Source of the DNA: an uncultured Planctomycetia bacterium
GTDB taxonomy: Bacteria > Omnitrophota > Gorgyraeia > 2-02-FULL-51-18 > JAGOUK01
Direction of reading: 5' to 3'
DNA: 64,000 nucleotides
Assembly (NCBI GenBank): GCA_964430735.1
Contig: CAYSFB010000005.1
Location: 110,390-174,389, forward strand
The notes under the pieces: model-generated
The model's input: the letters and a program-made list of their open reading frames with translations, nothing else
Databases searched by the model: none
What the model was told of the DNA's origin: nothing
Part shown: positions 1-64,000 of the stretch, piece by piece
How the letters are laid out: each line of letters starts with the position of its first letter
Position numbering within the stretch: position 1 is the first letter of the stretch
Program-made: the position numbers and the translations under genes

Positions 1-1
1 C

Positions 2-526
2 GGAGAGACGATTTTCATCCAGAAGTGGAAGCGGCTCATGCCCGACATCGACATCTTCGGCTGCAACATTTACCGCGGCAAGGACGGCTTCGGCAAGAGC
101 TTCTGGGACAACGTCAAAAAATACACCGGCAAGCCCGTGTTCATCACCGAATACGGCTGCCCCGCGTTCCACAACCAGCGTTCTCAAAAAGAAGCCGAAG
201 CGCTCCAGTCGGAATACCTTGTCGGCAACTGGGCCGACATCTGGTACAACCGCGCCGGGTCGGCGATGGGCAATTCCATCGGCGGAACGCTCTTCCAGTA
301 CGTCGACGAGTGGTGGAAGGCGGGACCTCCTCCGGAGTTCGATCCGTTCCAACAGGACACGGTTGGTGATTTCAAGGCGGACTTCCCGGACGGCTGGATG
401 CACGAGGAATGGCTCGGCATCACCAGCCAGGGCGACGGAACCAAGAGCCCCTTTTTGCGGCATTTGCGCCAAAGCTACTTTGATTTAAAACGAGTCTGGA
501 ACCAAGAAAAGGAGAATCCGTCATGA
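2..526 (+). CDS. 5'-truncated CDS, C-terminal part of a clan GH-A-like glycoside hydrolase domain protein
   Basis: The frame is open from the window edge to TGA at 524-526. The translation (...PDIDIFGCNIYRG...VFITEYGCPAF...FQYVDEWWKAGPP) parallels the repeat unit of the 1699-aa protein at 2084..7183 ([13 protein letters not shown]...[11 protein letters not shown]...[11 protein letters not shown]). The stop overlaps the next ATG (ATGA at 523-526). Confidence 0.6.
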   Translation, partial: GETIFIQKWKRLMPDIDIFGCNIYRGKDGFGKSFWDNVKKYTGKPVFITEYGCPAFHNQRSQKEAEALQSEYLVGNWADIWYNRAGSAMGNSIGGTLFQYVDEWWKAGPPPEFDPFQQDTVGDFKADFPDGWMHEEWLGITSQGDGTKSPFLRHLRQSYFDLKRVWNQEKENPS

Positions 527-1143
527 AACGCATCCTGACCCCCGCCGTCATCGCGCCGATGGCCGCGCTGACGCTGTTCGCGACCCTCATCCTCGGACCC
601 CAGTCGGGCAGCCTTGCCGAAGGCGCCTTCAAGGTGTTCCCGGTCTACACGGACGCGAGCGCCCCGGACAACCATTTTGCCCCCACCGGCTGGATGGGCG
701 ACTATTCCGACATCACCGTGGACGACACGTTCACCGTGAACCCGCATTCCGGTTCCACCAGCGTCAAAATCACGTACTCCAAGGCCTCCACTCAAGGGGC
801 CGGCTGGTCGGGCGTCTACTGGCAGGAACCGGCCAACAACTGGGGCAACCGTCCCGGCGGCTATGACCTGACCGGCGCCACCAAACTCACCTTCTGGGCC
901 CGCGGCGACAAGGGCGGGGAAGTGATCAACGAGATCAAGATCGGCGGCATCAAGGGCCAGTATCCGGACACGACTGTGGCCGGCATCGGACCCGTGGTTC
1001 TGACGACCGAGTGGAAGGAATACTCCATCGACCTCACCGGCAAGGACCTGACGAATATCATCGGCGGGTTCTGCTGGGCGACGAGCCTGGACAAGAATCC
1101 CAACGGGGCCGTATTCTATTTTGACGACATTCGCTACGAGTAA
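523..1143 (+). CDS. secreted protein with a putative glycan-binding beta-sandwich domain (signal peptide, paralog of 1180..1935)
   Basis: ATG 523 with AAAAGGAGA SD at 508-515. N-terminal signal peptide MKRILTPAVIAPMAALTLFATLILG. Shares GWMGDYSD...NPHSGSTS...WQxPANNWGNRPGGYDLTG.TKLTFWARG...FY.DDIRYE with the next gene. The family is not confidently recognised. Confidence 0.6.
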   Translation: MKRILTPAVIAPMAALTLFATLILGPQSGSLAEGAFKVFPVYTDASAPDNHFAPTGWMGDYSDITVDDTFTVNPHSGSTSVKITYSKASTQGAGWSGVYWQEPANNWGNRPGGYDLTGATKLTFWARGDKGGEVINEIKIGGIKGQYPDTTVAGIGPVVLTTEWKEYSIDLTGKDLTNIIGGFCWATSLDKNPNGAVFYFDDIRYE

Positions 1144-1179
1144 ACGCACGAACCCTACACGCAGTTGCAAGGAGTCTCT

Positions 1180-1935
1180 ATGAAATCATTCTTCAAGTTG
1201 ATGGGCCTGTTTGCGGTCGCCGTCGCGATCGCCGGCTGCGCCAAAGAGCCCGCGTCGGGGTTCAAGGTCGAAAACGCCGCTCCGACCTCGGCCGGCGCGA
1301 GCTCCGTCGGCAGCGACGTGGCCAACGCGGTGAGCCGCGTTTCGGAATACGAGGAAGTTCCCGCTCCGGCTTCGGGTGCGGCTCCCTCCCAGTCGGCTCC
1401 GGCCAATTCCGGCGGCGCCTTCCGCAACTTCCCGATCTACACGGACGAAAGCTCTCCCGACAACCATTACTATCCGTCGGGATGGATGGGCGATTACTCG
1501 GATCTGACCTTTGACAGCGCCTATCTGCAGAATCCGCACTCGGGCAGCACCTCGATCCGCATCTCCTACAGCAACAAGGCGACGCAGGGCGCCCGCTGGA
1601 CCGGCATTTACTGGCAGAATCCGGCCAATAACTGGGGCAACCGTCCCGGCGGCTACGACCTGACCGGGTCGACCAAACTCACGTTCTGGGCCCGCGGCGA
1701 AAAAGGCGGCGAGCGCATCGAAGAGTTCAAGATGGGCGGAATGACGGGCGAATACTCGGATTCCGACCTGGCCGGCATCGGACCCGTGGTCCTTACGCAG
1801 GAGTGGAAGCAGTACACGATCGAGCTTGAGGACAAGGACCTTTCCTCGATCACCGGTGGCTTCGCTTGGGCGGCGAATATCGATAACAATCCGGACGGCA
1901 TGGTTTTTTATCTCGACGATATCCGCTACGAATAA
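1180..1935 (+). CDS. lipoprotein paralog of 523..1143 (putative glycan-binding domain with an N-terminal low-complexity Ala/Ser/Pro linker)
   Basis: ATG 1180 with AAGGAG at 1169-1174 (the ORF track starts at TTG 1165). Lipobox-like LFAVAVAIAGC. The C-terminal 170 aa are about 55% identical to the previous ORF. Confidence 0.6.
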   Translation: MKSFFKLMGLFAVAVAIAGCAKEPASGFKVENAAPTSAGASSVGSDVANAVSRVSEYEEVPAPASGAAPSQSAPANSGGAFRNFPIYTDESSPDNHYYPSGWMGDYSDLTFDSAYLQNPHSGSTSIRISYSNKATQGARWTGIYWQNPANNWGNRPGGYDLTGSTKLTFWARGEKGGERIEEFKMGGMTGEYSDSDLAGIGPVVLTQEWKQYTIELEDKDLSSITGGFAWAANIDNNPDGMVFYLDDIRYE

Positions 1936-1960
1936 GATCGGCGGGATTTGAAAAAATCTC

Positions 1961-2027
1961 AAAAATTACAGCTGGAGATTCTTCCCGAAGTTTGGCACAA
2001 TACGGGGAATCTCCAGCTGTAATTTTT
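1961..2027. repeat. perfect 21-bp inverted repeat (AAAAATTACAGCTGGAGATTC / GAATCTCCAGCTGTAATTTTT) with a 25-nt loop, followed by T-runs; terminator-like or regulatory hairpin
   Basis: Arms 1961..1981 and 2007..2027 are exact reverse complements. It lies 26 nt after the stop at 1935. TTTTTTGCCGTTTTT follows. Confidence 0.5.
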
Positions 2028-2083
2028 TGCCGTTTTTAGACTGATCACGACCGTCCAACTTACCAAGAATCAGGGACTATTCT

Positions 2084-5000
2084 ATGGCCGACGCCGCCGA
2101 AAAAAAGAACAATAAAAAAGGCATCTTTTTCATCATTTTCTCAACGCTGGCTTTGGTCGGCGGCGGCGCGTATTTATGGCACCTGAGCTCGGCCAACCAA
2201 ATGCCGTCCTTGAGCATCCAGCGATACGGCGACGGCGGTTACCTGTTCAAGCTGAACGACAAGCCCTTCCTGGTCAAAGGCTTCTGCTACAACCCGATTC
2301 CGGCGGGCAAGGATTTTGAGTATGACTTCTGGGCCGATCCCGGCAAGCCCTGGCTGACCGACGGCAAGCTCATGAAAGAAGCCGGCGTCAATGCCGTGCG
2401 CATCTACCGGACCGGCAAACATCCCAAACTGACCAAACAGGGAATTTCTGATCTGCATCAGAAGTTCGGCATCCGCACCTTCGTGGGTCACTACCTCGGG
2501 TTCTGGGACTGGCCCCCGGCGAATTACGCCAACGGCGGCTTCCAGAAAAAGATGACGGTCGACGTCGTGAACATGGTCCGCGAGTACAAGGATCAGCCCG
2601 GCATCATCGGCTGGATCCTCGGCAACGAAAACAACTACAGCTTCGACCGCAATATCCGCAACTGGTCCAACGAAGACATCGACAAGCTCGGCGACGCCGA
2701 GAAAATGTGGGAAGCCCGCGCCCGCATCTACTACCGCTTCGTCAACGAAGTCGCGAAGGAAGTCAAAAAGGTCGATCCCACGCGTCCCGTTATCATGGGA
2801 ATCGGCGAAATCAAATCGCTTCATATCGCCGCCCAGGAAACACCCGATATCGACGTGCTCGGCATCATCGCGTATCGCGGGGCGAGCTTCGGCAACCTGT
2901 TCCGTCAGGTCAAGCAGACCTACGACAAGCCCGTGCTCATGATCGAGTTCGGCGCCGACCGCTTCAACGCCTATACCCGCGAAGAAGACCAGATGTCGCA
3001 GACCCGTTTCGTCGAAACGCAGTGGAAGGACATCGAGCGCAACTCCGTCGCCAAGACCGGCAGCGGCAATGCGATCGGGGGTCTGGTGTTCGAATGGACG
3101 GATGAGTGGTGGAAGGCCAACGAAGCGCTGGCCCACACGTGGGGCATCCACGACCAGGCGGCTCAATGGTCCCATTCCGCGTATTACTACGATTACGAAG
3201 CGCCCGGCCGCATGAACATCAACGAAGAGTGGTGGGGCGTCGTCTCGATCAAGCCCCGTCCGCAAGAAGTCGAAAACGGCGTCGACGCGCGCATTCCGAC
3301 CAAGGCGTATTACGTGCTCAAGCAGCTTTGGACCAAGGGAATCGGCGCCGTCGCTGACACCGGCACCAAGGCCGTCTCTGTAACTCCGCCTACGGCCGTT
3401 CCGACGGTTGTCGAGACTCCGGCTGCGTTGACGCTCAAGTCCACACCTGAGGGAGGGTACTCGCTTTTCCTGAACGGCAACCCGTTCTGGGTCCAGGGCG
3501 CATCTTACGGAAGCGGTGGTTCTGGCCAGGGCGGAGGCTCCGGTTCTGCGGGAGGCTCGGGTTCGGGCTCTGGTTCTGGCTCGGGCGCAGGTGTTGGTTC
3601 AGGCTCGGGTTCGGGCTCTGGCACCGGTTCGGGTGTTGGTTCTGGCTCAGGCGTTGGTTCTGGCACAGGCTCCGGCGTCGGTTCGGGTGCCGGCTTGGGT
3701 TCGGGTACCGGTGTGGGCGCCGGGTCCGGTGTCGGAATTTCTTCATCGGCTGTTTCGCTGAGCCAATTGGGACGGTCCGGCTATGACCTGGGATCCGCGG
3801 CGCTCGTGGGCGGCTATTGGAACCACCCGGGTTCTCCTTGGAAGAATGATGCCGCAGCCATGCGTCCTTACGGGATCAATACGGTTTTTATTTCGGTGGA
3901 TCCTTCCGCCGTTCCGGCTTCGGTCAAGGCGACGGACGACTTTTATCAGCAAAAGATCTACTCGGTTATCGGGTATGACCTCGGCTACAACGCTGTGAGT
4001 CCGCTCGATTATTCCGATCCTTCCGTTCAGAAGTCCGTTTTGGATGTCGCGCTTCAGATGGTTCGCGAAGCCAAGGGCCGCGAGCACGTTCTCGCCTATG
4101 TGATCGGCTATAAGAACCATCTTCCTTATGAGTCGGCATCGACACCGGAGAACCGCGCCGCGGTCGAAGCTTACTTCACCTTTGCAAACAAAGTCGCCGA
4201 AGAGATCAAGAAGCTGGATCCTTCCAGAATCGTCATCCTTCAGCTGGTTGATCGTACGCGTTATGCCGATGAATTGAAGCGTCTCATTCCGCGCATCGAT
4301 GTGATCGGCGTGATCCGCGATCAAGCAGAGCGCGTCGGTCCGCTGATCGATTATTATCAGGATAAGACCGTCAAGCCGGTCATCGTGATGTTCGGTGCGG
4401 ATAGTTACAACGCACGGACCGGCCGTCCTGATGAAGATGCGCAGGCGCGCTTTTTGACCGACGCCTGGAAAGACATCCAAGCCGGAACCACGCTCGCGTC
4501 ACCCAAGGGGACTGCCTTGGGCGGAGTGGTTTATGAATGGGTCGATCAATGGTGGCGCGCCGACGCGTCCTCGGCTTCGGGCGCTCTGGTTCAGGACCCG
4601 ACCGTTCAAGGCTCCAGCCCGATTTATACTTATGACTACGATGCTCCTTCCAACTTGAACGTTAATGAAGAGTGGTTCGGCTTGAACCGCCTGGACCCGA
4701 ACGGCAAGGGTGGATGGGTGGTCGCGCCGAAGGAAGCGTTGCGTTCCCTGAGCGATCTGTGGATCCCGAACCTGTCGCAGATGAAGTGGCCGGCGCTTCC
4801 CGCGCGGCCCGTGGTTCTGACAGTCGCTCCGGTAGAATCAGCTCCGATGCCGGCTCCGGCCGGCTCTTCGCAGGGCCTGTCTCTGATTCCGAACACCTCG
4901 GGCGGATACACCTGGGCTTTGAACGGAGCGGCGTTCTGGGTCAAGGGCGTGGCTTACAGCTCAGGTCCCGTTTCTGATCCTTCCTCGGCGGCGTTTTGGT

Positions 5001-7183
5001 CGAATCCCGCGCGTCCGTGGCTGAAGGACGCGGGCGTTATGAAGGATGCGGGGGTCAACGCCATCCGGTTGTACACGACGGTCGAGCAGATTCTAGGATC
5101 CGTCTCGGCTGCCAAAGACTTCCATTCCAAAGGTATTTACACCTTCATGGGACATGACCTCGGGTTTTGGACCCGCCCGATGTCCGATTACCGCGACCCC
5201 GCGGTGCGTGCGGCTGTCACCTCCGAAGTACTGAAGATGGTCGAAGCCGGCAAAAACGAGCCGGGTGTTCTTGCCTGGATCCTCGGCAACGAAAACAACT
5301 CCGCATTTGAAGGTGTTCCTTCGCCCGAAAAAACTGCTCAGGCTGAGGCGTATTTTTCATTCGTCAATTCACTGGCGGAGCAGATCCGGGACATCGATCC
5401 GACCCGTCCCGTCATTATGGGCCTTGGCGAAACGCAGCACATCGACCTCGTTTCCAAGCTCACGCCGGACGTCGACGCGGTCGGCTTGATTGCGTACCGC
5501 GGAGATAACTTTGCCGGGCTTTTCACGGAGTATTCCAAAAAGATCAACAAGCCCATTCTTGCGCTTGAGTATGGCGCCGACAGCTACAACGCGCTGACCG
5601 GCGGACCGGACGAGGCTGTCCAGGCGCAGTACCTGCTCTCGCTTTGGAAGGACATCCGCCGCAACACGACCATGGACACCGCGTCCGGCGTCGCGCTGGG
5701 CGGGTTCCTGTACGAATGGGTCGACCAGTGGTGGCGTGCCGATGCGAACAATCCGGCGAGCTGGAAGGTGCAGGATGCCCAGGGCCAGTGGTCCAGTGCA
5801 TCCTACCTTTATGATTACAACGTCCCCGGCGGCCTCAATGTCAACGAGGAGTGGTTCGGCGTGATGAAGCTCGTTCCCGACACCCAGAACCCCGGATTCT
5901 TCGTCCCTGCACCCAAGCTCGCGCTCACGGGGCTCACGCCGCTGTGGAATCAGGCCGGCAGTCTGACGCCCGAAGTGCTGGGTCTCAAGATCGTCGGGCC
6001 TTCGAATCCGACGGCGGTGCGGCCTGTGCCTGCGGCAACGGCCGCCGCCCAGTCGGAATCGGCCCGCACGCCTTCGATCCGCATCGCCTCCAATAACGCA
6101 GGCGGCACGGCGTTTGCGCTGCCCGGAGGAGAATCCGTCTGGACGCGAGGCGTCGTTTACAGCCCGACTCCGATCGGTCAGGGCCCGACCTTCGATTATC
6201 TGGCCGACACGACCCGTCCCTGGACCCGCGACGGGGAATTCATGGCCAAGGCCGGCATCAATTCCGTCCTGACCTATGTCAGTCCCAACAACCTGCCGGG
6301 CGCCCAGAGCCTGGCGTCCGACCTCTACAAGACCCACAAGATCTGGACCTTTGCGGCGCTGGATCCGGGCCTTTGGTCCGGATCGCTGACGCCGGACTAC
6401 ACGGATTCGGCCGTCCGCGACCGGATTTCTGCGGAGATCCTTCAATCCGTCCAGAGTCTCAAGGGCTCCGACGGTATCGCGGCTTGGGTGATTTCGAACC
6501 GTCAGGGCTTCCTGCGCGGAGAAGATGGTCTGAGTCAGGGGAGCCGGGAAGCGTATTACACCTTCCTGAACGAGCTCACGCAGAAGATCAAATCGGCCGA
6601 TCCTTCCCGTCCGGTCATCGTCGAAGTGCTGGGCCGCGAAAACCTCAAGTGGATCGCGGGCCTCGTTCCCGACGCGGATGCGGTCGGTATTTACGGCAAG
6701 TCCGGAGCGTGGGGATGGAAGTCGGACTTCGACGCGGTCCGTTCGAATTTTGCCAAACCTGTCATCGTGCTGGCCTTCGGCGCGGACAGCTACAACATGC
6801 GGTCCGCCGCTCCGGACGAGGAAGCCCAGGCCTGGATGATCGAATCCCAGTGGCGGGCGCTCGACCCCCAGACGACCCGCTTGAACGATTCCGGTCAGGT
6901 GCTCGGTGGATTCGTTTACGAATGGACGGACTCCTGGTGGAAGGCCGATCCTGCGAACCCGTCGACCTGGTCGGTGCAGGACGTCTCGGCCCAGAGCTCG
7001 AGCCGCGCTTATCCCGCGGATTATGAAGTGGCCGGCAACCAAAACGTGAATGACGAGTGGTTCGGTGTGATGAAGGTCCAGCCGTCCGTCGCCGGTTCGG
7101 CGGCGCCCGTTTTGGCGCCCAAGAAGGTCTACGAGACTCTGACGCAGATGTGGGCTTCTCCCAAGGAAGTCTGCGCCGGCTAG
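2084..7183 (+). CDS. 1699-aa membrane-anchored protein with four tandem clan GH-A-like TIM-barrel (GH2/GH5-like) domains, alternately catalytically intact and degenerate
   Basis: ATG 2084. N-terminal TM helix [19 protein letters not shown]. Repeats 1 and 3 keep the acid/base motif WILGNENN (nt ~2611 and ~5281) and the nucleophile region IEFGAD / LEYGAD. Repeats 2 and 4 have VIGYKNH / VISNRQG and MFGAD / LAFGAD, so both Glu residues are lost. All four conserve EW[TV]D.WW[KR]A. Confidence 0.6.
3508..3748 (+). repeat. low-complexity Gly-Ser(-Ala/Val/Thr) linker (GSGSGxGSG...) between GH repeats 1 and 2; degenerate GGC-TCG/TCT-GGT nucleotide repeat
   Basis: About 80 aa of [46 protein letters not shown]... 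are read in frame. Confidence 0.8.
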
Positions 7184-7207
7184 GAGTTGCCAGTCCGGCG
7201 GTTTTTT
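7174..7207 (+). terminator. hairpin CGCCGG-15 nt-CCGGCG followed by GTTTTTT overlapping the stop of the GH gene; intrinsic-terminator-like
   Basis: Seen directly. The loop is large (15 nt), so the call is weak. Confidence 0.35.
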
Positions 7208-7260
7208 AATATCCTATACCGATTCATTTTTAGGCCGTAAACACAGAGGAAGTACCGTTT

Positions 7261-8427
7261 ATGGGTTCGATTCGTACCGCGATTTTTGGCGTCGGCAACT
7301 GTGCAAGCTCACTCGTTCAGGGCCGCTTTTATTATGCGGACCGCAAGGCGAACGTTCCGGGCCTGATCACCAAGAGCTTCGGCGGCTACTACGCGGCGGA
7401 CATCGAATACGTGGCGGCCTTTGACATCGACCGGCGCAAAGTCGGCCTCGACCTTTCCAAGGCCATTTTTTCGCCCCCCAACTGCACGACGATCTTCCAG
7501 TCCAAGATCCCGAACATGAAGTGCACGGTCGAGCAGGGCTACATCATCGATTCCATCGCCGCGCACAACCAGGACTTCAGCGAGAATCAGCGCTTCGAAC
7601 CCCTCAAGAACCGCGACGCGTCGGCCGCCGAGGCCAAGGCGCGCATTGTGAAGTCCCTGAAGGCCAAGGGCGTCGAAGTCGTCGTCAATTATCTTCCCGT
7701 CGGCAGCGAGCAGAACGTCCGCTTCTACGCGCAATGCGCCCTTGAGGCGGGATGCGCGTTCGTCAATGCCGTTCCCGTGTTCGTGTCCAAGATCATGGGC
7801 GAGGACTTCCGCCGCAAAGGCCTTCCGATCCTCGGCGATGACATCAAATCCCAGGTCGGCGCCACCATCGTCCACCGCGTGCTCGCGAAGCTGTTCGAGG
7901 ACCGGGGCCAATCGATCAAGCGCACGTATCAGCTCAACGTCGGCGGCAACACCGATTTCATGAACATGCTCGACCGCACGCGCCTGGAGTCCAAGAAGAT
8001 CTCGAAGACCCAGGCCGTCACCAGCCAGATCAGCAGCGACAACACGCTCCCCAAGGACGACGTCCACGTGGGCCCGAGCGACTTCGTGCCCTGGCTCAAC
8101 GACAACAAGCTCTGCTTCATCCGCATCGAGGCCGAGCAGTTCGGCGGCGTGCCGATGAACCTCGAGCTGCGTCTCTCGGTCGAGGACTCCCCGAATTCCG
8201 CCGGCGTCATCACCGACGCCATCCGCGCGGCCAAGGTCGCGCTCGACCGGGGCCTGGGCGGACCGATCATCGACGCGTCGGCCTATCTCTTCAAGTCGCC
8301 CGTGAAGCAGTTCGACGACGCGGTCGCCCGTCAGATGCTCATCGACTTCGCGAACTCCGCGTCGGCCAAGCCGGCCGCCAAGTCCGCAGGCAAGGCCCGC
8401 TCCAAGCGCGCCGCGCTGGCCGCATAG
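7261..8427 (+). CDS. ino1: myo-inositol-1-phosphate synthase (bacterial/archaeal type)
   Basis: Motifs AIFGVGNCASSLVQG, YLPVGSE, FYAQCALEAGCAFVNA, GDDIKSQVGATIVHRVLAKLFEDRG and QLNVGGNTDFMNMLDRTRLESKKISKTQAVTS match actinobacterial Ino1 almost residue for residue. SD AGAGGAAG lies upstream. Confidence 0.92.
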   Translation: MGSIRTAIFGVGNCASSLVQGRFYYADRKANVPGLITKSFGGYYAADIEYVAAFDIDRRKVGLDLSKAIFSPPNCTTIFQSKIPNMKCTVEQGYIIDSIAAHNQDFSENQRFEPLKNRDASAAEAKARIVKSLKAKGVEVVVNYLPVGSEQNVRFYAQCALEAGCAFVNAVPVFVSKIMGEDFRRKGLPILGDDIKSQVGATIVHRVLAKLFEDRGQSIKRTYQLNVGGNTDFMNMLDRTRLESKKISKTQAVTSQISSDNTLPKDDVHVGPSDFVPWLNDNKLCFIRIEAEQFGGVPMNLELRLSVEDSPNSAGVITDAIRAAKVALDRGLGGPIIDASAYLFKSPVKQFDDAVARQMLIDFANSASAKPAAKSAGKARSKRAALAA

Positions 8428-8525
8428 CCCTCAAGGGCCCGAGAGTCCTCCTGAGCCCCAAGAAGACCTTCACGCTCCTTTCCTGGAACATCAACGGAAT
8501 CCGTTCCGCTGAGAAAAAAGGCTTT

Positions 8526-9233
8526 TTGGACTGGATGAAAACCGCCGGCGCCGACCTCATCGGCGTCCAGGAAACAAAAGCCCACCCCGATCAACTGACT
8601 CCGACCCTGCGCAACCCGGAAGGTTTTTTCACCTCCTGGGCGTCCGCCGAACGCAAAGGCTACAGCGGCGTGGCGACTTTTTCCAAACGCCAGCCGGTCA
8701 AGACGACGATCGGCTGCGGGGTGGCGGAGTTTGATCTCGAGGGGCGGGTGATCCAGACGGACTTCGAGGACTTCACCCACTTCAACATTTACTTTCCGAA
8801 CGGCCAGCGCGACGACGTACGGCTCAAATACAAGCTCAAGTTCTACGACCATATCCTGGACGTGTTCGAGGGTTTGCGCCGCAAGGGCCGCAAGGTCGTG
8901 ATCGCGGGGGACGTGAACACGGCCCATCAGGAGATCGACCTCGCCCGGCCCAAGGAAAACAGCAAAACGTCGGGCTTTTTGCCCGTTGAAAGGGCCTGGA
9001 TCGACAAGCTGGTGAGCCTGGGGTACATCGACACGCTGCGCGTTTTCCGCAAGGAACCGGGCCTTTACACCTGGTGGGACCAGATCAGCCGCGCCCGCGA
9101 GCGCAACGTCGGCTGGCGCATCGATTACCACATCGTTTCGGCCGATTTGGCCCCCCATCTGGACGACGCCTGGACCGAGCCCGATGTCATGGGCTCGGAC
9201 CATTGCCCGGTGGGACTCAGGCTTGCCTTTTGA
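8526..9233 (+). CDS. xth: exodeoxyribonuclease III / AP endonuclease (the called TTG start is probably too far downstream)
   Basis: GVQETK, NIYFPNG, VIAGDVNTAHQEIDL, GYIDTLR, WRIDYHIVS and SDHCPV all match. The conserved N-terminal WNINGIR block is encoded in frame upstream (8484-8504) with no ATG, GTG or TTG. Confidence 0.85.
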   Translation: MDWMKTAGADLIGVQETKAHPDQLTPTLRNPEGFFTSWASAERKGYSGVATFSKRQPVKTTIGCGVAEFDLEGRVIQTDFEDFTHFNIYFPNGQRDDVRLKYKLKFYDHILDVFEGLRRKGRKVVIAGDVNTAHQEIDLARPKENSKTSGFLPVERAWIDKLVSLGYIDTLRVFRKEPGLYTWWDQISRARERNVGWRIDYHIVSADLAPHLDDAWTEPDVMGSDHCPVGLRLAF

Positions 9234-9239
9234 CCGGCT

Positions 9240-9249
9240 GTGATAAAAT
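9240..9249 (+). promoter_or_regulatory. extended -10-like element GTGATAAAAT, 10 nt upstream of the ispG ATG
   Basis: The same decamer class recurs at 10407..10416 and 56055..56064, in each case 0-13 nt before a start codon in GC-rich DNA. Confidence 0.4.
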
Positions 9250-9258
9250 AGCGCCCTC

Positions 9259-10392
9259 ATGAGCCAAACCACCCGGATCGTCCAAGTCAAAGACCTCAAG
9301 ATCGGCGGGGGCAACCCCATCGCCGTGCAGTCGATGTGCGCCACGCACACCCGCGACATCGCGGCCACCGTCGAGCAGGTCAACATGCTCCACGCGGCCG
9401 GCGCCGACCTCATCCGCATCGCGGTCGACAACAAGCTCGACGTCGAAGCCCTCAAAGAAATCCGCCGCCAGGCCAACCCCAAGGCGCGCCTCGTCGTCGA
9501 CCTTCAGGAAAATTATCCGCTCGCCGAACTCGTCGCGCCCTTCGTCGATAAGATGCGCTACAACCCGGGCCACCTCCACCACCTGAACAAGGACGTTCCG
9601 GTGAAGGAAAAAGTCCGCTGGCTCGTCGAGATCGCCAAGAAAAACGGCAACGCGCTCCGCATCGGCGTGAATTGTGGTTCCGTCGCCCCCGAATTCCTCG
9701 AGCGTTATCCCGGCGATCACGTGCGCGCGATTGTCGAATCGGCCGCCTGGCATTGCTCGCTCATGGACGAGTTCGGCTTTAAGAACTTCGTCGTTTCGCT
9801 CAAGGACTCGGATCCCGACAAGGTCATCGTCTGCAACGAAGAATTCTCCAAGCGCCGGCCGGACGTTCCCATCCATCTCGGCGTCACCGAAGCGGGCCTT
9901 CCGCCCGACGGCATCATCAAGACGCGCATCGCGTTCGAAAAACTCCTGAGCCAGGGCATCGGCGACACCTTCCGCGTCTCGCTCACCGTGCCGAATCCCG
10001 AGAAGCATCTCGAGATTTCGACCGGGCACAAGATCATCGACGACGTGAAGAACGGCCGGTTCATCTCAGTCCCGAAAAACTTCGGGAAGGGGATGAACGT
10101 CATTTCCTGCCCGTCCTGCTCGCGCGTCGAGAACCAGGACTTCGTGAAGCTCGCGCAGGAGGTCAAAAAGATGACCGAATTCGCGAAGGAAAAGAAAATT
10201 ACCATCGCCGTCATGGGCTGCCGCGTGAACGGCCCCGGCGAGACCGACGATGCCGATCTCGGCCTCTGGTGCGGCCCCTCGACCGTCACGCTCAAGCAGA
10301 AGACCGAGACGCTCGGCTCCTACACCTACGACACCATCCTGCCCGTTCTTAAGTCCAAGCTCGACGCACTGATTCTCGCCCAGGCGCTCTGA
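9259..10392 (+). CDS. ispG: 4-hydroxy-3-methylbut-2-en-1-yl diphosphate synthase (IspG/GcpE)
   Basis: [26 protein letters not shown] and [10 protein letters not shown] match. Confidence 0.95.
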
Positions 10393-10406
10393 CGCCGTTT
10401 CGGGGC

Positions 10407-10416
10407 GTGATAAAAT
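10407..10416 (+). promoter_or_regulatory. extended -10-like element GTGATAAAAT overlapping the first ATG of murI; this implies a leaderless or short-leader transcript starting at ATG 10424
   Basis: The motif is identical to 9240..9249. Confidence 0.35.
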
Positions 10417-11239
10417 GCAGTCTATGAATCGGCCCATCGGCGTTTTTGATTCGGGGATCGGGGGACTGACCGTCGTAAAGGCGTTTTTGCGCCATTTGCC
10501 GGAGGAGCCCATCGTGTACTTCGGCGACACAGCCCGCGTGCCGTACGGGACCAAGTCCAAAGAGACCATCACCCGCTTTTCCGCCGAGATCATCCGCTTC
10601 CTCAAGAAGCGGGACGTCAAAATGATCGTGATCGCCTGTCACACCGCCTCGGCCCTGGCGCTCGATTCGGTGATCCAGGAATTCCCGGGCCTGCCCATCT
10701 TGGGCGTTGTCGATCCGGCCTCGCGCAAGGCGGTCGAAACGTCCCGGTCCAAACGCATCGGCGTGATCGGGACCAAGTCGACGATTTCGAGCGGGTCGTT
10801 CGAGCGGGCCATTTACGGCCTCGAGCCCGACGCGCGCGTGTTCAGCCGGGCCTGTCCGCTCTTCGTGCCGATGGTCGAAGAGGGCCGCCGGTCGGGTCCG
10901 ATCGTCGATGCGGTCGTGCGCGATTATCTCGACCCGCTGGCCCAGGAGAACATCGACAGCCTCATTCTGGGATGCACGCATTACCCGATCCTGGCCGACC
11001 GGATCCGCGAAGCGCTCCCGGCCGGCGTGACGCTCGTCGACCCGGCCGAAGAAACGGCATTGTCCGCCAAGTTCGTGCTCAAAGAGCTCGGGTTGTCCGC
11101 ATCAGGCAGCGCCGCCGCTCAGCTCAAATGCTTCGTTTCGGACGACGCGCTGAGCTTCAAGCGCCTGGGCGAGTCCTTTTTGGGCCGGCCGATCACGTCG
11201 GTCGAGCGCGTGGTGGACGAAGAATTTCAGACTGCATAA
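10415..11239 (+). CDS. murI: glutamate racemase
   Basis: IGVFDSGIGGLTV, YFGDTARVPYG, IACHTAS and LGCTHYP match. The true start may be the second ATG at 10424. Confidence 0.9.
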   Translation: MQSMNRPIGVFDSGIGGLTVVKAFLRHLPEEPIVYFGDTARVPYGTKSKETITRFSAEIIRFLKKRDVKMIVIACHTASALALDSVIQEFPGLPILGVVDPASRKAVETSRSKRIGVIGTKSTISSGSFERAIYGLEPDARVFSRACPLFVPMVEEGRRSGPIVDAVVRDYLDPLAQENIDSLILGCTHYPILADRIREALPAGVTLVDPAEETALSAKFVLKELGLSASGSAAAQLKCFVSDDALSFKRLGESFLGRPITSVERVVDEEFQTA

Positions 11240-11265
11240 ACTTTTTTAAAAAAGCAGAACTTTTT

Positions 11266-12015
11266 ATGGAAAATCCGACCAACCCCGACCTGCACCGCCA
11301 GCCAGCCGCTCAGACGACGACCGAGATCTCCGAGATCTTTTCGTCGATTCAGGGCGAGGGGCCGTATTTGGGCAAAAAGCAGATCTTCGTCCGGTTCGGC
11401 CGCTGCAACATGCACTGCCATTATTGCGACGAGCTCGACAAGATGCAGAAGGGGATGTATCAATCCATCGCTATTTCCGAGGTGCTGCGCCAGATCGATG
11501 ACCATGAGCGCGAGCAGGGCCGCCACCATTCCGTGAGTCTCACCGGCGGCGAACCGCTGGTGTACCCGCGCGCGCTCGAGGCCATCCTGCCGGAGCTCAA
11601 AGCCCGCGGCCTTTTGACGTATCTCGAGACGAACGGCACGCTGCCTAAGGTGCTCGAGCGCGTGATCGGCCAGATCGACATCGTCGCGATGGACTTCAAG
11701 CCGTCGAGCAGCACCGGCGACCGCGCGTTCTGGAGCGAGCACCGCGACTTCCTCGCCGTCGCGCGCCGCACGGAAGTGTTCGTCAAAACGGTCGTTACGC
11801 CGGCCGTCACCGTCGAGGATATCCGCAAGGCGGTCGAAATCACCGCTTCCGTCGATCCGCGCATTCCGTTCATTTTTCAGCCCCAGAGCCTGCTCACCGG
11901 CATCAGCGTCGACGCGATGAAGCTTATCGAAAACGAACTTTTTGCCGTGGCAGCCGCATCGCTCAAAGACGTCCGTGTGATCCCCCAGATGCACAAAATC
12001 TGGGGTATGCGGTAA
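11266..12015 (+). CDS. queE: 7-carboxy-7-deazaguanine synthase (radical SAM, QueE)
   Basis: IFSSIQGEGPYLGKKQIFVRFGRCNMHCHYCD matches the QueE Cx3Cx2C cluster region. ATG 11266 is in frame inside the longer track ORF 10972..12015, whose N-terminal extension overlaps murI and is rejected. Confidence 0.85.
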   Translation: MENPTNPDLHRQPAAQTTTEISEIFSSIQGEGPYLGKKQIFVRFGRCNMHCHYCDELDKMQKGMYQSIAISEVLRQIDDHEREQGRHHSVSLTGGEPLVYPRALEAILPELKARGLLTYLETNGTLPKVLERVIGQIDIVAMDFKPSSSTGDRAFWSEHRDFLAVARRTEVFVKTVVTPAVTVEDIRKAVEITASVDPRIPFIFQPQSLLTGISVDAMKLIENELFAVAAASLKDVRVIPQMHKIWGMR

Positions 12016-12026
12016 GAGCCCGTCCC

Positions 12027-13319
12027 ATGGCTTCCTGGCAATCACTCGGACAAGTCGAAACGCTCAAGCAAAAGCCGGTCCAGGAAGTCTGGGTCGACGG
12101 CAAGCTCGTTGCGCTCACTTATCATGACGGCGCGTTCGGCGCCGTTTCTGGCACCTGCCTTCATATCGGCGGGCCTCTCGGGCAGGGGAAGATCAATGTC
12201 GAAGGCTATCTCGTCTGTCCCTGGCATCAGTGGATGTTCCATTGCAAGACCGGCCAGGCACGGCCGGGGATTCCGGCGCAAGTCGCCAGCTATGAACTTA
12301 AAATCGAGAACGGCGAACTTTTTATCAATCCGGCTTCGACGACCCAGGACAAGCACGCCGAACACAAGCCGCATCCGCTGACCCGCAAGCCCGTCCGCAC
12401 ACCCGGTCCCGTCCGCGTGCTCGGCATCTCCACGACGGCCATGAACAAGGATTTTCCGCGCGTCTCCACCTCGGATGCGGTGCTCGAAGAAGCGCTGGCC
12501 CATGCGAAGAAGTCCGGGTCCGAAACTCAGCTCATCAAGCTCAACGACCTCAAGTTCCGCGCGTGTGAAGGGTATTATTCCAAAAGTGCCGAGGCCTGCA
12601 CCTGGCCGTGCTCGATCACGCAGATGGACCCGGCCGACGAGCTCGACCGCGTGTACGAAGCGCTCGTCTTTTGGGCCGACGTTGTCCTGATCTCGACGCC
12701 GATTCGCTGGGGCGCGGCGAGTTCGTTGTACTTCAAGATGGTCGAGCGGATGAATTGCATCCAGAACCAGGAAACGATCGCGAACAACACGCTCATTCAG
12801 AACAAGGTCGCCGCGTTCCTGATCACCGGAGGCCAGGACAATATTCAGGCGGTCGCCGGCCAGATGATGACTTTTTTCACCGAGATCGGCTTCGTGTTCC
12901 CGCCGCATTCCTTCGTCGCGCACAGCCGCGGCTGGGCGGCCGAGGATATGGAAAGCAACGTGGCTGCGGTGCTCGGAAGCGATGATTTGAAGAAGGACGT
13001 CCGTGAGCTGGTCGATCGGTGCATCGAAACGGCCAAGCCGTTGGTCGCAAAGTCCGACCAGGCCGCCAAACAGGGGGACAGAACCGTGAATCACAAGCAG
13101 AACGCGCCGTTTGTGAAGGATGAGACTCCGGGCCGCAAGGCATGGTGCTCCTGCGGAGAATCCGCCAACCAGCCCTACTGCGACGGCAGCCACAAGATCA
13201 AGAACACCGGCAAAAGCCCCGTCATCGTCGAGATCACCGAAGCCAAAAAAGTCGCGTGGTGCGGCTGCAAGCAGTCGGGCAGCGGCCCCTTTTGCGACGG
13301 CTCGCATAAAAAAATCTAA
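12027..13319 (+). CDS. three-domain redox fusion: N-terminal Rieske [2Fe-2S], central flavodoxin-like NAD(P)H-dependent FMN reductase (Isf-like), and two C-terminal CDGSH iron-sulfur motifs
   Basis: Rieske CLHIGGPL...CPWHQW. Flavodoxin-like VRVLGISTTAMNKDFPRVSTSDAVLEEALAHAK with Cys cluster RACEGYYSKSAEACTWPC. Two CDGSHK motifs in the last 50 aa. Confidence 0.7.
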   Translation: MASWQSLGQVETLKQKPVQEVWVDGKLVALTYHDGAFGAVSGTCLHIGGPLGQGKINVEGYLVCPWHQWMFHCKTGQARPGIPAQVASYELKIENGELFINPASTTQDKHAEHKPHPLTRKPVRTPGPVRVLGISTTAMNKDFPRVSTSDAVLEEALAHAKKSGSETQLIKLNDLKFRACEGYYSKSAEACTWPCSITQMDPADELDRVYEALVFWADVVLISTPIRWGAASSLYFKMVERMNCIQNQETIANNTLIQNKVAAFLITGGQDNIQAVAGQMMTFFTEIGFVFPPHSFVAHSRGWAAEDMESNVAAVLGSDDLKKDVRELVDRCIETAKPLVAKSDQAAKQGDRTVNHKQNAPFVKDETPGRKAWCSCGESANQPYCDGSHKIKNTGKSPVIVEITEAKKVAWCGCKQSGSGPFCDGSHKKI

Positions 13320-13334
13320 AGGGGACACTCGATC

Positions 13335-14069
13335 ATGAGCTCAGCCAAATCCACCCAGCGCCACGACGGCCGGACCCACGCCCAAATGCGTCCGGTCAAA
13401 CTCAAGGCCCGCGCCAACCGCCACGCCGAAGGATCGTGCCTGGTCACGGTCGGTGAGACGGAAGTGCTTTGCACCGCGACCGTCGAGAACAAGGTGCCTC
13501 CTTTCCTCAAAGGTTCCGGCAAGGGCTGGGTGACGGCTGAGTACGCGATGCTGCCGCGGTCGTGCCCGACCCGGATCGCGCGCGACATCTCCAAGGGCAA
13601 ACTCGACGGCCGCAGTTCCGAGATCCAGCGGCTCATCGGCCGCTCGCTCCGCAGCGTCATGGATATGTCCAAGCTCGGCGAGCGGACCATCCTGATCGAT
13701 TGCGACGTTTTTTCGGGCGACGGCGGGACGCGCTGCGCTTCGATCACCGGCGGTTTCGTCGCATTGGCGCATGCCTGCGGCAAACTCCTCAAAGACGGCA
13801 TCATCGCCGAGAACCCGATCCGCGACCATGTCGCCGCCGTGAGCGTCGGTGTCGTCAAAGGGACGCCCTGTCTCGACCTCTGTTACGTCGAGGACGCGGC
13901 AGCCGACGTGGACATGAACGTCATCATGACCGGCTCCGGCAAATTCATCGAAGTGCAGGGGACCGCCGAACGCGAACCCTTCGACGACGCCGCGATGCAA
14001 AAGCTTCTCGCTCTCGCCAAATCCGGCGTCCGCGACCTCGTCGCCCTCCAGAAAAAAGCCCTTAAATAA
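13335..14069 (+). CDS. rph: ribonuclease PH
   Basis: [56 protein letters not shown] and [19 protein letters not shown] match. Confidence 0.95.
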
Positions 14070-14071
14070 CT

Positions 14072-14680
14072 ATGCACACGATCGTGATCGGGAGCGCCAA
14101 TAAGGACAAGGCGCGGGAGCTGCAGAGACTTCTCAAGGGTCTCAAGGTGAAGGTGCTGACGCTTGATGCTTTTCCAAAAGCGCCGAAGGTCGTCGAGAAC
14201 GGGCGCACCTTTGAGGCCAATGCGTGCAAGAAGGCTCGCGTGTACTCGAAGCTGAGCGACCACCTCACGCTGGCGGATGACTCCGGCCTCTGCGTCCGTG
14301 TCCTCAATAACCGGCCCGGCGTCTATTCCGCCCGGTTCGCCGGACCCGGCTGCAATTACCTCGACAACAATAAAAAACTCCTCCGCCTTCTCAAAGGCAA
14401 AACCGGCGCCCAGCGGTCCGCTTTTTTCTGCTCCACGATCGCGCTGTACCGGCGCGGCAAAAGGATCAAGGTCGTCAAAGGCGTCTGCAACGGCCGGATC
14501 GCGGAAGCGATGGCCGGCACGAACGGATTCGGATTTGATCCGACCTTCATCCCGTCCGGCTCCAAAAAAACTTTTGCCCAGATGACCCCCGCCCAAAAAA
14601 ACGCGGTCAGCCACCGCGCCCGGGCGCTCGCGGCGGCGCTGCGCTTCATCAAGCCCTACTTCCGCGCCTCCAAGATCTGA
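14072..14680 (+). CDS. rdgB: dITP/XTP pyrophosphatase (Ham1/RdgB family)
   Basis: LADDSGL, RPGVYSARF, GFGFDPTFIP and TFAQM...KNAVSHRARA match. This is the conserved rph-rdgB pair. Confidence 0.9.
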   Translation: MHTIVIGSANKDKARELQRLLKGLKVKVLTLDAFPKAPKVVENGRTFEANACKKARVYSKLSDHLTLADDSGLCVRVLNNRPGVYSARFAGPGCNYLDNNKKLLRLLKGKTGAQRSAFFCSTIALYRRGKRIKVVKGVCNGRIAEAMAGTNGFGFDPTFIPSGSKKTFAQMTPAQKNAVSHRARALAAALRFIKPYFRASKI

Positions 14681-14691
14681 CGCGAGCCCTT

Positions 14692-17600
14692 ATGAACGCC
14701 CCGTTCCGGAGCAGCGACATCATCAACCATGTGGGCCGCGCCGTTTATGAAAAGGGGCGGGACTATTGGGACCGCGGCCGCGTGACCCGGATGGCCCGCG
14801 CCGGCAATCAGATCACGGGGTCGGTGCGCGGCACCCGCCCCTCCGCCTACAAGCCCTCCATCACCCTGAACGCGACGGGCATCGCCGGCTCCCTGTGCGA
14901 TTGTCCCGTCATGTATGCCTGCAAACACGTCGCCGCTCTGGCGCTCAAGGCGATCGAGGGAACCGTTCCTGCGGCCGCCGGCAAAAACGCCTCTGCGCCC
15001 GCGGCCGCGCCAACCCGGTCATCCCGTTCCGGAAGCAATTGGACCGAAGCGCTGCGCGGCCTCGCCGACCGGCCGGGTGATCCCGAGCCCAAAGGGGAAT
15101 TGAGAATCCTTCTGCGGCTGGAAAAAGCGCAGCAGGTGTACCGCCCGCGCGAAGGCGACGCCGGCGGATGGGATCTGGAATTGCGCCCTCAGGTGTATTA
15201 TCCCGATGCGCGCCGCGTGTCGATGACGGACTTGCAGTGGAAGGATGTGTATTCGGGGGCTCCGACCCACCGGCTGGGCGGAACGTTCATTTCGCGGCGG
15301 CAGAGCTGGTTTTTCCAGCAGCTGGCGCAGGCGCTGCGCACCGGGTACTTTGACGAAAGTTCCAAGTGGCTCGGCGTGAACAGCGAAAACGCGTTTCCGG
15401 TCTGGGAAGTGCTTTCGCGCAGCCGGTCGTGCGGCGTGGCGCTCGTCTGCTCCGACCTTCAGGACACGCGGCCGGTGCCGGTTCACACGACGCCGGTTTC
15501 GCTCCATGTCACGATCCGGGACGATGCCGACGGCGTGCTGCTCGAGAGCGCGGCGCATGCGGGTGAGGACCCGGCCCGCGACGGCATCCGGCTTCTGGGC
15601 GACCCGCCGGTGTTCGGCGCCGTCCTGCGCCGTCCGCCGGGCCTCGAAGCGCCGGACGCGCCCCCTCAGATCGTTGCGCTGCATCCCGCGGACGGCTTGC
15701 CGCCCGAATCCGCTTCGATCGCCGCCTGGGCGTCACATCCCGTCCTCATCCCCCAAAAAGAAATCGCACTTTTCGTCAAAGACTACGCCCCGCAGCTCTT
15801 GCGCGGCTGCCGCGTGGAGAACCGGTCGACCCGGGTGGCGCTGCCCGTTCACGCCGCGCCGCAGCTGAGCGTGCATGTTTCGAAGTCCGGTCCGGACGGC
15901 GTCGCGCTGAGCTGCGTGTGGAAATACGCCGGCGTGACTGTGCCGCTGTCGAGTTCCGAAGCGCTGTGCGCGAACGGCTCGGAACTGCCGATCCTGAGGG
16001 ATCCGGACCAGGAACGCGCGATCCGCGCTGCGGTGCAAGGCATTTGGGGACTGGGACCGGTGCAGGACAGGACGGTTCTGCGCGGACCGGAAGCGGCGCG
16101 GTTCCTGACCACCGCGCTCGCCGAGCTCGAGTCGGACCCGCGCGTCGCCGTCGTCCGGGATCCGGACATTCCGCAGCCGACCGACGCCGGCGAGCCGCCG
16201 TCGGCGGAATTCAGCGTAACCGAGCGGAACGGCGACAACGATTGGTTCGACTTCGACATGACCGTCACGGTCGGCGGCGAGCGTGTTCCGTTCGACCGGG
16301 TGTTCGCGGCGCTGACGGTCGGGGAAGAGTATTTGTTTTTGCCCAGCGGGCGTTTCGTGCTGCTCAAGAGCCCGTACTTCGACCGGCTGCGGCTGCTGAT
16401 TCAGCAGGCCCGGCACTTGTGGGACCCGAAGTCGGGTCGATGGGTGGTGAGCCGTTTTCAGGCGGGGTGGTGGAACGAGCTGATCCAGCTCGGCGTGGTC
16501 GGGCGTCAGGCCGACCGGTGGCGGGAGTCCATGCAGGGGCTTTTGGACTTCAAAGGAGTGCCGATCCTGGCCCAGCCGGCGGCGTTTCAGGGTGTTCTGC
16601 GGCATTATCAGATCGAAGGGTATTCCTGGATGCGTTTCCTGCGTGATCAGGGGATCGGCGGCATCCTCGCCGACGACATGGGTCTCGGCAAAACGGTGCA
16701 GACCATCTCGATGATCGCGTCCTGCCGCGATGCCGCCGACGCGTCCTCGTCCGAAAAGCGCCGTCCGTTCCTGATCGTCGCCCCCACCAGCGTCGTGGAA
16801 AACTGGGACGCGGAATTCGACCGGTTCGCGCCGCATCTGAAGCGCGTCGTGATGCGCCGCGGCGACCGGACCGACGCGCACGAGCGGATGGCCGACGCCG
16901 ACGTCACGGTGACGTCGTACGCGCTCCTCCAGCGCGACGGAGACCGGTTCGTCGGCCAGGCGTGGGACACCGTCATCTTCGACGAAGCGCAGTTCGTCAA
17001 AAACCATTTGTCCAAGGCCTACGCCTTCATCCGCCGCCTTAAGGCCCGGTGCAAAATCGCGCTGACCGGCACGCCGCTCGAGAACAACCTGATGGAGCTC
17101 TGGTCGATCTGCTCGGTCGCGGCGCCGGGACTTTTTCCTCCTCCGGAAAAGTTCAAAGAGACGTTCCAGAAGCCCATCGAAAAGGACTCCGACCGCGAGG
17201 CGCTCGGCGCGCTGCGGGCGCACTTGAGGCCGTTTCTTCTGCGCCGGATGAAGGAAATGGTCGAAAAGGAACTTCCGCCCAAGACGGAGCAGACTTGGTT
17301 CGTCGACATGAGCCCCAAGCAGAAGCATGTGTACGACGTCCAGCTGCAGCGCGAGCGTCAGCGCGTCCTAGGGCTGTTGGACGACGGCGGGCTCAAGGAT
17401 CACCGGTTCCAGATCCTCACGGCGCTCACGCGTCTGCGGCAGCTGTGCCTGCACGCGGACCTGGTCGACGCCAAGCACAAGGACGTGCCGTCCGCCAAGC
17501 TGGACGAACTCATGGACCGGCTCGAAACGATCCTGGCGGAAGGCCATCGCGTGATCGTGTTCAGCCAGTTCACGTCTTTTTTGGCGCATGTGAAGGCCCG

Positions 17601-17997
17601 GTTCGAGGCGCGCAAGTGGGAATACTGTTATCTGGACGGCACGACGACGCGCCGCAAGCAGGTGCTGGAACGCTTCGAAAAAGAGCGGCAGATCCCGCTG
17701 TTTTTGATCAGCTTGAAGGCCGGCGGCTTCGGCTTGAACCTCACGTCGGCGGATTATTGCGTGCTGCTCGACCCCTGGTGGAACCCGGCGGTCGAGGCGC
17801 AGGCCGTGGATCGGACGCACCGCATCGGCCAGACCCGCCACGTGATGATTTACCGGATGATCCTCAAGGACACGATCGAGGAAAAAGTTCTCAAGCTCCA
17901 GGAAAAGAAAAAAGCGCTGTTCAGCGACGTCCTCGAAGACGGCGACGCCTTTTCGGCGCTGGTCACCGAGTCGGATATCCGGAATATTTTTTCTTAG
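14692..17997 (+). CDS. SNF2-family ATP-dependent helicase with an N-terminal SWIM zinc finger
   Basis: SWIM motif CDCPVMYACKHVAA. Walker A ILADDMGLGKTVQTI, DEAQFVKN, LTGTPLENN and helicase-C QAVDRTHRIGQTRHVMIYRMI match. Confidence 0.85.
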   Translation: MNAPFRSSDIINHVGRAVYEKGRDYWDRGRVTRMARAGNQITGSVRGTRPSAYKPSITLNATGIAGSLCDCPVMYACKHVAALALKAIEGTVPAAAGKNASAPAAAPTRSSRSGSNWTEALRGLADRPGDPEPKGELRILLRLEKAQQVYRPREGDAGGWDLELRPQVYYPDARRVSMTDLQWKDVYSGAPTHRLGGTFISRRQSWFFQQLAQALRTGYFDESSKWLGVNSENAFPVWEVLSRSRSCGVALVCSDLQDTRPVPVHTTPVSLHVTIRDDADGVLLESAAHAGEDPARDGIRLLGDPPVFGAVLRRPPGLEAPDAPPQIVALHPADGLPPESASIAAWASHPVLIPQKEIALFVKDYAPQLLRGCRVENRSTRVALPVHAAPQLSVHVSKSGPDGVALSCVWKYAGVTVPLSSSEALCANGSELPILRDPDQERAIRAAVQGIWGLGPVQDRTVLRGPEAARFLTTALAELESDPRVAVVRDPDIPQPTDAGEPPSAEFSVTERNGDNDWFDFDMTVTVGGERVPFDRVFAALTVGEEYLFLPSGRFVLLKSPYFDRLRLLIQQARHLWDPKSGRWVVSRFQAGWWNELIQLGVVGRQADRWRESMQGLLDFKGVPILAQPAAFQGVLRHYQIEGYSWMRFLRDQGIGGILADDMGLGKTVQTISMIASCRDAADASSSEKRRPFLIVAPTSVVENWDAEFDRFAPHLKRVVMRRGDRTDAHERMADADVTVTSYALLQRDGDRFVGQAWDTVIFDEAQFVKNHLSKAYAFIRRLKARCKIALTGTPLENNLMELWSICSVAAPGLFPPPEKFKETFQKPIEKDSDREALGALRAHLRPFLLRRMKEMVEKELPPKTEQTWFVDMSPKQKHVYDVQLQRERQRVLGLLDDGGLKDHRFQILTALTRLRQLCLHADLVDAKHKDVPSAKLDELMDRLETILAEGHRVIVFSQFTSFLAHVKARFEARKWEYCYLDGTTTRRKQVLERFEKERQIPLFLISLKAGGFGLNLTSADYCVLLDPWWNPAVEAQAVDRTHRIGQTRHVMIYRMILKDTIEEKVLKLQEKKKALFSDVLEDGDAFSALVTESDIRNIFS

Positions 17998-18016
17998 AAA
18001 AACGGTTCTGACGGCG

Positions 18017-20554
18017 TCAGGACTGCGGAGTGAAGGCCGGCTCTTTGAAGTTCCCGGTGATCAGGTAGCGGGTGATTTTGTTCTCGGCGATGTTGATGAG
18101 GGCGGGGGTAAGACCTCCGACTTCGCTGGCCTCGCGGATGATGCCGGATGTGAAGCGCGAGACCACGTTGAGGGCCATTGTCGTATCGAAGCCAATGCGG
18201 CCGTTGAAGTGCACATCGATCAGATCCGAAGACATCGTGCAGTCGTCCGTTCGAACTTCGCCGCCCGAAACGGTGAAAGATCCGTTGGCGCTTTTGAACA
18301 CGATATTCTCGGCCCCCTCGATCGTGACGAAGAGCACCTTTTTGAGCCGCTTGAAGAGCTCCGTCTGCCACAACTGCCCGTCGCTCACCCGGAAGCTTCC
18401 CTGACCTTTGAACGACTTCGGATCGGTCATGACGCCCGACAGGACGAGGTCCAGGTTCAGGAGCCCTGAGAATTTGTTCTTGATGAAGTCGAGCTTTTCG
18501 CAGAATTTGCCGAGATCCGCGTCCTGCGTGAAGATGTGCGTTTCGAAATAAGGCTTTTTCAGATCCGTCAGGTCCGCGCGTCCCGTCGCCCGCGCTTCGC
18601 CGCCGTAGAATCCTGCCTTCGCGTATAGAATCTCGAGGATTCCCGATTCGAGCCGGAGATCGGCCTCGATCGGCGCAAACGTCACCGTGTCCGCGACCGT
18701 GAGCCGGTCCGATTCGGCTTCCAGACGCAGGCTGACGGAGTTCAGGTTCTTGAACGAGCCGTGCACGTGGCCTTTGCCGTCGATGACGCCTTTGAGCTTC
18801 AGGTTCTTGAGCCAGGGCTGTTGGGCCTGCCAGTCAGCCGCCAGGCGTTCGGGGACCAGGTGCGCGCGGAAGTCCGCGTTGATCACGGGGTTTTTCATCA
18901 GGATCAGGGTGCCGGACGCGCCCGCATGCGACGGACCCGACTCGAGCGTCAGCGTCGAGAATTCGATCCGGTCGGAGAAGGAACGGAAGCGCGCTCCGAC
19001 CTCCCATTTGCGGGTCGCGAGGTTGACGCGGCCCAGGCCGCCGGGCGCGTTGCTGAATTGGCCGCTCAGCGTGTAGTTGTCTTTGCCGTGACGGAAGAAC
19101 AGGTCGTCCGTTCCGAATACGCGCATGTCCTGGACGGTGATCGTGCCGTTCAGCTCGGTGATCGGACTTTTGAGCGGCTTGGGTTCGAGGCGTCCGTTCC
19201 GGACATCGAGCCGGATCGACCGGATGTTCCGGGTGAGTTCCGAGGGGAGGCCCGACATCGTGGCTTCGAGCTTGAGATCGCCTTTGAGCGATCCGGGGTT
19301 CAGCGCATGCTCGAAGACCTTGGGCGCCATCGGCCGCCACACGTTGAGATCGGAGAGGGTCTGGCGCAGCGTGAGCTCGGTCCGGTGGGATTCGGACCGG
19401 TCGACCGTGCCTTCGACCGTAAAGCTGGTTTTGTCCCAGGTACCCTGGATGCGCGGAATCTCGATCAGTTCCGGGTTCCAGGCGACCGCCGCGGAGCTCA
19501 AGCGCACTTCACGAATGTTGTCGGTGAGATTCCTGGCCGTCACGGACTTGGCCTCAAGCAGACCGTCGGTGACGCGGAGCTTGCGGTCGTTGAAGTCAAA
19601 GGATCCGGAGAGTTTGACGCCGAAGGCACCCGCGGCTTCGCGTCGGCCCCAGCGTCCTTCGAGCGCCGCCCGTTTGGATTCCAAATCGAAGGTCAGCAGC
19701 GTCGCCCCGTCGTATCGCAGGTCGAACGAGGCGTCGCCGCGCAACTTGTTGATGCTGATGCTGTGCTTTAAAAGCGCCGGGACGAGCCAGGAGGGGACGC
19801 GGTCGATATTGCCGGTCAGGTTGAGCCGATGCCGTCCGTCGGCCAGGTTCACGAGGCCTTCGGCCTTGAATTCCCCGCGGCCGAACGAAGTCCTGAAGTC
19901 GGCCTGCACCGGAATCAGCGGACGGCGCGACAGCTGCGTCCGGAAATGGATTTCTTTGAGCACTTCGATCGGTTCCGTCGCCGCGGCTGCGCCTGGTTTG
20001 GCCGCGGGCAGGATCGAGATGCGGCCGTGGCGGATCTCGAGCTCGTTCAGGTAAACGTTGGACGGCAGGAACGAATCGTCGAAGATGGCCTCGAGCACGA
20101 CGAACGGGTGGGGGACGGGGTTCTCGACCGGTACGGGAGCGTCTTCCGAACCGGCCGGCGCGGCCGGGGCTGGAACCGCGGCGGGTTTGGGCTTTACAGG
20201 ACCCAGCCGGACTTCGGTGACGGCCGAGTCGACTTCGATTTTTTGCAGGACGATCCGGTCGTCCTGGAGAAAAGCCGGCAGGTCCGTCGCCAGCCGGATC
20301 GATTGCGCGCGGAACAGCTCTTCTCCTTTTTTGCCTTTGAGCACCGGTCGGTCGATCCGGATCCCGTGGAACGGCAGGTAGTGGACGCGCTCGAAGTCCG
20401 CCTCGAATCCGGTGGCTTTGCGGATGGCGTCGATGGGGATTTGTTTGAGGTTGCCGGGCAATAGTCCCCAATGCCAGTACGCCGCCGCCAGGACGAGCAG
20501 GAGGAGGATGAGGATTCTGAGGAAACGCCGTAAGGCGGCGACATGGGAGCGCAT
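18017..20554 (-). CDS. AsmA-family-like large envelope protein (N-terminal TM anchor plus long periplasmic beta-rich region)
   Basis: The longest ORF in this region. N-terminal LRILILLLLVLAAAYWHW. No enzymatic motifs. Family assignment is by architecture only. Confidence 0.45.
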   Translation of the reverse strand: MRSHVAALRRFLRILILLLLVLAAAYWHWGLLPGNLKQIPIDAIRKATGFEADFERVHYLPFHGIRIDRPVLKGKKGEELFRAQSIRLATDLPAFLQDDRIVLQKIEVDSAVTEVRLGPVKPKPAAVPAPAAPAGSEDAPVPVENPVPHPFVVLEAIFDDSFLPSNVYLNELEIRHGRISILPAAKPGAAAATEPIEVLKEIHFRTQLSRRPLIPVQADFRTSFGRGEFKAEGLVNLADGRHRLNLTGNIDRVPSWLVPALLKHSISINKLRGDASFDLRYDGATLLTFDLESKRAALEGRWGRREAAGAFGVKLSGSFDFNDRKLRVTDGLLEAKSVTARNLTDNIREVRLSSAAVAWNPELIEIPRIQGTWDKTSFTVEGTVDRSESHRTELTLRQTLSDLNVWRPMAPKVFEHALNPGSLKGDLKLEATMSGLPSELTRNIRSIRLDVRNGRLEPKPLKSPITELNGTITVQDMRVFGTDDLFFRHGKDNYTLSGQFSNAPGGLGRVNLATRKWEVGARFRSFSDRIEFSTLTLESGPSHAGASGTLILMKNPVINADFRAHLVPERLAADWQAQQPWLKNLKLKGVIDGKGHVHGSFKNLNSVSLRLEAESDRLTVADTVTFAPIEADLRLESGILEILYAKAGFYGGEARATGRADLTDLKKPYFETHIFTQDADLGKFCEKLDFIKNKFSGLLNLDLVLSGVMTDPKSFKGQGSFRVSDGQLWQTELFKRLKKVLFVTIEGAENIVFKSANGSFTVSGGEVRTDDCTMSSDLIDVHFNGRIGFDTTMALNVVSRFTSGIIREASEVGGLTPALINIAENKITRYLITGNFKEPAFTPQS

Positions 20555-20605
20555 CGGATTATTATACTGTCAAAAGATGATTAATTATGATGATCAGGGC
20601 TTCTC

Positions 20606-20633
20606 TTGATAGCCGCTGGTCCGTCATTATACT
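20606..20633 (+). promoter_or_regulatory. near-consensus sigma70-type promoter TTGATA-16 nt-TATACT in the 135-bp AT-rich divergent intergenic region upstream of the giant gene
   Basis: The -35 is at 20606-20611 and the -10 at 20628-20633, about 55 nt before ATG 20690. The region 20555..20689 is about 35% GC within a ~63% GC context. Confidence 0.45.
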
Positions 20634-20689
20634 TAATGGCAATATCATATGATCAGACTTTATAAGTACTTATATAGGCGAACGAGCGG

Positions 20690-22390
20690 ATGTCCTCAAA
20701 ATATCTGATCAGGAGCATTGCGCTCACTTTATCCATACTTTTCCCAATTCATGATCTTTGTTGGGCGGCCGCGTCGCGCCCCGGAGAAGCGGTTCCCGCC
20801 GCGCTTCCGGTCCCTGTTCCGACGGTTCAGGCCCTGACCGCTGATCCGCACCGCATCGAATTGCCGTCCGCCAGCATCCATCTCAAAGACGCCCGCCCCG
20901 GTACTGACGGCCGGCTTTTTATCCTGATCGAAGACCCCCACGCGAATTACGGCGGTCAGAAAAATATCTCCGCGGGCTTGAGCGCGCTTGCGCGGACGTA
21001 CGGAATCAAGACCGTCTTGCTGGAAGGCGGCGACCGCAAGGCGAATCTGGATGCGCTCAAGCCTCTGGTCGGGCCGCGCGAGCTGAGGATCGGCGCGGAG
21101 CAGCTGTTGCGCGAGGGTATTTTGAGCGGTCCGGAGCATTTGAGTCTGACGGGGGATGAGAAGATTGATTTTTACGGCGTCGAGAACGCCGCGCATTACC
21201 GTGCCGCGCTCCTGGCGTATGCGCGCGTGGCGGATCTGCGTAAACCGGCCGGCCGGGATCTGCACGCCGTCCGCAATGCGCTCGAAGCGCTCAAAGCCCG
21301 GCTTTATCCTGACACGCTGTTGGATTACGAAAATGACAAACGCTTGAATGCCGACTCCGATCCCTCGCAGATCGACCGGTTGTTCGATCTGGCCCGCAAG
21401 GCCGGCGCCGGGCTCGAAGCGTTTCCGTCGCTTGCGGCTATCGACCGGATCCGGTCCGCACAGTCCCGCATCGACTTCCGCGCCGTGAACCGGGAGCAGG
21501 AAAATCTTTGTGCCGCGCTTCACGCGACGCAGCATGCCGACGAGGCCGATTCGCTCGCGCGGGAGATCGGCCGCACGACTTCGCCGATCGAGCTCAAGCG
21601 CCTGATCGACCGGTTGCTCACGCTGCGGGGACACGTTGAGTACAACATGTCCCCGAATCTGGCCGCATACTCGGCTTATCTCGACTCCTTCAAGTCGATC
21701 GACTGGGGATCCGTGCTCACCGAATCCGAAGCGCTCGAAGCTCTGTCGTACAAGTCCCTCCTCGCCGACCCCGACGCCCGCAAAGTCGCCGTGCTCGACA
21801 TTTACCTGCGCTGGATGCAAAAAGCCTTTGACCTCGCGCTCACCTCCCGCGAGTTTGAACTCCTGAAGAGCAATCGTTCTCAATTTGAGGCCGGAGCATG
21901 GACGGGATTTTTGGAGAAAAAATCCGAAGCGCTCGGCATCCGGGACCTGCGCATCCCGAAGCAGCCCGCCTTTGACCGCGCCTGGCCTTCGGTCCGCGCT
22001 TTTTACTCCCTCGTAAACCTCCGCGACCGCGCCCTGCTCGAAAATGCCGGCAGGATCCTCGAAGAGCGCGGGGAAAAAACCGCCGTCCTCGTCGTCGGCG
22101 GTTATCACACCGAGCATCTTAAAAAACTCATCCAGAAGTCCGGCTCCGGCTGGGCGGTGCTCACTCCCCAGGTCCAGGCCGCGACGGACCGCGGGCAGTA
22201 CGAAAGACTTCTCCTGACCCCGCTCAACCGTTCTGCCCGCCGTGACGCGGCGTCTGCTGATCCCGTCAACATCGCTGTCCCGCTTCTCGCCGGCAGTCGT
22301 CTTTCCGCAGGTTTTGATCTTTCGGTAGAGCGTTCTTTGGGATCGGCTCCGGCTGCGGCTCTGCGCACTCTCCGTGCCGGCGAGCCCCGA
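20690..22390 (+). other. module 1 (567 aa): signal peptide plus conserved N-terminal domain shared with the ORF at 61729; tentatively TraB/ChaN/Tiki-superfamily-like
   Basis: ILIEDPHANYGGQ...VLLEGG...VLVVGGYHTEHL parallels VLLQDPHTNESGQ...VYTEGG...ALIAGGYHAPSL in the second gene. The superfamily call is tentative. Confidence 0.35.
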
Positions 22391-25300
22391 GGCGCGCGAA
22401 TGGCCGCTTCGGGAGACGTCGTGAGTCAGAGCCGTGCGGCAAAAGAGGCCGTTCTTCTGGAAATGAATCAGCTCCGAAAAAGCGGATTTGATTCATGGCC
22501 CCTGAGCCAAAGACTGGATTGGCTCAAGTCCTGGCAGGATCGTGAAGTCATCGAGACGTGGGATTGGAACGAACTGATGTCCGAGGCAGGTCTGACATTC
22601 GGGCCAGGTCGATCCGTTGTGCCCGATGTCGGTGAGCGGGGGGTCGGCGTATCCGTATTTGATAAATTCAAAATTCTCAGTATCTCCGATGGCGCCGGTT
22701 CCGCTCAGCCCCGCTTCCTGACCGTCAACGGGTCGCTGCATGATTGCATCGCCCTGACTCTTTTTGACCCGGCCGGCCGCACCGGAGTTCTGTTTCACCT
22801 GCACTATCTCCAAGACGCAGATACGGTCATCTCCCGAGCCATGACCGAACTGGCTTCGCAGAGGTCCGGCGCAGAGCCGCGTTGGCAGGCTCGATTGGCC
22901 GGCGGTTGGTCGGAACAGTCCGAAGATCTGGCGATCCGAATCCTGCGGGCTCTGGAGCAGCGTCAGATTCCCGTGGAGAGCATCGACATCCTGAGCAGAC
23001 CTGCCAGGCCGATCCAGGATGCGGTCGACAGCGCGTACGGCGGGGTTCGCCCTGTTTTGGATGTCGCGACGGGAGCGCTTTATGAGATTGCCCCCGGTCG
23101 ATCCGGCGCGCGGATGGCATCGAGGACTTTGCGGGCGGGCACGGCATCAGTCTTGTTTGCCGTTTTGGCTAATGCCTATGTGTATGCGTTGTTCCGACAC
23201 CACCTTGCGGGAGCCCTCGGCCCCTGGACGTCGGGAATCGTCGGATTTGTTGTCAACACATCCATCTTCTTAACCTTTTCGGGCTGGTTTAGGTGGAGCC
23301 ATCTATCCGAGGAAGCCGCGTTAAACAAGGTCCGGAAGGTTCGGTTGGACTTGATTCGTCGGGCAACACTTGCGGAGGACTGGAATCTGGTGCGGGCCCT
23401 CAAGCGCACGACACCCAAGATCGTACTCCCATCCGAGTATTCCAAAGTCGTTTACGGCGGTAAGCAGAATACCGTGAGCAAGTCGGGCAAAAAGATACGG
23501 CACATACTTCTCACGCCCGAACTGGCGGTCTCTGCGCAGGCGATCCGCTATCTTCTGGTGCGCCGTTCGTTGGGTTTTGATTACGATGAACAGGTTGCAG
23601 CCATCCGCTCCTCAGGGCGCGGCGACATCCCGTTCTTTACCGTTTGGCAGCGCTTTTATTGGGTGAGCTACTCGGACCTGGAGACCTTAAAGCGCGCCCA
23701 TATGTATCCGCTCTTCAGCGTTTACATTCTGGTTCACGGATCGCTCATGAATACCGTTGCCCTGACGGCCTCCATCGTGCTCCGGCTCTACCATCAGGTC
23801 TTGGGCGGCGCGAAGCGGGAGGGGGATATCATCACCGTCCCGGCTCTTGTGACCGGCGTTGCGGTGGCGACATATGCCTTGGGTTTGGTTGCCGAAACAG
23901 GCGGAAGGATGCTGATTGCCGCAGCCTCGGGCGCCAATCCCTGGGATGGGCTGGCCCATATCCAAATGTCGTTCGCCGGGCATCTGGCGGTGATGAATTC
24001 GCTTTTGTCCTACGTGTATCTCAGGGAAACGATCGCCAAGTTTGATTTGGATGCCCAGCCCGAACGATCAGGTGCGCGGTTGGCGGACAATCCGGCGGTT
24101 CAGCAGGCGTTTGATCCTTCGCGCGGTATGCTCACGGCCCAAGACCTGAGCGTGGAAGCGGCACCGGCTGTTTTGGCCGGACAGATCCGGATGGTGATGG
24201 AAAAAACCGGCAAGAGCAGGGATGTCATCGCCGTATTTGATCTCGACGATTATGGGCATCTTCGGAAATCCGCCGTGTCGGCCGGAGCCTCAATGACGGG
24301 CATCATCTCGCATGAGAGTCTCGCCATCCGCATGGCCGGTTTGGGCATGCGCTATTTCCAAAGCATGCTCATGGAACGCGACGCGGACGGCCGCGTGGTG
24401 CAGATCAACGTCATTCCACGGCTCATTTCTGCGGACGCCGACGCCAGACGATCCAGTTTCGGGCGGGCGGTTCTGCTAATGACACAAGTCGTTCGTGAAC
24501 TGGGTCTCGACCCCTCTCAGATCGTTACGAACGACTTTTTTTCCGTGAACAGCGCTTTTAAAACCACGCTCGACCGCGTCGCCGCTCATGCGGTGCAAAA
24601 CCAGTCCGAGATCAGGGAAACCGGTGCGCGGTTGGCGGATCGCGCGGAGTCCGCTGCCTTGAGCGATGCTGAAAAATCCAGGCTCACCCCCGAGTATCGG
24701 ACCGCGGCAGAGTTTTTTGACAACTTCGAACGTCTGAAGGCCGCTCATCCGGATCATAAGTGGATCGTGGTTGGCCGGCACATGGAATCCACGTCGAACC
24801 TGTTCCGATATCTTCAATCCTACATCACGTATTCTCCGCCGACCCTTCTGGGTCTGTTGCAGCGGTATTTTATGGGCCGGTTCTTGTCCGCCAAGGGAAT
24901 TCAGTTCGACCGCATCATCGCAAGCGATCTGGAGCGCGCCCACAGCCTGGGTCAAAAAGTGGCGGATCAAAACTCCGCGGCTGTTGAAGTGAAGCGGAGA
25001 CTGCGGGAGGTCATGACGATCTCTCTCGGCGGCATCCGCAGCGACCTGTTCGACGTCGCGCGCGAAGCGCAGCGGCTGCGTTTCATGTCTCACCCCGAAA
25101 ATTACGACATTCCGGGATATTCCGGAAGGGAAGTCACGACCTATATCCAGGAGCTTTTTTACAAAGACGTTCCGGGCCATGCGGCGCGGACGACGTTTGT
25201 CGCGACGCACGGCATGACGATCATTCTACTGCTCCATTATCTGCTGAAGATTCCGTTCGAGAAGTATGAAGCCGTTTTTAAAATGACCGGCAATTCGCCC

Positions 25301-28300
25301 AATGTCGGCCTGAGCGTCTTCTCCTACGACCCGTTGGAACGCTCTTGGAAAATGTGGGTGTATGCGGACAACTCTTATCTGCCCGCCTGGGTCCGGCCCG
25401 AAAGTACGGGCGGGTTCTTCCGCATGTTGGAACGGATTTTTTACGTCGGTCAGGGCATTTACCGCATCGGTTTGCGGATATTTGGGCATCAGGGTTATGG
25501 TCAGCCGGATTACTTTCCGCTGGTCCTGCCGTTCGTCCGGCCTTCCTCAGCCCAGATCCGGGTGCTCAGCAAGATGGCGCATCACGGCGTTTCAAAGGTC
25601 CGCCCATCCGGAGATCAGGCAAGCCCTCCGTTCCAAGGCGCGCGTCTGGCGCGCGGCGATCGGGAGCGAATGGAAAACGTGCTCCGCCGCGTCCGTTACC
25701 GCAGGGGAGTCCTGCCATCGCTGAAGGTGGCCGCTCAATTGTACGACGAGCATGGCCGGTATCTTTCCTCCGGCACCAACCGCACGGGCAGGCCGCATGC
25801 AGAGCCGGATGCCGTGCTCAATGCCTTTAAGCGCAAGATCCGCGATTCTAAAAAACAGGGAATAGATTCGGAGAAGATCCACCTGGCCGAAACAGTTGCC
25901 GACTATCTGCATCTTCGGTGGAGGACGCTGGATCGCGATACGGATGAAGTGACTTTAGCCCTGCTGGATTGGCTGAATCTGGCCCTGAACACCCCTCTCA
26001 AAAATGCATCGTTTTACGTGAGTCTGGATCCCTGTAAGCAATGCGCCGGGCTGCTGAGCCGTTTGGGCGTCCGGCAGGTTTTTTACGGAATGTACGATTC
26101 GAATCCGCTTCAGGACGGAAGGGGCCTCTCCATTTTGAATCAGAACGGCATTCAGGTGCAAAACCATCTGATGGAGCGCTCGTTCGAAATGGAGAATGCC
26201 TTGTTTGTCCGCGCCGTCAAACTCATGCCGGCGCTCTACCTCATGCTGCACAATGCCAGGAAAAATCTTTTCGCAGCATGGTTCCGGCACACGTATGCGG
26301 ACCGCTTATCCGGTCTTGAGCTCACGCTTCGGAAGCATCGTGAAATCGCCGATATCCTCGACGCGCCGCCGAATTCCCCCGTGCTGAAGCGGAACCGGCT
26401 TGATTGGCGGCCGATTCGACATCACACCACGAACATCGCCCAGATGCGGATGTCGATGCTCACTCGCAGCATCGTCAATCCGGATTCCAAAAACACCCGG
26501 GTTCTTTACGGAGGGGCCGGCACCGATTTGACCGGTGTTTTGGAGACTTTTGGACCTGCGGATGTTGCCATGGTTTCGTATTACCACGGGTTGCAAAAGG
26601 AGGATTTGCAGACTGCGATCGAGATTCTGCAGAATTCAGGCGAGCAACCGCCTCTACTGGGCGACCGGCGCGCTGACGAGTACCGCCGTGTAAAAACCGT
26701 CTATGGTTTTGGAACCCGGCATTATCTCGAAAACCGTCACGAAATCACCAATGCGCTCGCCATCGAATTGGCTGCGGTCGGAGCGGAGCGGGCCCGGGTT
26801 GATGTGGAATCGGAAGTGCCGAGACTTATTTTTGAATGTCCGGATCCATGGACCGGAAAACTCAGGACGGTTTCTGTGCTTTTCATCGAAGCGGATATTA
26901 CTGAGTCTGACCGGTATCCCGACGCTTTAAAGGAATGGATGCGAAGTGGGTTCGACGGATACTTTCAAAAAGCGGGGCTCAAGATCGCCCAGGCCTATTT
27001 GACTCGGCCCGAATATCTCCGCGGCATCTACGACCGCATGAAGCCGGAAGGGTATTTTGCAACCGATGATACGGCGTATGTGGAGTTCGATCCAGATGTG
27101 GAGGCGGACATCTTCCAGGACTTTTCGGACTATTTTCCGGTCAAGGACGGCATCCGGAGCATTTATCCCGATGGGCTGGGGGAAGTGATCCAGGCTCGCA
27201 TTGCGGGAGACAGCGCCTTTTCAAGCCGCTCCGAGTTGACCTTGCGGCAGATGTACGGCTTTTATCTCCGGCTGCGGCAAAAAAGCGTCGGCGCTCGCCT
27301 GGCCGCGCCCGGGGAAATCACCGACCTGCTGCCGGATCCGGCTCAAGCCCTTCCGTACGAACAATTGATGAGCAATTACAAAGGCTATTTGAGCGAAGGC
27401 TTGATGCGGGACGTTCTCGGGACCTACACGGCGCATTTTGTCCCCGCTTCGCTGGATCCGCAGGCCCGGGAGACGGATGCGCGGATCGTCCGCGAAAATG
27501 CCGGAAGAGGTTACGCCGATCTTCAGGTGACGCGGGTGCTGGACTACCACCGCTACATCGTTCCGATGATCCGTCAGTGGAAGACGGAACATCCTGACAA
27601 GCGTCTTCTGGTGCTCAACGTGGACACCCACGACGATCTGGCGACGTCTTATTCGTGGGTCAACGACGCGAACTGGGCGTATCGGGCCAACAACAGCGGT
27701 TTGGCCGACGTCTATCACGTTTATCCCGACGAGAATTTCCGCGCGTTCGAGTCAGACGCGCCGACGCAGCCCAAGGCGTTGAGGGATCTGGTGCTGAATC
27801 CCGAGATCAATCCGAATAGCTATGACGAGGTCTGGGTTACCATCGATTACGACTACTACTCCGCCCGCAGCGGGTATTACGCGGGCTCGTACAACCTCGA
27901 CCGGTTCGAGAGAGATCTGGAGCTGCGGGCGCTGACGGGTTTTTTCAGGCAAAACCGAATCCGGGTCTCCAAGGTTGTCCCGGTCATTTCCAAAGAATAC
28001 CTCTATCACATGGAGCCGGCCGATCAGACGAAGTTCGTGGAGGAATTGACCCTCCAGATCCATGAAGCATTTGAGCAGCTCTCCCGCAGCCAGACCGATT
28101 ATCCGGCCTCAGACAAGCCGTGGACGGTCGAAGTCCCCGAGGGAGAGTCCTATTGGGAATTCGCGATGCGCCGCTCGCTGGGTATGGGCGCGCGGCTGGC
28201 CGGCGATCCGACGGATCAGCATGGGCGCATCGTCGAGTTGTTGGAAAAACCGGACACGCGCCTCGTCCGCATGCCGAGCAACGGCTTCGACCGGTACCGT

Positions 28301-31300
28301 ATCGAGGCCGCGGACGGCGGCGTTTTGTACGAGTTGGTGGGCCAAGAGTCCGGCTCCGGTCTTGCGCCTGTGTGGCTGATCGAGCCGATCGACCTTTCCC
28401 GACTCGAAGCCGGCGACGCGCGGATCATCCTCGACTTCCGCACCGAACCAGAAAAAACACAAGCCTTCGATGCTCTGGTCCGCAGCAAGGCGGAGCATGC
28501 TGCGGCCGCAGAGGATCCAGGCGTGCATGCGGATTATCTGCAATCCTCCATCAAGAGTTATCTCGATGCCGGGCTGCTGAATCCTCCAGCCTCTTCGACC
28601 GGCGATCTTTTGGCCGATCACTTTAAAGGAGCGTCGGTCCTGAATATCGGTCTGGAAACGGATGAGTACGGACAGTTGCGGGACAAAAATATCGTGACGC
28701 ATCTCAGGTCGCGCGGAGTGGACGCCGTCGGCGTCGATCCGCAGGCCCCGAACCGGCCGGATCTGGGACTGGTGAACGGTCTCGCGCAGAGACTCGACGT
28801 CCTGCCAGCCGATCGGTTCGATTGGGCGGTGAGCATCGGTCTCTTCGATCCCGGATTCATCGAAACACGGTTCATGAACGGCCGCCGCGCTTTTACCGAC
28901 GAGAGTTATCGCTCCGTGGCGAACGGACTTCGGCGCGTACTCAAGGACGGCGGACGCTTCCTGGTCAACACTTACAGCAATCCGAACGACAAGCTGACGC
29001 AGGCGCTCATCGACCGCGGATTCGTGCGGATGGAACAGGTAGACGGAACCGGAACCAGGATCTATATCAACCGCAAGCCCAAGCCCTCTCTCATGGAAGA
29101 CCCGGCTGTCCGCCGTTTTATGAAAAAGTTCGGCCTCGACGGCGCGCGGCTGTCATCCGCCCTATCAGATGTCATAGATGGCCGGGAAGGAGCTTACACT
29201 TCTCTTTGGGTGGAACTTTATCCGGTCATCATTCGGAAGATCGATTCGTTTGTCCAACGTGCCGGCAGCCCGACGGATCTGGACGTCAGCCGCATACAAG
29301 ATCACGTTGAGCAGGGTCTGCGGCGCATGATCCTGGAACAAGTCCGTTATCGCGAGAACATCAACTATGCTTTGATCCACACCATGATCCGCCGGAGGAT
29401 CATCGACAGTGCGAGGTCTCAGACCGGATTCAAGCGGGCGCGTCAAGTCCGTACTTACTCATCTGATCCGGCTGATATGACGGATCTTTGGCGCGACGAT
29501 CGACCGTCTGCGGAATCTGCTGCGGGTGATTCCACCGGTCCTTCGGCGGTAGTGAGCCAGTCCTTGGACCGGATGCTGAGCTTGGCCATTCAAGAGTATT
29601 TGGACGCTGCGCATGCCTACAGTCCGGACAAGCCGCGGAGCATCCTCAATCTTCTTTTGGGCGTCGGCCGGGATCGGGCGATCCAGATCAACAGGCCTTT
29701 ATTTGCGGCTGTGGCAAAACAGGCAGGCATATCCCAATCCCGGGTCTCTCAAATATGGAGCGGATATCTCAAGTATATCGTGGCCCATCCATCACATCGG
29801 CAGGAAATGATATCGCTGGTTCAGTATTATCCGTCGTGGCTCAATCCTCGAGATCGACGCTTCATGGGACATCAACGGTTGGGTGCGCGGCTGGCCGGCG
29901 TTTCGGAGCAGGATTTGAACGGGTTCGTGAGGTTCATCCTGTCAGGCCGGTTCGAGCCTTTTGATCCGGAGCACACGCGCATCATGGCCCGGGCATCGGA
30001 ATCGGGATCCGATGATCCGGTCACGGCCATGATTCTGGAATCGACCGACCAAGGACAGCAAAAATTGCAAACGCTGGCGGTGGTGAACCGCGAGGGCCGA
30101 TTGGTCGCGGGGGCTACCGTCAGCATGTGGTTCACCGGCGGGAAGAAGTGGCTGAACGTCATCCGCATGGACACGTATGAAAAAGGCCGGAGTTACATGC
30201 GCCGAGCCGCGCGGCAGTTGCTGGTGCAAGGCCAGATCGATCTGTGGAGGTCCAGCGACAATCTGTCCGCCGCCGGAATCAAGCTGCATACCAGCTTCGA
30301 GGGAGACGCCGAGATCGGGGTGCGCCGAGACCTCGGGGCGTACGATCTTTATCTGAAGCCGCAGACGGGCGCGCGGATGGCGGACGCTGATCTGACCGGA
30401 GAGCTTCGTTGGAAAAGCTGGTTCCGGCCGTGGATGCTGGATCTCGAAAAACCGGAGCAGCTGAATCTTTTCTTGCGCCGCCTGAATTTTCTTTCGGGCC
30501 TTCCGGGGTATCACGCTTCGAGAATGCTGGTTTCGACGGCTGTCCCGCTTCACATTTTTCAGGTGCCCGTTTTTAAGGCGAACTCCGCGTGGATGATGGG
30601 CTTCATGGCCGCTCACCTGATTCTGACGGCAAGGGGTAAGCGGTTCACGGAGGAGCAGAATTTGCGGATGCAATACGGCCGACCGGTGCTGCAGACATCC
30701 GGAGCGTTCCGTTACACCCAGCATCCATTTTATCTGGCCTATTTTTCGGTCTACCTGACACACTTTTTCATTCAGCCCAACTGGTTCTCGTTCGGGGCGA
30801 TGCTGAGCATGGCCGCTTTTACCGCGCTCCGGATCGTCGTCGAACAGCACGAAATGTGGGCCCTGCACGGCAATAAATATCTGGCGTATTGGCAGTCCAC
30901 CCCCATCCTGTTTCCCTGGACCCGGCCCGGCGGCCCGTCCGGCGCGCGGATGGCCGGTGATTCGGATCGGGCCAAGCGGATCCAGTCCGGACTCACCCGG
31001 GCATTGGCGGAAAACGCACGATTGCTCAGAACCATCGCTCGGGAAGGCGCGATGCCGGAAATCGATCTGGAAGAGTCGGTGCGCTTCGAATTCGGCGACG
31101 ATGGGCGCCTGGGCAATCTAGGGCTGATGGATCGCGGGCGATACACGCCCATCGGCAGAGAAATTGCCGTCCGCATCATCCGCGCAGGAGCCCTCATTCT
31201 CAGCGAATATTCTGATCGTTACCGGCTGAAGGACGGAAGTAAAACGGTCTACGTTCGAATTCAGGAGCCGTCCCTCTCACCGGCGGAAGAGGACGGCCGC

Positions 31301-34300
31301 GAACCGGGTGACTCCAGTCTGATCGAATCGGCCCGCAAAGAAATCCAGATTGCATGGAACGGGCTCATGGATCTCTCCAAAGACTGGACGATGGATCATC
31401 CGCAGTTGAATGCCTTGTCACATCTGCTGTCAGGCCTGATGACCTTAAACTCTCATTTGAGACAAATGATGAACAACGGCCCGCCCAGCGCCGAATCTAC
31501 CGCCCTTATCCACGAACGAATCCAAAATTGGGCGATCCCTCAAATCAAGGGCGCCATGAGCTTCCTGACTCAAAGCGATCTCCGACAGGCATTGAGCCCT
31601 TCTCAAAGAGTCGCTCTTCTGGGAGATGACGGACCGCTTCTCAAGGCCCAGGCCTATCTCCGCCGGTTTCTCGGCGCGCGGATGGCGACCGCGCGTTTTG
31701 TGGAGGATGGATGGACGGTGCTGCGCCGGCTGACCGACGCGGATTTTGGAGCAGGCGCGTCGCCTGAAGCTCGCCGATTTATGAGGGAGTATTCCGCCTT
31801 CAAGAACGGGTCCAAATGGCATGCCCAGCGCTTTGCTCATGAGATCGTTTCGCTGATTCGAGAAAAGGAATCGCTCTCGGACCTCTCGGAATGGGCAGTT
31901 GTCACGCCGCGCGTGATGAGCCGGAAGACCCCGGCTGTGCACGCTCTAGGCGAAAGCATCGCTTCCCAACTTGGAATCACGCACGTTCCCCTGTGGAGGA
32001 ACTCGCCTCGCGAAAACGGCGAGCATTACTCCCGCATTGCCACGGCCGAGGAGCGGATGCGATTCAAAACAGAATCCGCCGGCGACCTGATACTTTCCGA
32101 AGAGTTGAGAGGCAAAAAAATCCTGCTCATCGACGATCTCATCACGACGGGAGCGACGCTGCAGTCGGTGAAGCGCTTTTTGGAAGAATCCAACGGCGTC
32201 CGGAGCATCCGCGTGTACGCCGCCGCTTCGCTGGAGACCGACCGTGCGGACCTCGAATACGAACTGAACACGAATCTCATGAACCTGGCTGCGTTCGAGC
32301 TGTTGGACGCGATTTGGTCGGCATTCCTGCCCACCCATCTTGCGCTTCAAACGGTTCTGACACATGTCCATTTTGACCGTCTGGTGAGCGCCCTGTCTTA
32401 TCCGAGTCTGCAGGCGATCACCCGCGCAGCGCATCGGTATTTTACCGGATTCCGGAATCCGACACCCGAAGAACAGCGACGAATGGATGTCGTCGGATCG
32501 GAACTGAAACGCCGCGCCAAAGAGCATCGGGAAACGGCCGAGCGAATCGACGTCCACGCGTCGTTTCGCCGCGTTCCCGGACTCGGGTCGGGGATTCCCG
32601 TCGCGTTTATCGCCAAAGGCGACGGCGATGCCGCCTATCGTGCCTCACGGATCGAGACGCGCAATACCGCTAATCCGGGATCTCCAGCACAGGCTTTTGG
32701 TAAGCGCCGCGAATTCCGAGAAAACGGCTTTGTGGCTGTCGGCGAATTCAGCGACAACGGTTCCGTATCACACCAGTGGAAAATAGAATTATGGGACCCC
32801 AGAGGATTCGCCCAAAGAGGGGATGAAGCGATCCTGGGACTGCAGGACGAAATCAGGATCGTTCGTATGTCCGACGGATCGCTTGTGCACACGATCCGGC
32901 ATCCGAAGTTAACATCCGTACACACCATCGAACTGAACCCCCGCGACCCCAATCTGGCGCTGATCACCGCGACGGGTTCCGACAGGATCCTGGAAATCGA
33001 CCTCCGAGACGGGTCGATTGTTTGGGAGTGGAACCCCTGGAGGAACGGATACGGCGTCAACAAGCTCGGCTTGAGGATCTTCGAGGACGGCGATCCGCTG
33101 CCAGCCGGAGCGGCCGTCATCGGATTTGAAGAAGCGAAACGCAGGATGGAATCCGGTGAAGCGGTGCGCGAAGAGGAGAATCTGGTCCATGTTGTGAGTT
33201 TTGACCGCCCCGATGCGATCCTCGAAAAATGGGAAAAGACCGCGAGTCCGAACTGGGCCGGATACGGTCCCGACGGAACCATTCTTGCGACCTTGTTCCG
33301 GGTTAATCAGGCCGTGCAGATCGACCGCGCCGGCGGCGTCCGCGTGCTCTATGACGATCTTCGACGCCCGCACGCAATGATCCGGTATAAAAACGGTTAT
33401 CTGATTCCCGACACGATGAACGGACGGATTGTGATCCTTAAGGACGACTTCACGCTCGATCAGGTTTATGACTTATCCACCTTTCCGAACGAGCGCAACC
33501 TTCCGCATCGTTCGTACGAATGGCTCCAGTTCGCCCATCCGATATCGGACGATCTGATCGCGGTGGTCGATTCTCGCCGGAACAAAGTGTTCGTGCTCGA
33601 TCCGGAAAATTCTTTATATTCGGAATATCCCTATGACCCGAATCGAACGATGCAGGCGGTCCTTCCAGTGGTCGATGCGTCGGCCGCGCGGCTGGCGGCT
33701 CCGAAGACGCACGATTTATCCGATACGATCGGGAAGCAGATCGATGCTCTGGACGAGTTCGCCAGGCAGTCTTCGGTCCGAGTGCAGTACGAGAGCGAGC
33801 CGGAGCGCATCGAATTCGTTGATCCGAATTACGAAGAACGGTCCGGTCAATTCCAGCTGGGATCCGCGATCTTCCACGTCTTGGAAAACGCCATCAAATA
33901 TTCTCATCCCGGAGGCGCGGTCGCGGTCCGGACCCAGCGCGAGGCGGATGGAACGATCACCATCTCGATCCGCGACAGCGGGATTGGGATCGAAGAACCC
34001 TATTTATCCAATGTTAAAAAGGGGGTGTTGTATTACCGGCACCCCGCCGCCCAGCGCCACGCGAGAGGCAGCGGCCGCGGTCTGGTCGTTTCCAAGGAAA
34101 AAATCGAGCGGGTTTACGGAGGGACGTTTGAGATCCAAAGCGGAGGCTGGTCCGACGGCACCTCCGTCACGATGAGGTTCCGACCCGGCAGCCCGTCCGG
34201 CGCTCGGTTGGCCGCGTTTCAGGCGGACGCGGTGGCCGCGTTGCTGCGCATGGCGAACCAAGAACAGGATCCTGACAACAAGAAGTCGATCGCGGACTAT

Positions 34301-37300
34301 GCGGCATCTCTCGCACGGACCCGACTTCTTTTTGAGGGCCCTCCGATCGGCATGGATCCGGAGGAAGCCGCCGTCCGTGCCGGCCGGATCGACCGGATGT
34401 TGTTCGAAGCCGCCAAGAACCGGCGCAGTAAATTTGACAACAGCCCGCTCGGCACCGATTTGAGTCAACGCTCGACGCATTGGAACGATTACCGGGTCTC
34501 AATAGACCGCTTCTTTGGATATGTATCTGATCGCGATCAGGAGGAGAAGAGCGCATCCGGTGCGCGTCTGGCGGACGGCGGGAATAACGCTGGACGCGCG
34601 GGAGATTTAGCCAGGGCTTCCGACCCTTTGAGGGAATTGGAGAAGTTCGAAGAGATCTCCCTTCGGATTTACGATTCAGGGCTTGACGTCAATTCAAAGT
34701 CCATTCAGTCCGAGGAAGAGCTCAAGATTTGGGGCGACTTGCACAGAGCACAGTCCGAAGCGCTTCGCTGGATATTGCTTGATATTGAAAAAAATCCGAT
34801 CGGCCATGATGGAGAATTACTGCGATCAGCGATTATACGCGCCAAGGACCTCAACGGTAACATCACCCGACTTTTGGGACGTACCGCATGGCGAAAATTC
34901 TCCGTCTCCGACTCTATTCAGCTGGCGGCTGTCAAAGCATTGAATCAGACTTTTGAGCAGAATAAATTAAATATCGAAAGCCTCGCCTATTATTTGAGCG
35001 CGCAGGTGTATGACCCAAAAAGCGTTCAGCCGGAATGGATTCGTGAGCTGGAACAGTCGCTTTTGGTTTATCAGTTGAACCATCTTTTATTTTATCTGAC
35101 GGAATATATCCAGGAAGACGAGGAATCCATCCGGGGTGAGAAGCTGATGCTTCTCAGGTCCATTTTGAATTGGGTCGGCGGATCCACTGTGATGCGGCAG
35201 TATCTCAGCGCAGATATGCCGGACGGGCAAGATGAGGATATCCAGCGTCTGCAAGACCTCCTCGCTAAGGCCCGGGCCGCAGTTGACGCTTCAGGCGCGC
35301 GGCTGATGGAAACATATGCTGCGGCATTGGCGCGTTTGAATGCCGGAACTCCGGACGTCGCGACTTCCAAAAATACCGGGATGGATATGTCTTCCAAGTT
35401 CAGACATCCGCAGCTGATCGGCGAGTTGAAGCGGCTCAGAGATGAATGGGAAAAGAAGCCCGTGCTTTTTCCTCGTGAAGTGGTTGTCATCGGTCCCGGA
35501 TCGAGTTATCCGTCCGTTCAAAACGCGGATAAGCAATCCTATCAAATGGTCGAAGCGGCAGTCGGATTAGGGTTGGGCAACAGCGGCATCCGTTTTACGG
35601 TCCTCGACGAATTGGAAAGGGTGCTGGATGTTGTTGACCAAGCCCGGCATCCCGCTCTGATTTATGAGATCGAACCCTTCGACTTGAAAAAGATCACTGA
35701 CCCCGAATCGGATGCGCGTTCCGCGTATACCGTTTTTGCCTCAGAATTAGAAGAGTACCGGCAGCCGACGTCCTCCGGCGGCGAACGCTACGTCATTCCG
35801 TTCGACAGGTTTTCACCCCACCCCATCGAGAGGTTCCGCGGTCACGTCGAAAAGCTGGAGTATCCGGAAGCGTCGGCGGACCTGATCGTGGCGACGCACG
35901 TTTTTCAGTGGGCGTTCGAGTCCGACAAGACGATGGTCAATCGGTTCGATCTCATGGCCAAAGTGATCAGGTCGCTGCGTCGGGGAGGGGAGCTGATCAT
36001 CGACCAGGCCACATTCAGTTATGTGCAGGACGACGCCCGGCGGCGTCACTTCGAACGCGAAATGTCCAACCGGGACCTCTCTGTCGACGTCCGCCCGAGC
36101 GGGAACCTGGTGGTGATCCGCCGCATCGGCGCGCGCCTGGCGGCGAAGAGCAGCTTTTTGGCGAAAAGGATCCTGGGCCAGTATCGAGGCTTGGATGCCA
36201 GGATACGACGGCTTCAGAACGCCTACCCGAACGGCTATCGCGGATCGATAGACCAGGACGCGAGAGGGGAGCAGGTTCGCGAAAAATTCATCAGACTGAT
36301 CCGGGTCGGCCGCAGCGTCCGTCAGAACCTGGAGATCATGGGCTTTTCAGACATTGCCGGTGAACTTCATGCGAGGGTCAGGAGGCTTATCGAAGCGATT
36401 CAGAACAGCGAAGACGGGGTGTTACCGGCTCAAATGCAGCAGATGAAGATGATGCTTGCTTTGGAACATGGAGATCTCGATGCCTTCCAGTCCGATCTGG
36501 AGGGGTATCTGACGGGTAAGAACGTGCCGGTTTTCCGTGATTTGAACGCAGATGACCGCCGTCTTCAGATCGAATTCATGATTCGACAGGCGGGCGATCA
36601 CTTGTCGGTTTGGGGAAGCGCTTCCGAAAAAATTCTGGCGGAGCTCACGTCCCGGGCAGTTGCCGCGCATGACCATCGATCGATTCGTTCGATCTCTCGG
36701 GCGAGAAAATACTTGAAGGGCTGGATCAAGGCCGCCAGTGAAAAACCGCTGACGTATCCGGAGCGATTTAGGATACCCAAAGGGTACTCCGACTGGAGCA
36801 GGGCATACCCCGCCTATCAACCGCCTTATTATGTGGCGCTCGAAGTTCTGAGAAGCATTTATGGCGCGAGCCCGAACGGATATGCGGATCCGGAGGATTT
36901 GTCGCAGCTCCAGGGTAAATTCGCCAGCTACGAGGGGCCGGTGCGCTTCGAGACTTTGAACGGCAAGCAGTATCCCCTGAATCCCCGGGGAAGGCATGGA
37001 ATTCGCGGTCGGGGGCTTTTGGGCCGCTGGGGAGCCAATTTTGCAGCGGATCCTTTGGTCACCCGCATCAACCCAACAACGAATCGGCTGGAGTTCTTGG
37101 CGGTTCAGCGTGAGGACACGGGCCAGTGGTCGATTCCCGGAAGATTGATGGCACGTGATGAAGATATCCCAACCGCATTAAAAAATGCCATTCAGCGCAA
37201 AACGGGATTGGCGCTGAGTTTTGAGGGTGCTGAAGAAATTTATCGGGGTTACGTCGAGAACCCCAGAAATACCGATCACGCCTGGATTGAGACGGTGGCG

Positions 37301-40300
37301 ATGCATATTCATCTGACAAAGGAACAAGCGGTCGAGACCGACAAGGTTCCCATGCGGGGAGAAAGCGGAAGTCTCGTGAAGTCCGTTCAATGGCTGGAGC
37401 CGACCCCTGCCGTATTAAGCCATCTCTATGCCGATCATGCCGACCTCATTCGGTCGGTGCTAAACGGGTCTGAGCGTACAGGCGCGCGGATGGCGGAGCG
37501 GACGGCACAAGAGGTTCTCCGCAAACACCTGGATCGGCAATTGGGGGCCGATCAGATCGCGCGGGTCGAGTATGACTCGAGCGTGGCTCCGTTTCATCTG
37601 ATGCTGGCTTTTGGTCGTGATGGAAAAAACATCGGGTTGGCGGTCGTCAAAGACGGTGTTTACGCTCCGCATTCCATCGAGTTGGCGGAGGGCGGCACGC
37701 GATTTGAGGCGCATCCCCATCGCGATGGTATACAGGTGGTCACGTTTGACGGACCGACCGACGCCGATATCGTGGACGGTTGGATCCTTGGCAGGATCGG
37801 GACGAACGGCGAATGGGGCATCGAAAGCATCATCGATAATCGCCGGCCGGTTCAAGTACCGCTGGCCGTTTTGTTCTCGGACTGGCCGATTCTGCCGGCC
37901 AGCCCCGGCGGTGACGACGGCAGGGAATCTCCGGCCCGGGTTCAAGCCGCCGTCATGGATTCCTGGAGGGCCCTCGCGTCGGATGATGTGCAAAAAGCAC
38001 GCGCCATACTCGACAGACTTCCGCCGGATCGCACAGCTTACAAGATCATCGGGCCGGATGATTTGGCCCGTGTCCGCAGCGTAGTGAACGGGACCACCTA
38101 CCGTCAGGCCGGCTGGCTGCGGATGGAATTCTTCGCAACGGATGGCGTGCGCCGGCTGGGTCTCTCCGAAGCGGATCTGCGGCCATCCGCCAACATTTTG
38201 CCGATCGAGAATGTCCTTCAGCATGTGTTGACCAGGGGCGAAAAGGCGGTATTGCTGCTGTACCGCGAGCCGGGTCCCGCCGGAGCGATTCGATTCTTTT
38301 GCTTCGATTCGGGTCCCGGCATGGACATCGATCAGGTCGTAAATCACGGGTATCGCGATCCCGAAACGACGATGCTCGGCAGAGCCATCCAGTTCATGAT
38401 CATGTCCCGGTCCAAACATTGGATTCTGGGGTCCCGCAACCAGGTTTGGGATCAGGATCAAAAGACCGTTCGTCCCATGCACATGAATATGCCGGAGCGC
38501 GGCGTGTTGTTCGCGTCGCATTTTGCGCAGCCGTCGGGGGCGCGGCTTGCCGATGCGGAAGACGACCCGGAGAGCGTGCTGTCCGATTCTTCCGCCTTGC
38601 CCGCTGAGGGCGGAGCGATGATCGGCAAGAATCCGGCCGTGACTCCGGATGAGCGCCGCCGTGTGCTTGCCGAAATTCTCGGAGACGCCCCGCGGCTGGA
38701 ATCGCTTGCCTGGTCGGTGGTAAGGAACTCGGGATTTTTGCAAGACACCTCGCTGTATGCGGATGCGGTTCAGGAAGTGCTTCAACACGTCCAGCGTAAT
38801 CGACAGACCATTCTCGACCACTATCAGCCCGAGAGCAGGTCGACTCCTCCGGCTGACTGGGTCATGGGGTATATGAATCTCCGGCTTCGGGACGTACGCC
38901 GCAATCAGCTGCGGTATCAATCGCGATTCAAGCGGCAGGCGGATATGAGGTCCGACAGCCGGAACGAGGACGGGGACGGCTTGAGCGTGCTCGACAGCCC
39001 GGCCCCGACGCCGGACCCGAGCGACAGCATCGCCGGACGCGAGAGCGTGATTCTTTCCGGATTCTTTGTTCAGGCGCTGTCCTCTGATTTGCGTGAGATT
39101 TATGAGGCGTATTACATCGAGCATAAGACGATGGCCGAAATAGCCCGGCTGACAGGACTTCCGGAAGGTACGGTCAAAACACGTCTCAAGGCCGTCCGCG
39201 ATCGCATCAAAGGACACTTTTTGAACGGCGACCACGTGGAACGGGATAATCCGCGCGAAGAAGCGCTCATGGATTACCTGCGCCGCCTCCGCCGAGAAAA
39301 GAAGCTCGACGAAGCCGACTGGCGACTGGTCCGGCTGTTGATCTCGGGACTGCCTGACGAAGAGATCGTGCTTGCGATGAGCGGGGAGTTCGGGTTGGCC
39401 CGGGAAGGGGTCCAGGCCCTTGCGGAGCATGTGATTCGGCTCATTCGAGCGGAAGACAGACCAGTTCTCGAGGAAGACATCCGCCCGACACCCGACGAAC
39501 TCGAAGAATACAGCTTCCTCGAAACGCTGCGCAGGGTCCGCAAGAGGAACAAGCGCCTCCACGCCGAGCATATGGATTCGATGATCCGCAAAAGCACTTC
39601 TGCCGCACGGCTTGCAGAAAAATCGGAGTCCATGGACCAGCTTTATGAAAATCTGGGTCCTTACGGCCGTTATGCGGCCGGCGCTCTCACCGGATTTTTT
39701 CTTCTGCCGATGCAGACGTTCGCTCCGATGTCGGCCGACACGATCTGGGTGCATCGGAGCATCGGGGTTGCGGCCGGACTTGCGGCGGCATGGATCTGGG
39801 GCTGGCGCTACAGACGCAAGCACCGGCAGGCTGACGGGAAAGGCGCCGTCATTCCGGCCACCGCGGTCGAGAGAAGGCGTTATGGGTGGGAGGATCTCGA
39901 GCGGGAAGGGTATTCGGTCGTGATCGAGGAAATCCGGGGTGATGGGCGCCAAGAAACAACGCTGTCGGGCTACGTGACCCAAAAGTCACCGGGCCAAAAC
40001 GTCCCCCGAAGGTTGGAAGGGTCGCACTTCCTCATTTCGATAGACGGCTTTAAAAATATCTACATTCACTTTTTTTACCCGGAATTCCCCATGCCTAAGA
40101 CTGAGGCAGAAAAGGTCGGCCGCGGCGCGGCCCTGCTGCGGCATATTCTGGACCCGAAGAAGTATGCCGGTTACAGGATTTTTGCCGATGCAAGTCCCGA
40201 GTTTATGAGCTCATTTTCCCGGATGACGGACTTCCAGCCGAGTGTGAGGAGCGGGGACCGCGAAGCCTTCGATGCCTTTGTCGTCAATAAAGTCAGAGAT

Positions 40301-43300
40301 TCGGCGGCAGAGGGCGCTTCTCCGCATCGTGTTCTGGAGTTGAGTCGAACGACGCTGTACGGCGTGGTTCCTCCTCCTCAAGCCGCCCGGCTGGCAAAAC
40401 TGGACCGCCCCGCGGCAATTCATAAGGAACTTCAGGCGCTCGGCCGGGCGGCGGCGGGAAAAAGGTTCAGCTGGACGTCCAGGCGCATGGGCCGACTTCG
40501 GACCGCCGCGTCGATGCGGCTGTTGCCGGCGACGTCGAACCTGTTGGACATCGGCCGCGCGCATCTTCTCGATCAGAATGACACGCACAACCCGGACCCC
40601 ATGAACACCCTCATGACCCTGGCCATGTTCATCCTGGACCGTCCGCGGTCCGCGTCAGCAAAGAACCTGGCGGCGCTCGAGGCGCTGGTCGAACGGTACA
40701 ACCGGGACGTGCGCGAAAAGCGGATTCCGAACCGGTTCGGTTATTTGAGCGTGCCGCTTCTGTTTGTCATCAATTTATCCCCCTACTTCGAAGACACGGT
40801 CAACAACCACACGGCGTTCCGTCGGTTGAACCGAAACCTCGCGCTGCTGCCGGGCAAAATCGGAATGCAAAGTGTCGCCGCGGATCTGGCGTTCAGCGCG
40901 ATCCACGCCAACTGGAATATCGAGCCGGTGGACATGGAATCTTCCTACATGTCCTTCGTGCGCGCCGAACTCGCGCTGAAAATGGGCGACGCCTCGCCGG
41001 AACTGGCTTTGGCGCTCGCCTTGTTTTTGGCTTCGATGCAGCCCGCCTTGCACGCGGGTCAGGGCGGAGGGTCGGCCGCGCAAGAAGACGATGCCCGCAT
41101 GGTCAAAGCCGCGCGCAGATATCTCGGTGTTCCGGCAAGACGCCAGCGTTTGATAGCCTGGCTGCGAATTCAAATCCCCACACTTCAATCGCGTCCCGAG
41201 CTCGCGAGAGTTCATGAGATCGGACTGCGGCACACGATCGACGCCGTCAAATTTGTGGGCAGATACCTGTCCGCGCCGTTGGACGAGGTGATTCTCCGGC
41301 CGTCAGGTTCTGATTTTGACATCCTGATCCAAGCCCTTTTGAGCATCAAGCGGCGGGACGACAGCTTCCCTGAATCCTCCAAAAAGCGGCTCAATCTTTA
41401 CCGTACGTCGGCGGAATCGGGCTCAACTCGACTCCACTATGTCGCCAATTACCTGGCATCCGCCGCGCGGATGGCGACAAAGACAATGTCTCCCGTGGAT
41501 CAAGCGGTTGCCGCGGTCGGCTATTACCGGACGGCGGCGGTCGATGCCGCCACGGTTCCGAAGTTGAAAAAGCTCAAGTCCTTTCTGTACAAGCCGGCCC
41601 AAGAGTATCTGAAAGAGTTCATTATGCTGACGGATGATTTTGAGCGTTACGTACGCGATCAGAAGTGGTCGCAGGCTACGACGACCCTCATCGATATCTG
41701 GGAATTCGTCCGGCGTAAAGACGCCGTGATTTTTAGGGATGCGTTAGGCCGCCAATTTTCGCTGCTCGACGTTCAGAAGACACTCCTGATCTGGGCTCAG
41801 GGCATGAGAAGCGCCGGCCGAGGCGACGCGTATTTTAGGGCGGTTATGAAGATGATCAGGGAACTGTTGTTCAACGCTTCCTGGTACGGAGGCGTTCCTT
41901 CGGCGAGCATGTTTGTGGATGCCCCCAAACCCAGCGTCGAACAGCAAATAGGCGACATTTTGGATTCGGTGATCCCGACCGAGGAATATTATGCGCAGCC
42001 CGGAGCGTTCGCCCGTGAGAAAGAGCATCAGAGGCTTCTGGCCGCCGTGGTCCGCTGGATTCATCTGGCTCGCAATGTCCTGTCGTCCGTGTACCAGATC
42101 AAGGATCTCAACCCAAGTCTTCAGGGGTATCAAACCGGGGACGACATCAACGCATTTCTCGCGGAAGGCAGTTATATCAACCAGGCACTTTCGCTGCTGG
42201 AAGAATTGAAGATTTTTTTGAGAAACCCGTCACCCGAATCCGCCGGCACGGCCGATGTCGCCGATCCGTTCATCGACAGCCCCGCCTCCGTCTTGTCGGC
42301 ATTGCGCCGCGCCGGTGTCGTCCATATGGTCGCCGCCAACGGGCGCAAGCGTTCCTTGGAGCGTGAATTGTCCTCCTTGGCGGGGACAGCCGCCGTGCTC
42401 GACGCCAAGATCACGGATCGAGCCGCCGTCATCCGATCGAAAAAAGCGGTCCGTGTCTACCGCATTCAGGATGACGCGATGATCTATGCGGGCGAGATCG
42501 ACTTCGGCCGTTTGGATTGGACTCCCGCTCCGCGTATCAGAATCGGCATTTATCCCGCCGGCGCCGAAGACCGGATTGTCGTCGACATGCCCGACCTTCA
42601 TGACCCGGAACGGTCGCGTGCCGCGCTTTTTTCACTTCGGACGGAACCGTTCGATATGGACAAAGACTTGCTGGCGTTAGGAGGGCATCCGTCCATCCGG
42701 GTCGTCAAAGGATCGCTGAAGGTCGATCGGAACGAGGGGCTGATTCGGGCATCCGTTTTGAACGGGCAAAAGGCCGAACCGGCCGAGTATCGTCTCGTCA
42801 ATGGTGACGCGGTGGATCGGTCTCCCGGCAACCTCGTAGGATCGGGAAGCGTCGAGGATATCAAGAACTTGATGCATACGCAGATCGTCGCCTTTGATCA
42901 AAACGAGGTCATCGTGGACGTCCTGGGCCGATCCATCGCCGGGGATGCGAGAGGATTCGAAGATCGAGGCGAATTGTACACCTGGTTCATACGGATCATG
43001 AGGTCGCAGCATCTGATTGACCGGGATGATGAAATGCCGCCGGTTCTGACCCACGAAGTCATGCATGACGACGGGATCTACGAGATCTACTCCCTCCATG
43101 CCGACGACAAGCTGGTTCTTACGATCCGGGAAGCCGGATCCGATCCCGACCGGGGCCGGGCGGAGGAGTCCGGCGCGCGGATGGCGGTTCAGGAATGGGA
43201 ATCTGATTTTAGAAGGATTCTGGATCTGGCCGGACCGGAAAAGCAGTCGACGGCGTCGGAAACGTTGGTTAAAGAAATGATCGGGGTATACGCGAAATCC

Positions 43301-46300
43301 GACAGACTTCGGCGCATGATCGAGGATCTGACGATGAATTACGACGGCGATGTCGAATATGCGGGTACCAAATATCCCTGGACCCCCGGCAGGAAACTGG
43401 CGGCCGAGGACGTCTTGATGGCATTTGCGCTGATTTTGATGGAAAAGGCCTCTGTGACCGGCGCAGCTGACCGTTTCCGCGCTGAGGACTTGAAATTCAT
43501 CGGGCAGATGATCGAACTTTACAACCAGCGCCAGGCGCCCAGCGTTTTGATGGATGTGCCGTCGCTGTTCAATCTGGCGCTGGCTCCGCCTTTCCGGGAC
43601 GGCGATGCGTTCGTCCTGTATTCGCGCCAGCTCCAACATCTGCCTTCTCGGGAGCAGGCGATCCGGGCCGTTGCTCTGGACAGTCTGTTCAAAGCCATCC
43701 ACCTGTCCGGCGTGATCCTCTGCAACGGATCCGACGGCGGGCTCGATTTCGAAGTCATCAACGACCATTTGAAGTTCATGTTCGGTGAGCTCCGTCGCGA
43801 TGACCTTTCCCGGGATGAAAAAGTTGCGCTGCATCTGGGCGTCGGGGCTTTGTACGGAATGTGGAAACTGGTGCTGGAACAAAAAGACGGCATTCACCGG
43901 ATTTTGTACGAATTCACCCCGGATCTCCAGAAACGGGTTCAGGACCCTTTCCGCGACAACATGGATCTCGTCGACCAGGCCTATCAGGCACTGTGGCCCC
44001 CCTCCGGTCCAGACGCATCCGGTCCGGATGCGCCCGACGACTGGATCGTGAAGGATGTAGCCGGCGAAGATCCCTTTTTACTTAATCTGTATTGGGTGTT
44101 TTTCTTCGAAGTGCGCCATATTTTGTTCGACGGCGCGCCGGCATCCCAGTTGACCGTGACGGACATCTTTTTGAAACGCGATCGTCCCGAAGCAGTTCGA
44201 TACCTGACGGACAGAGTCAACGAATCGGCCGAACGCTGGAAAAAATTCCTCGAAGCCGACCGTCCTGAGCGCTTCGACAGCGTGTTCTATCTGAGGCGCC
44301 ATAGCAGGACCACGCTTAACCATGTCCGGAATCGCAAAAATCTTTTTGATTCGATCCAGGTGGATCGGAATCTCCAGGAGGCGCGCAAAGGCCTGTCCTC
44401 CGGCGCGCGGATGGCGGACGGGCGGCAGAGCTCGGTCGGGCGGATCATCGAACGGCTGCGCGAGATCAAGCAGACGATTGATGAGGGGGTCGTGGATCCG
44501 GAAGACCCGGAGCGTTTTAAGTTGCTGCGCGAAGCGGCCGGGTTCCTCAAGTACAAGACGCCGTCGGTGCGGCCGGCGGTGGTGCGGATTCTCAAGTCGG
44601 CGGGACTCGTGCGCGCCCGTGCGCCGCTTCTGGACGCGCTTCAGGACGAGGAAGCGGACACGGTTGCGGCGTCGCTCGTAGCGCTCGGCATTCTTCACAA
44701 GGGTCAGGCGAACCAGAACCAGCTGCAGCGCGAGGACATTGCGACGATCGCGTCCTTCCGGTCTCATTCGAGCGAGACGGTCCGGCACGCCGTTCTCACC
44801 GCGCTGCGGTGCATGGACAGCGCGGCGGCCAAGCTTAAGTTGATGGAGCTCCTGCGTCAGGCGTCGGAATCCGAACAGCAGGTCATTCTCAAGGAGTTGA
44901 GCCTGACGGGGGATTCCGGGCTCATCACCCCGATCCTGCAGGAACTCAAGGAACTTCGGAAGGCCGGCGAGGTCGATCCGGCGCGTGCGCCGTTCCATAT
45001 TTCGGTGCTGCTCAAACCCGAATGGATCGCGGAGCATCTGTCGGAGCGCAACGCCCAGATTCTGGCCCACCGGTTCGGTTACATCGACGCGTATGTTCTG
45101 AACCGCGTCCGGCAGGGGGATGCCGCCGTGCGCGAGACCGTCAAAAATCTGCTGTATCAGACCGGCGTCGCCACCCGTCCGATGTTGAGCCGGCTCGAAA
45201 AAGCGGCGGCGGAGCCGGGGCTGCAGGAGGAGTTGCTGAACCGCTGGAGCAGCCGGGTCAACGCAATCTCGATGGGCTTCCTGCCGCAGCTCGAAGAACA
45301 GTACCGGGCCGTTCCTGTCCGCCTGGGCCGTTCCACCGACGCCCGGATCGACCGCAGCCTGCTTTTTGCGGCGCTCAAATCGTACGACATGGACAATATC
45401 CGCTCCAGGGTCGAGACGGAACCGTTCCGCAAGCTGGATCGGGAGGCTGAGTACGCGCGATTCGCTTTTATGCCCGCCCGCACGTTCGAGCGCAATTTTA
45501 AAAAAGCGGTGGAATCCGCCGAGCAGATTTTTACCTCAAATCCGCAGCTCGGGAAGCTGCTGCTTCCTTACTGCGTCTTTGAGGCGATGGCGCTTCAATG
45601 CGAAGTCCGATCGGAACCTGGAACCGAATGGGGGCTGAAGTGGCAGGCCCGGTGGCGGTCGGCCGCCCGGGTTCTGGAAGCGGACGGGTCGAGGATTCGT
45701 CTGAAGGACGAATATGCCGGGTTTGAGCTCCCGGCCTTCGGTCCGAAGTCGCGCCTCACGGCCCGCGCCGCCGCGGACCGGTTGATGCTGGACCGTTCGC
45801 GTGAGTGGTGGAAGTTCGCGGTTCTGGACATCCGATCCATTCGCCGGGCCGACCGGCTCCTGTCGGGTTTTGCTTCCGACGCGAGATGGAAAAAGCTGTC
45901 CTATGGTTCTCAATCCGCGCTCAAGCTGCTCGCGTACGACCTGTTTGCGAATTCCGGCAAAACGGTGTCGGACATCCGCGCCGAGTGGAAATCCGCTCTG
46001 GACCGGATCCACGCGGAGGAAAACAGCCATCCGGACATCCTCCCGTCGGCCGGCTTCGAAATCCAATCGTCGAGCGTGCCGCAGGAAAAAATGTACGCCT
46101 GGAAATCGGCCCTCCAGCACTTCGGCATTCCGAGTCCCGACCGGCCGGAGTTCCGCGGAACGGTCGAATCGGCCTTCGAGCCCTCCAGATCCTCCGAGGC
46201 GCTGGTGACGGCGATCGCGGCCCTGAACCGGATGGGCATGCATTCCGTCGACGGTGAGGGGACCACGTTTCACTATTCCGTCGCGGGCGACCTGGGCGAC

Positions 46301-49300
46301 GAGGCCAAGTATCTGGCGCTCGCGATGCGTTCATTTTCCCGTCCGATGAGCGATGGAAAAAAAGGAAGACTGTCCCGCCATGAACTTTTGCGCCGGGTGA
46401 TGAGCAAGGGACTCCTTCACCGGCATACCGACAGCCGCCCCGTTTCTATTTTTGAGCCCGCCCCGCCGGTCCACACCGAGATCCGCGTGTTCCGTCTCTC
46501 GAATCTGGCGCCCGACAGCGGGGAGCTCGATCCGGTTTACCGGGAAGTTCTTTTCGGGGCCCGCCGCCTGGCCGCCGCCGCTTCCAGCCATCTCAAGAAG
46601 GAATCCGGCCGGCCCGTCACGGACATCGAGGACCGGCTGGCCCGCCGCTGGGAAGATTACCGGAACGAAATCACCGGACTGTATGCGGATGAGCGTTATG
46701 GTTCCGCGGCGCTCCTTCAAGCCGACTGGTACGAGGCCACCGGCGACATCGATGACCCGCGTCTGGTCCAGGAGCTCGGCATGATCCGGGCAACCGACGC
46801 TGCCGGTGAATTCCTGGCCGCACACGACGGCCTCCGCGACGAGCTGAAGGGCCGGTTATTCGAAGTTTTTGTCCGTCATGCCGGCCTCATTGACGCCGAT
46901 CTGTCCGGCGCGCGGCTGGCCGGGGTTGAACAGACTGTGAAGCATGTGGACGAGATCTTTTTCAGGAGCCTGTCGGACGAGGACTTGCCGGCCGCTTCGG
47001 AGAACGTGAAAAAGTTTTTTGTCGATCGGTTCAAAGACCTCCTGGAATCCTTGGAAACGCTCAAGAATCCCTTGCAGGCGTTCAAGGACCTTGCGCGCGC
47101 CGCGCGGCGAGAAGGCGGGATCTTCATGCTCTATGCCATCGGGATCGAGCTCATCGAGGACGTCGTGATTCCCGGTATCCTGGTGTATGCGGGGCAGCCG
47201 CAATGGGTTCCATTCTTTTTGGCGTTTCACAGCGAGCCGTTCATGTACCCGCTGTATTTTTATTTGCGGCGCAGGCTGAAGTCGACGCTCAAGCCCGATG
47301 AGTTCAACCGGTACTTTGAAAACGTTCGCGGCGACATGCTCAAAGCGACAACCCTGGAAGAAAAATGGAAAACCGGCCAGGAAGCCGCCCGCCGCGTGCG
47401 GCTCGGGGACGTGGTTCAGTATTTTGTCCAGGTTCTGGAGCGCGACACGCGTGAGGAGCTTGCGTCGGAATCGGATCTTGTCACGGAGCGAGAAGTCGCG
47501 ATCAAGGCTTTGGGGCGTCTTTTGGCACCGCCGGAAGCGCAAAAAACGGTGACGGCCGAAGTCTATCAGAAGGCCCTCGTTCAGCTGATGCTGCACGCGG
47601 ACTCCTCCAACCCCTGGCTGCGGAAAACGGCGCTCGGGGCGCTGGCCAAGATCAAGGACCCGCGCGGGTTGGCGCCGGTGCTCGCGGCGCTCGGCGATCC
47701 GAACCCGATCGTCAAATCCACCGCCGCCAGGGCGATCGGGCAATTCCGCTCCTCCGTTCCCGGTTCGGCCGTGAGCAGTTTGATCCAGACGGCGCTCGAC
47801 TCCCGAGAAAATATTTATGTCCGCGTGTACGCGATCCTCTCACTCGGCCGCATCGGCGAAAGCCTCGGGTCCGCCGCTCCGTCCAAACTGACGCCCGCGT
47901 TGATCCGGATCGCCGGTTTTGAGGATCCGGCCCTGCAAAGCGCTTCCATCGAATCGTTGGCGCGGTTGAGGAGCGGGGACCCGGCCGTGTGGGAATTTTT
48001 AAAAAACAAGGCGCTTCGAAACACCAAGAACTTTAATGCCGGCGAACTCGCGTTGTGGGGCCTCACGCGGACTGTCGCGGCCGGGTTGAGGACGGGGAAT
48101 GCGGATCCCCGCGAGCGGGAGCTCATGGCGCTTTTGAACCTGGCGCAAAAAGGGCCGGACGAAAAGCGCGCCCTGTTCGCGAATCAGGCGCTGACTCAAA
48201 TCTTCGGAATCCCGAATAAGACCGCCAAGCCGGCCGTAAAAAAACCCGCTCGTCGTCCGGCCAAAACCGGGCAAGTCCAGTTGGTGGCGGTCGAATCGCA
48301 GCCGTCGGTCAGGTCGACCCAGCGGAATCTGCAAACGGATCTGAATCGCCGAAAAGTTTCTCATTACGTGATGCGGGCGGATGATTTTTATTATCGGAGA
48401 AGCGACGCGCCGATTCTTGAATCCGGTCAGGTCGATTCCCGGAACCGGTTGAACGGAGCGCTCTTACTCAGGATCGTCCGCCGCAATCAGGAAGGCCGGC
48501 CCTTCCGCTATCCTTTTTACGATCCCTTCCGCGGCAAGGCCTACCTGCACCTGACCCGCTCCCCCAAAAACAGATTGATCCTGGTCGGCACCCGCGAAGA
48601 AATCGCCGCGATCGGCGAGTACCTAACAAAGGAACACGTCGATTTTACGACCCGTTCCAACCCGGGTCCCGAATCTCCCGAGCCCGCCGGCGCGCGGATG
48701 GCGGAAGTTCAGCCGGAAAAAAATCCAAACGCATCTTTCCAAAGAATGGTGACTGTGATCAGGGATGGCGGCATTCACCTTCATCCCTCCCTGGAGATTG
48801 CGTCGATTGCACGAGCTTATCAAGGCACCGAAATACGCCTGCATGACGGCAGGCAATCGGTGAATGCAAAAGAAATGTCCGAAATAGGTTTGTTGGCAGC
48901 CGGTCAAGGAGCGATGCTTACCGTGTCCGCTGTGGGCCCTCGCGCCGAAGAAGCCGTCGATGAAATTGCCGGGCTATCTTATTTTGCGCCAACAAAAGCC
49001 GCGCGGCTGGCGGAGGATGGGCGGACATCGCCGGATGCTTATTCCAACGATCTTCTCAAATGGTCTGCTTCGCTTGTCGAAGCCATGCCGCGCGGGTGGT
49101 TCGCCGGCATCTGGCGGCGGGATCCGTTGGAAAAGGCGGCGCAGGAAATGGCTGAGACAATCCTTTTTAAGATCGCAGCGGAAGAGCGCTCCGGTTATCT
49201 GGACGCGTTAAGGCGTTTTGCGCAGACCGCCCGCATCGGACCCGAAACGCTGATCGTGGACATGCGGCAGGAAGTGTTGCTGCGTGCCTGGAACCGTATT

Positions 49301-52300
49301 TTGAGCATGGACGCGGCGTTCACCAGAAGGGAATTTTTGGCAACTTTAGCCGCGGCGTCGGTTCAGACGGCCGTTTCGAGGTATGTTCCGATCCGTGAGG
49401 TTTTGTCCGGCCTTTCAGCCTCCTCAATAAAGGGCGCGAGCGTGGACGTTGCGTTGAGGTTCTTGTGGCAGCCGTCGTTTTTTTCGGTGGCATTTGAGAG
49501 GTACGAGGAAAACAGGGCGGCTCAGAAGCGTATGTTCGGAGCATCGAGCGTAGTAGGCTCGGATCTCCACGTGGAGTTCGTCTCTCCCATTCGTGCCATC
49601 CACGAACGGGTTCATGGTTCCGGAGACTTCAGGCCCATCAAGCCTGGGGATGCTTACGACGACACGCTCATCGGCGAACCCTATCTCGCGTCGCCCTTCG
49701 AAGAATATCCTCTGTGGGCCCGGAAAGAGATGGTCCTCGTCGCCAGACGATTCGCGGATAACTTCAATGCAACGGAAAGTTTCATGCGTTCGCTCGACGA
49801 AGATGTGCAGGCGCGGTTAGCAGATCTGGATCCATTGTCCCCGGAAGCGTCTCGCTTGCGGGCTTTGGTCTTGGAGCAGATGGATGCTCCGATCAACGTG
49901 CGAAAAGCCATGATCCGGGAGATCGGTGAGGAGCGCCGGGCCATCCAAAGCCGGCTGCAGCTCGCCGAGAACCCGGCGGATGCCGCGATGTCTTATGCGG
50001 AATCATCGAACAACGAATTCGCCTACGATCTTTTTCCCGAGCCGGACAAGGGCCCAAGCCCGCTTCAAATGGCTTACGACCTGTCCGGCCTTGAACTTCG
50101 CCTGATGCAGCAGATTGTTCAGTTCAGCGGGTCTGCGTTCGGACCGTCCGGCGCGCGGATGGCTTCGGACGCTCAGGCAGACCAGCCGGGACAGCCGGAC
50201 TCGGACGCGGACATTATCCGGAAATACGGCTGGAAAACCATCACGGACGACCCTCTAGCGACGGAACTTCTGCCGCGCGCACAGGCGCAAGCTGCCGTGG
50301 AAGAGATCCGGTCCTACTTCGAGGCCGAAGCGCCCGACTACGACCGCAAGAACTTTGACCGGCTGGATCTGGACGCGGCGCTGCAGTCGTCCGTACTTTT
50401 GAACGGCAACCGCCGGCTTCAGATCGTCCTTGTTCCCTATCAGGAAGACCCGGATGCCAAGCCGTGGAACCGGGTGAAGGACGGCATGTCGTTGTTCCGG
50501 ATCGACGGGGATCTCGTGGCGCACGGGTTCTACACGCACCGCATTGCCAAGAACGAGACTTTTCCCGCGTTCGGGATGCATCCTTCGGCGGCGCGCTTCC
50601 ACGCGTCCGAACAGATCTACAAGGCCTATCTCAAGACCCTGTACGGGATGTTCCGTCCGGACTTCTTCGGCGTTCAGGCCTCGCAGATCTGGAACCGCCA
50701 GCCGGGCACCAACCCCGACCGCACCATTTTCTATATCAAACGCGGCTTTTTGCTCCCGAACTCGGACGATCCGGGTCTGCAGGCCTTTGCGGACGGGATC
50801 TACGTGCGGTTGAAGGAAGACGACTGGCTCTCCCGCGAGGAAAAACTGGAGGTGTACGACCGGCTCCTCAACGGCCTGGAAGCCGAAGAGGGGAACGCGA
50901 TCTGGTATTCGACGCCCCTGGCGCCGGAGTCCGCCGGCGCGCGGCTGGCGGGTCGGGAGCGGATGCACGAACTGAAGCGGCGGGCGGACTTTAACAATCT
51001 GCGTGTCGGTGACCGCATTGAACTGCCCAAGGCGACCGCGTCGGTTCTCTGGGTAAAAAAAATCGGCAAGGGACATGCCGTGCTCGGGATCCAAAACGGA
51101 TCGGCGGAACGCGAAATCCAGATTGACCAACCCTTCAAATCCGGTTCCTCGATCACGTTCAAGCATGTCTCCGCGGGTGTTTTTGTCGGAGCGGTCGAGG
51201 TCGACGCAGATCGGTCTCAACCCCGTCTCGATCTGCGCGTGCTCACGCCCAAGGTCTTGCCGGATGATCCTATGAAGCAAGTCCCCACCAATGACGGTTC
51301 CGGCGCGCGGCTGGCCGAAGGCAGGCGGAAGCGCAGCGAATCTTCGGCGGCCAGGACTCGCCGTGAGAGGATGATCGCCCGGATGAACGAGACGCCTCCG
51401 GACGGTCATCATTGGAAAATCTCGGAGTTGGCGCAGTCGTTAGGGGTCAGTATCCACACCCTGCATAACGATCTGAGGGCTCGGAACCTCCGTTATTCCG
51501 ATAGAATCCAGAAACACTCTCTCAAAAGGCCCTCCAAGAAAGAGATTGTTTTGAGGCGGGAGCGCGTCGCCGCCAAGTTTTTTCAAGCCACTCTGGATAA
51601 CCCTTGGACGGTTCAGTCGCTTGCCACAGAGCTGGGGCTCGCTAAAAAAACCGTTTATGACGACTTGGATTCCATGGATCTTCTGGGGTCTGATCTCTTG
51701 CAGTTGGAAGACCGCGCGCCGGTCGTCGAGGCTCGTGCGCGCCGACTGCGCTTGACCGTTCTGCTGAATCAAAATCCTCCTCATGGCGACCGCTGGACAG
51801 TGGCTCAATTATCCAAAGCTTTGAACGTCAAACAGGGGATTGTTTACTACGATCTTCAGTATCTGGGGCTTCTGGATTCCGACATGATTGAACTGAGAAA
51901 AAAGCCATCCCAGGAATATCTGAATGCCCGCCGGCAGCGGCTTCGCAATTTGCTTCAGTTGAACCCTCCGGATCGCGATCGCTGGACTACCAATGAATTG
52001 GCGCGAGTGCTGAACATGCCCCGGTTCATTGTGTACAGCGATTTGGCGGCCATGAACCTGCTCGATTCTGACAGGCTGGATATCGAAAGATATCAAAATC
52101 CATTTTCTCGGGAAGAGATCGAGCAACGGCGTCTGCAGATCGCGGTCACCCTTTTGTCCGTGGCGCCTTCCGGGAGGAAGCGCTGGACCGTGGGAATGCT
52201 GGCGGAGTATCTGAATCTGTCGTATGACCTGATATACCACGGCCTGATGGAGGCCGGTCTTTTAAAGTCCAAAAAATTGAGTCTTCGAAAAATCAGACGG

Positions 52301-55300
52301 CCCCATGCCCCAGTCGAAAAATCTCTGAGGAGTCTGGCTGCGTTTGAGATGAGCGCGGATCCGGTGGAATCGCTTCCTGATGATCAGGCCCAGTTGATCG
52401 ATCTGGCGCGCAGCAGGCTGGATGACGCTGAGTACGAGATTTTTCTGCGCGATTATTTTTCGCAAGACGACGAGAGCATCGAACAGGCCGCTGCGGCCAG
52501 CCATCTGACGACCGAGGAACTCGTTCTTAAACGGAGCGAGATTCTTTTTAAGCTGTCGCGCGACGGCGCGCGGCTGGCGAGCGAACGCCAACTGACACTG
52601 GATCGTCTTCGGAACGTTGGCCGACGTTTAGAGCGTCTCGCGGAAGCCCTCGGATTTGGGAAAGACCACCCCGAGATCCAGCGCTTTGAAGACGAAATGG
52701 ATCGCTTGAGGCAGGCGGGTGACAAGGACGCTTACCGAAGGCGAGCCCGGGAGCTGTACGACGAAATCAGTTCGCGGCACACCCCGACATTCCGGACAGC
52801 TCAGAACTTCGTTTTTTACTCCAAGTTCATCCGCGGGCTTGAGATGCGGCTTCTGTTGCGGGAAACCGGCAATCCCGGATCGAGTTCCAAGTTTGAATGG
52901 CCGGAGGATGAAAAAACCCGAGCCCGCCATACCCTCCTGGCCGCGAAGCAGTTTGTCGGCAGGATAGCTTTTGCCATCAACTGGTGGGAGGACCAGCTGC
53001 GGAATTTGGACGCTTCGGGTCCACTGGAACCAATGCCGCAGAATATCGATTGGGATGCTGTCGAATTTATGGCCGTTCTCACGGCTCTCCAGTCAGCGGA
53101 TATAAAGCTCGCGGGCTTTTCAAAATCCATGGACCGGATCGATCGCACTCTCACGAATGTGTTGGAAGGGATTTATCAGGACGGGCCGGACATTGGCGGT
53201 GCCGGCGCGCGTCTGGCGCAGTCCAAGTTTGCGGTTGTAAAGGAGCGCCCCGAAGCCGCGGCGCTCAAGATGGCCGGGGCGCTGCGTGCAGCGATGGCGG
53301 CCAATACGGATTCGATAGAGTTCTTCTCATTGCGGGGCTGGATGGTTTTTCATCCGGATGGAACGGCTTCGGCGGTTTTTCAGCCAGTTCGCGACTCATC
53401 GGGTTATACGCCCGCCCACGAGCGTTTAAAGGAGGCCTTTGTCGAAGATTATGCGGATCAGGCGATATTGGAAGGTGCCTGGGTCAAGCTGGCGGTCATT
53501 TTTAGAGACGGCAAGTCGGCCGGAGTTTCGCTCATGGACTTCGATAAGGATAAAAAAGAAAGTTTTGTTCAGGCCAGCTTCCTGATGGAAGACCTGCTTC
53601 GGGCCGCGTTCGGCGATCAGGAGGCCCGTGAGGTGTACAGCTATGTGCCGATGGCAGAGTTTTTGGACGAGGAATATGAAAAAGTTCTGCGGCCGTTGGC
53701 GGACCAAAACGGCACATCGCGGTCAGCGCTTTCCATCATCAACCAAACGTTGAGGAAAGCCGCAAAAAACGTTCAATCTGAACCCGTTCCGGAATCGTCA
53801 AAAGGGGACAGGTCGGGTGCGCGGATGGCCAGCAAAGGTGTGGTGGACTTGAGTCAGGAATTCCGCCGGCTTAATACCAAGCTGGTGTCGGTCTTGAAGG
53901 CCGCCGAACCGGACTCGATCAAGCTCACCACCACGATGATGCATGCTTTTTTTGCAAGCGACACGATTCCTGTCCCGGGCGAGTATTCCGATAATCCGGC
54001 CGAGGATTATTCAGGCCGGCTTGCGATGAGCATCGTGTGGTTCAGAAAAGCTGCCGTGAGGAGGGGCAATCACAGTAAACGGATATTTCAGCCGGAAAAA
54101 GCGATCGGGGCTTTGAGTCAGATTCTCGAGGTTCTGTCCGAGACAAATATTCCGGATCGGATTCCGCGCAAGACCATTCTTACTGCGCGGACGGCGGTCA
54201 GCGATTTCATGGCCTTGATCGAACCCTCCCTGAACGAGCCGCAAAGGAGGGCGTCCGTTTCCGGTTTCGAAGGGCGAATCGGCGTGGAGGCGCAGCTCCA
54301 GTATTGGTATGACCAGCCCGGCGATTTTGTGGGCGATGAGATTGATATCACGGGCTATCTCGGATCCAAAAGCCGCAAAGAAGCCAAGATCCATTGGAAC
54401 TTTTTGCTTCCGAACGGCCAACCGTTGAAGCGGAGGGTCGCCATGGGAATCGGAGGCGGGGCCGGGATTTTGAAGTACACCGTCCAGCCGATGAGAGAGG
54501 TCGGAGCGCTTAATCTGGTATTCCGTGGTTATCGGGGGTCGGAGTCGCGCCAAGAGGCAAGGTCGGGACTGTTCCGCTGGGATGCGGCTGCTCAGACAAT
54601 CCGGCACACGCGCGAACTCATGGACGAATGGCTTGCCGGTCAGTACAAACGGACGGGTGATTTTAAAAGCGAAGAGAAGCCCATCAACCGGTATATCGGC
54701 CAATCCTCCGTCGACATGGCGACGGTGAGCAAGGGCTTTTTGCTTCCCAACGGGCGGACGTGGGGGCATCAAGACCCTATGCGGTTGGGGCTTCGCGGGC
54801 TACCGCTCTATACCGTGCAGGTCCAAGGCGTTGCCGGACAACTGCAGATCGTCTTTCGCGGTTATCGTGATCCGCATGGAAGGCGGCCCGTCGCAACCGC
54901 GGTCTGGGATTGGGTTTCGGAAAAGGGGAAATTTGTGGAGACGCACGACCGTTGGCTTTCCAGACAGTACGCGAGGAGCGGGGTGTTTTCAACCGAGGAC
55001 TTTGTGATCAATGATTATCTGGGCTTGTCCGGTGTTCGATCGGGCGTGCTGAATAAGGCTTTTCTCCTGCCGAACGGCAAAACGCTGGGCTATCACCCGA
55101 ACCTGCGGTTGAACCGTAAATCGGAACGGTTCGACCGATTCACGGTGCGCGTGCAGAGAAGCTTCGATTCGGGTCCTTTGGAGCTGGTTTTTAAGGGCTG
55201 GAAGCTGGATGCGATCGGATGGAATTCGACCGCGCAGTCAGAATGGGTTTGGAATCCCGAGACCGAAAAACTTGTTTTCCGGTCCAGGTCGGAAGGTGCC

Positions 55301-56023
55301 CGGCTGGCGGTAGATACGGGTCGGAATCGCATCGCGGCCGAATCTGATTTGTGGCTTGAGCAATTGTCGGATTTGTTGGCACTTTTTGAACTCTCGAGTT
55401 GGGAGATCGACGCGCGCGCCGAGGGGATCGCACGGCCGGAGAACGCGGAAGATTTGACGCTTCTTTTGCTGAAAAGCGCGGCGGCTTCGTTCGAGGAAAC
55501 GGGTAAAACGGTCTTGGTCCGCGTCGGTGAGGGCGTGCTGGACGCGGGGGCCAAACAAGACGAACTCATGGGGATGTTAAAAAAGCTTTCTGAGCACGCA
55601 GTGAAATACGGGATTTATTTTGATTGGAGCCGGGTGATGGGATTTGCCGGCGAAGTTCCTTCCGCGCCGGAAGGAAGCGAAGAAGTGAGGATCGTGACGG
55701 ACGCGGCCCAGCTGGCAGCCGGCCAGACAGGGCTCGTTTCGGCGGAGAATCCGGATATTTCGGGTCTGGGGCTCTTTGCCGCGCTCCTGGCCCGGACTCC
55801 GAAGAACGCACTCGACGCTTTTATGACGCAGCACGCGAGCGCGCTCAAAACGTTCTACGAATCCGAGCTGTCGGTCGAGACGCTGGCGGACTTCAAGGAC
55901 GTGCCTGCGGACCCCGGCCGGCGCATTCAACTCAACTTCCACAAGGCTGTTCCGCTTTTGCGCGTGATAGAACTTTTTCAACGGCTCCAGACCGCCGCCC
56001 GCCTGGCATCCATTTCCGCCTGA
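20690..56023 (+). CDS. giant 11,777-aa multi-module protein or polyprotein; more than 30 unrelated domains delimited by a recurring [SA][GA]AR[LM]A hexapeptide
   Basis: A single ORF with no stop for 35,334 nt. All recognisable domains are read in this frame. N-terminal signal peptide/TM [20 protein letters not shown]. The motif occurs at all 34 module junctions (positions listed in the first finding) and in the last 10 residues ([10 protein letters not shown]-stop). Confidence 0.75.
   Translation: [11777 protein letters not shown]
23105..24070 (+). other. module 3 (322 aa): polytopic membrane module, 5-6 predicted TM helices
   Basis: Hydrophobic runs [79 protein letters not shown] and [13 protein letters not shown]. 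Confidence 0.6.
24623..25636 (+). other. module 5 (338 aa): histidine phosphatase (PGAM-branch) domain
   Basis: [13 protein letters not shown] is the RHG catalytic motif. IIASDLERA and [10 protein letters not shown] supply the second His. Confidence 0.6.
25790..26060 (+). other. CMP/dCMP(CDA)-type zinc deaminase motif region inside module 6 (25637..27289)
   Basis: [14 protein letters not shown] (HxE) and [12 protein letters not shown] (PCxxC) have the correct order and spacing. Confidence 0.55.
28187..29140 (+). other. module 8 (318 aa): class I SAM-dependent methyltransferase-like
   Basis: [25 protein letters not shown] and [13 protein letters not shown] (motifs I-III). It ends at the variant motif GARLS (29141). 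Confidence 0.45.
29141..29881 (+). other. module 9 (247 aa): sigma-70-family-like module (region 2 plus region 4 HTH)
   Basis: Region 2-like [41 protein letters not shown]. Region 4-like [28 protein letters not shown]. The size equals that of a free sigma factor. Confidence 0.5.
30368..30940 (+). other. module 11 (191 aa): ICMT/phospholipid-methyltransferase-family-like membrane methyltransferase
   Basis: [17 protein letters not shown] ... [25 protein letters not shown] (RHPxY plus the EE..L..FG..Y..Y pattern), with flanking TM helices. Confidence 0.5.
31673..33682 (+). other. module 13 (670 aa): type I phosphoribosyltransferase (ComF/GntX-like) followed by a beta-propeller-like domain
   Basis: PRTase PRPP motif [22 protein letters not shown] (nt ~32118-32165). 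Downstream are repeated Gly/Asp-rich beta strands ([39 protein letters not shown]...). Confidence 0.55.
33683..34198 (+). other. module 14 (172 aa): histidine-kinase-type HATPase_c (GHKL) domain with a possible H-box
   Basis: N-box [14 protein letters not shown], G1 IRDSGIGI and G2 [19 protein letters not shown]. The upstream [15 protein letters not shown] is a possible phospho-His site. Confidence 0.6.
35294..36127 (+). other. module 17 (278 aa): second methyltransferase-like Rossmann module
   Basis: [23 protein letters not shown] and [10 protein letters not shown]. Confidence 0.35.
36960..37320 (+). other. NUDT9-like Nudix ADP-ribose pyrophosphatase domain inside module 18 (36128..37480)
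   Basis: [30 protein letters not shown] ... [23 protein letters not shown] closely follows the NUDT9/NUDT9H pattern NPRGRTGLRGRG...GPNH.DP.VTRW...KGYMDDPRNTDNAWIETVAV. Confidence 0.7.
37481..38536 (+). other. module 19 (352 aa): GHKL-type ATPase region resembling an anti-sigma-factor Ser kinase
   Basis: [35 protein letters not shown]. The call is tentative. Confidence 0.3.
38537..39601 (+). other. module 20 (355 aa): ECF-type sigma-70 module (regions 2 and 4) plus an extra C-terminal HTH
   Basis: Region 2-like [21 protein letters not shown]. Region 4 [44 protein letters not shown] is a textbook ECF sigma-4 signature. Confidence 0.65.
47560..48000 (+). other. PBS-lyase-type HEAT repeats inside module 26 (46907..48688)
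   Basis: [46 protein letters not shown] ... [17 protein letters not shown] ... [19 protein letters not shown]. Confidence 0.6.
48689..48997 (+). other. module 27 (103 aa): HPr-like phosphocarrier domain
   Basis: [76 protein letters not shown] matches the HPr fold pattern (GLHARPA-like His, NAKS, LG..G). The module has exactly stand-alone HPr size. Confidence 0.6.
51302..52564 (+). other. module 31 (421 aa): five tandem ~50-aa HTH-like repeats followed by a sigma-70 region-4-like HTH
   Basis: Repeats of the form RR.R....L...PPxGxxWTxxxLAxxLxxxxxxVYxDLxxxxLLDSD (nt ~51350-52270). Then [43 protein letters not shown]. Confidence 0.5.
54320..55290 (+). repeat. three tandem ~110-aa protein repeats of unknown fold (FLLPNG...LxLVF[RK]GY motif) inside module 34
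   Basis: [12 protein letters not shown]...[12 protein letters not shown] / [12 protein letters not shown]...[13 protein letters not shown] / [12 protein letters not shown]...[11 protein letters not shown]. Confidence 0.55.
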
Positions 56024-56054
56024 TCCGCTCCGCGGCCTTGCGTCAGGAGCGTTT

Positions 56055-56064
56055 GTGATAGAAT
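56055..56064 (+). promoter_or_regulatory. extended -10-like element GTGATAGAAT, 12 nt upstream of the ATG at 56077
   Basis: The third copy of the GTGATA[AG]AAT class. Confidence 0.35.
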
Positions 56065-56076
56065 ACCGGTTCAATT

Positions 56077-56922
56077 ATGGCAATGGTCAAAGGTAAAATC
56101 AGAATCGGCCACAGTCCTGACGCGGATGACGCGTTCATGTTCTACGGCATTGCGTGCGGAGGGGTCGATACATCGGGCCTCACGATCTCGCACGTCGTCG
56201 AAGAGATCCAGGCTTTAAACGAGCGCGCCTTCCGCGGCGAACTCGAAGTCACCGCCATTTCCGCCTACACCTATTTTGAAGTCGCCGACAAGTACACCCT
56301 CATGTCCTGCGGCGCGTCCATCGGCGACAACTACGGTCCCGTCGTCGTGTCCAAGAAGCTCAATTACCCCAAAGAGATCAAAGGCAAGCGCATCGCCGTC
56401 CCGGGCAAGTACACGACGGCCTATCTCATGCTCAAGCTGTATGAGCCAGACGTCGAAGCGGTGTTCGTGCCGTTCGACCAGGTGCTGCCGACCCTGGACA
56501 AAGGTCTGGCCGACGCGGCGCTCGTGATCCACGAGGGACAGATCACCTTCAAGGACCAGGGGTACACCAAGGTCCTCGACCTCGGCGAATGGTATTACGA
56601 GAACACCAAGCTCCCGCTGCCGCTGGGCGTCGACGTCGTCCGGACCAATCTCGGCAAAGACCTCATGCGCAAGTGCCAGCGCGTTTTCCGCGATTCCATC
56701 ATTTACGCGCTCGAGCACCGCGAAGAAGCGGTCGAATACGCGATGAAGTACGCCCGCACGACGCCCCGGGACACGATCGACCGCTTCATCGGCATGTACG
56801 TGAACGAACTCACGGTGAACATGGGCAGGCGCGGGAAGGACGGCCTCATCCACCTGCACGAGTCGGCCAAGGCCTCCGGTCTCCTTAAGAACGAACACCC
56901 GATTCAATTTGTACCTTTCTAA
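56077..56922 (+). CDS. MqnA/MqnD-family menaquinone (futalosine pathway) biosynthesis protein
   Basis: N-terminal IRIGHSPDADDAFMFYGIACGGV matches the MqnA/MqnD signature (G.SPCPND.FiFyal). About 280 aa. MqnA and MqnD cannot be distinguished by eye. Confidence 0.5.
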   Translation: MAMVKGKIRIGHSPDADDAFMFYGIACGGVDTSGLTISHVVEEIQALNERAFRGELEVTAISAYTYFEVADKYTLMSCGASIGDNYGPVVVSKKLNYPKEIKGKRIAVPGKYTTAYLMLKLYEPDVEAVFVPFDQVLPTLDKGLADAALVIHEGQITFKDQGYTKVLDLGEWYYENTKLPLPLGVDVVRTNLGKDLMRKCQRVFRDSIIYALEHREEAVEYAMKYARTTPRDTIDRFIGMYVNELTVNMGRRGKDGLIHLHESAKASGLLKNEHPIQFVPF

Positions 56923-56923
56923 G

Positions 56924-57598
56924 ATGGGCATCAGCACGATCCACCACTCCTCGATCGGAAAAAAAGCCGTGGTCTCTGTCACGGGTTTGCTGCTTTTGGG
57001 CTTCGTGGTTGGTCATCTGATCGGCAATCTCCAGATCTTCCTCGGACCGCACGCGCTGAACAGCTATGCCCAAAAGCTTCAATCCCTGGGCGAGCTGCTC
57101 TGGGTCCTGCGGATCGGCCTTTTGGCGATCTTCGTGACCCACATCGTTGCCGCGCTGTGGCTCGCCGCCCAAAACCGCGCCGCGCGCCCCGTCCGTTACG
57201 CCAAGTCGGCCGTCCGACAGACTTCCTACGCGTCGCGCCTCATGGTGGTCACCGGGATCATCATCCTGATGCACGTCATCTACCATCTGGCCCACTTTAC
57301 GCTGGGAACGGTTCACTCGCAGTACTACGGCCATGAGGACGAGCTCGGCCGTCACGACGTGTACTCGATGGTCGTCCTGAGCTTCCAGGATCCGAAGATC
57401 GCCTTCACTTATATAGCGGCCATGGCCGCTCTGGCCTTCCATCTGCGCCAGGCCGCGACCGCGTTCCCGCAGAGCTTGGGCTTGGTTCAGCCCTCGACCC
57501 TGGCCAAGTTCCGCGTCGGCGGACTCATCTTTTCGATTCTCATCTTTGTCGGTTATTCCTCGATCCCGGCCGCCGCGCTGCTCGGGATCCTCAAATAA
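56924..57598 (+). CDS. sdhC: succinate dehydrogenase/fumarate reductase cytochrome b subunit (5-TM, type B)
   Basis: ATG 56924 lies immediately after the upstream stop. Five hydrophobic helices with conserved His (GHLIGNL, THIVAAL, HVIYHLAHF). Sits upstream of sdhA and sdhB. Confidence 0.7.
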   Translation: MGISTIHHSSIGKKAVVSVTGLLLLGFVVGHLIGNLQIFLGPHALNSYAQKLQSLGELLWVLRIGLLAIFVTHIVAALWLAAQNRAARPVRYAKSAVRQTSYASRLMVVTGIIILMHVIYHLAHFTLGTVHSQYYGHEDELGRHDVYSMVVLSFQDPKIAFTYIAAMAALAFHLRQAATAFPQSLGLVQPSTLAKFRVGGLIFSILIFVGYSSIPAAALLGILK

Positions 57599-57623
57599 AT
57601 AGGGACACGTACTATTTAATTTT

Positions 57624-59546
<1,923 letters not shown>

Positions 59547-59547
59547 G

Positions 59548-60336
59548 ATGAGCGCTCAAACACTGAACCTCACGCTCAAAGTCTGGCGTCAAAAAGATTC
59601 CAAGTCCCAGGGCCGGCTCGCGACGTACAAGGTCAAAGACATCAGCACCGACATGTCCTTCCTCGAGATGCTCGACGTGCTCAACGAGCGCCTCATCCAG
59701 GAAAACGAAGAGCCCATCGCGTTCGACCACGATTGCCGCGAGGGGATTTGCGGCATGTGTTCGCTCGTGATCAACGGCCTTCCGCACGGACCCGAGGGCG
59801 GCACAACGACCTGCCAGCTCCATATGCGCAAGTTTAAGGACGGCGACACCATTTTCATCGAGCCGTGGCGCGCCAAGGCGTTCCCGGTGGTCAAAGACCT
59901 CGTCGTTGACCGCAGCGCCTTCGACAAGATCATCCAGGCCGGCGGCTTCGTCTCGGTGAACACCGGTCAGGCCCAGGACGCCAACAACCTTCCCGTGGGC
60001 AAAGAAACGGCCGACCTCGCGATGGATGCCGCCCAATGCATCGGCTGCGGCGCCTGCGTCGCCGCGTGCAAGAACGCGTCGGCCATGCTCTTTGTCTCGG
60101 CCAAGGTGAGCCAGCTGGCGCTCTTGCCCCAGGGTCAGCCCGAGCGCGAGCGGCGCGTCCTCAACATGGTGAAGACCATGGACGAAGCCGGCTTCGGCAA
60201 CTGCTCCAACCAATTCGAGTGCGAAGCGTCCTGCCCCAAGGAGATCAGCGTCGGATTCATCTCCAAGATGAATGCCGAATACCTCCGCGCCGCTGTCAAA
60301 GCCGAGGCCCGCGTTTCCCAGCAATCCTCCGATTAA
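59548..60336 (+). CDS. sdhB: succinate dehydrogenase/fumarate reductase iron-sulfur subunit
   Basis: [10 protein letters not shown] (2Fe-2S), [11 protein letters not shown] and CPKEI (4Fe-4S/3Fe-4S). ATG 59548 lies 1 nt after the sdhA stop. The track ORF from 59305 is an in-frame upstream extension overlapping sdhA and is rejected. Confidence 0.9.
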
Positions 60337-60342
60337 GGCCGT

Positions 60343-61122
60343 ATGAAGCAGTATCACGACCTTCTCCGGCACATCCTCGCCCAGGGCCAGACCAAGTCTG
60401 ACCGCACCGGCACCGGCACGATCAGCGCCTTCGGTTATCAGATGCGCTTTGATCTCGCGCAAGGCTTCCCGGCCGTCACGACCAAGAAGATCCACCTCAA
60501 GTCCATCATCCATGAGCTCCTCTGGTTCCTTAAAGGGGACACGAACATCAAGTACCTGAAGGACAACGGCGTTTCGATCTGGGATGAGTGGGCGGACAAG
60601 GACGGCAATCTCGGACCGATTTATTCCAAACAATGGCGCGACTTCGGCGGCGTCGACCAGATCCGCGACGTAGTCGAGGAAATCAAGCGCAATCCCGATT
60701 CCCGACGGCTCATCGTCAGCGCTTGGAACCCTTCAGAAGTAAAAAACATGGCGCTTCCGCCGTGCCACACGATCTTCCAGTTTTATGTGCAGAACGGAAA
60801 AGTTTCGTGCCAGCTGTACCAGCGCAGCGCGGACGCTTTTCTCGGCGTGCCGTTCAATATCGCTTCCTACGCGCTCCTGACTCACATGGTTGCGCAAGTG
60901 ACGGGGCTCAAGCCCGGCGACTTCGTCCATACCTTCGGTGATCTGCATATCTATCTGAACCACATGGAGCAGGTGAAGGAGCAGCTCTCGCGCGACTTCC
61001 GGCCGCTGCCGACGCTCAAGCTCAACCCGGCCGTCAAAGACATCTTCGGCTTCAAGTACGAAGACATCGAGATCCTCAACTACGATCCCCACCCGGCCAT
61101 CAAGGCGCCCGTCGCCGTCTAG
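60343..61122 (+). CDS. thyA: thymidylate synthase
   Basis: [40 protein letters not shown] and [12 protein letters not shown] match. Confidence 0.95.
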
Positions 61123-61134
61123 AGCCGAGCCCCG

Positions 61135-61641
61135 GTGCCCAAGCTTTTTCACATCGTCGGAATGGCTGAGAACCGGGTGATCGGCAAAGACAACCGGTTG
61201 CCGTGGAGCTTCCCGGCGGACCTGAAGAACTTCAAGCGGATTACCATGGGTCAGACGCTCCTCATGGGGCGAAAGACCTATGACAGCATCGGCAGGCCCC
61301 TGCCGGGCCGGGCGAACTTCGTTCTCACCCGGTCCAATGTCACCACCTGCCAGCAGGACGTGGTGCACCGCGAACTTCCCGCAGGAACTGAGCTGCGCTT
61401 TTTTAATTCTGTAAATTCAGCACTCGAAGCCGCAAAGACCCAGAATGTCTTCGTTATGGGAGGCGCAGACCTTTACGCCCAAACCCTGAACCAGGTCGAT
61501 GGAATCTATCTGACGCGGATTCCCGGCATCTACGAAGGCGATGCCTTTTATCCCCTTATCCCGAGTGATCTCATCCTCCGAGAAACCCAAAAACTCCCCG
61601 ACGACGACCGGCTTGACCTGCTGACTTACATCAGAAAATAA
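61135..61641 (+). CDS. folA: dihydrofolate reductase
   Basis: GTG 61135. IVGMAENRVIGKDNRLPW, LMGRKTYDSIG and MGGADLY match. This is the conserved thyA-folA pair. Confidence 0.85.
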   Translation: MPKLFHIVGMAENRVIGKDNRLPWSFPADLKNFKRITMGQTLLMGRKTYDSIGRPLPGRANFVLTRSNVTTCQQDVVHRELPAGTELRFFNSVNSALEAAKTQNVFVMGGADLYAQTLNQVDGIYLTRIPGIYEGDAFYPLIPSDLILRETQKLPDDDRLDLLTYIRK

Positions 61642-61728
61642 TTAGTACAACCCTTTAAAAAGATGCGAATTTGAGGCATAATTGAGATACGAGTGTGTTT
61701 TCTGTTCAGAAGTAATGTAACTAATTTT

Positions 61729-64000
61729 ATGTATTTAAGAAACCAAAGTAAAACATTATCGATTAATTGGCTTAAAATCATAAGCCTTGCAGTCGCATCT
61801 TCGGTTCTGATGCAAGACATCCTCTTGGCGGCGCCCGAAGGATCCGCGCTCCAGCTGCTCACCCCCAAAAAAAATATTGCGATGGATCGGCCGCTCGAGG
61901 ATATGGAATGGGCGCGCCGATGGCTGCCGGATTTTGACTCCTCTCAGGTCCGGTTGGATGACGCATACCGCTCGGCGCCCGGCAGCCGGACCGTTGTCCT
62001 CTTGCAGGATCCCCATACAAACGAATCGGGTCAGCTGCGTCTTGCGGGCATGCTTGATTTGCTGGTTCGTCAAAAATCAGTCAAGTTCGTCTACACCGAG
62101 GGCGGATCAGGGGATCAGTCGATCGGGTTTTTAAAGTCTGCGGCGGATGGCGTCGCTCGGGAGCGGGTCGCCGCCTCCTGGCTCCGCCGCGGGCGGCTGC
62201 AAGCGGCCGAATATCTGCAACTCACGTCTGATGTCGATTTTGCTCTTTGGGGTGTCGAAGATCCGGATGCGTATGGTCGCTCGCTTGCGCTCTATCGACG
62301 GGCGGTCCGGGAGCGCCGCCGTTCTGAAACGTACGTGGCACGCATTGAGCTGACGCTCGACGCCGTGATGAGCCGGACACTCAGTTCTGTCGCCGCTGCA
62401 TGGGCGCAAATCCTGGACGCGCGCGACCGGGGGGAGAAGCCGGTCGGCGATCATCTTCGCATGCTGTTGGATGAGGCCCGGCGGCGCGGAATGAGTCTTG
62501 AAGATTTTCCTGCTCTTCTGGATCTTGAGGGGCTTTTGGATGCGGAGCGTTCGATTGATCCCGAGAAGGTCCTTGGACGCGATCCCGAGGCGATCGCCCG
62601 ATACGAGAAGCATCTCGAGGCTCTCAAGGGCCTGGATGCGCGGCCGGCGCTGGAAGAAATAAACCGGCTGGAGCGCCGCATCGAGGATCGTGTCGTGACC
62701 GGCCCGGCCGAAAAAGGATGGTTCAAAGCGCGGCGCGCAACCGCCTTTTACCGCCGGCTTCTGCGTCTGGAACTCACGCCGCAGGATTATTATGAATTCA
62801 TGTCCGCGCCTCAGGAGTTCGACCTCCGTCGCGTCACCGGATATCTCAACCGGAGGGTGATGGAGATCGGCGGCATGAGCGGACGATTTGTTTTTTTGGA
62901 TGCACGTTTCTGGATGGGGGCTTCCAGATGCTTTGATTTTTACCGCCTGACCTATGACCGCGACAGGCACTATGTCCGCCAGCTTTTGAGTCTGGCGCCT
63001 TCGACGGGTGATGCGGCCGCCCCCGGCCCGCCGGTGGCTTTGATCGCCGGCGGATATCATGCGCCCAGTCTCAAGGCGCTTCTGCGCGATGCCGGGTTTT
63101 CCTATATCAGCATGATTCCGGCGTCGGCCCATGAGACCGATCGCGCCCGATACGAACGATTGCTCACCGGGCAGACCGCTGCCGGGTCGAGTAAAGGGTC
63201 CGATGCCCGCGCAGATACGATCATGATGGTGCAGGTGCGGTCGCGTAATCGGGGTGGCGATGCGGAGCTTCTGGAAATAGCCGGCGCTCTGGGTCCGCAA
63301 GCGGCCCGGCTCGCGCAGAGGGTGCTAGAGATGGATCGGGCGGTCGGCAGCCGCTTGGCCGCAGGGGAGGATGCCGACGCCTCCGAAGACCGGATTCTCA
63401 CGGCTTTGGCGGAATTGCAGTCCAAAATGGCCGATATCGGCGACAGCCCCGATCTTGCGGAACCATCGATCGCGGAAGCCGTTCGATCCCTTGTCCGGGC
63501 TGCGGAAGAGCTTATCCCTCGCCTGGAGCAGACCCCCTCACTCAACGGCTACCGTCCCTGGGTTGAGGAGGTGCGCGATTCTTACGCGCAGGCGCTTCGC
63601 TGGCAGGAGCTTACGGACGAGGAGTCCCGGCGGGAGCGGATCGAGGAGATCGCCACTACGGCTCCGCGGGATTTGGAACAAGCCGAAAGAGAGCTCGAGG
63701 CCCTTGTGTTGCGCATTCAGGCGCAGGCGGATGAGTTGGAGTCCTCGCTGCCCGAGGCGGCCCAATCGCGCCGGCTCGTGGTCGCGACGCTCAACAATTT
63801 CTTGAAAAACCTGCGGGATTATCGCAAAGATCTTTTTGTCCCTTCGCCCGGCTACGAAACAACCTTGCCGCGCACTTCTAAATCACTCATCCAATTTGCA
63901 TATCAGGTGGGTCGCAACGGAGTCATACCCGTACGCATCGCGCCGGATGGAAAAAATATTGCAACCTCGGAGCAGCGCGGCGATGTCAAAATATTTCCTC
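61729..64000 (+). CDS. 3'-truncated CDS (at least 757 aa, open to the window edge): second member of the giant-protein family, with the same N-terminal module and its own ARLA junction motif
   Basis: ATG 61729 sits in an AT-rich island. I translated by hand with no stop through 63999. Signal/TM WLKIISLAVASSVLM. VLLQDPHTNESGQ...VYTEGG...LIAGGYHAPSL parallels module 1 of the giant gene. QAARLAQ lies at 63298..63318 and GSRLAAGED downstream. The gene is absent from the ORF track because it has no stop in the window. Confidence 0.7.
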   Translation, partial: MYLRNQSKTLSINWLKIISLAVASSVLMQDILLAAPEGSALQLLTPKKNIAMDRPLEDMEWARRWLPDFDSSQVRLDDAYRSAPGSRTVVLLQDPHTNESGQLRLAGMLDLLVRQKSVKFVYTEGGSGDQSIGFLKSAADGVARERVAASWLRRGRLQAAEYLQLTSDVDFALWGVEDPDAYGRSLALYRRAVRERRRSETYVARIELTLDAVMSRTLSSVAAAWAQILDARDRGEKPVGDHLRMLLDEARRRGMSLEDFPALLDLEGLLDAERSIDPEKVLGRDPEAIARYEKHLEALKGLDARPALEEINRLERRIEDRVVTGPAEKGWFKARRATAFYRRLLRLELTPQDYYEFMSAPQEFDLRRVTGYLNRRVMEIGGMSGRFVFLDARFWMGASRCFDFYRLTYDRDRHYVRQLLSLAPSTGDAAAPGPPVALIAGGYHAPSLKALLRDAGFSYISMIPASAHETDRARYERLLTGQTAAGSSKGSDARADTIMMVQVRSRNRGGDAELLEIAGALGPQAARLAQRVLEMDRAVGSRLAAGEDADASEDRILTALAELQSKMADIGDSPDLAEPSIAEAVRSLVRAAEELIPRLEQTPSLNGYRPWVEEVRDSYAQALRWQELTDEESRRERIEEIATTAPRDLEQAERELEALVLRIQAQADELESSLPEAAQSRRLVVATLNNFLKNLRDYRKDLFVPSPGYETTLPRTSKSLIQFAYQVGRNGVIPVRIAPDGKNIATSEQRGDVKIFP

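Follow-up and report, generated by a model that had tools for sequence, protein, structure and literature searches.

Four enzyme-like regions in a giant bacterial open reading frame of about 35 tag-ended units, a possible polyprotein

The window, a stretch of DNA of 64,000 nucleotides, contains a single giant open reading frame (ORF) that is uninterrupted in the ORF list and its translation. It begins with a hydrophobic, signal-peptide-like N-terminus, which is followed by 35 modules (m01 to m35) and a tail of nine residues. The interval singled out in the first-pass annotation (24623 to 37480) corresponds to modules 5 to 18 of this ORF. The main features are as follows.

20690..56023, + strand: giant ORF, 11,777 aa
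20690..22390, + strand: m01, head module, common to the N-termini of other NUDT9-carrying giant proteins
24623..24637, + strand: junction tag GARLA, end of m04, opening the interval
24623..25636, + strand: m05, divergent histidine phosphatase (branch 1; Pfam His_Phos_1)
25637..25651, + strand: junction tag GARLA at the boundary of the phosphatase and deaminase modules
25637..27289, + strand: m06, N-terminal zinc deaminase of the CDA fold (~150 aa), then ~400 aa without assigned function
27290..29140, + strand: m07 (27290-28186) and m08 (28187-29140), not significantly matched by any family
29141..29881, + strand: m09, weakly ECF sigma-factor-like (Pfam Sigma70_ECF, TIGR02937)
29882..30367, + strand: m10, nothing found in Pfam and NCBIfam
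30368..30940, + strand: m11, hydrophobic, membrane methyltransferase-like (ICMT/PEMT)
30941..31672, + strand: m12, nothing found in Pfam and NCBIfam
31673..33682, + strand: m13, type I phosphoribosyltransferase (PRTase), ComF-like, then ~370 aa without assigned function
33683..34198, + strand: m14, lone histidine-kinase-type ATPase domain (HATPase_c)
34199..35293, + strand: m15 (34199-34558) and m16 (34559-35293), nothing found in Pfam and NCBIfam
35294..36127, + strand: m17, class I methyltransferase-like (Pfam Methyltransf_11)
36128..37480, + strand: m18, N-terminal helical domain of ~200 aa, then NUDT9-like domain (nt 36743-37459)
37481..37495, + strand: junction tag GARMA, directly 3' of the NUDT9-like module
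55994..56020, + strand: terminal tag and tail AARLA-SISA, then the stop codon
Tag starts 1-12, + strand: 22391, 23105, 24071, 24623, 25637, 27290, 28187, 29141, 29882, 30368, 30941, 31673
Tag starts 13-24, + strand: 33683, 34199, 34559, 35294, 36128, 37481, 38537, 39602, 40382, 41462, 43172, 44402
Tag starts 25-35, + strand: 46907, 48689, 48998, 50150, 50936, 51302, 52565, 53204, 53816, 55295, 55994

Housekeeping genes flank the giant ORF (IspG, MurI, RNase PH, Ham1, SNF2, MqnA, SdhAB, ThyA), and an AsmA-like gene and mqnA adjoin it. The IspG of the window is 94 % identical to that of a MAG labelled Planctomycetia and 77 % identical to that of a MAG labelled Omnitrophota. The 3' part of the giant ORF was found with 100 % identity in the Logan assembly of SRR14271366. 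The best promoter-like site of the scan lies upstream of the ORF, at 20606-20633, and promoter-like or terminator-like sites inside it were in no excess over shuffled sequence.

The modules are delimited by a short tag, S-G-A-R-(L/M)-A, of which the pattern [GA]-A-R-[LM]-[A/S/M] finds 35 copies in frame in the giant ORF (0.4-0.5 expected by chance); with the fifth position restricted to [AS], 34 copies remain against 0.43-0.5 expected from composition. The 21 other ORFs of the window (9,096 residues) contain none. Both interval boundaries, 24623 and 37481, are tag copies. The final tag lies 8 residues ahead of the stop codon and the N-terminus carries no tag, and the tag thus marks the C-termini of modules. 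Compared with the rest of the protein, the 12 residues on each side of the tags have lower hydrophobicity and a higher share of disorder-promoting residues. The median unit is 299 aa long (mean 336 aa), and module-against-module comparison detected no similarity or paralogy between them. Every Pfam, NCBIfam or PDB match is confined within one module and none spans a tag; m27, for example, is a complete HPr of 103 aa with a tag at each side.

The four family assignments that had drawn attention to the interval (histidine phosphatase, CDA-type deaminase, PRTase and NUDT9-like) hold at their positions and lie in one plus-strand frame of the giant ORF. As had also been remarked, they sit inside the chain with a junction tag behind each, and not at a C-terminal toxin position. 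Module m05 matched Pfam His_Phos_1 at nt 24842-25357 (E=1.3e-13, 51.5 bits, cutoff 21.7), with the motifs GRHMESTSN (24773-24799), DLERA (24926-24952) and ATHGMT (25202-25219); the core R-H...R...E...H is kept, with RHG replaced by RHM. NCBIfam models of the CobC/GpmB type gave 2e-7 to 1e-5, far below their cutoffs. The deaminase of m06 matched Pfam dCMP_cyt_deam_1 at nt 25667-26092 (E=2.9e-8, 34 bits, cutoff 25). Its HAE and PCxxC motifs are intact (HAE at 25790-25810, PCKQC at 26027-26050); the stretch that separates them, about 76 residues, is unusually long. Its best NCBIfam model was RibD (TIGR00326, 6.8e-17), followed by TadA (1.6e-4), and PDB RibD 2b3z gave 2e-6. Module m13 matched Pfam Pribosyltran at nt 32090-32227 (E=1.2e-7, 31.6 bits, cutoff 26.3) and TIGR00201 ComF at nt 31814-32221 (1.9e-8), with the PRPP loop KKILLIDDLITTGATL at 32114-32161. 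Because catalytic or binding motifs are kept, m05, m06 and m13 may be active enzymes. Against models of specific families, none of the enzyme-like modules of the chain comes near the trusted cutoff; their activity is uncertain, and some may be pseudoenzymes.

The NUDT9-like region of m18 matched nothing in Pfam at E<0.05, but phmmer against PDB aligned nt 36743-37459 with human NUDT9 (1q33, E=8.3e-28) and Nematostella TRPM2 (1.1e-27), the match ending 7 residues before the tag. The structure model (mean pLDDT 77.6, core blocks mostly >90) has eight N-terminal helices, and Foldseek returned TRPM2 and NUDT9 as top folds (E about 1e-14), with the ADPR-binding Nudix domain of the regulator NrtR (3gz8) lower in the list. 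It had been cautioned that some positions of the Nudix box are substituted. The box at nt 37139-37210 is indeed degenerate: it reads GRLMARDEDIPTALKNAIQRKTG in the alignment with NUDT9, and all three glutamates of REx2EE are lost (RE to KN/NA, EE to RK), whereas RE..EE is kept in 126 of 150 relatives. Experiments with NUDT9/NUDT9H chimeras showed that substitution of the Nudix box eliminates the hydrolysis of ADPR but leaves ligand binding intact (PMC4974056). Owing to the loss of the glutamates, the domain is thus probably a ligand-binding one and not the ADP-ribose pyrophosphatase named in the first-pass annotation. The description as eukaryote-type has likewise to be dropped, since the family is not restricted to eukaryotes: 2,209 relatives came out of an exhaustive search, mostly proteins of ~300 residues on bacterial-type contigs, more than 435 loci were obtained in a metagenome scan, most of them stand-alone ORFs of ~300 aa, and the contigs with called genes listed carry the bacterial genes LptF/G, SmpB and TsaD. 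The two-domain module m18 is conserved as a whole in two further giant proteins (P0018, P0003).

The suggestion that the interval is a cluster of nucleotide-metabolising modules is not supported: only 4 of its 14 modules are of such a kind, and among these only two lie side by side. The others are methyltransferase-like, ECF-sigma-like, ICMT-like, histidine-kinase-type ATPase or without family assignment. The matches of m09 are weak (Sigma70_ECF 0.0028 at nt 29150-29461, under cutoff; TIGR02937 0.015). Module m11 matched the NCBIfam isoprenylcysteine methyltransferase at nt 30686-30919 (5.4e-7) and Pfam ICMT (9e-4) and PEMT (0.003), m14 matched HATPase_c at nt 33854-34183 (8.2e-16) and PDB PhoR 8h70 (1.6e-7), and m17 matched Methyltransf_11 at nt 35825-36001 (5.2e-5, 24.2 bits, cutoff 21.2). 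Pfam and NCBIfam searches with m07 and m08 were empty, the sole match being a weak one to PADLOC mad2 (0.0036). Across the giant ORF the domain types comprise phosphatase, deaminase, PRTase, methyltransferases, GHKL ATPases, ECF sigma factors, HPr, HEAT and HTH; the units are strongly diverged copies of ordinary cellular domains. The head module m01 is related to P0106 (BLASTP 1e-18) and to two L059 ORFs (phmmer) and has the conserved pattern I[QE][DE]xH...LEG...GG[FY]HTE, and its structure model is of low confidence (pLDDT 39.6).

With four enzyme-like regions among about 35 tag-ended units, the locus therefore looks like what may be a bacterial polyprotein, rather than a toxin or a pathway dedicated to nucleotides. 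We consider it somewhat probable that it encodes a multi-enzyme giant protein of the PVC group whose tagged chain is processed like a polyprotein. Starting at the upstream promoter-like site, the giant gene would be expressed as a single transcript and a single translation product, the tags, situated in linkers, would serve as recognition sites for post-translational processing, and many or all modules would be released as separate proteins. Tags as plausible, putative processing sites and release of the modules are the most likely mechanism. Within the chain m18 would most likely bind an ADP-ribose-like ligand without hydrolysing it.

It is also possible, but rather unlikely, that the chain stays uncleaved as a membrane-anchored scaffold that keeps many enzymes and regulators together, the tags being conserved linker or docking motifs (for a chaperone or export machinery) or sites of arginine modification. 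TM-like segments occur at several places in the chain (aa 10-28, 817-1068, 3366-3384 in m11, and 8814-8832), published giant proteins also have many TM helices on average, and scaffold-type HEAT-repeat modules occur in the ORF. No protease domain was detected in the giant ORF or the window by Pfam, NCBIfam and PDB searches; the candidates are weak, namely the head module, one homologue of which gave a borderline match to the Pfam ChaN/Tiki superfamily (PF04187, E=0.013), and a CheD-like module (E=0.75). Giant proteins sharing the head or NUDT9 modules (P0106, L059, P0003, P0001, P0004) have no such internal tags and must use other signals, if they are processed at all. A passive linker, however, would need neither the invariant A-R nor a tag 8 residues from the stop with nothing after it, and the modules are of the size of independent proteins. 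Sigma factors and HPr, which act freely, and PRPP-, SAM- and ATP-dependent domains could hardly function when locked in a 1.3-MDa chain with membrane modules.

An exported, MARTX-like polyprotein for toxicity or predation, its effectors (deaminase, PRTase, phosphatase, NUDT9-like, sigma-like and HPr-like modules) being freed at the tags inside prey or host to act on nucleotides and regulators, seems improbable. It would suit the signal-peptide-like N-terminus and the proposal that Omnitrophota are predatory or parasitic, with giant proteins that have been linked to attack on prey. The resemblance to defence toxins (PADLOC ShosT 5e-8, PsyrT 4e-5) is nevertheless limited in ShosT to the generic PRPP-loop region of m13 and not stronger than the matches to ComF or Pfam, and the toxin-type models MafB19-deam and Bd3614-deam matched m06 below their cutoffs, while housekeeping RibD and TadA scored best. 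Searches of the ORF and window with Pfam and NCBIfam found no known trafficking, delivery or autoprocessing domain (RHS, LXG, TPS, PAAR, RTX, CPD), and membrane methyltransferase and cofactor-dependent modules would typically belong in the cytoplasm or membrane of the producing cell itself. Immunity-like neighbours are absent, in agreement with the earlier remark on the window; the link drawn there to polymorphic-toxin tips and NAD/ADP-ribose signalling finds no support here.

The tags could also be joints at the DNA level. In that case GGCGCGCGG(A/C)TGGC would be a site of recombination or microhomology by way of which gene cassettes became joined in frame, or else a signal in the RNA, and the peptide would be incidental. 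The DNA motif GGCGCGCGGMTGGC, a 14-mer, occurs 26 times with up to one mismatch (0.28 expected), 24 of these in frame within the giant ORF, and tag codons are far more uniform than its codon usage (z about +5; GGC 22/29, GCG 29/35, CGG 28/35, CTG 18/23 of Leu). This uniformity could reflect a role at the DNA or RNA level or a recent spread of the tag, and the mutually unrelated modules are as captured cassettes would be. Yet all tags of the window share one frame and one orientation and vary conservatively (G/A, L/M), and neither inverted repeats nor recombinase genes were noted nearby. In the related fragment P0018/L001, five G-[SA]-R-L-[SA] tags (0.04 expected) occur at intervals of 363-593 aa with mixed codons (Arg AGA/CGC/AGG; Leu CTT/CTG/TTG/CTC), and there it is the peptide that is under selection. 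We regard a DNA-level origin as very improbable. A dedicated nucleotide, NAD or ADP-ribose salvage or signalling unit is the least credible reading and, like the toxin, is not supported: NUDT9-like modules do accompany NAPRTase, nicotinamidase, NMNAT and NAD synthase in P0001, P0004 and P0106, and the best sub-threshold models of phosphatase and deaminase (CobC, RibD) both belong to cofactor biosynthesis, but the neighbours of m18 are a methyltransferase-like module and one without family, 0, 6 and 4 unrelated modules separate the four, the PRTase is type I and ComF-like rather than NAPRTase, and the Nudix box of m18 appears catalytically dead. The four modules form no demonstrable pathway and no toxin array.

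The proposed binding without hydrolysis by m18 would resemble that of NUDT9H of human TRPM2, or of the Nudix domain of NrtR. The giant ORF ends in AARLA-SISA, similar to the C-terminal end of P0106, a related giant (...SARVTSINA). Two papers on multi-enzyme giant proteins of Omnitrophota and the PVC group make no mention of regular tags. The host is a PVC-group bacterium, either Omnitrophota or Planctomycetota, and HEAT, methyltransferase, HATPase_c and NUDIX domains have been reported in giant Omnitrophota and PVC proteins. The best fit for the locus is with the multi-enzyme giant proteins of Omnitrophota and other PVC bacteria, a class defined in bioRxiv 10.64898/2026.06.07.730766.

The interval from 24623 to 37480, in which the first-pass annotation had seen a cluster of nucleotide-metabolising enzymes, lies entirely within one forward-strand open reading frame of 11,777 codons, as given by the ORF list and its translation. 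Short junction tags cut this giant ORF into 35 modules (m01 to m35) and a tail of nine residues, and the interval spans m05 to m18. The modules are 103 to 835 residues long (median 299, mean 336), lengths within the usual range for bacterial proteins. A tag stands at the end of each module including the last, the final copy being eight residues before the stop codon. The features used below are as follows.

20690 to 56023, forward strand: giant ORF
20690 to 22390, forward strand: m01, head module
22391 to 23104, forward strand: m02, with a CheD-like Cys/His region at 22727 to 22801 (E=0.75)
Within 24623 to 37480, forward strand: m09, ECF-sigma-like, weak
Within 24623 to 37480, forward strand: m11, ICMT-like membrane methyltransferase
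Within 24623 to 37480, forward strand: m14, histidine-kinase-type ATPase (8e-16)
Within 24623 to 37480, forward strand: m17, methyltransferase-like
48689 to 48997, forward strand: m27, 103 residues, complete HPr-like domain (Pfam PTS-HPr, 3e-13) with a tag on both sides
55994 to 56020, forward strand: terminal tag and tail, the giant ORF ending in ...AARLASISA
Upstream flank: GH2-like gene, inositol-phosphate synthase, IspG, MurI, RNase PH, Ham1, SNF2 helicase, AsmA-like gene
Downstream flank: MqnA, SdhCAB, ThyA

The tag, [GA]-A-R-[LM]-[A/S/M], occurs 35 times in the giant ORF, most commonly as S-G-A-R-L/M-A, and both limits of the interval, 24623 and 37481, are tag sites. With A or S at the fifth position there are 34 tags, against 0.43 to 0.5 expected from composition or shuffling, and no copy was found in the 21 other ORFs of the window (9,096 residues). 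At the DNA level, 26 copies of the 14-mer GGCGCGCGGMTGGC are present if one mismatch is allowed (0.28 expected), 24 of them in frame in the giant ORF. The sequence around the tags is linker-like in composition. All profile and PDB matches are confined to single modules and often end a few residues before a tag, the HATPase_c match stopping five residues and the NUDT9 match seven residues short of it.

Synonymous sites within the tag are nearly fixed (GGC GCG CGG A/CTG GCG, with a GCGCGC core, for example at 30368 to 30382 and 43172 to 43186). The tag codons are far more uniform than the codon usage of the giant ORF (z about +5), which might stem from a recent spread or homogenisation of tags or from a role at the nucleic-acid level. 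The same tag peptide is encoded by mixed codons in P0018, a 2,156-residue related fragment open at both ends on DNA of 46 % GC (locus L001, GCA_020429935.1). It carries five G-[SA]-R-L-[SA] tags, against 0.04 expected, at distances of 363 to 593 residues, and because their codons are heterogeneous the tag is conserved as a peptide across lineages. P0018 also matches the full m18, including its N-terminal helical domain. The two-domain m18-type module is likewise present in P0003 (L003/L012; 3,817 residues). The reiterated linker of P0003 differs, being (G)DMPLPGKIPG.., frequently arranged in tandem and with RQHD[IL]TRQ after it, and junction repeats may thus be lineage-specific.

Several other accounts of the giant ORF were considered. 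A megasynthase can be dismissed, as no NRPS or PKS domains were detected with Pfam. An array of repeats is ruled out by the module-versus-module comparison, in which no similarity between modules was found at E<1e-3; the same comparison and the Pfam search gave at least ten distinct domain families and no repeated modules. An assembly artefact is also rejected: the window is 100 % identical to independent Logan contigs of run SRR14271366, so the giant ORF is not the product of one assembly, and in those contigs the giant gene is interrupted at window position 48983. Internal translation starts at the tags were rejected too: the L/M position is NTG in 33 of the 35 tags, but these codons are chiefly CTG, and the 12 bases preceding each tag show no Shine-Dalgarno-like motif. 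Promoter-like and terminator-like sites in the first half of the giant ORF are as frequent as in shuffled sequence, and the best promoter-like site is in the AT-rich spacer immediately 5' of the giant ORF start codon.

The four family assignments made earlier within the interval are confirmed, by Pfam above cutoff for three of them and by the structure match described below for the fourth. The histidine phosphatase m05 (branch 1) matches Pfam His_Phos_1 at 1.3e-13 (51.5 bits, cutoff 21.7) and has the motifs RH(M)ES, with RHM in place of RHG, LERA, the acidic residue and ATHG. No specific equivalog was above its cutoff, the NCBIfam models CobC, GpmB and SixA being far below at 2e-7 or weaker. 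In m06 an N-terminal CDA-fold deaminase is recognised (Pfam dCMP_cyt_deam_1, 2.9e-8, 34.0 bits, cutoff 25) with intact zinc and catalytic motifs, H-A-E in RPHAEPD (residues 1701 to 1707) and P-C-x-x-C in DPCKQCAG (residues 1780 to 1787). The two motifs are about 76 residues apart, which is more than expected for the CDA fold. The best specific models for m06 are the housekeeping enzymes RibD (6.8e-17) and TadA. The RibD equivalog TIGR00326 scored 61.7 bits against a trusted cutoff of 156 and matched only the deaminase part, without the reductase, and the toxin-type models MafB19-deam and Bd3614-deam remained below their cutoffs. The type I PRTase m13 (Pfam 1.2e-7, 31.6 bits, cutoff 26.3) has an intact PRPP-binding loop, an acidic pair followed by TTG-x-T, in ILLIDDLITTGATL. 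Its closest specific model is ComF (1.9e-8), and with 34.5 bits against a cutoff of 233 it falls outside the ComF subfamily. Six modules of the interval have no family match in Pfam or NCBIfam.

For the fourth module, m18, Pfam gave no match at E<0.05. In phmmer its last 240 residues are similar to human NUDT9 (1q33; 8.3e-28), over both cap and core (query residues 206 to 444, chain residues 12 to 273), and to Nematostella TRPM2 (1.1e-27). An AlphaFold model built with 16 sequences had a mean pLDDT of 77.6, with the core blocks mostly above 90, and TRPM2 and NUDT9 were its best folds in Foldseek (about 1e-14). The signatures outside the Nudix box are conserved, namely GRGLLGRWGANFAADP (GRGLLGRWGxNxAADP) and NPRNTDHAW (PRNTDxAW). 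The homology to NUDT9 is real.

The module had been named an ADP-ribose pyrophosphatase, with the provision that a Nudix box lacking the REx2EE glutamates would refute the claim. In the HMMER and MAFFT alignments to NUDT9 the box is GRLMARDEDIPTALKNAIQRKTG. Compared with GX5EX7REUXEEXGU, R is replaced by N, E by A and EE by RK, so that neither the arginine nor any of the three glutamates of REx2EE is left, and the assignment as a pyrophosphatase is not supported. It is known that NUDT9/NUDT9H chimeras with the substituted NUDT9H box bind ADPR and do not hydrolyse it (PMC4974056). By analogy, ADPR pyrophosphatase activity of m18 is unlikely and a binding-only, NUDT9H-like role, which had been mentioned as a possibility, is the best inference. 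RE..EE is kept in 126 of 150 representative relatives. The remaining 24 include most of those relatives that are part of long multi-module proteins (P0001, P0003, P0004, P0018, P0029, P0051 and P0061), many of which have the same ...x-K-[TI]-G form of the box as m18. Module m18 belongs to a bacterial subgroup, in the minority among the relatives, whose Nudix box has been rewritten and which is found in long multi-module proteins where examined.

The description of this domain as eukaryote-type was not borne out either. An exhaustive search of representatives gave 2,209 NUDT9-like relatives at E<1e-3, and a metagenome scan with the m18 alignment gave over 435 NUDT9-like loci. Most of these loci were free-standing ORFs of about 300 residues, and none had G[AS]R[LM][AS] tags. 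Those contigs of relatives that came with a list of called genes are of bacterial type, the bacterial genes LptF/G, SmpB, TsaD/E and alanine racemase being present on them. A dedicated cluster is not supported either, because zero, six and four unrelated modules lie between the four enzyme modules.

Polymorphic toxins and NAD/ADP-ribose signalling had been suggested as a context for such enzymes. It was correctly pointed out at the same time that the modules are internal, at m05 to m18 of 35, and not at a C-terminal toxin position. No N-terminal trafficking domain of polymorphic toxins was found in the giant ORF with Pfam and NCBIfam, and no immunity-like gene, secretion system or protease among the flanking genes of the window, in agreement with the first-pass annotation as regards immunity genes. 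The flanks are chromosomal housekeeping genes, with the AsmA-like gene directly upstream and mqnA directly downstream, and the toxin or signalling context is not supported. A defence system was rejected as well, the PADLOC matches being only generic ones to the PRPP loop and the ATPase. The NUDT9-like unit would thus be neither a eukaryotic import nor a working ADP-ribose pyrophosphatase, and the enzyme modules are better not taken for an array of toxin tips.

Outside the interval the giant ORF encodes an ECF sigma factor (3e-10), HEAT repeats (2e-19), a complete HPr and an array of HTH motifs. In the HPr-like m27 the His15 equivalent is kept (GGIHLHPS), and a His and a Glu align by eye with Arg17 and Ser46. 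The chemotaxis deamidase CheD (PDB 2f9z_C) aligns through its Cys/His catalytic region with the m02 motif NGSLHDCIALTLFDPAGRTGVLFHL, though only at E=0.75, and m02 may be a Cys-His hydrolase near the N-terminus of the giant ORF. In m19/m20 (37481 to 39601) a module with a GHKL-like D-x-G-x-G motif (FCFDSGPGMD, 38297 to 38326) is directly followed by the ECF sigma factor module (TIGR02937, 3e-10), an order that looks like an operon-style anti-sigma kinase and then its sigma factor. Module m31 (51302 to 52564) has four or five HTH motifs about 100 residues apart; the highest-scoring model is that of the N-terminal HTH region in IS630 transposases (4.5e-10), and the transposase catalytic domain was absent in profile searches.

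The window was placed in the PVC group on the basis of its IspG, which is 77 % identical to that of a 'Candidatus Omnitrophota' MAG and 94 % identical to that of a MAG carrying the label 'uncultured Planctomycetia bacterium', the latter being syntenic with the window over 3.1 kb at 83 % nucleotide identity. GC content is even, 0.55 to 0.62, over the giant ORF and its surroundings. Farther upstream, two adjacent ORFs (523 to 1143 and 1165 to 1935) without Pfam match have near-identical ends (...FYFDDIRYE and ...FYLDDIRYE) and look like paralogous secreted proteins; they precede the GH2-like protein of 1,699 residues (2084 to 7183).

The head module links the giant ORF to other giant proteins. 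The complete protein P0106 (4,960 residues) and a 4,758-residue ORF in locus L059 both have it at the N-terminus and also contain a NUDT9 module. Its sites are 20690 to 22390 in the window, 401 to 2000 in locus L010 and on both strands in L059. In the giants it comes just after a signal-peptide-like start and has the pattern I[QE][DE]xH..AQ[KQ]NI..LEG..FY..R..GG[FY]HTE, which may resemble TraB/Tiki/ChaN; one homologue weakly matches the Pfam ChaN/Tiki superfamily PF04187 (E=0.013). Profile searches with two or four homologues gave no PDB match for the head module, and its predicted structure had a pLDDT of 39.6. Pattern scans of genome and metagenome collections gave no relatives of m01 to m03. 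In a collection of 5.8 billion proteins, queries with m17 to m19, the head module and a tag profile gave no matches either, but the word prefilter was saturated there, so that this result does not argue for a lack of relatives.

In three related proteins, P0001 (ENA ERZ1426844 contig), P0004 (L002, 290 to 12316) and P0106 (L010, 401 to 15283), the NUDT9-like module is joined to NAPRTase, nicotinamidase, NMNAT and NAD synthase. They represent near-complete NAD salvage routes as single proteins of 2,900 to 5,000 residues in other bacteria. The neighbours of P0001 on its contig are further fusions of 2,895 and 3,894 residues with SdhA-like, radical SAM and PHP domains. Internal tags are absent from all three.

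We propose that the tags would be recognition sites for processing and that the gene would encode a polyprotein. The candidate scissile bonds are after the A of G-A, after R and after the final A; a cut at the last would leave ...AR(L/M)A-COOH ends. A passive linker needs neither an invariant A-R nor a copy eight residues before the stop codon, and a pattern in which variable residues come after five or six fixed ones looks like a protease site. In addition, it is difficult to see how sigma factors, HPr and cofactor-dependent enzymes would work when tethered in a 1.3-MDa chain together with membrane modules. Two results count against processing, namely that profile searches found no protease in the giant ORF or in the flanking genes of the window, and that the relatives P0001, P0004 and P0106 are free of tags. 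It is only a possibility that G-A|R is a double-glycine (C39) site, as the hydrophobic pattern upstream of double-glycine leaders is absent at the tags and profile searches found no C39 domain. On balance, processing at the tags seems to us nearly as probable as its absence. A true polyprotein, in which about 35 proteins would be released from one 35-kb bacterial gene by cuts at S-G-A-R-(L/M)-A, is more doubtful; the products would include sigma factors, HPr, kinase-type ATPases, methyltransferases and nucleotide enzymes. In that case the internal tags would be reiterated C-terminal signals, read by a processing or sorting machine directed to C-termini. Several related giants, in a small sample, have an ending of the same 'A-R-x-A' type at their true C-termini. 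The ends of P0106/L010, L059, L075 and P0003 include ...SARVTSINA, ...LATARSA, ...AVRSAS, ...SLRSAA and ...VLLRAA, which resemble the internal tag, and this small sample suggests a class-wide C-terminal signal. For the explanation as a whole, a giant multi-enzyme ORF of the PVC group in which tag processing is combined with the more secure parts, we have a slight preference.

If the polyprotein reading is true, the tags are the cleavage map missing from earlier work on giant PVC proteins. Catalogues of giant genes from Omnitrophota and their PVC relatives run to thousands of entries, and it is undecided whether their products act as one chain or are cut up, with no cleavage points known. The giant ORF offers 35 regular candidate cut points, between domain matches wherever domains are detectable, which makes the cleavage question directly testable and the tags more interesting than the enzyme modules.

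Among known systems, MARTX and polymorphic toxins share with the giant ORF multiple enzyme-like domains in a very long and probably exported chain. In contrast to them, it has no RTX repeats, CPD, RHS, LXG, TPS, C-terminal toxin tip or immunity gene; Pfam detected neither RTX glycine-rich repeats nor Peptidase_C80, the marks of MARTX, at E<0.05. Module m18 is similar to human NUDT9 and TRPM2 NUDT9H over cap and core, with kept signatures and the same fold, and its Nudix box is substituted as in human NUDT9H, which binds without hydrolysis. The substitutions go further than in NUDT9H, however, the three glutamates and the arginine all being lost, and m18 is bacterial and lies inside a giant ORF after a helical domain of about 200 residues common only to other giants. 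Its fold matches also include 3gz8 and 5deq, recalling non-catalytic Nudix regulators of the NrtR/AraR type that bind ADP-ribose or sugars, whereas m18 is of the NUDT9 subtype with a NUDT9 cap and contains no DNA-binding domain. With viral and engineered 'fuse-and-cleave' polyproteins the giant ORF shares unrelated protein-sized units and a short linker motif, one copy of which is near the C-terminus. Unlike viral polyproteins it is on a cellular chromosome, its units are regulatory and metabolic and not for replication or capsids, no protease was found for it in the profile searches, and its cleavage is a proposal.

The closest likeness is to the giant proteins of PVC bacteria. Those of Omnitrophota contain HEAT repeats, methyltransferases, HATPase_c, NUDIX and metabolic enzymes, all highly diverged, and proteins of at least 10,000 residues were noted in further PVC phyla as well, among them Planctomycetota (West-Roberts et al. 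2023, bioRxiv 10.1101/2023.11.21.568195). The same study raised post-translational cleavage as a possibility from C39 and S8 peptidase domains and stated that the cleavage points were unknown. More recently 5,761 giant proteins were catalogued, with a class 1 of 'multi-enzyme metabolic clusters' and, for the 'multi-enzyme' class, a regulatory co-occurrence module centred on PF08241 and PF02518 (bioRxiv 10.64898/2026.06.07.730766); the words 'cleavage', 'linker', 'motif' and 'junction' are absent from its text. Both PF08241 and PF02518 are present in the giant ORF. Compared to Archaeovorin (West-Roberts 2023), described from proteins of at least 30,000 residues, the giant ORF is smaller and has no C39 or S8 peptidase, SecA_DEAD, glycosyltransferase or glycoside hydrolase (Pfam, NCBIfam), and its head module is a different domain from the C39/S8 near the N-terminus of Archaeovorin. 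A strictly repeated junction tag is a feature of the giant ORF mentioned in neither the 2023 nor the 2026 preprint. Like the PVC giants, the giant ORF exceeds 10,000 residues in a PVC-group genome, has a hydrophobic N-terminus and scattered TM segments, and encodes many diverged Pfam families, no single one of which dominates; the shared ones include HEAT_2, Methyltransf_11, HATPase_c and NUDIX-type domains, and cleavage of the product is a possibility in both cases. The giant ORF thus fits the class of PVC giant multi-enzyme proteins, with an unusually explicit modular punctuation.

Follow-up and report, generated by a model that had tools for sequence, protein, structure and literature searches.

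Giant proteins described from the Omnitrophota are the closest counterparts of the gene analysed here. The accessible parts of the published accounts report a "multi-enzyme" class of proteins of at least 10 kaa (Nielsen & Lui 2026, bioRxiv 10.64898/2026.06.07.730766), the Archaeovorins, which are Omnitrophota giants (West-Roberts et al. 2023, bioRxiv 10.1101/2023.11.21.568195), and further Omnitrophota giant proteins (Seymour et al. 2023, PMC10066038). In the same parts, the catalogued multi-domain giants carry a signalling Pfam module (HATPase_c, methyltransferase), and cleavage of giants is hypothesised with the cleavage points unknown (West-Roberts et al., 10.1101/2023.11.21.568195). MARTX toxins are polyproteins of effectors that process themselves through an internal cysteine protease domain, which cuts at short small-Leu-small sites in unstructured inter-effector segments, and the freed modules act in the cytoplasm of another cell (PMC2900308).

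Here we analyse a giant gene within a stretch of 64,000 nucleotides (the window). One uninterrupted open reading frame (20690..56023, + strand; zero internal stops) encodes 11,777 aa, arranged as a head and ~33 modules with 34 copies of a delimiter peptide, [GA]AR[LM][AS], between them. Like the described Omnitrophota giants, this protein has an anchor at its N-terminus and is a single polypeptide tiled by many unrelated Pfam domains, with HEAT_2, HATPase_c and Methyltransf_11 among the recurrent ones; its sequence is mostly Pfam-dark and unique, and relatives of its head domain come mostly from Omnitrophota MAGs. Unlike in those giants as described, no C39, S8, SecA, dockerin or glycosyl-transferase domain was found in it. 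As in MARTX toxins, modular domains form a mosaic within a very large polypeptide, and the [LM]-[AS] step of the delimiter is similar to a junction of Leu with a small residue. Unlike in MARTX toxins, RTX repeats and Peptidase_C80 are absent from all Pfam scans of the giant, the signal is N-terminal and Sec-type rather than C-terminal and T1SS-type, the Leu/Met of the delimiter comes after an Arg, so that this candidate cleavage site is not small-Leu-small, and the modules include transcription-type proteins.

Results

The motif [GA]AR[LM][AS] occurred 34 times in the giant, against 0.37 expected from shuffles (shuffle maximum 4), and was not found in the other ORFs of the window (9,075 aa). 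The copies start, all on the + strand, at nucleotides 22391, 23105, 24071, 24623, 25637, 27290, 28187, 29141, 29882, 30368, 30941, 31673, 33683, 34199, 34559, 36128, 37481, 38537, 39602, 40382, 41462, 43172, 44402, 46907, 48689, 48998, 50150, 50936, 51302, 52565, 53204, 53816, 55295 and 55994; a variant, GARLM, lies at 35294 (+). Each of the ~33 modules (103-835 aa) is closed by the motif in a ~15-residue hydrophilic loop. Only around delimiters does the fraction of bulky hydrophobic residues fall to 0.14-0.20 (positions -5 to +10), compared with 0.32 gene-wide, and in an AF2 model the ~33 residues that follow the aa 5950 delimiter were disordered. None of the 13 mapped domains straddles a delimiter. 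The terminal copy, AARLA, stands 9 aa from the stop codon, with SISA as the last residues of the protein (55994..56023, +).

Synonymous codon choice within the motif is also skewed. Among motif codons in the giant, GCG stands at 26/29 against 0.40 and CGG at 23/29 against 0.31, and all 18 exact DNA matches to the motif in the window fall in frame 0 of the giant ORF, on a single strand. The bias to GGC-GCG-CGG-CTG-GCG is seen even in genomes of 45-48% GC that use AGA most often for Arg; at the delimiter Arg of low-GC relatives, CGG reaches 58% against a 15% background (p=1e-23).

At the N-terminus, a hydrophobic signal peptide or signal anchor spans aa 7-28 (20708..20773, +), with K4 and R8 before it and AAA-S after; the same feature is present in giants P0002, P0004 and P0005. 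Together with the single 11,777-aa ORF, it fits the description of a membrane-anchored megaprotein given by a sequence-only reading of this DNA. The conserved head module (aa 1-567; 20690..22390, +) is Pfam-dark and serves as the family handle of the giants. Its invariant residues are D82, H84, N86, Q90, E112, E149, G163, E165 and Y170, and a fold lead to the TIKI/TraB/ChaN/Ere (erythromycin esterase) superfamily is weak (model pLDDT 61). Several weak hydrophobic segments inside the giant also bear on its topology. The Cys content is 0.09% (11 Cys), compared with 0.6-3.3% in cytoplasmic and 0.1-0.2% in envelope neighbours. The enzyme modules of this near Cys-free protein keep their catalytic motifs, and two of the 11 Cys belong to the PCxxC of a cytidine/dCMP deaminase module (aa 1650-2200; 25637..27289, +), which also retains HAE.

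Homologues of the head domain were found at 142 loci, and the best identity to any GTDB representative was 34%. Of the 42 ORF segments in the family that reach 2,000 aa or more, mostly from Omnitrophota MAGs, 22 have GAR-type delimiters; the heads of these relatives are 21-34% identical to that of the giant, and P0004 carries 16 copies. Other motifs recur elsewhere, with 12 copies of RAE[VA]R in P0002 and 12 of RSELR in P0011 (0.01 expected in each case), and ~13 of the 42 long relatives have no exact recurring motif. Two blocks of homology run across a delimiter, and in both of them GAR[LM]A and RSELR share a linker, the Arg column matching in one. Such lineage-specific motifs at equivalent linkers argue for a co-evolving reader. 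Module content is mosaic between giants, and an ICMT/PEMT-like membrane methyltransferase module (aa 3227-3417; 30368..30940, +) is also found in giant P0011, the match spanning a delimiter.

A bona fide ECF sigma unit sits ~6,000 residues into the giant ORF. This module, sigma2 (aa 5950-6304; 38537..39601, +), carries a conserved ~125-aa C-terminal extension and is closed by the delimiter AARLA (39602..39616, +). It exceeded the gathering score of Pfam Sigma70_r4_2 (E=2e-10) and aligned by hhalign to 24 bona fide ECF sigmas with 99.6% probability (E=2e-24), regions sigma2 and sigma4 both being covered, which confirms the clear ECF sigma-4 noted earlier. The core from sigma2 to sigma4 (aa 6006-6179; 38705..39226, +; motifs DAVQEV, WVMGYMNLRLRDVRR and GTVKTRL) gave a domain E=5.6e-35 against the ECF HMM. 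Free-standing 200-aa ECF sigmas align with the module end to end (residues 5-193 of 200 for P0051), and the fold matches of a low-confidence model were ECF sigmas. Like ECF (group 4) sigmas, including those with C-terminal extensions, it has sigma2 and sigma4 and no sigma3; core-binding and HTH motifs are present. The module and both flanking delimiters are conserved in giant P0004 and its locus L081, where the sigma module is 26% identical.

Profile searches left the second of three proposed sigma-like regions below threshold and gave no support to the third. The sigma1 module (aa 2818-3064; 29141..29881, +), closed by GARLA (29882..29896, +), has an r2-like region at 2821-2924 and an HTH-like one at ~3007-3022. 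It scored 18.7 bits against the 21.1 cut-off of Pfam Sigma70_ECF (E=0.0017), gave a weak hhalign match to ECF sigmas that was collinear over r2..r4 (P=0.0055), and had neither PDB nor homologue matches; it is probably a highly divergent ECF-sigma-like unit. The supposed region-4-like HTH at ~52420..52555 matched no family at E<=10, and is the tail of a winged-helix module (aa 10205-10625; 51302..52564, +) of five tandem ~65-aa repeats (HTH_11 / PF0610-like_N).

Two further assignments proved correct. The GHKL ATPase module (aa 4332-4503; 33683..34198, +) is a Pfam-grade HATPase_c (E=8e-16) whose N, G1 and G2 boxes are all preserved, the domain stopping 6 aa short of the delimiter. The HPr module (aa 9334-9436; 48689..48997, +) matched PTS-HPr at E=1.6e-13 over profile positions 2-77 of 81, beginning 17 aa past the delimiter; the His15 context GIHLHP is kept and the Ser46 position is Glu. 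A second proposed GHKL module (aa 5598-5949; 37481..38536, +) had no Pfam or PDB match. It is separated into two parts by a decayed delimiter, SPARVQA, at ~aa 5744; the N-terminal part is homologous to P0002, and the C-terminal domain (aa ~5835-5949) is probably a divergent GHKL, as the motifs ENxxQH, DSGxGM and GTLF are invariant in the family alignment and the module aligns to the N-box and G1-box of the confirmed HATPase_c (P=1e-4).

The sequence-only reading had grouped these domains as a regulatory toolkit. They account for 5-6 of the ~33 protein-sized modules, all delimiter-bounded alike, and the five intervals to which it gave exact coordinates are delimiter-bounded modules in every case (5/5). 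Modules equivalent to whole free-standing proteins comprise the ECF sigma, HPr, GHKL ATPase, deaminase, histidine phosphatase, PRTase and winged-helix array, and HEAT/Adaptin-like scaffolding modules are present as well. Because modules tile the whole giant and several are equivalents of free-standing proteins, the sigma-like units are ordinary members of the mosaic and form no dedicated regulatory island.

Discussion

We put at roughly 0.45 the probability that the giant is a modular precursor, processed at its delimiters with release of the modules. A conserved pentapeptide in a short hydrophilic loop bracketing every module is the layout expected of processing sites. A factor acting in trans would recognise the delimiters, the likeliest candidate being an endopeptidase that cuts at the invariant Arg or beside it. 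The modules would then come free as separate proteins, among them the ECF sigma unit together with its conserved extension. More speculatively, the modules may act beyond the cytoplasm of the producer, perhaps in a host or prey cell; the extreme scarcity of Cys, the signal-anchor and the fact that ATP- and PRPP-dependent catalytic motifs are retained suggest this. The earlier proposal that modules are released gains indirect support from the delimiters that bracket every module, both sigma-like ones included, but no protease domain was detected in the giant by Pfam. Its claim of novelty goes too far: multi-domain Omnitrophota giants are catalogued and their cleavage was already hypothesised, whereas sigma-70 modules, HPr modules and a recurring delimiter go unmentioned in the accessible parts of Nielsen & Lui, West-Roberts et al. 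and Seymour et al. The delimiters are the first concrete candidate sites for cutting Omnitrophota giants into working parts.

Viral polyproteins (picornavirus 3C, potyvirus NIa) have conserved protease sites that co-evolve with the protease. Like them, the giant consists of protein-sized units split by a short, lineage-specific, strongly conserved peptide; unlike them, it is encoded on a bacterial chromosome with housekeeping genes on either side, and its delimiter protease is putative. Proteolytic activation of sigma factors is known from pro-sigmaE and pro-sigmaK of Bacillus and from RseA-type regulated proteolysis, but there a short pro-peptide or an anti-sigma is cut, not a sigma from a polyprotein. 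The sigma2 module also differs from known ECF systems in being embedded in a giant ORF, and no anti-sigma gene or domain adjoining it was found. The sequence-only reading assumed that a sigma factor is unable to associate with RNA polymerase while tethered. This goes too far, as ECF sigmas are known to work with large extensions at their termini; the real obstacle would be topology, if the giant is exported.

A distinctly less probable reading is that the giant works as an intact, tethered multi-enzyme and regulatory scaffold. The delimiters would then be uncut short linear motifs of the linkers, for example docking a chaperone, secretion factor or partner protein or forming a structural cap, and the sigma would act, or be held inactive, while attached. 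The lack of a Pfam-detectable protease and the HEAT/Adaptin-like modules are consistent with such a scaffold. GAR[LM]A and R[AS]E[VL]R have in common the pattern x-[AS]-x-hydrophobic-x, which might be a motif for beta-strand docking, and published work, in its accessible parts, leaves "functions as one sequence" open. However, the modules are whole-protein-sized and mosaically distributed among giants, the delimiter next to the C-terminus has no linker role, and it is not obvious how a sigma inside a 1.3-MDa chain that is exported or anchored would reach RNA polymerase.

The synonymous codon bias hints at an additional or alternative role at the DNA or RNA level. We think it unlikely that the delimiters are primarily nucleotide elements (consensus GGCGCGCGG[C/A]TGGC) with the peptide as a by-product, serving as in-frame joints for module exchange or insertion by recombination, or as translational pause sites at boundaries. 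The extension of the bias across low-GC relatives, the confinement of exact DNA matches to one frame and strand, and the mosaic module content speak for such elements. Yet many sites encode the same peptide with other codons (Arg AGG, CGA, CGC; Leu TTG, CTT), in entire lineages an unrelated peptide has taken its place at the corresponding positions, and 15 nt is short for homologous recombination. A nucleotide-level role and processing of the precursor are mutually compatible.

The sequence-only reading also proposed that an anti-sigma and the sigma are co-translated and liberated on demand. The probable GHKL domain extends up to the delimiter at the start of the sigma2 module, and GHKL anti-sigma kinases exist (RsbW, SpoIIAB), so the upstream module could in principle sequester the sigma until a signal frees it. 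We regard this as quite improbable: no anti-sigma domain was detected in the giant, P0004/L081, the single further giant with the orthologous sigma module, carries an unrelated module before it (hhalign P=0.41), GHKL2-type domains occur with no sigma beside them in giants as well as in small proteins, and RsbW and SpoIIAB partner group-3 sigmas, not ECF sigmas.

That the ORF is an artefact (misassembled, chimeric or decayed non-coding DNA free of stops by chance) is hardly credible, as nothing was found in its favour beyond the Pfam-dark state of most modules, and it conflicts with 35 kb free of stops at 59% GC, several domains above Pfam thresholds all in a single frame, the catalytic motifs kept in enzyme modules, the many loci with a homologous head domain, and an independently assembled Logan contig in which the 3' 7 kb of the giant ORF and the downstream genes are 100% identical.

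A recurrent pentapeptide divides the giant protein into modules

The giant open reading frame (20690..56023, + strand) runs uninterrupted for 11,777 aa. At its N-terminus is a Sec-type signal or signal-anchor, made up of K4 and R8, the hydrophobic segment aa 7-28 and a following AAA-S. The string GAR[LM] is found 29 times along the chain (0.9 expected), and the relaxed pentapeptide [GA]AR[LM][AS], hereafter the delimiter, 34 times (0.37 expected, about 90-fold enrichment; maximum in shuffled sequences, 4), usually with a serine in front. The motif is absent from the other ORFs of the window (9,075 aa). The delimiters set off a head of 567 aa from about 33 modules, each 103-835 aa long, with a terminal copy 9 aa ahead of the stop codon (55994..56023, + strand). 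No delimiter falls inside any of the 13 mapped domains; these start 3-70 aa past one and end as close as 6 aa before the next, and all five intervals to which the sequence-only reading had assigned exact coordinates proved to be delimiter-bounded modules. Bulky hydrophobic residues are depleted around the delimiters (0.14-0.20 versus 0.32 gene-wide), and only within positions -5 to +10.

We infer that the delimiters are processing sites and that the giant is a precursor from which modules are released, a reading to which we assign a probability of about 0.45. That the giant stays an intact scaffold, its delimiters serving as docking motifs, is possible but doubtful. The delimiters were also considered as internal translation starts, with ATG, CTG or TTG at motif position 4; this was rejected as the main reading because no Shine-Dalgarno-like consensus lies at the right distance, GTG is never seen, and the downstream products would be nested, not discrete. 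A pair of small residues closes all four full-length giants, this one and the relatives P0002, P0004 and P0011 (SISA, TQAA, ERAA, GRAA), and may be a conserved C-terminal signal. Literature searches on the motif strings returned only noise, and a search joining Omnitrophota with polyprotein returned no paper.

Delimiters in related giants are lineage-specific and codon-biased

A signal-anchor and a conserved head domain are common to all full-length giants found. The head-domain family comprises 142 tblastn-confirmed loci in GTDB genomes; the 79 kept loci are labelled Omnitrophota/Omnitrophica (46), 'uncultured Planctomycetia/-ales' (29, TPA MAGs, possibly a labelling issue), Eisenbacteria (3, one MAG) and proteobacterium (1). 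The relatives' heads are 21-34% identical to the head of this giant, for which a word-indexed homologue search and a PDB profile search returned nothing useful. The family is highly multi-copy within single MAGs (e.g. on contigs of MAG JBLINS01), and 15 of the 79 kept loci (L002-L080) come from one Omnitrophota MAG.

GAR-type delimiters, at a density of 1-4.4 per 1,000 aa, were detected in 22 of the 42 family ORF segments that reach 2,000 aa, and the related giant P0004 (5,289 aa) carries 16 GAR[LM]A sites. An exact recurring 4-mer is absent from about 13 of these 42 segments. Two other giants carry a different motif: RAE[VA]R in P0002 (6,433 aa) and RSELR in P0011 (4,829 aa), with 12 copies each against 0.01 expected for each. 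Giants share only the head and one or two modules, in differing ordinal positions. Two homology blocks with P0011 span a delimiter, and in both the motifs RSELR and GAR[LM]A share a linker. In one, KPQTGAR/MA aligns with KARSELR/EG and the two arginines fall in a single alignment column; the second block has the GAR-type and RSELR delimiters in one linker, past the GHKL domain. The delimiter types are therefore positionally equivalent. Each type seems to have changed coordinately within its own lineage, which is most simply explained by a trans-acting reader co-evolving with the delimiter.

The delimiters also carry a signal at the nucleotide level. Their codons are predominantly GGC (22/29), GCG (26/29), CGG (23/29) and CTG (14/18), against background frequencies of 0.39, 0.40, 0.31 and 0.36, giving the codon-level consensus GGC GCG CGG [C/A]TG GCS. 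The string GG[CT]GCGCGG[CAT]TGGC has 18 exact matches in the window, all on one strand and in frame 0 of the giant ORF. In 11 relatives with a GC content below 50% (101 sites), CGG encodes 58% of the motif arginines versus 15% in the background (p=1e-23), GGC, GCG and CTG are shifted likewise, and the P0004 locus has the same bias. At many sites the peptide is kept with other codons, and both levels appear to be constrained. We consider it unlikely that the delimiters are nucleotide-level joints or pause sites, a role that would not be exclusive of processing.

One module contains an ECF sigma unit

The sequence-only reading had proposed three sigma-like modules within the giant, and one of these is borne out. 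In the module at 38537..39601 (aa 5950-6304), Pfam identified Sigma70_r4_2, the region 4.2 HTH, above its gathering score (40.5 bits versus a cut-off of 25.7; E=2.2e-10), and phmmer matches in the PDB were to region 4 of RpoE, SigW, SigL and SigH. Pfam Sigma70_r2 itself had no match in the module. Alignment with hhalign to a profile of 24 ECF sigma factors, in which Pfam finds Sigma70_r2 in 23 and r4_2 in all 24, covered profile columns 32-195, spanning sigma2 and sigma4, with a probability of 99.6% (E=2e-24). The module thus has the ECF architecture, with sigma2 (regions 2.1-2.4) upstream of sigma4 and no sigma3. A word-indexed homologue search with this module gave a single match; an exhaustive HMMER search returned mainly free-standing ECF sigmas of about 200 aa, some aligning end to end, such as P0051, which aligned across residues 5-193 of 200. 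An AlphaFold2 model, made from the single sequence and poor (pLDDT 56), had as its best Foldseek matches exclusively ECF sigmas, including isolated region-2 structures of sigmaE and SigC (TMt 0.5-0.6). Taken together, these comparisons indicate that the module contains one genuine ECF sigma unit. It is internal to an 11,777-aa ORF, hence not a free-standing protein of about 170-250 aa.

When 84 giants and giant fragments were searched with an ECF HMM, only this giant (aa 6006-6179, E=5.6e-35) and P0004 (E=3.5e-13) matched, and a metagenome scan for further sigma-bearing giants returned only the P0004 locus. The orthologue there has Pfam matches to r4_2 (E=7.7e-11) and Sigma70_r2 (E=0.011). The two sigma modules are only 26% identical, share a C-terminal extension of about 100-125 aa, and are flanked by delimiters in both proteins.

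The second proposed sigma module (29141..29881, aa 2818-3064) is only suggestive. It aligned collinearly from r2 to r4 with ECF sigmas in hhalign (P=0.0055), but its Pfam Sigma70_ECF score fell short of the cut-off (18.7 versus 21.1 bits, E=0.0017; Sigma70_r4, E=0.14), the ECF HMM gave a domain E=0.78, and PDB sequence and word-indexed homologue searches were without matches. Paralogy of the two modules was rejected, self-BLAST showing no similarity between them. The third, a region-4-like HTH placed at about 52420, did not hold up: Pfam finds no family there at E<=10, and the segment lies at the end of a module that carries five winged-helix units of about 65 aa in tandem (HTH_11 / PF0610-like_N; 51308..52340, aa 10207-10549; mutual identity 31-35%). 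A weak sigma2-like signal at aa 9506-9561 (ECF HMM domain E=0.059) was discarded after a whole-module Pfam scan gave no support. The only other internal repeat that self-BLAST detected in the giant is a pair of copies of about 112 aa, 36% identical, in a Pfam-dark module (54308..55204, aa 11207-11505).

Other regulatory modules and the question of an anti-sigma

The GHKL ATPase reported at 33683..34198 was confirmed as HATPase_c (Pfam, E=8e-16) with intact N, G1 and G2 ATP-binding motifs (LENAIKYS, DSGIGI, GSGRGL). The HPr-like domain at 48689..48997 was likewise recovered (PTS-HPr, E=1.6e-13), with the His15 phosphorylation-site context GIHLHP and a glutamate at the Ser46 position; neither enzyme I nor EII was found within the window. 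Assignment of the module directly upstream of the sigma unit (37481..38536, aa 5598-5949) to the GHKL family is partly supported. Pfam and the PDB (single sequence and profile) gave no match, but E-N-x-x-Q-H and D-S-G-x-G-M are invariant across the alignment of its family, which also has a GTLF motif, and hhalign to the confirmed HATPase_c aligned the N-box and G1-box (P=1e-4, 56% probability). Inside this module, SPARVQA (aa ~5744-5750, ~37910..37930) is an apparent decayed delimiter. Homology links the N-terminal half to a P0002 module whose end, a RAEAR delimiter, falls at the equivalent point; the module here therefore resembles a fusion of two ancestral modules. The remaining modules include His_Phos_1, cytidine/dCMP deaminase, PRTase, methyltransferase, an ICMT/PEMT-like membrane domain and HEAT repeats; the majority of the giant's modules are Pfam-dark.

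It had been suggested that an anti-sigma and the sigma factor are co-translated for sequestration and release. Pfam found no anti-sigma family in the modules flanking the sigma unit, and the GHKL-like module seen here has no relationship to the one that precedes the sigma unit of P0004. These results do not support a conserved anti-sigma/sigma pair, and cis sequestration by an anti-sigma is very improbable.

Localisation and possible function

Only 11 of the 11,777 residues of the giant are cysteine (0.09%), and the giants P0002, P0004, P0005 and P0011 contain 0-0.13%. Among the window neighbours, cytoplasmic proteins have 0.6-3.3% and two envelope-type proteins 0.1-0.2%. One neighbour (2084..7183; 1,699 aa, 0.1% cysteine) combines a hydrophobic segment at its N-terminus with a GH2 / glucanosyltransferase-like TIM-barrel domain and, being nearly cysteine-free, is probably a large envelope or secreted protein. 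Two of the 11 cysteines of the giant are deaminase zinc ligands (HAE...PCxxC), and the PRPP loop of the PRTase, the N, G1 and G2 boxes of the HATPase and His15 of the HPr domain are intact. The presence of ATP- or PRPP-dependent enzymes in a protein of export-like composition would be as in translocated effectors. Internal hydrophobic segments are weak (Kyte-Doolittle <=1.9). The ICMT/PEMT-like membrane methyltransferase module (30368..30940, aa 3227-3417), conserved in P0011, has hydrophobic segments and is one of few candidate membrane-embedded parts, which bears on topology.

In a speculative extension, which we regard as improbable, a parasitic or predatory Omnitrophota-like bacterium would export the giant as an effector polyprotein that delivers a sigma factor to a host or prey cell. 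After delivery, the giant would be cut at [GA]AR[LM][AS], freeing some 30 proteins in the target cell. The ECF sigma would then redirect the victim's RNA polymerase, like phage sigma factors, with the HPr-like, GHKL, winged-helix, deaminase and PRTase modules delivered alongside, and GAR[LM]A, RAE[VA]R and RSELR would represent a lineage-specific, co-evolving protease code for bacterial polyproteins.

Omnitrophota are already known to have giant multi-enzyme proteins (bioRxiv 10.64898/2026.06.07.730766; 10.1101/2023.11.21.568195). A signalling-type Pfam module (HATPase_c, Methyltransf_11) has been catalogued among their parts, HEAT repeats being the commonest domain, and the accessible text of these papers makes no mention of sigma modules, HPr modules or delimiters. 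Cleavage of such giants has been proposed, with the sites unknown (West-Roberts et al. 2023, bioRxiv 10.1101/2023.11.21.568195). The Archaeovorin / Dockerin-type giants described there exceed 30,000 aa and carry HEAT repeats, glycosyl transferases, TPR, C39/S8 peptidase, SecA or dockerin domains, whereas the giant here, of 11,777 aa, shares HEAT_2 alone and has no matches to GT, TPR, C39, S8, SecA or dockerin. The closest mechanistic analogue is MARTX, in which the unstructured segments separating the effectors are autoprocessed at Leu sites (PMC2900308); its hallmarks, RTX / glycine-rich repeats and Peptidase_C80, are absent from all Pfam scans of the whole giant.

Whether Omnitrophota giants act as one chain or as cut pieces is a stated open question, for which the delimiters supply concrete candidate sites; they also allow giants to be split computationally into foldable units. 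Two very divergent giants conserve a complete ECF sigma unit together with its delimiters, and in the one described here it lies within a virtually cysteine-free (0.09%) signal-anchor protein. If released, it would be the first sigma factor to derive from a bacterial polyprotein, and release in another cell would make it a transcription-hijacking effector.

Genomic context

Ordinary chromosomal genes surround the giant: GcpE, RNase PH, Ham1, an SNF2 helicase and a divergent AsmA-like gene upstream, and MqnA, SdhAB, ThyA and DHFR downstream. A Logan contig assembled independently (run SRR14271366) matches the final 7 kb of the ORF and the genes downstream of it at 100% identity, and it is exceedingly improbable that the giant ORF is an artefact. 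The Logan assembly of this run was the one exact source found, the GTDB representatives yielding no near-identical genome. An Rfam scan found no RNA families in the window. Elsewhere in the window, a racemase-like ORF (10415..11239) and a radical-SAM ORF (10972..12015) share, as listed, about 270 nt; the true start of the latter probably sits downstream of its first listed ATG.

Follow-up and report, generated by a model that had tools for sequence, protein, structure and literature searches.

The stretch of DNA analyzed here (the window, 64,000 nt) harbors a gene for a giant protein of 11,777 residues and, 5.7 kb downstream of it, a second open reading frame that runs off the window. The initial annotation proposed that both begin with the same signal sequence and conserved N-terminal domain. 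The locus raises the question of whether the second frame is a genuine member of a family of modular giant genes and what the short motifs recurring along such genes do.

The frame at the window edge is a second member of a modular gene family

Translation of 61729-63999 yielded 757 codons that are stop-free up to the window end, in line with the claim that this ORF leaves the window open. The frame opens at 61675 and carries two candidate starts, GTG at 61693 and ATG at 61729; its absence from the ORF list is due solely to its running past the window end. Two contigs, L081 and L082 (Logan assemblies of SRR14271373 and SRR14271366), retrieved by a look-up of the ThyA encoded in the window, extend the gene by 4,964 nt, to window-equivalent position 68964, where the ORF is still open after at least 2,412 codons. 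L081 shows 0 mismatches to window positions 57594-64000 over 6,407 nt, L082 is identical to it, and both end at the same base, ahead of any stop codon in the gene. The look-up of FolA returned a 2.2-kb contig only, exact-peptide scans of GTDB genomes and JGI metagenomes detected no matching contig, and the look-up of P0002 gave no record. Three independent assemblies are base-for-base identical, which rules out an assembly artefact. The extension, which had been suggested as a check, revealed no early stop and added a perfect S-G-A-R-L-A motif at residues 2161-2166 (codons TCC GGT GCG CGG CTG GCG).

Only 757 residues lie inside the window, and the two junction-like motifs among them, AARLA and GSRLA, are not significant alone (P=0.16 and 0.075 by shuffling), so that an ordinary-sized secreted ChaN/TraB-like protein stopping just past the window, or an artefact, could be considered. 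This reading is refuted by the length of the frame on window-identical contigs from independent runs and by the perfect junction, and can be dismissed for practical purposes. The annotation had also proposed a second giant gene: the stop that would have spoken against it is absent and a further motif was gained, but the length so far does not reach the >5,000 aa that 'giant' means. Together, the data confirm that the ORF from 61729 is a genuine second member of the modular giant-gene family.

The first ~480 residues of the second gene aligned with the first 1,200 aa of the giant gene over 465 aa at 25% identity (BLASTP, E=2e-22), and both proteins carry a hydrophobic segment at aa 10-28; the alignment of the N-modules, the other check suggested, thereby bore out the proposed paralogy. 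Motifs common to both N-domains are DPH.N..GQ, EGG, GGYH and TDR..YERLL, and tblastn found these two N-domain copies only in the whole window. The N-domain of the second gene is 28-34% identical to members of the main clade (E down to 5e-88) versus 25% to the neighboring giant; the two genes are distant paralogues, each of a different subfamily. With the second gene, what was one odd giant becomes a family that has two distant paralogues of the same layout in one window. The genes between them were identified by Pfam as MqnA-like (VitK2_biosynth), SdhA, SdhB, ThyA and FolA, upholding the description of two loci that flank mqn-sdhCAB-thyA-folA, with the qualification that the sdhC-like cytochrome subunit scored under the Pfam cut-off (E=1.6e-4; 22.2 bits vs 25.8). 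Element by element, the initial interpretation of the locus is supported, with the corrections given below. The features are listed in Table 1.

Table 1. Coordinates of the two family genes, their parts and their surroundings (window positions).
Feature	Position	Strand	Basis or remark
AT-rich island upstream of the giant gene	20555..20689	.	37.0% GC
Giant paralogue, 11,777 aa: signal sequence, N-domain, 35 junctions (~36 segments), C-terminus ...AARLASISA	20690..56023	+	
Housekeeping genes between the paralogues: mqnA-like, sdhC-like, sdhA, sdhB, thyA, folA	56077..61641	+	Pfam
AT-rich island from the folA stop to the second gene; promoter-like hexamers	61642..61728	+	31.0% GC
Second family gene, 5' part, 757 codons	61729..64000	+	Translation and extending contigs
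Predicted N-terminal signal peptide or signal anchor, aa 1-38	61729..61842	+	Hydropathy, AF2 helix 5-34, conserved columns
Family-defining N-domain, aa ~61-486; predicted TIKI/ChaN/EreA/TraB-like alpha/beta fold with a ~250-aa helical insertion	61909..63186	+	
Asp94-Pro-His96, first putative catalytic motif (family consensus DAH)	62008..62016	+	Invariant in A2; after beta-strand 88-93
Glu124, invariant acid	62098..62100	+	28 residues past His96
Gly441-Gly-Tyr-His444, second G-x-x-H motif	63049..63060	+	G441, G442 and H444 invariant; after beta-strand 436-440
Junction-like A-A-R-L-A, aa 525-529	63301..63315	+	Low-confidence/disordered stretch
Junction G-S-R-L-A, aa 540-544	63346..63360	+	Giant-gene equivalent G-S-R-L-S, aa 535
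Start of module 2, helical, without recognisable family	63361..64000	+	No Pfam match

The N-terminal domain is predicted to adopt a TIKI/ChaN/EreA-like fold

The first 38 residues consist of basic residues, the hydrophobic segment and the sequence MQDILLAAPE, which contains the family-conserved QD.LLAAPE end and follows the family pattern ...Q(D/E)x(A/L)(F/W/L)A(A/N)P...; within this region L22 and A34 are conserved columns of alignment A2. Searches of both N-termini against Pfam, NCBIfam and PDB sequences gave nothing significant, and curated models of the TIKI/ChaN/EreA/TraB superfamily (PF04187, PF01963, PF05139 or related) did not match the proteins of the window. Among 12 members, the best sub-threshold superfamily matches were to PF04187 (ChaN; E=0.015, in 1 of 12) and DUF5694 (E=0.029, in 3 of 12). 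The AF2 model of the N-domain (pLDDT 81, low-confidence or disordered past residue 484) shows an alpha/beta fold with a parallel beta-sheet core. Alignment A2 holds 31 invariant columns, including D94, H96, E124, E177, G441, G442, H444 and E476, all of which are present in the second gene, as is the N-domain signature of the family (DxH.N..Q, E(G/A)G, WGVE, RD, GG(Y/F)H and YE.(L/I)L). The model predicts that the N-domain is a hydrolase fold of the TIKI/ChaN/EreA/TraB type with a putative Asp-x-His…Glu…His constellation.

Active enzymes of the TIKI family have a 2His/2Glu site, and in RRSP, a site-specific endopeptidase, His3902 and Glu3930 (PMC6254334) are as far apart as His96 and Glu124 of the N-domain (28 residues). 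D94-x-H96, E124 and H444 are invariant and located at strand ends of the predicted structure. Unlike the TIKI/TraB/PrgY/ChaN/erythromycin-esterase superfamily, however, the N-domain has Asp rather than Glu as its first acid; a ~250-aa helical insertion is predicted to split its fold, it is in every case the module with which a long modular protein begins, and no Pfam model reaches threshold on it.

The family is large and has a common layout

An exhaustive HMMER search with a two-sequence N-domain profile matched 8,060 representative clusters, 2,031 of them at E≤1e-30, and among the 150 matches listed the N-domain was N-terminal in nearly all. Word-indexed protein searches with the 757-aa fragment, with a 12-sequence N-domain alignment and with module 2 gave no match, which reflects a limitation of the index and not an absence of relatives, because the exhaustive search did recover them. 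Most members are 1-8 kaa long. Of the related GTDB loci listed, the majority belong to MAGs with an Omnitrophota label, and many of the remainder carry the label 'uncultured Planctomycetia'. At least 3-9 copies are present per GTDB genome, often in tandem on one contig; two neighboring members are the norm in the lineage and not special to the window locus.

These sequences show a layout comprising a Sec-type signal, a ~450-aa domain of predicted TIKI/ChaN/EreA fold with Asp-x-His, Glu and Gly-Gly-Tyr-His as invariants, whole-protein-sized and mutually unrelated modules bounded by junctions of the consensus (S)-G-A-R-(L/M)-(A/S/T), and a ...[S/A]-A end. At the C-terminus 111 of 150 representatives end in [S/A/T][A/V/T], most of those listed in SA or AA, often preceded by a junction-like ARLA or ARMA. 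The second gene displays the signal, the N-domain, two junctions just past it and one perfect junction further on.

Junctions are enriched in the family and biased in codon usage

In the giant gene AR[LM]A was observed 35 times vs 1.4 expected and GAR[LM]A 27 times vs 0.1 expected; in the remaining five frames, searched over the full window, 0-1 matches were found, and in the other genes of the window none. GARLA is the top 5-mer in 150 family proteins (346 times), above the N-domain signatures, and AARLA (97 times) is among the commonest, GSRLA occurring 44 times; some members lack the canonical motif and carry GTRL or GSR[VA] variants instead. Junctions are set in a hydrophilic linker of ~5 residues on each side, hydrophobic residues being depleted in the flanks.

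The first ARLA of the second gene had been placed at about aa 526, in agreement with the AARLA found there (Table 1), whereas the first motif of the giant gene, placed at aa 567, is actually an ARMA at 569, with G-S-R-L-S earlier. AARLA and GSRLA lie 46 and 61 aa past the YE.LL motif of the second gene. Across 115 representatives, the first junction follows this motif at a median of 68 aa (IQR 48-90), within 100 aa in 78%, and by position both motifs are where the family leads one to expect them. The codons of the S-G-A-R-L-A in the extension are the consensus codons of the giant gene, but it is the one canonical junction in 1,870 further residues; in total, the second gene has 3 junctions in 2,412 aa versus 35 in 11,777 aa of the giant gene.

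At giant-gene junctions, GCG accounts for 82% (background 42%) and CGG for 79% (background 33%), and 247 sites in 79 other loci are biased in the same direction. The GC3 excess is restricted to codons -1 to +4; since it is absent from the flanks, GC-biased gene conversion at the junctions was rejected.

Modules end at junctions and may behave as separate pre-proteins

All Pfam domains of the giant gene are situated between junctions, an HPr domain at 9351-9428, for example, filling the module 9338-9440. Modules of cytoplasmic type include, besides HPr, sigma-70 region 4, HTH, phosphoribosyltransferase and deaminase. In the second gene, module 2 comprises ~1,620 aa with a membrane-like segment, and residues 541-2412 contain no Pfam domain and show no homology to the modules of the giant gene, to any of the 150 representatives or to the 79 loci.

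Module 27 of the giant gene is 99% identical to residues 5148-5250 of P0005, with both ends exactly at junctions, despite an identity of only 51% between the N-domains of the two proteins. Modules 32 and 33 revealed the same junction-bounded exchange with P0003, the exchanged cassettes being 78-99% identical, with end points exactly at junctions. GC3 of module 27 is 0.50 vs ~0.69, and this aberrant value suggests that the module may be a recent import. Tat-like signals lie 0-20 aa past a junction in 14 of 37 cases, a zone that makes up 4.0% of the sequence (p=7.5e-11), as in SGARLA-RNRRSFLKQSFAAVAAAAL. Membrane segments are weakly enriched as module N-termini (p=0.04), and Met is not enriched past junctions. 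The Tat signals and the swapped cassettes provide in-silico evidence that the modules may behave as separate pre-proteins.

Family genes may code for polyproteins broken at the junctions

We think it moderately probable that the second gene, as a member of this family, codes for a cellular polyprotein that would be broken at its junctions. A family gene would then be an 'operon without stop codons', in which a single AT-rich promoter or initiation region drives one long translation and the chain is broken at junctions, most likely by an endopeptidase cutting inside G-A-R-L/M-A. The freed modules would be independent pre-proteins with a targeting signal of their own or none: module 1 with a Sec signal, some modules with Tat signals and others with membrane segments. 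The junctions may also serve as seams for module swapping between paralogues. Tat export takes folded cytoplasmic proteins as cargo, and the break would therefore be expected in the cytoplasm. There are site-specific endopeptidases among the TIKI-fold enzymes, which makes the N-domain a candidate for the processing hydrolase; alternatively, it may tether the nascent chain to the membrane. Its predicted export makes a role as processing enzyme uncertain: the N-domain would end up beyond the cytoplasmic membrane, whereas processing, by the Tat evidence, would take place on the inner side. Also counting against a polyprotein are the variant junctions of some members and the sparse junctions of the second gene, which, together with its long module 2, could be largely one big protein. 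Moreover, codon bias at the junctions argues against a protease site, since a protease should be indifferent to synonymous codons.

The chain may instead stay uncut, as one long membrane-associated multi-domain scaffold, such as a surface or envelope 'metabolon' or a prey-contact protein, in which G-A-R-L/M-A would be a linker or a docking motif for a partner (chaperone, secretion factor). Cleavage is deduced from sequence features, the second gene has few junctions along with membrane-like segments, and two preprints interpret Omnitrophota giants as multi-domain proteins that are each a single chain, anchored in the membrane or secreted (10.64898/2026.06.07.730766; 10.1101/2025.01.14.632903). 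Yet canonical Tat signals directly past junctions are hard to explain in an uncut chain, and cytoplasmic-type modules behind an N-terminal export signal and whole-protein-sized modules with edges exactly at junctions also count against one; we regard this reading as unlikely, if worth keeping in mind. That the junction is mainly a nucleotide element, ~15 nt of GGC GCG CGG YTG GCG acting as a microhomology or recombination seam for cassette shuffling, with the peptide motif as a by-product, would be compatible with cleavage. It would agree with a synonymous bias that does not reach beyond the motif codons, either in the giant gene or at the 247 sites, with cassettes of 78-99% identity that end at junctions between genes of divergent N-domains, and with the apparent import of module 27. 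We nevertheless find it improbable: every motif position uses all synonymous codons and conservation is far stronger in the amino acids than in the nucleotides, low-GC family genes shift codons (GCC/GCT for Ala) with the peptide unchanged, and a fixed reading frame and hydrophilic flanks are needless for a pure DNA signal.

Separation of the modules by translation, through internal initiation at the ATG, CTG or TTG of the junction or a ribosomal 'skip' there that depends on peptide and codons, a bacterial counterpart of viral 2A, could draw on the giant gene, where 31 of 33 junctions have one of these codons at L/M and CTC occurs at 0 junctions vs 23% of Leu codons, as well as on the junction-restricted codon bias, the resemblance of the L/M-A pair to a natural N-terminus and the natural distances of the Tat signals from the junctions. 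However, ~39% of junction L/M codons in mid-GC family genes are not NTG and the AARLA of the second gene uses CTC; the GC-rich context has no Shine-Dalgarno-like sequence, Met is not enriched downstream, and upstream ribosomes would have no stop codons for release. Internal starts at junctions were rejected family-wide on the NTG and Met counts, we know of no bacterial 2A-like mechanism, and translational separation as a whole appears very unlikely. In a bolder version, the junction would be a chain-break signal at the level of the ribosome or RNA, a counterpart of 2A 'stop-go' or a codon-dependent break, with a large share of the ordinary cellular proteins of this lineage strung as beads on giant chains. 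We give it only a slim chance, but it would explain why synonymous codons (GGC GCG CGG YTG GCG) are constrained besides the amino acids. If true, metabolic enzymes, regulators and Tat-exported proteins would be made on giant precursor chains instead of from operons.

Comparison with known giant and modular proteins

Giant ORFs of Omnitrophota are on record: two preprints describe a 'multi-enzyme metabolic cluster' class (Nielsen & Lui 2026, bioRxiv 10.64898/2026.06.07.730766) and giants of Archaeovorin/Dockerin type (West-Roberts et al. 2023, bioRxiv 10.1101/2023.11.21.568195). The authors of the latter state that the cleavage points are unknown, point to C39/S8 peptidase domains and leave as an open question whether the proteins act as a single chain or are cut, and where (10.1101/2023.11.21.568195). 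The present family resembles these giants in lineage, very long ORFs, N-terminal signal peptide, scattered membrane segments, occurrence of several per genome and a patchwork of enzyme and regulatory Pfam domains unrelated to one another (HATPase_c, methyltransferase, HEAT, phosphoglucomutase and others). It differs in the absence of C39/S8 peptidase domains and in size, its members being mostly 1-8 kaa, below the ≥10 kaa on which the papers focus. Searched by terms, the two texts mention no shared N-terminal TIKI-like domain, junction motif, conserved C-terminus or the word 'polyprotein', and we found no published description of this layout, of the junction motif or of Omnitrophota polyproteins in the literature. 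With its (S)GAR(L/M)A junctions the family offers explicit candidate break points for proteins suspected of being cut, together with a candidate hydrolase; these break points and the pre-protein evidence make the question of cut or uncut chains directly testable. If the chains are broken, this would be a cellular, chromosomal polyprotein strategy at large scale in a bacterial phylum, and inferences of gene content, protein counts and metabolism from such genomes would change.

Many independent proteins per ORF, short conserved junctions and module shuffling are features shared with viral polyproteins and with 'polyvalent proteins', which Iyer et al. are said to have reported in 2017 (J Bacteriol) from phages and conjugative elements. 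Unlike viral polyproteins, the present genes are chromosomal and lie among housekeeping genes (mqnA, sdhCAB, thyA, folA); the window has no viral or mobile-element context, and Pfam found no embedded viral-type protease. MARTX toxins set their effector modules free by cutting behind a Leu that has small residues on either side (PMC2900308). The likeness extends to one very large ORF, unrelated exchangeable modules and unstructured linkers, cleavage being a proposal in our case, and to the effector RRSP, whose TIKI fold is matched by the predicted fold of the N-domain. However, Pfam, applied to both genes and to the extension of the second, detected neither a C80 cysteine protease nor the glycine-rich RTX repeats that MARTX toxins have at both ends, the signal is Sec-type whereas MARTX uses type I secretion, and Arg occupies P2 of the junction, where Met is accepted as well as Leu at the next residue. 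The modules also appear housekeeping, metabolic or regulatory, some with Tat signals, and members of the family run into the thousands, with several to a genome.

AT-rich islands precede both genes

The claim that each gene is preceded by an island of less than 40% GC was borne out (Table 1), as was the AT-richness of the first ~25 codons of the second gene (32% GC), but the ~63% GC given for the surrounding DNA was too high, the window as a whole having 59.5%. The islands are the two most AT-rich intergenic gaps of the window; the other gaps have 43-55% GC. An AsmA-like gene (18017-20554, minus strand) is divergent from the giant gene across the upstream island. At the island of the second gene, matches to sigma-70-like promoters numbered 4 vs 0.8 expected, among them those at 61613-61642 (10/12) and 61654-61682 (9/12). 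Neither island contained an Rfam family or a tRNA and their alignment showed no similarity apart from AT-richness, leading us to reject a shared RNA or DNA element. Most simply, the AT-rich island would serve as promoter or as region of translation initiation. The pattern recurs in 62 related loci, where the upstream 100 bp have a mean of 36% GC vs 51% for the locus and form the locus-wide GC minimum in 48%.

A second family member at the window end

Translation of the plus-strand ORF that runs off the window end (second gene, Table) revealed no stop codon in 757 codons. The frame is open from 61675, with GTG 61693 and ATG 61729 as candidate starts, and its absence from the ORF list, which the initial annotation noted, arises solely because it passes the window end. 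Aligning the two N-modules, as proposed there, gave 25% identity over 465 residues between this ORF and the N-terminus of the 11,777-aa giant ORF (E=2e-22). The motifs DPH.N..GQ, EGG, GGYH and TDR..YERLL are common to both N-termini and a hydrophobic segment at aa 10-28 opens both genes, so the signal segment and conserved N-terminal domain (N-domain) described as shared are indeed so; no third N-domain copy was found within the window. The initial observation was confirmed and its interpretation supported, and we regard it as near certain that the second ORF is a bona fide member of the giant gene's family. By Pfam, the two loci flank mqn-sdhCAB-thyA-folA as annotated, except that the sdhC-like member, the succinate dehydrogenase cytochrome subunit, scores under the Pfam cut-off.

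A profile of the two N-domains matched 8,060 representative proteins in an exhaustive search (one per 50%-identity cluster), 6,579 of them at E≤1e-10 and 2,031 at E≤1e-30, with the N-domain at residues ~1-530 in proteins of 476 to 7,894 aa. The second gene falls in the main clade (28-34% identity, E down to 5e-88) and the giant gene in a smaller clade with family proteins P0001-P0005, indicating that the two are old paralogues. Relatives are encoded at 244 loci of GTDB species representatives. The 79 loci listed (L002-L080) are mostly from MAGs labelled Omnitrophota, many labelled 'uncultured Planctomycetia' (L002 and L004-L010 included) and a few Eisenbacteria or Auribacterota; the labels outside Omnitrophota reflect either imprecise record titles or a family reaching past this phylum. 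Individual genomes account for at least 3-9 of these 79 loci, and several pairs are in tandem on one contig. None of the members looked up (8/8) carries a name in any source, and neither Pfam nor NCBIfam holds a model of the N-domain.

Exact-peptide scans of GTDB genomes and JGI metagenomes did not recover the source contig. The second gene was extended through the window ThyA, which is present on two Logan contigs (SRR14271373, SRR14271366). L081 matches the window without mismatch across 6,407 nt and reaches 4,964 nt past it, and L082 equals L081 over their entire overlap. The initial annotation's own counter-case to a second giant gene, a stop soon past the window with no more motif copies, is excluded since the ORF stays open to the contig end and carries a further junction motif, S-G-A-R-L-A, at aa 2161-2166. 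The full length sought by extension was reached in part: the gene has at least 2,412 codons and its end lies beyond both contigs. These two independent assemblies end at one identical base (L081 11371, L082 11055, window-equivalent 68964), within a Glu/Arg/Gln-rich coiled-coil-like stretch, which suggests that a repeat, or sequence common to a paralogue, breaks short-read assembly there. Residues 541-2412 contain no Pfam domain and returned no homologue among the giant-gene modules, 150 representatives and 79 loci, nor in a word-indexed protein search; the latter also gave no matches for the family in which exhaustive HMMER finds 8,060 clusters, and blank word-index results for these Ala/Leu/Arg-rich proteins are not evidence of absence. 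Being junction-poor and domain-dark, the second gene may act more as a single large protein than its giant neighbour does.

Table. Features of the window and their content
Feature	Coordinates	Strand	Content or context
Inverted repeat, ~23 bp	1955-2030		AAAAATTACAGCTGGAGATTC ... GAATCTCCAGCTGTAATTTTTT, then T's; within the AT-rich gap ahead of the following ORF
1,699-aa ORF	2084-7183		GH2/GH72-like TIM-barrel matches
SNF2-family helicase, SWIM-finger hint	14692-17997		Directly upstream of giant gene, together with the AsmA-like gene
AsmA/YdbH/DUF748-like envelope protein	18017-20554	minus	Divergent from giant gene across AT-rich island
AT-rich gap before giant gene			135 bp; 37.0% GC
Giant gene	20690-56023	plus	Pfam: His_Phos_1, dCMP deaminase, phosphoribosyltransferase, HATPase_c, methyltransferase, sigma-70 region 4, HEAT, HPr, HTH
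AT-rich patches inside giant ORF	34915-35131; 40034-40113		~37-41% GC; within modules 17 and 21, away from junctions
Module 27 of giant gene	48701-49009		103 aa, HPr-like
Genes between giant and second gene			MqnA-like, succinate dehydrogenase cytochrome subunit, SdhA, SdhB, ThyA, FolA (Pfam)
AT-rich gap before second gene			87 bp after folA; 31.0% GC
Second gene, part in window	61729-63999	plus	Continues past window end

Modules, junctions and proposed breaking of the chain

Reading 12 full sequences and analysing 150, we found that all family sequences studied start with a signal sequence and the N-domain, followed by unrelated modules separated by G-A-R-[LM]-[AST] (junctions). By eye rather than by domain search, modules resemble phosphoglucomutase, aldolase, adenylate-kinase, RelA/SpoT, GNAT, kinase, HEAT and SNF2 proteins. 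GARLA is the top 5-mer (346 times in 150 proteins), exceeding the N-domain signatures that occur once per protein; AARLA (97) and GSRLA (44) are frequent variants, and a few members carry GTRL or GSR[VA] instead. Proteins end in [S/A/T][A/V/T] in 111 of 150 cases, mostly SA or AA, often directly behind a junction-like ARLA or ARMA. Hydrophobic residues are depleted over ~5 residues either side of junctions, and the first junction lies a median of 68 residues past YE.LL (46 and 61 in the second gene, 27 and 60 in the giant gene). The giant gene contains 35 copies of AR[LM]A versus 1.4 expected from shuffles and 27 of GAR[LM]A versus 0.1, the final one seven residues before the C-terminus; in the remaining five frames, translated over the entire window, 0-1 copies were seen. 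In the second ORF, the ARLA annotated at about aa 526 is A-A-R-L-A at 525-529, followed by G-S-R-L-A at 540-544; neither reaches significance on its own (P=0.16 and 0.075), and they become meaningful only through the family context.

Junctions are module boundaries: all Pfam domains of the giant gene fall between two junctions, HATPase_c ending six residues ahead of one and HPr (9351-9428) filling the module at residues 9338-9440. Modules are also exchanged as whole units. Module 27 shares 99% identity with residues 5148-5250 of P0005 (an NCBI protein from a 293-kb contig), and both alignment ends lie exactly at junctions although the N-domains are just 51% identical; modules 32 and 33 show the same pattern against P0003. 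Together with its GC3 of 0.50, the lowest in the giant gene (~0.69 elsewhere), this identity suggests a recent cassette transfer of module 27 with seams at junctions.

Tat signals act N-terminally, on folded cytoplasmic proteins. Family sequence totalling 452,929 residues contains 37 Tat-like signals (twin arginine then a hydrophobic stretch), of which 14 lie within 20 residues past a junction, zones that make up 4.0% of the sequence (binomial p=7.5e-11). Several match the textbook form S/T-R-R-x-F-L-K, e.g. SGARLA-RNRRSFLKQSFAAVAAAAL, and canonical Tat signal peptides begin 3-7 residues past junctions inside the long ORFs of P0007, P0043, P0104, P0116, P0123, P0133 and P0141; membrane-like segments past junctions are weakly enriched (p=0.04). 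Given where Tat signals act, their placement behind junctions is, among the indirect evidence, the strongest pointer to breakage of the chain at or near junctions, in the cytoplasm. Breaking at junctions is our preferred reading, held as somewhat more likely than not, and the best description of the family is one of polyprotein-like 'beads-on-a-string' genes.

A cytoplasmic break counts against the N-domain, whose export is predicted, as the chain-breaking enzyme. Judging from its model and an analogy, this domain is probably an active hydrolase. AlphaFold2, run on aa 1-500 of the second gene with 12 aligned sequences (pLDDT 81, pTM 0.71), places the invariant D94-x-H96, E124, E177, G441-G-Y-H444 and E476 of the alignment at beta-strand ends. 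The His-to-Glu spacing of 28 residues is the one seen between His3902 and Glu3930 in RRSP, a MARTX effector with a TIKI fold; a 2His/2Glu site serves the active enzymes of the TIKI family, and RRSP itself works as a sequence-specific endopeptidase (PMC6254334). In fold, the N-domain is similar to the TIKI/ChaN/EreA/TraB superfamily, yet it matches no curated sequence model.

Modules could instead be separated by internal initiation at junctions, and the junction codons bear on this. The giant-gene consensus is TCC GGC GCG CGG CTG/ATG GCG, with GGC in 20/27 glycines, GCG for 82% of alanines (42% background), CGG for 79% of arginines (33% background) and ATG, CTG or TTG in 31/33 of the L/M positions, a bias well beyond amino-acid constraint; the aa 2161-2166 junction of the second gene (TCC GGT GCG CGG CTG GCG) departs from it only in GGT. 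Over 247 junctions in the 79 other loci the bias runs in the same direction, and every synonymous codon is represented. The GC3 excess is restricted to codons -1 to +4. In mid-GC genes, however, ~39% of junction L/M codons are non-NTG, and no Met enrichment was found downstream of junctions, so that internal initiation is unlikely to be how modules arise in general. The bias may stem from a recombination seam or from an element acting at the RNA or the ribosome level.

AT-rich islands upstream of both genes

Both islands are under 40% GC as annotated, and the first ~25 codons of the second gene are likewise AT-rich (32% GC); the surrounding DNA is 59.5% GC over the entire window rather than the ~63% given, with the remaining intergenic gaps at 43-55%. 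Across 62 related loci whose start is assigned with confidence, GC over the upstream 100 bp averages 36% versus 51% for the locus; in 52% of these loci the stretch belongs to the 2% of 100-bp windows poorest in GC, and the GC minimum of the locus is at most 200 bp away in 48%. Sigma-70-like hexamers exceed the shuffle expectation in both window islands. The two islands have no sequence in common, and neither matches an Rfam family. They are most simply read as a putative promoter and initiation region for a very long transcript.

Relation to known systems

Three preprints describe multi-enzyme ORFs of great length in Omnitrophota (10.1101/2023.11.21.568195, 10.64898/2026.06.07.730766, 10.1101/2025.01.14.632903). 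Term searches of these texts returned neither the shared N-domain nor the junction motif nor the C-terminal signature, and West-Roberts et al. give the cleavage points as unknown (10.1101/2023.11.21.568195). Literature searches on the motif strings, or on 'polyprotein' with Omnitrophota, found nothing relevant. By analogy, the nearest functional counterpart is the MARTX (multifunctional autoprocessing repeats-in-toxin) toxin, which holds exchangeable modules in one ORF, as the present family does, joined by unstructured linkers in which the cut follows a Leu with small residues on either side (PMC2900308). However, the RTX repeats and C80 protease that define MARTX are absent from the giant and second genes by Pfam.

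Elsewhere in the window, the inverted repeat ahead of the 1,699-aa ORF looks like a terminator for the upstream gene.
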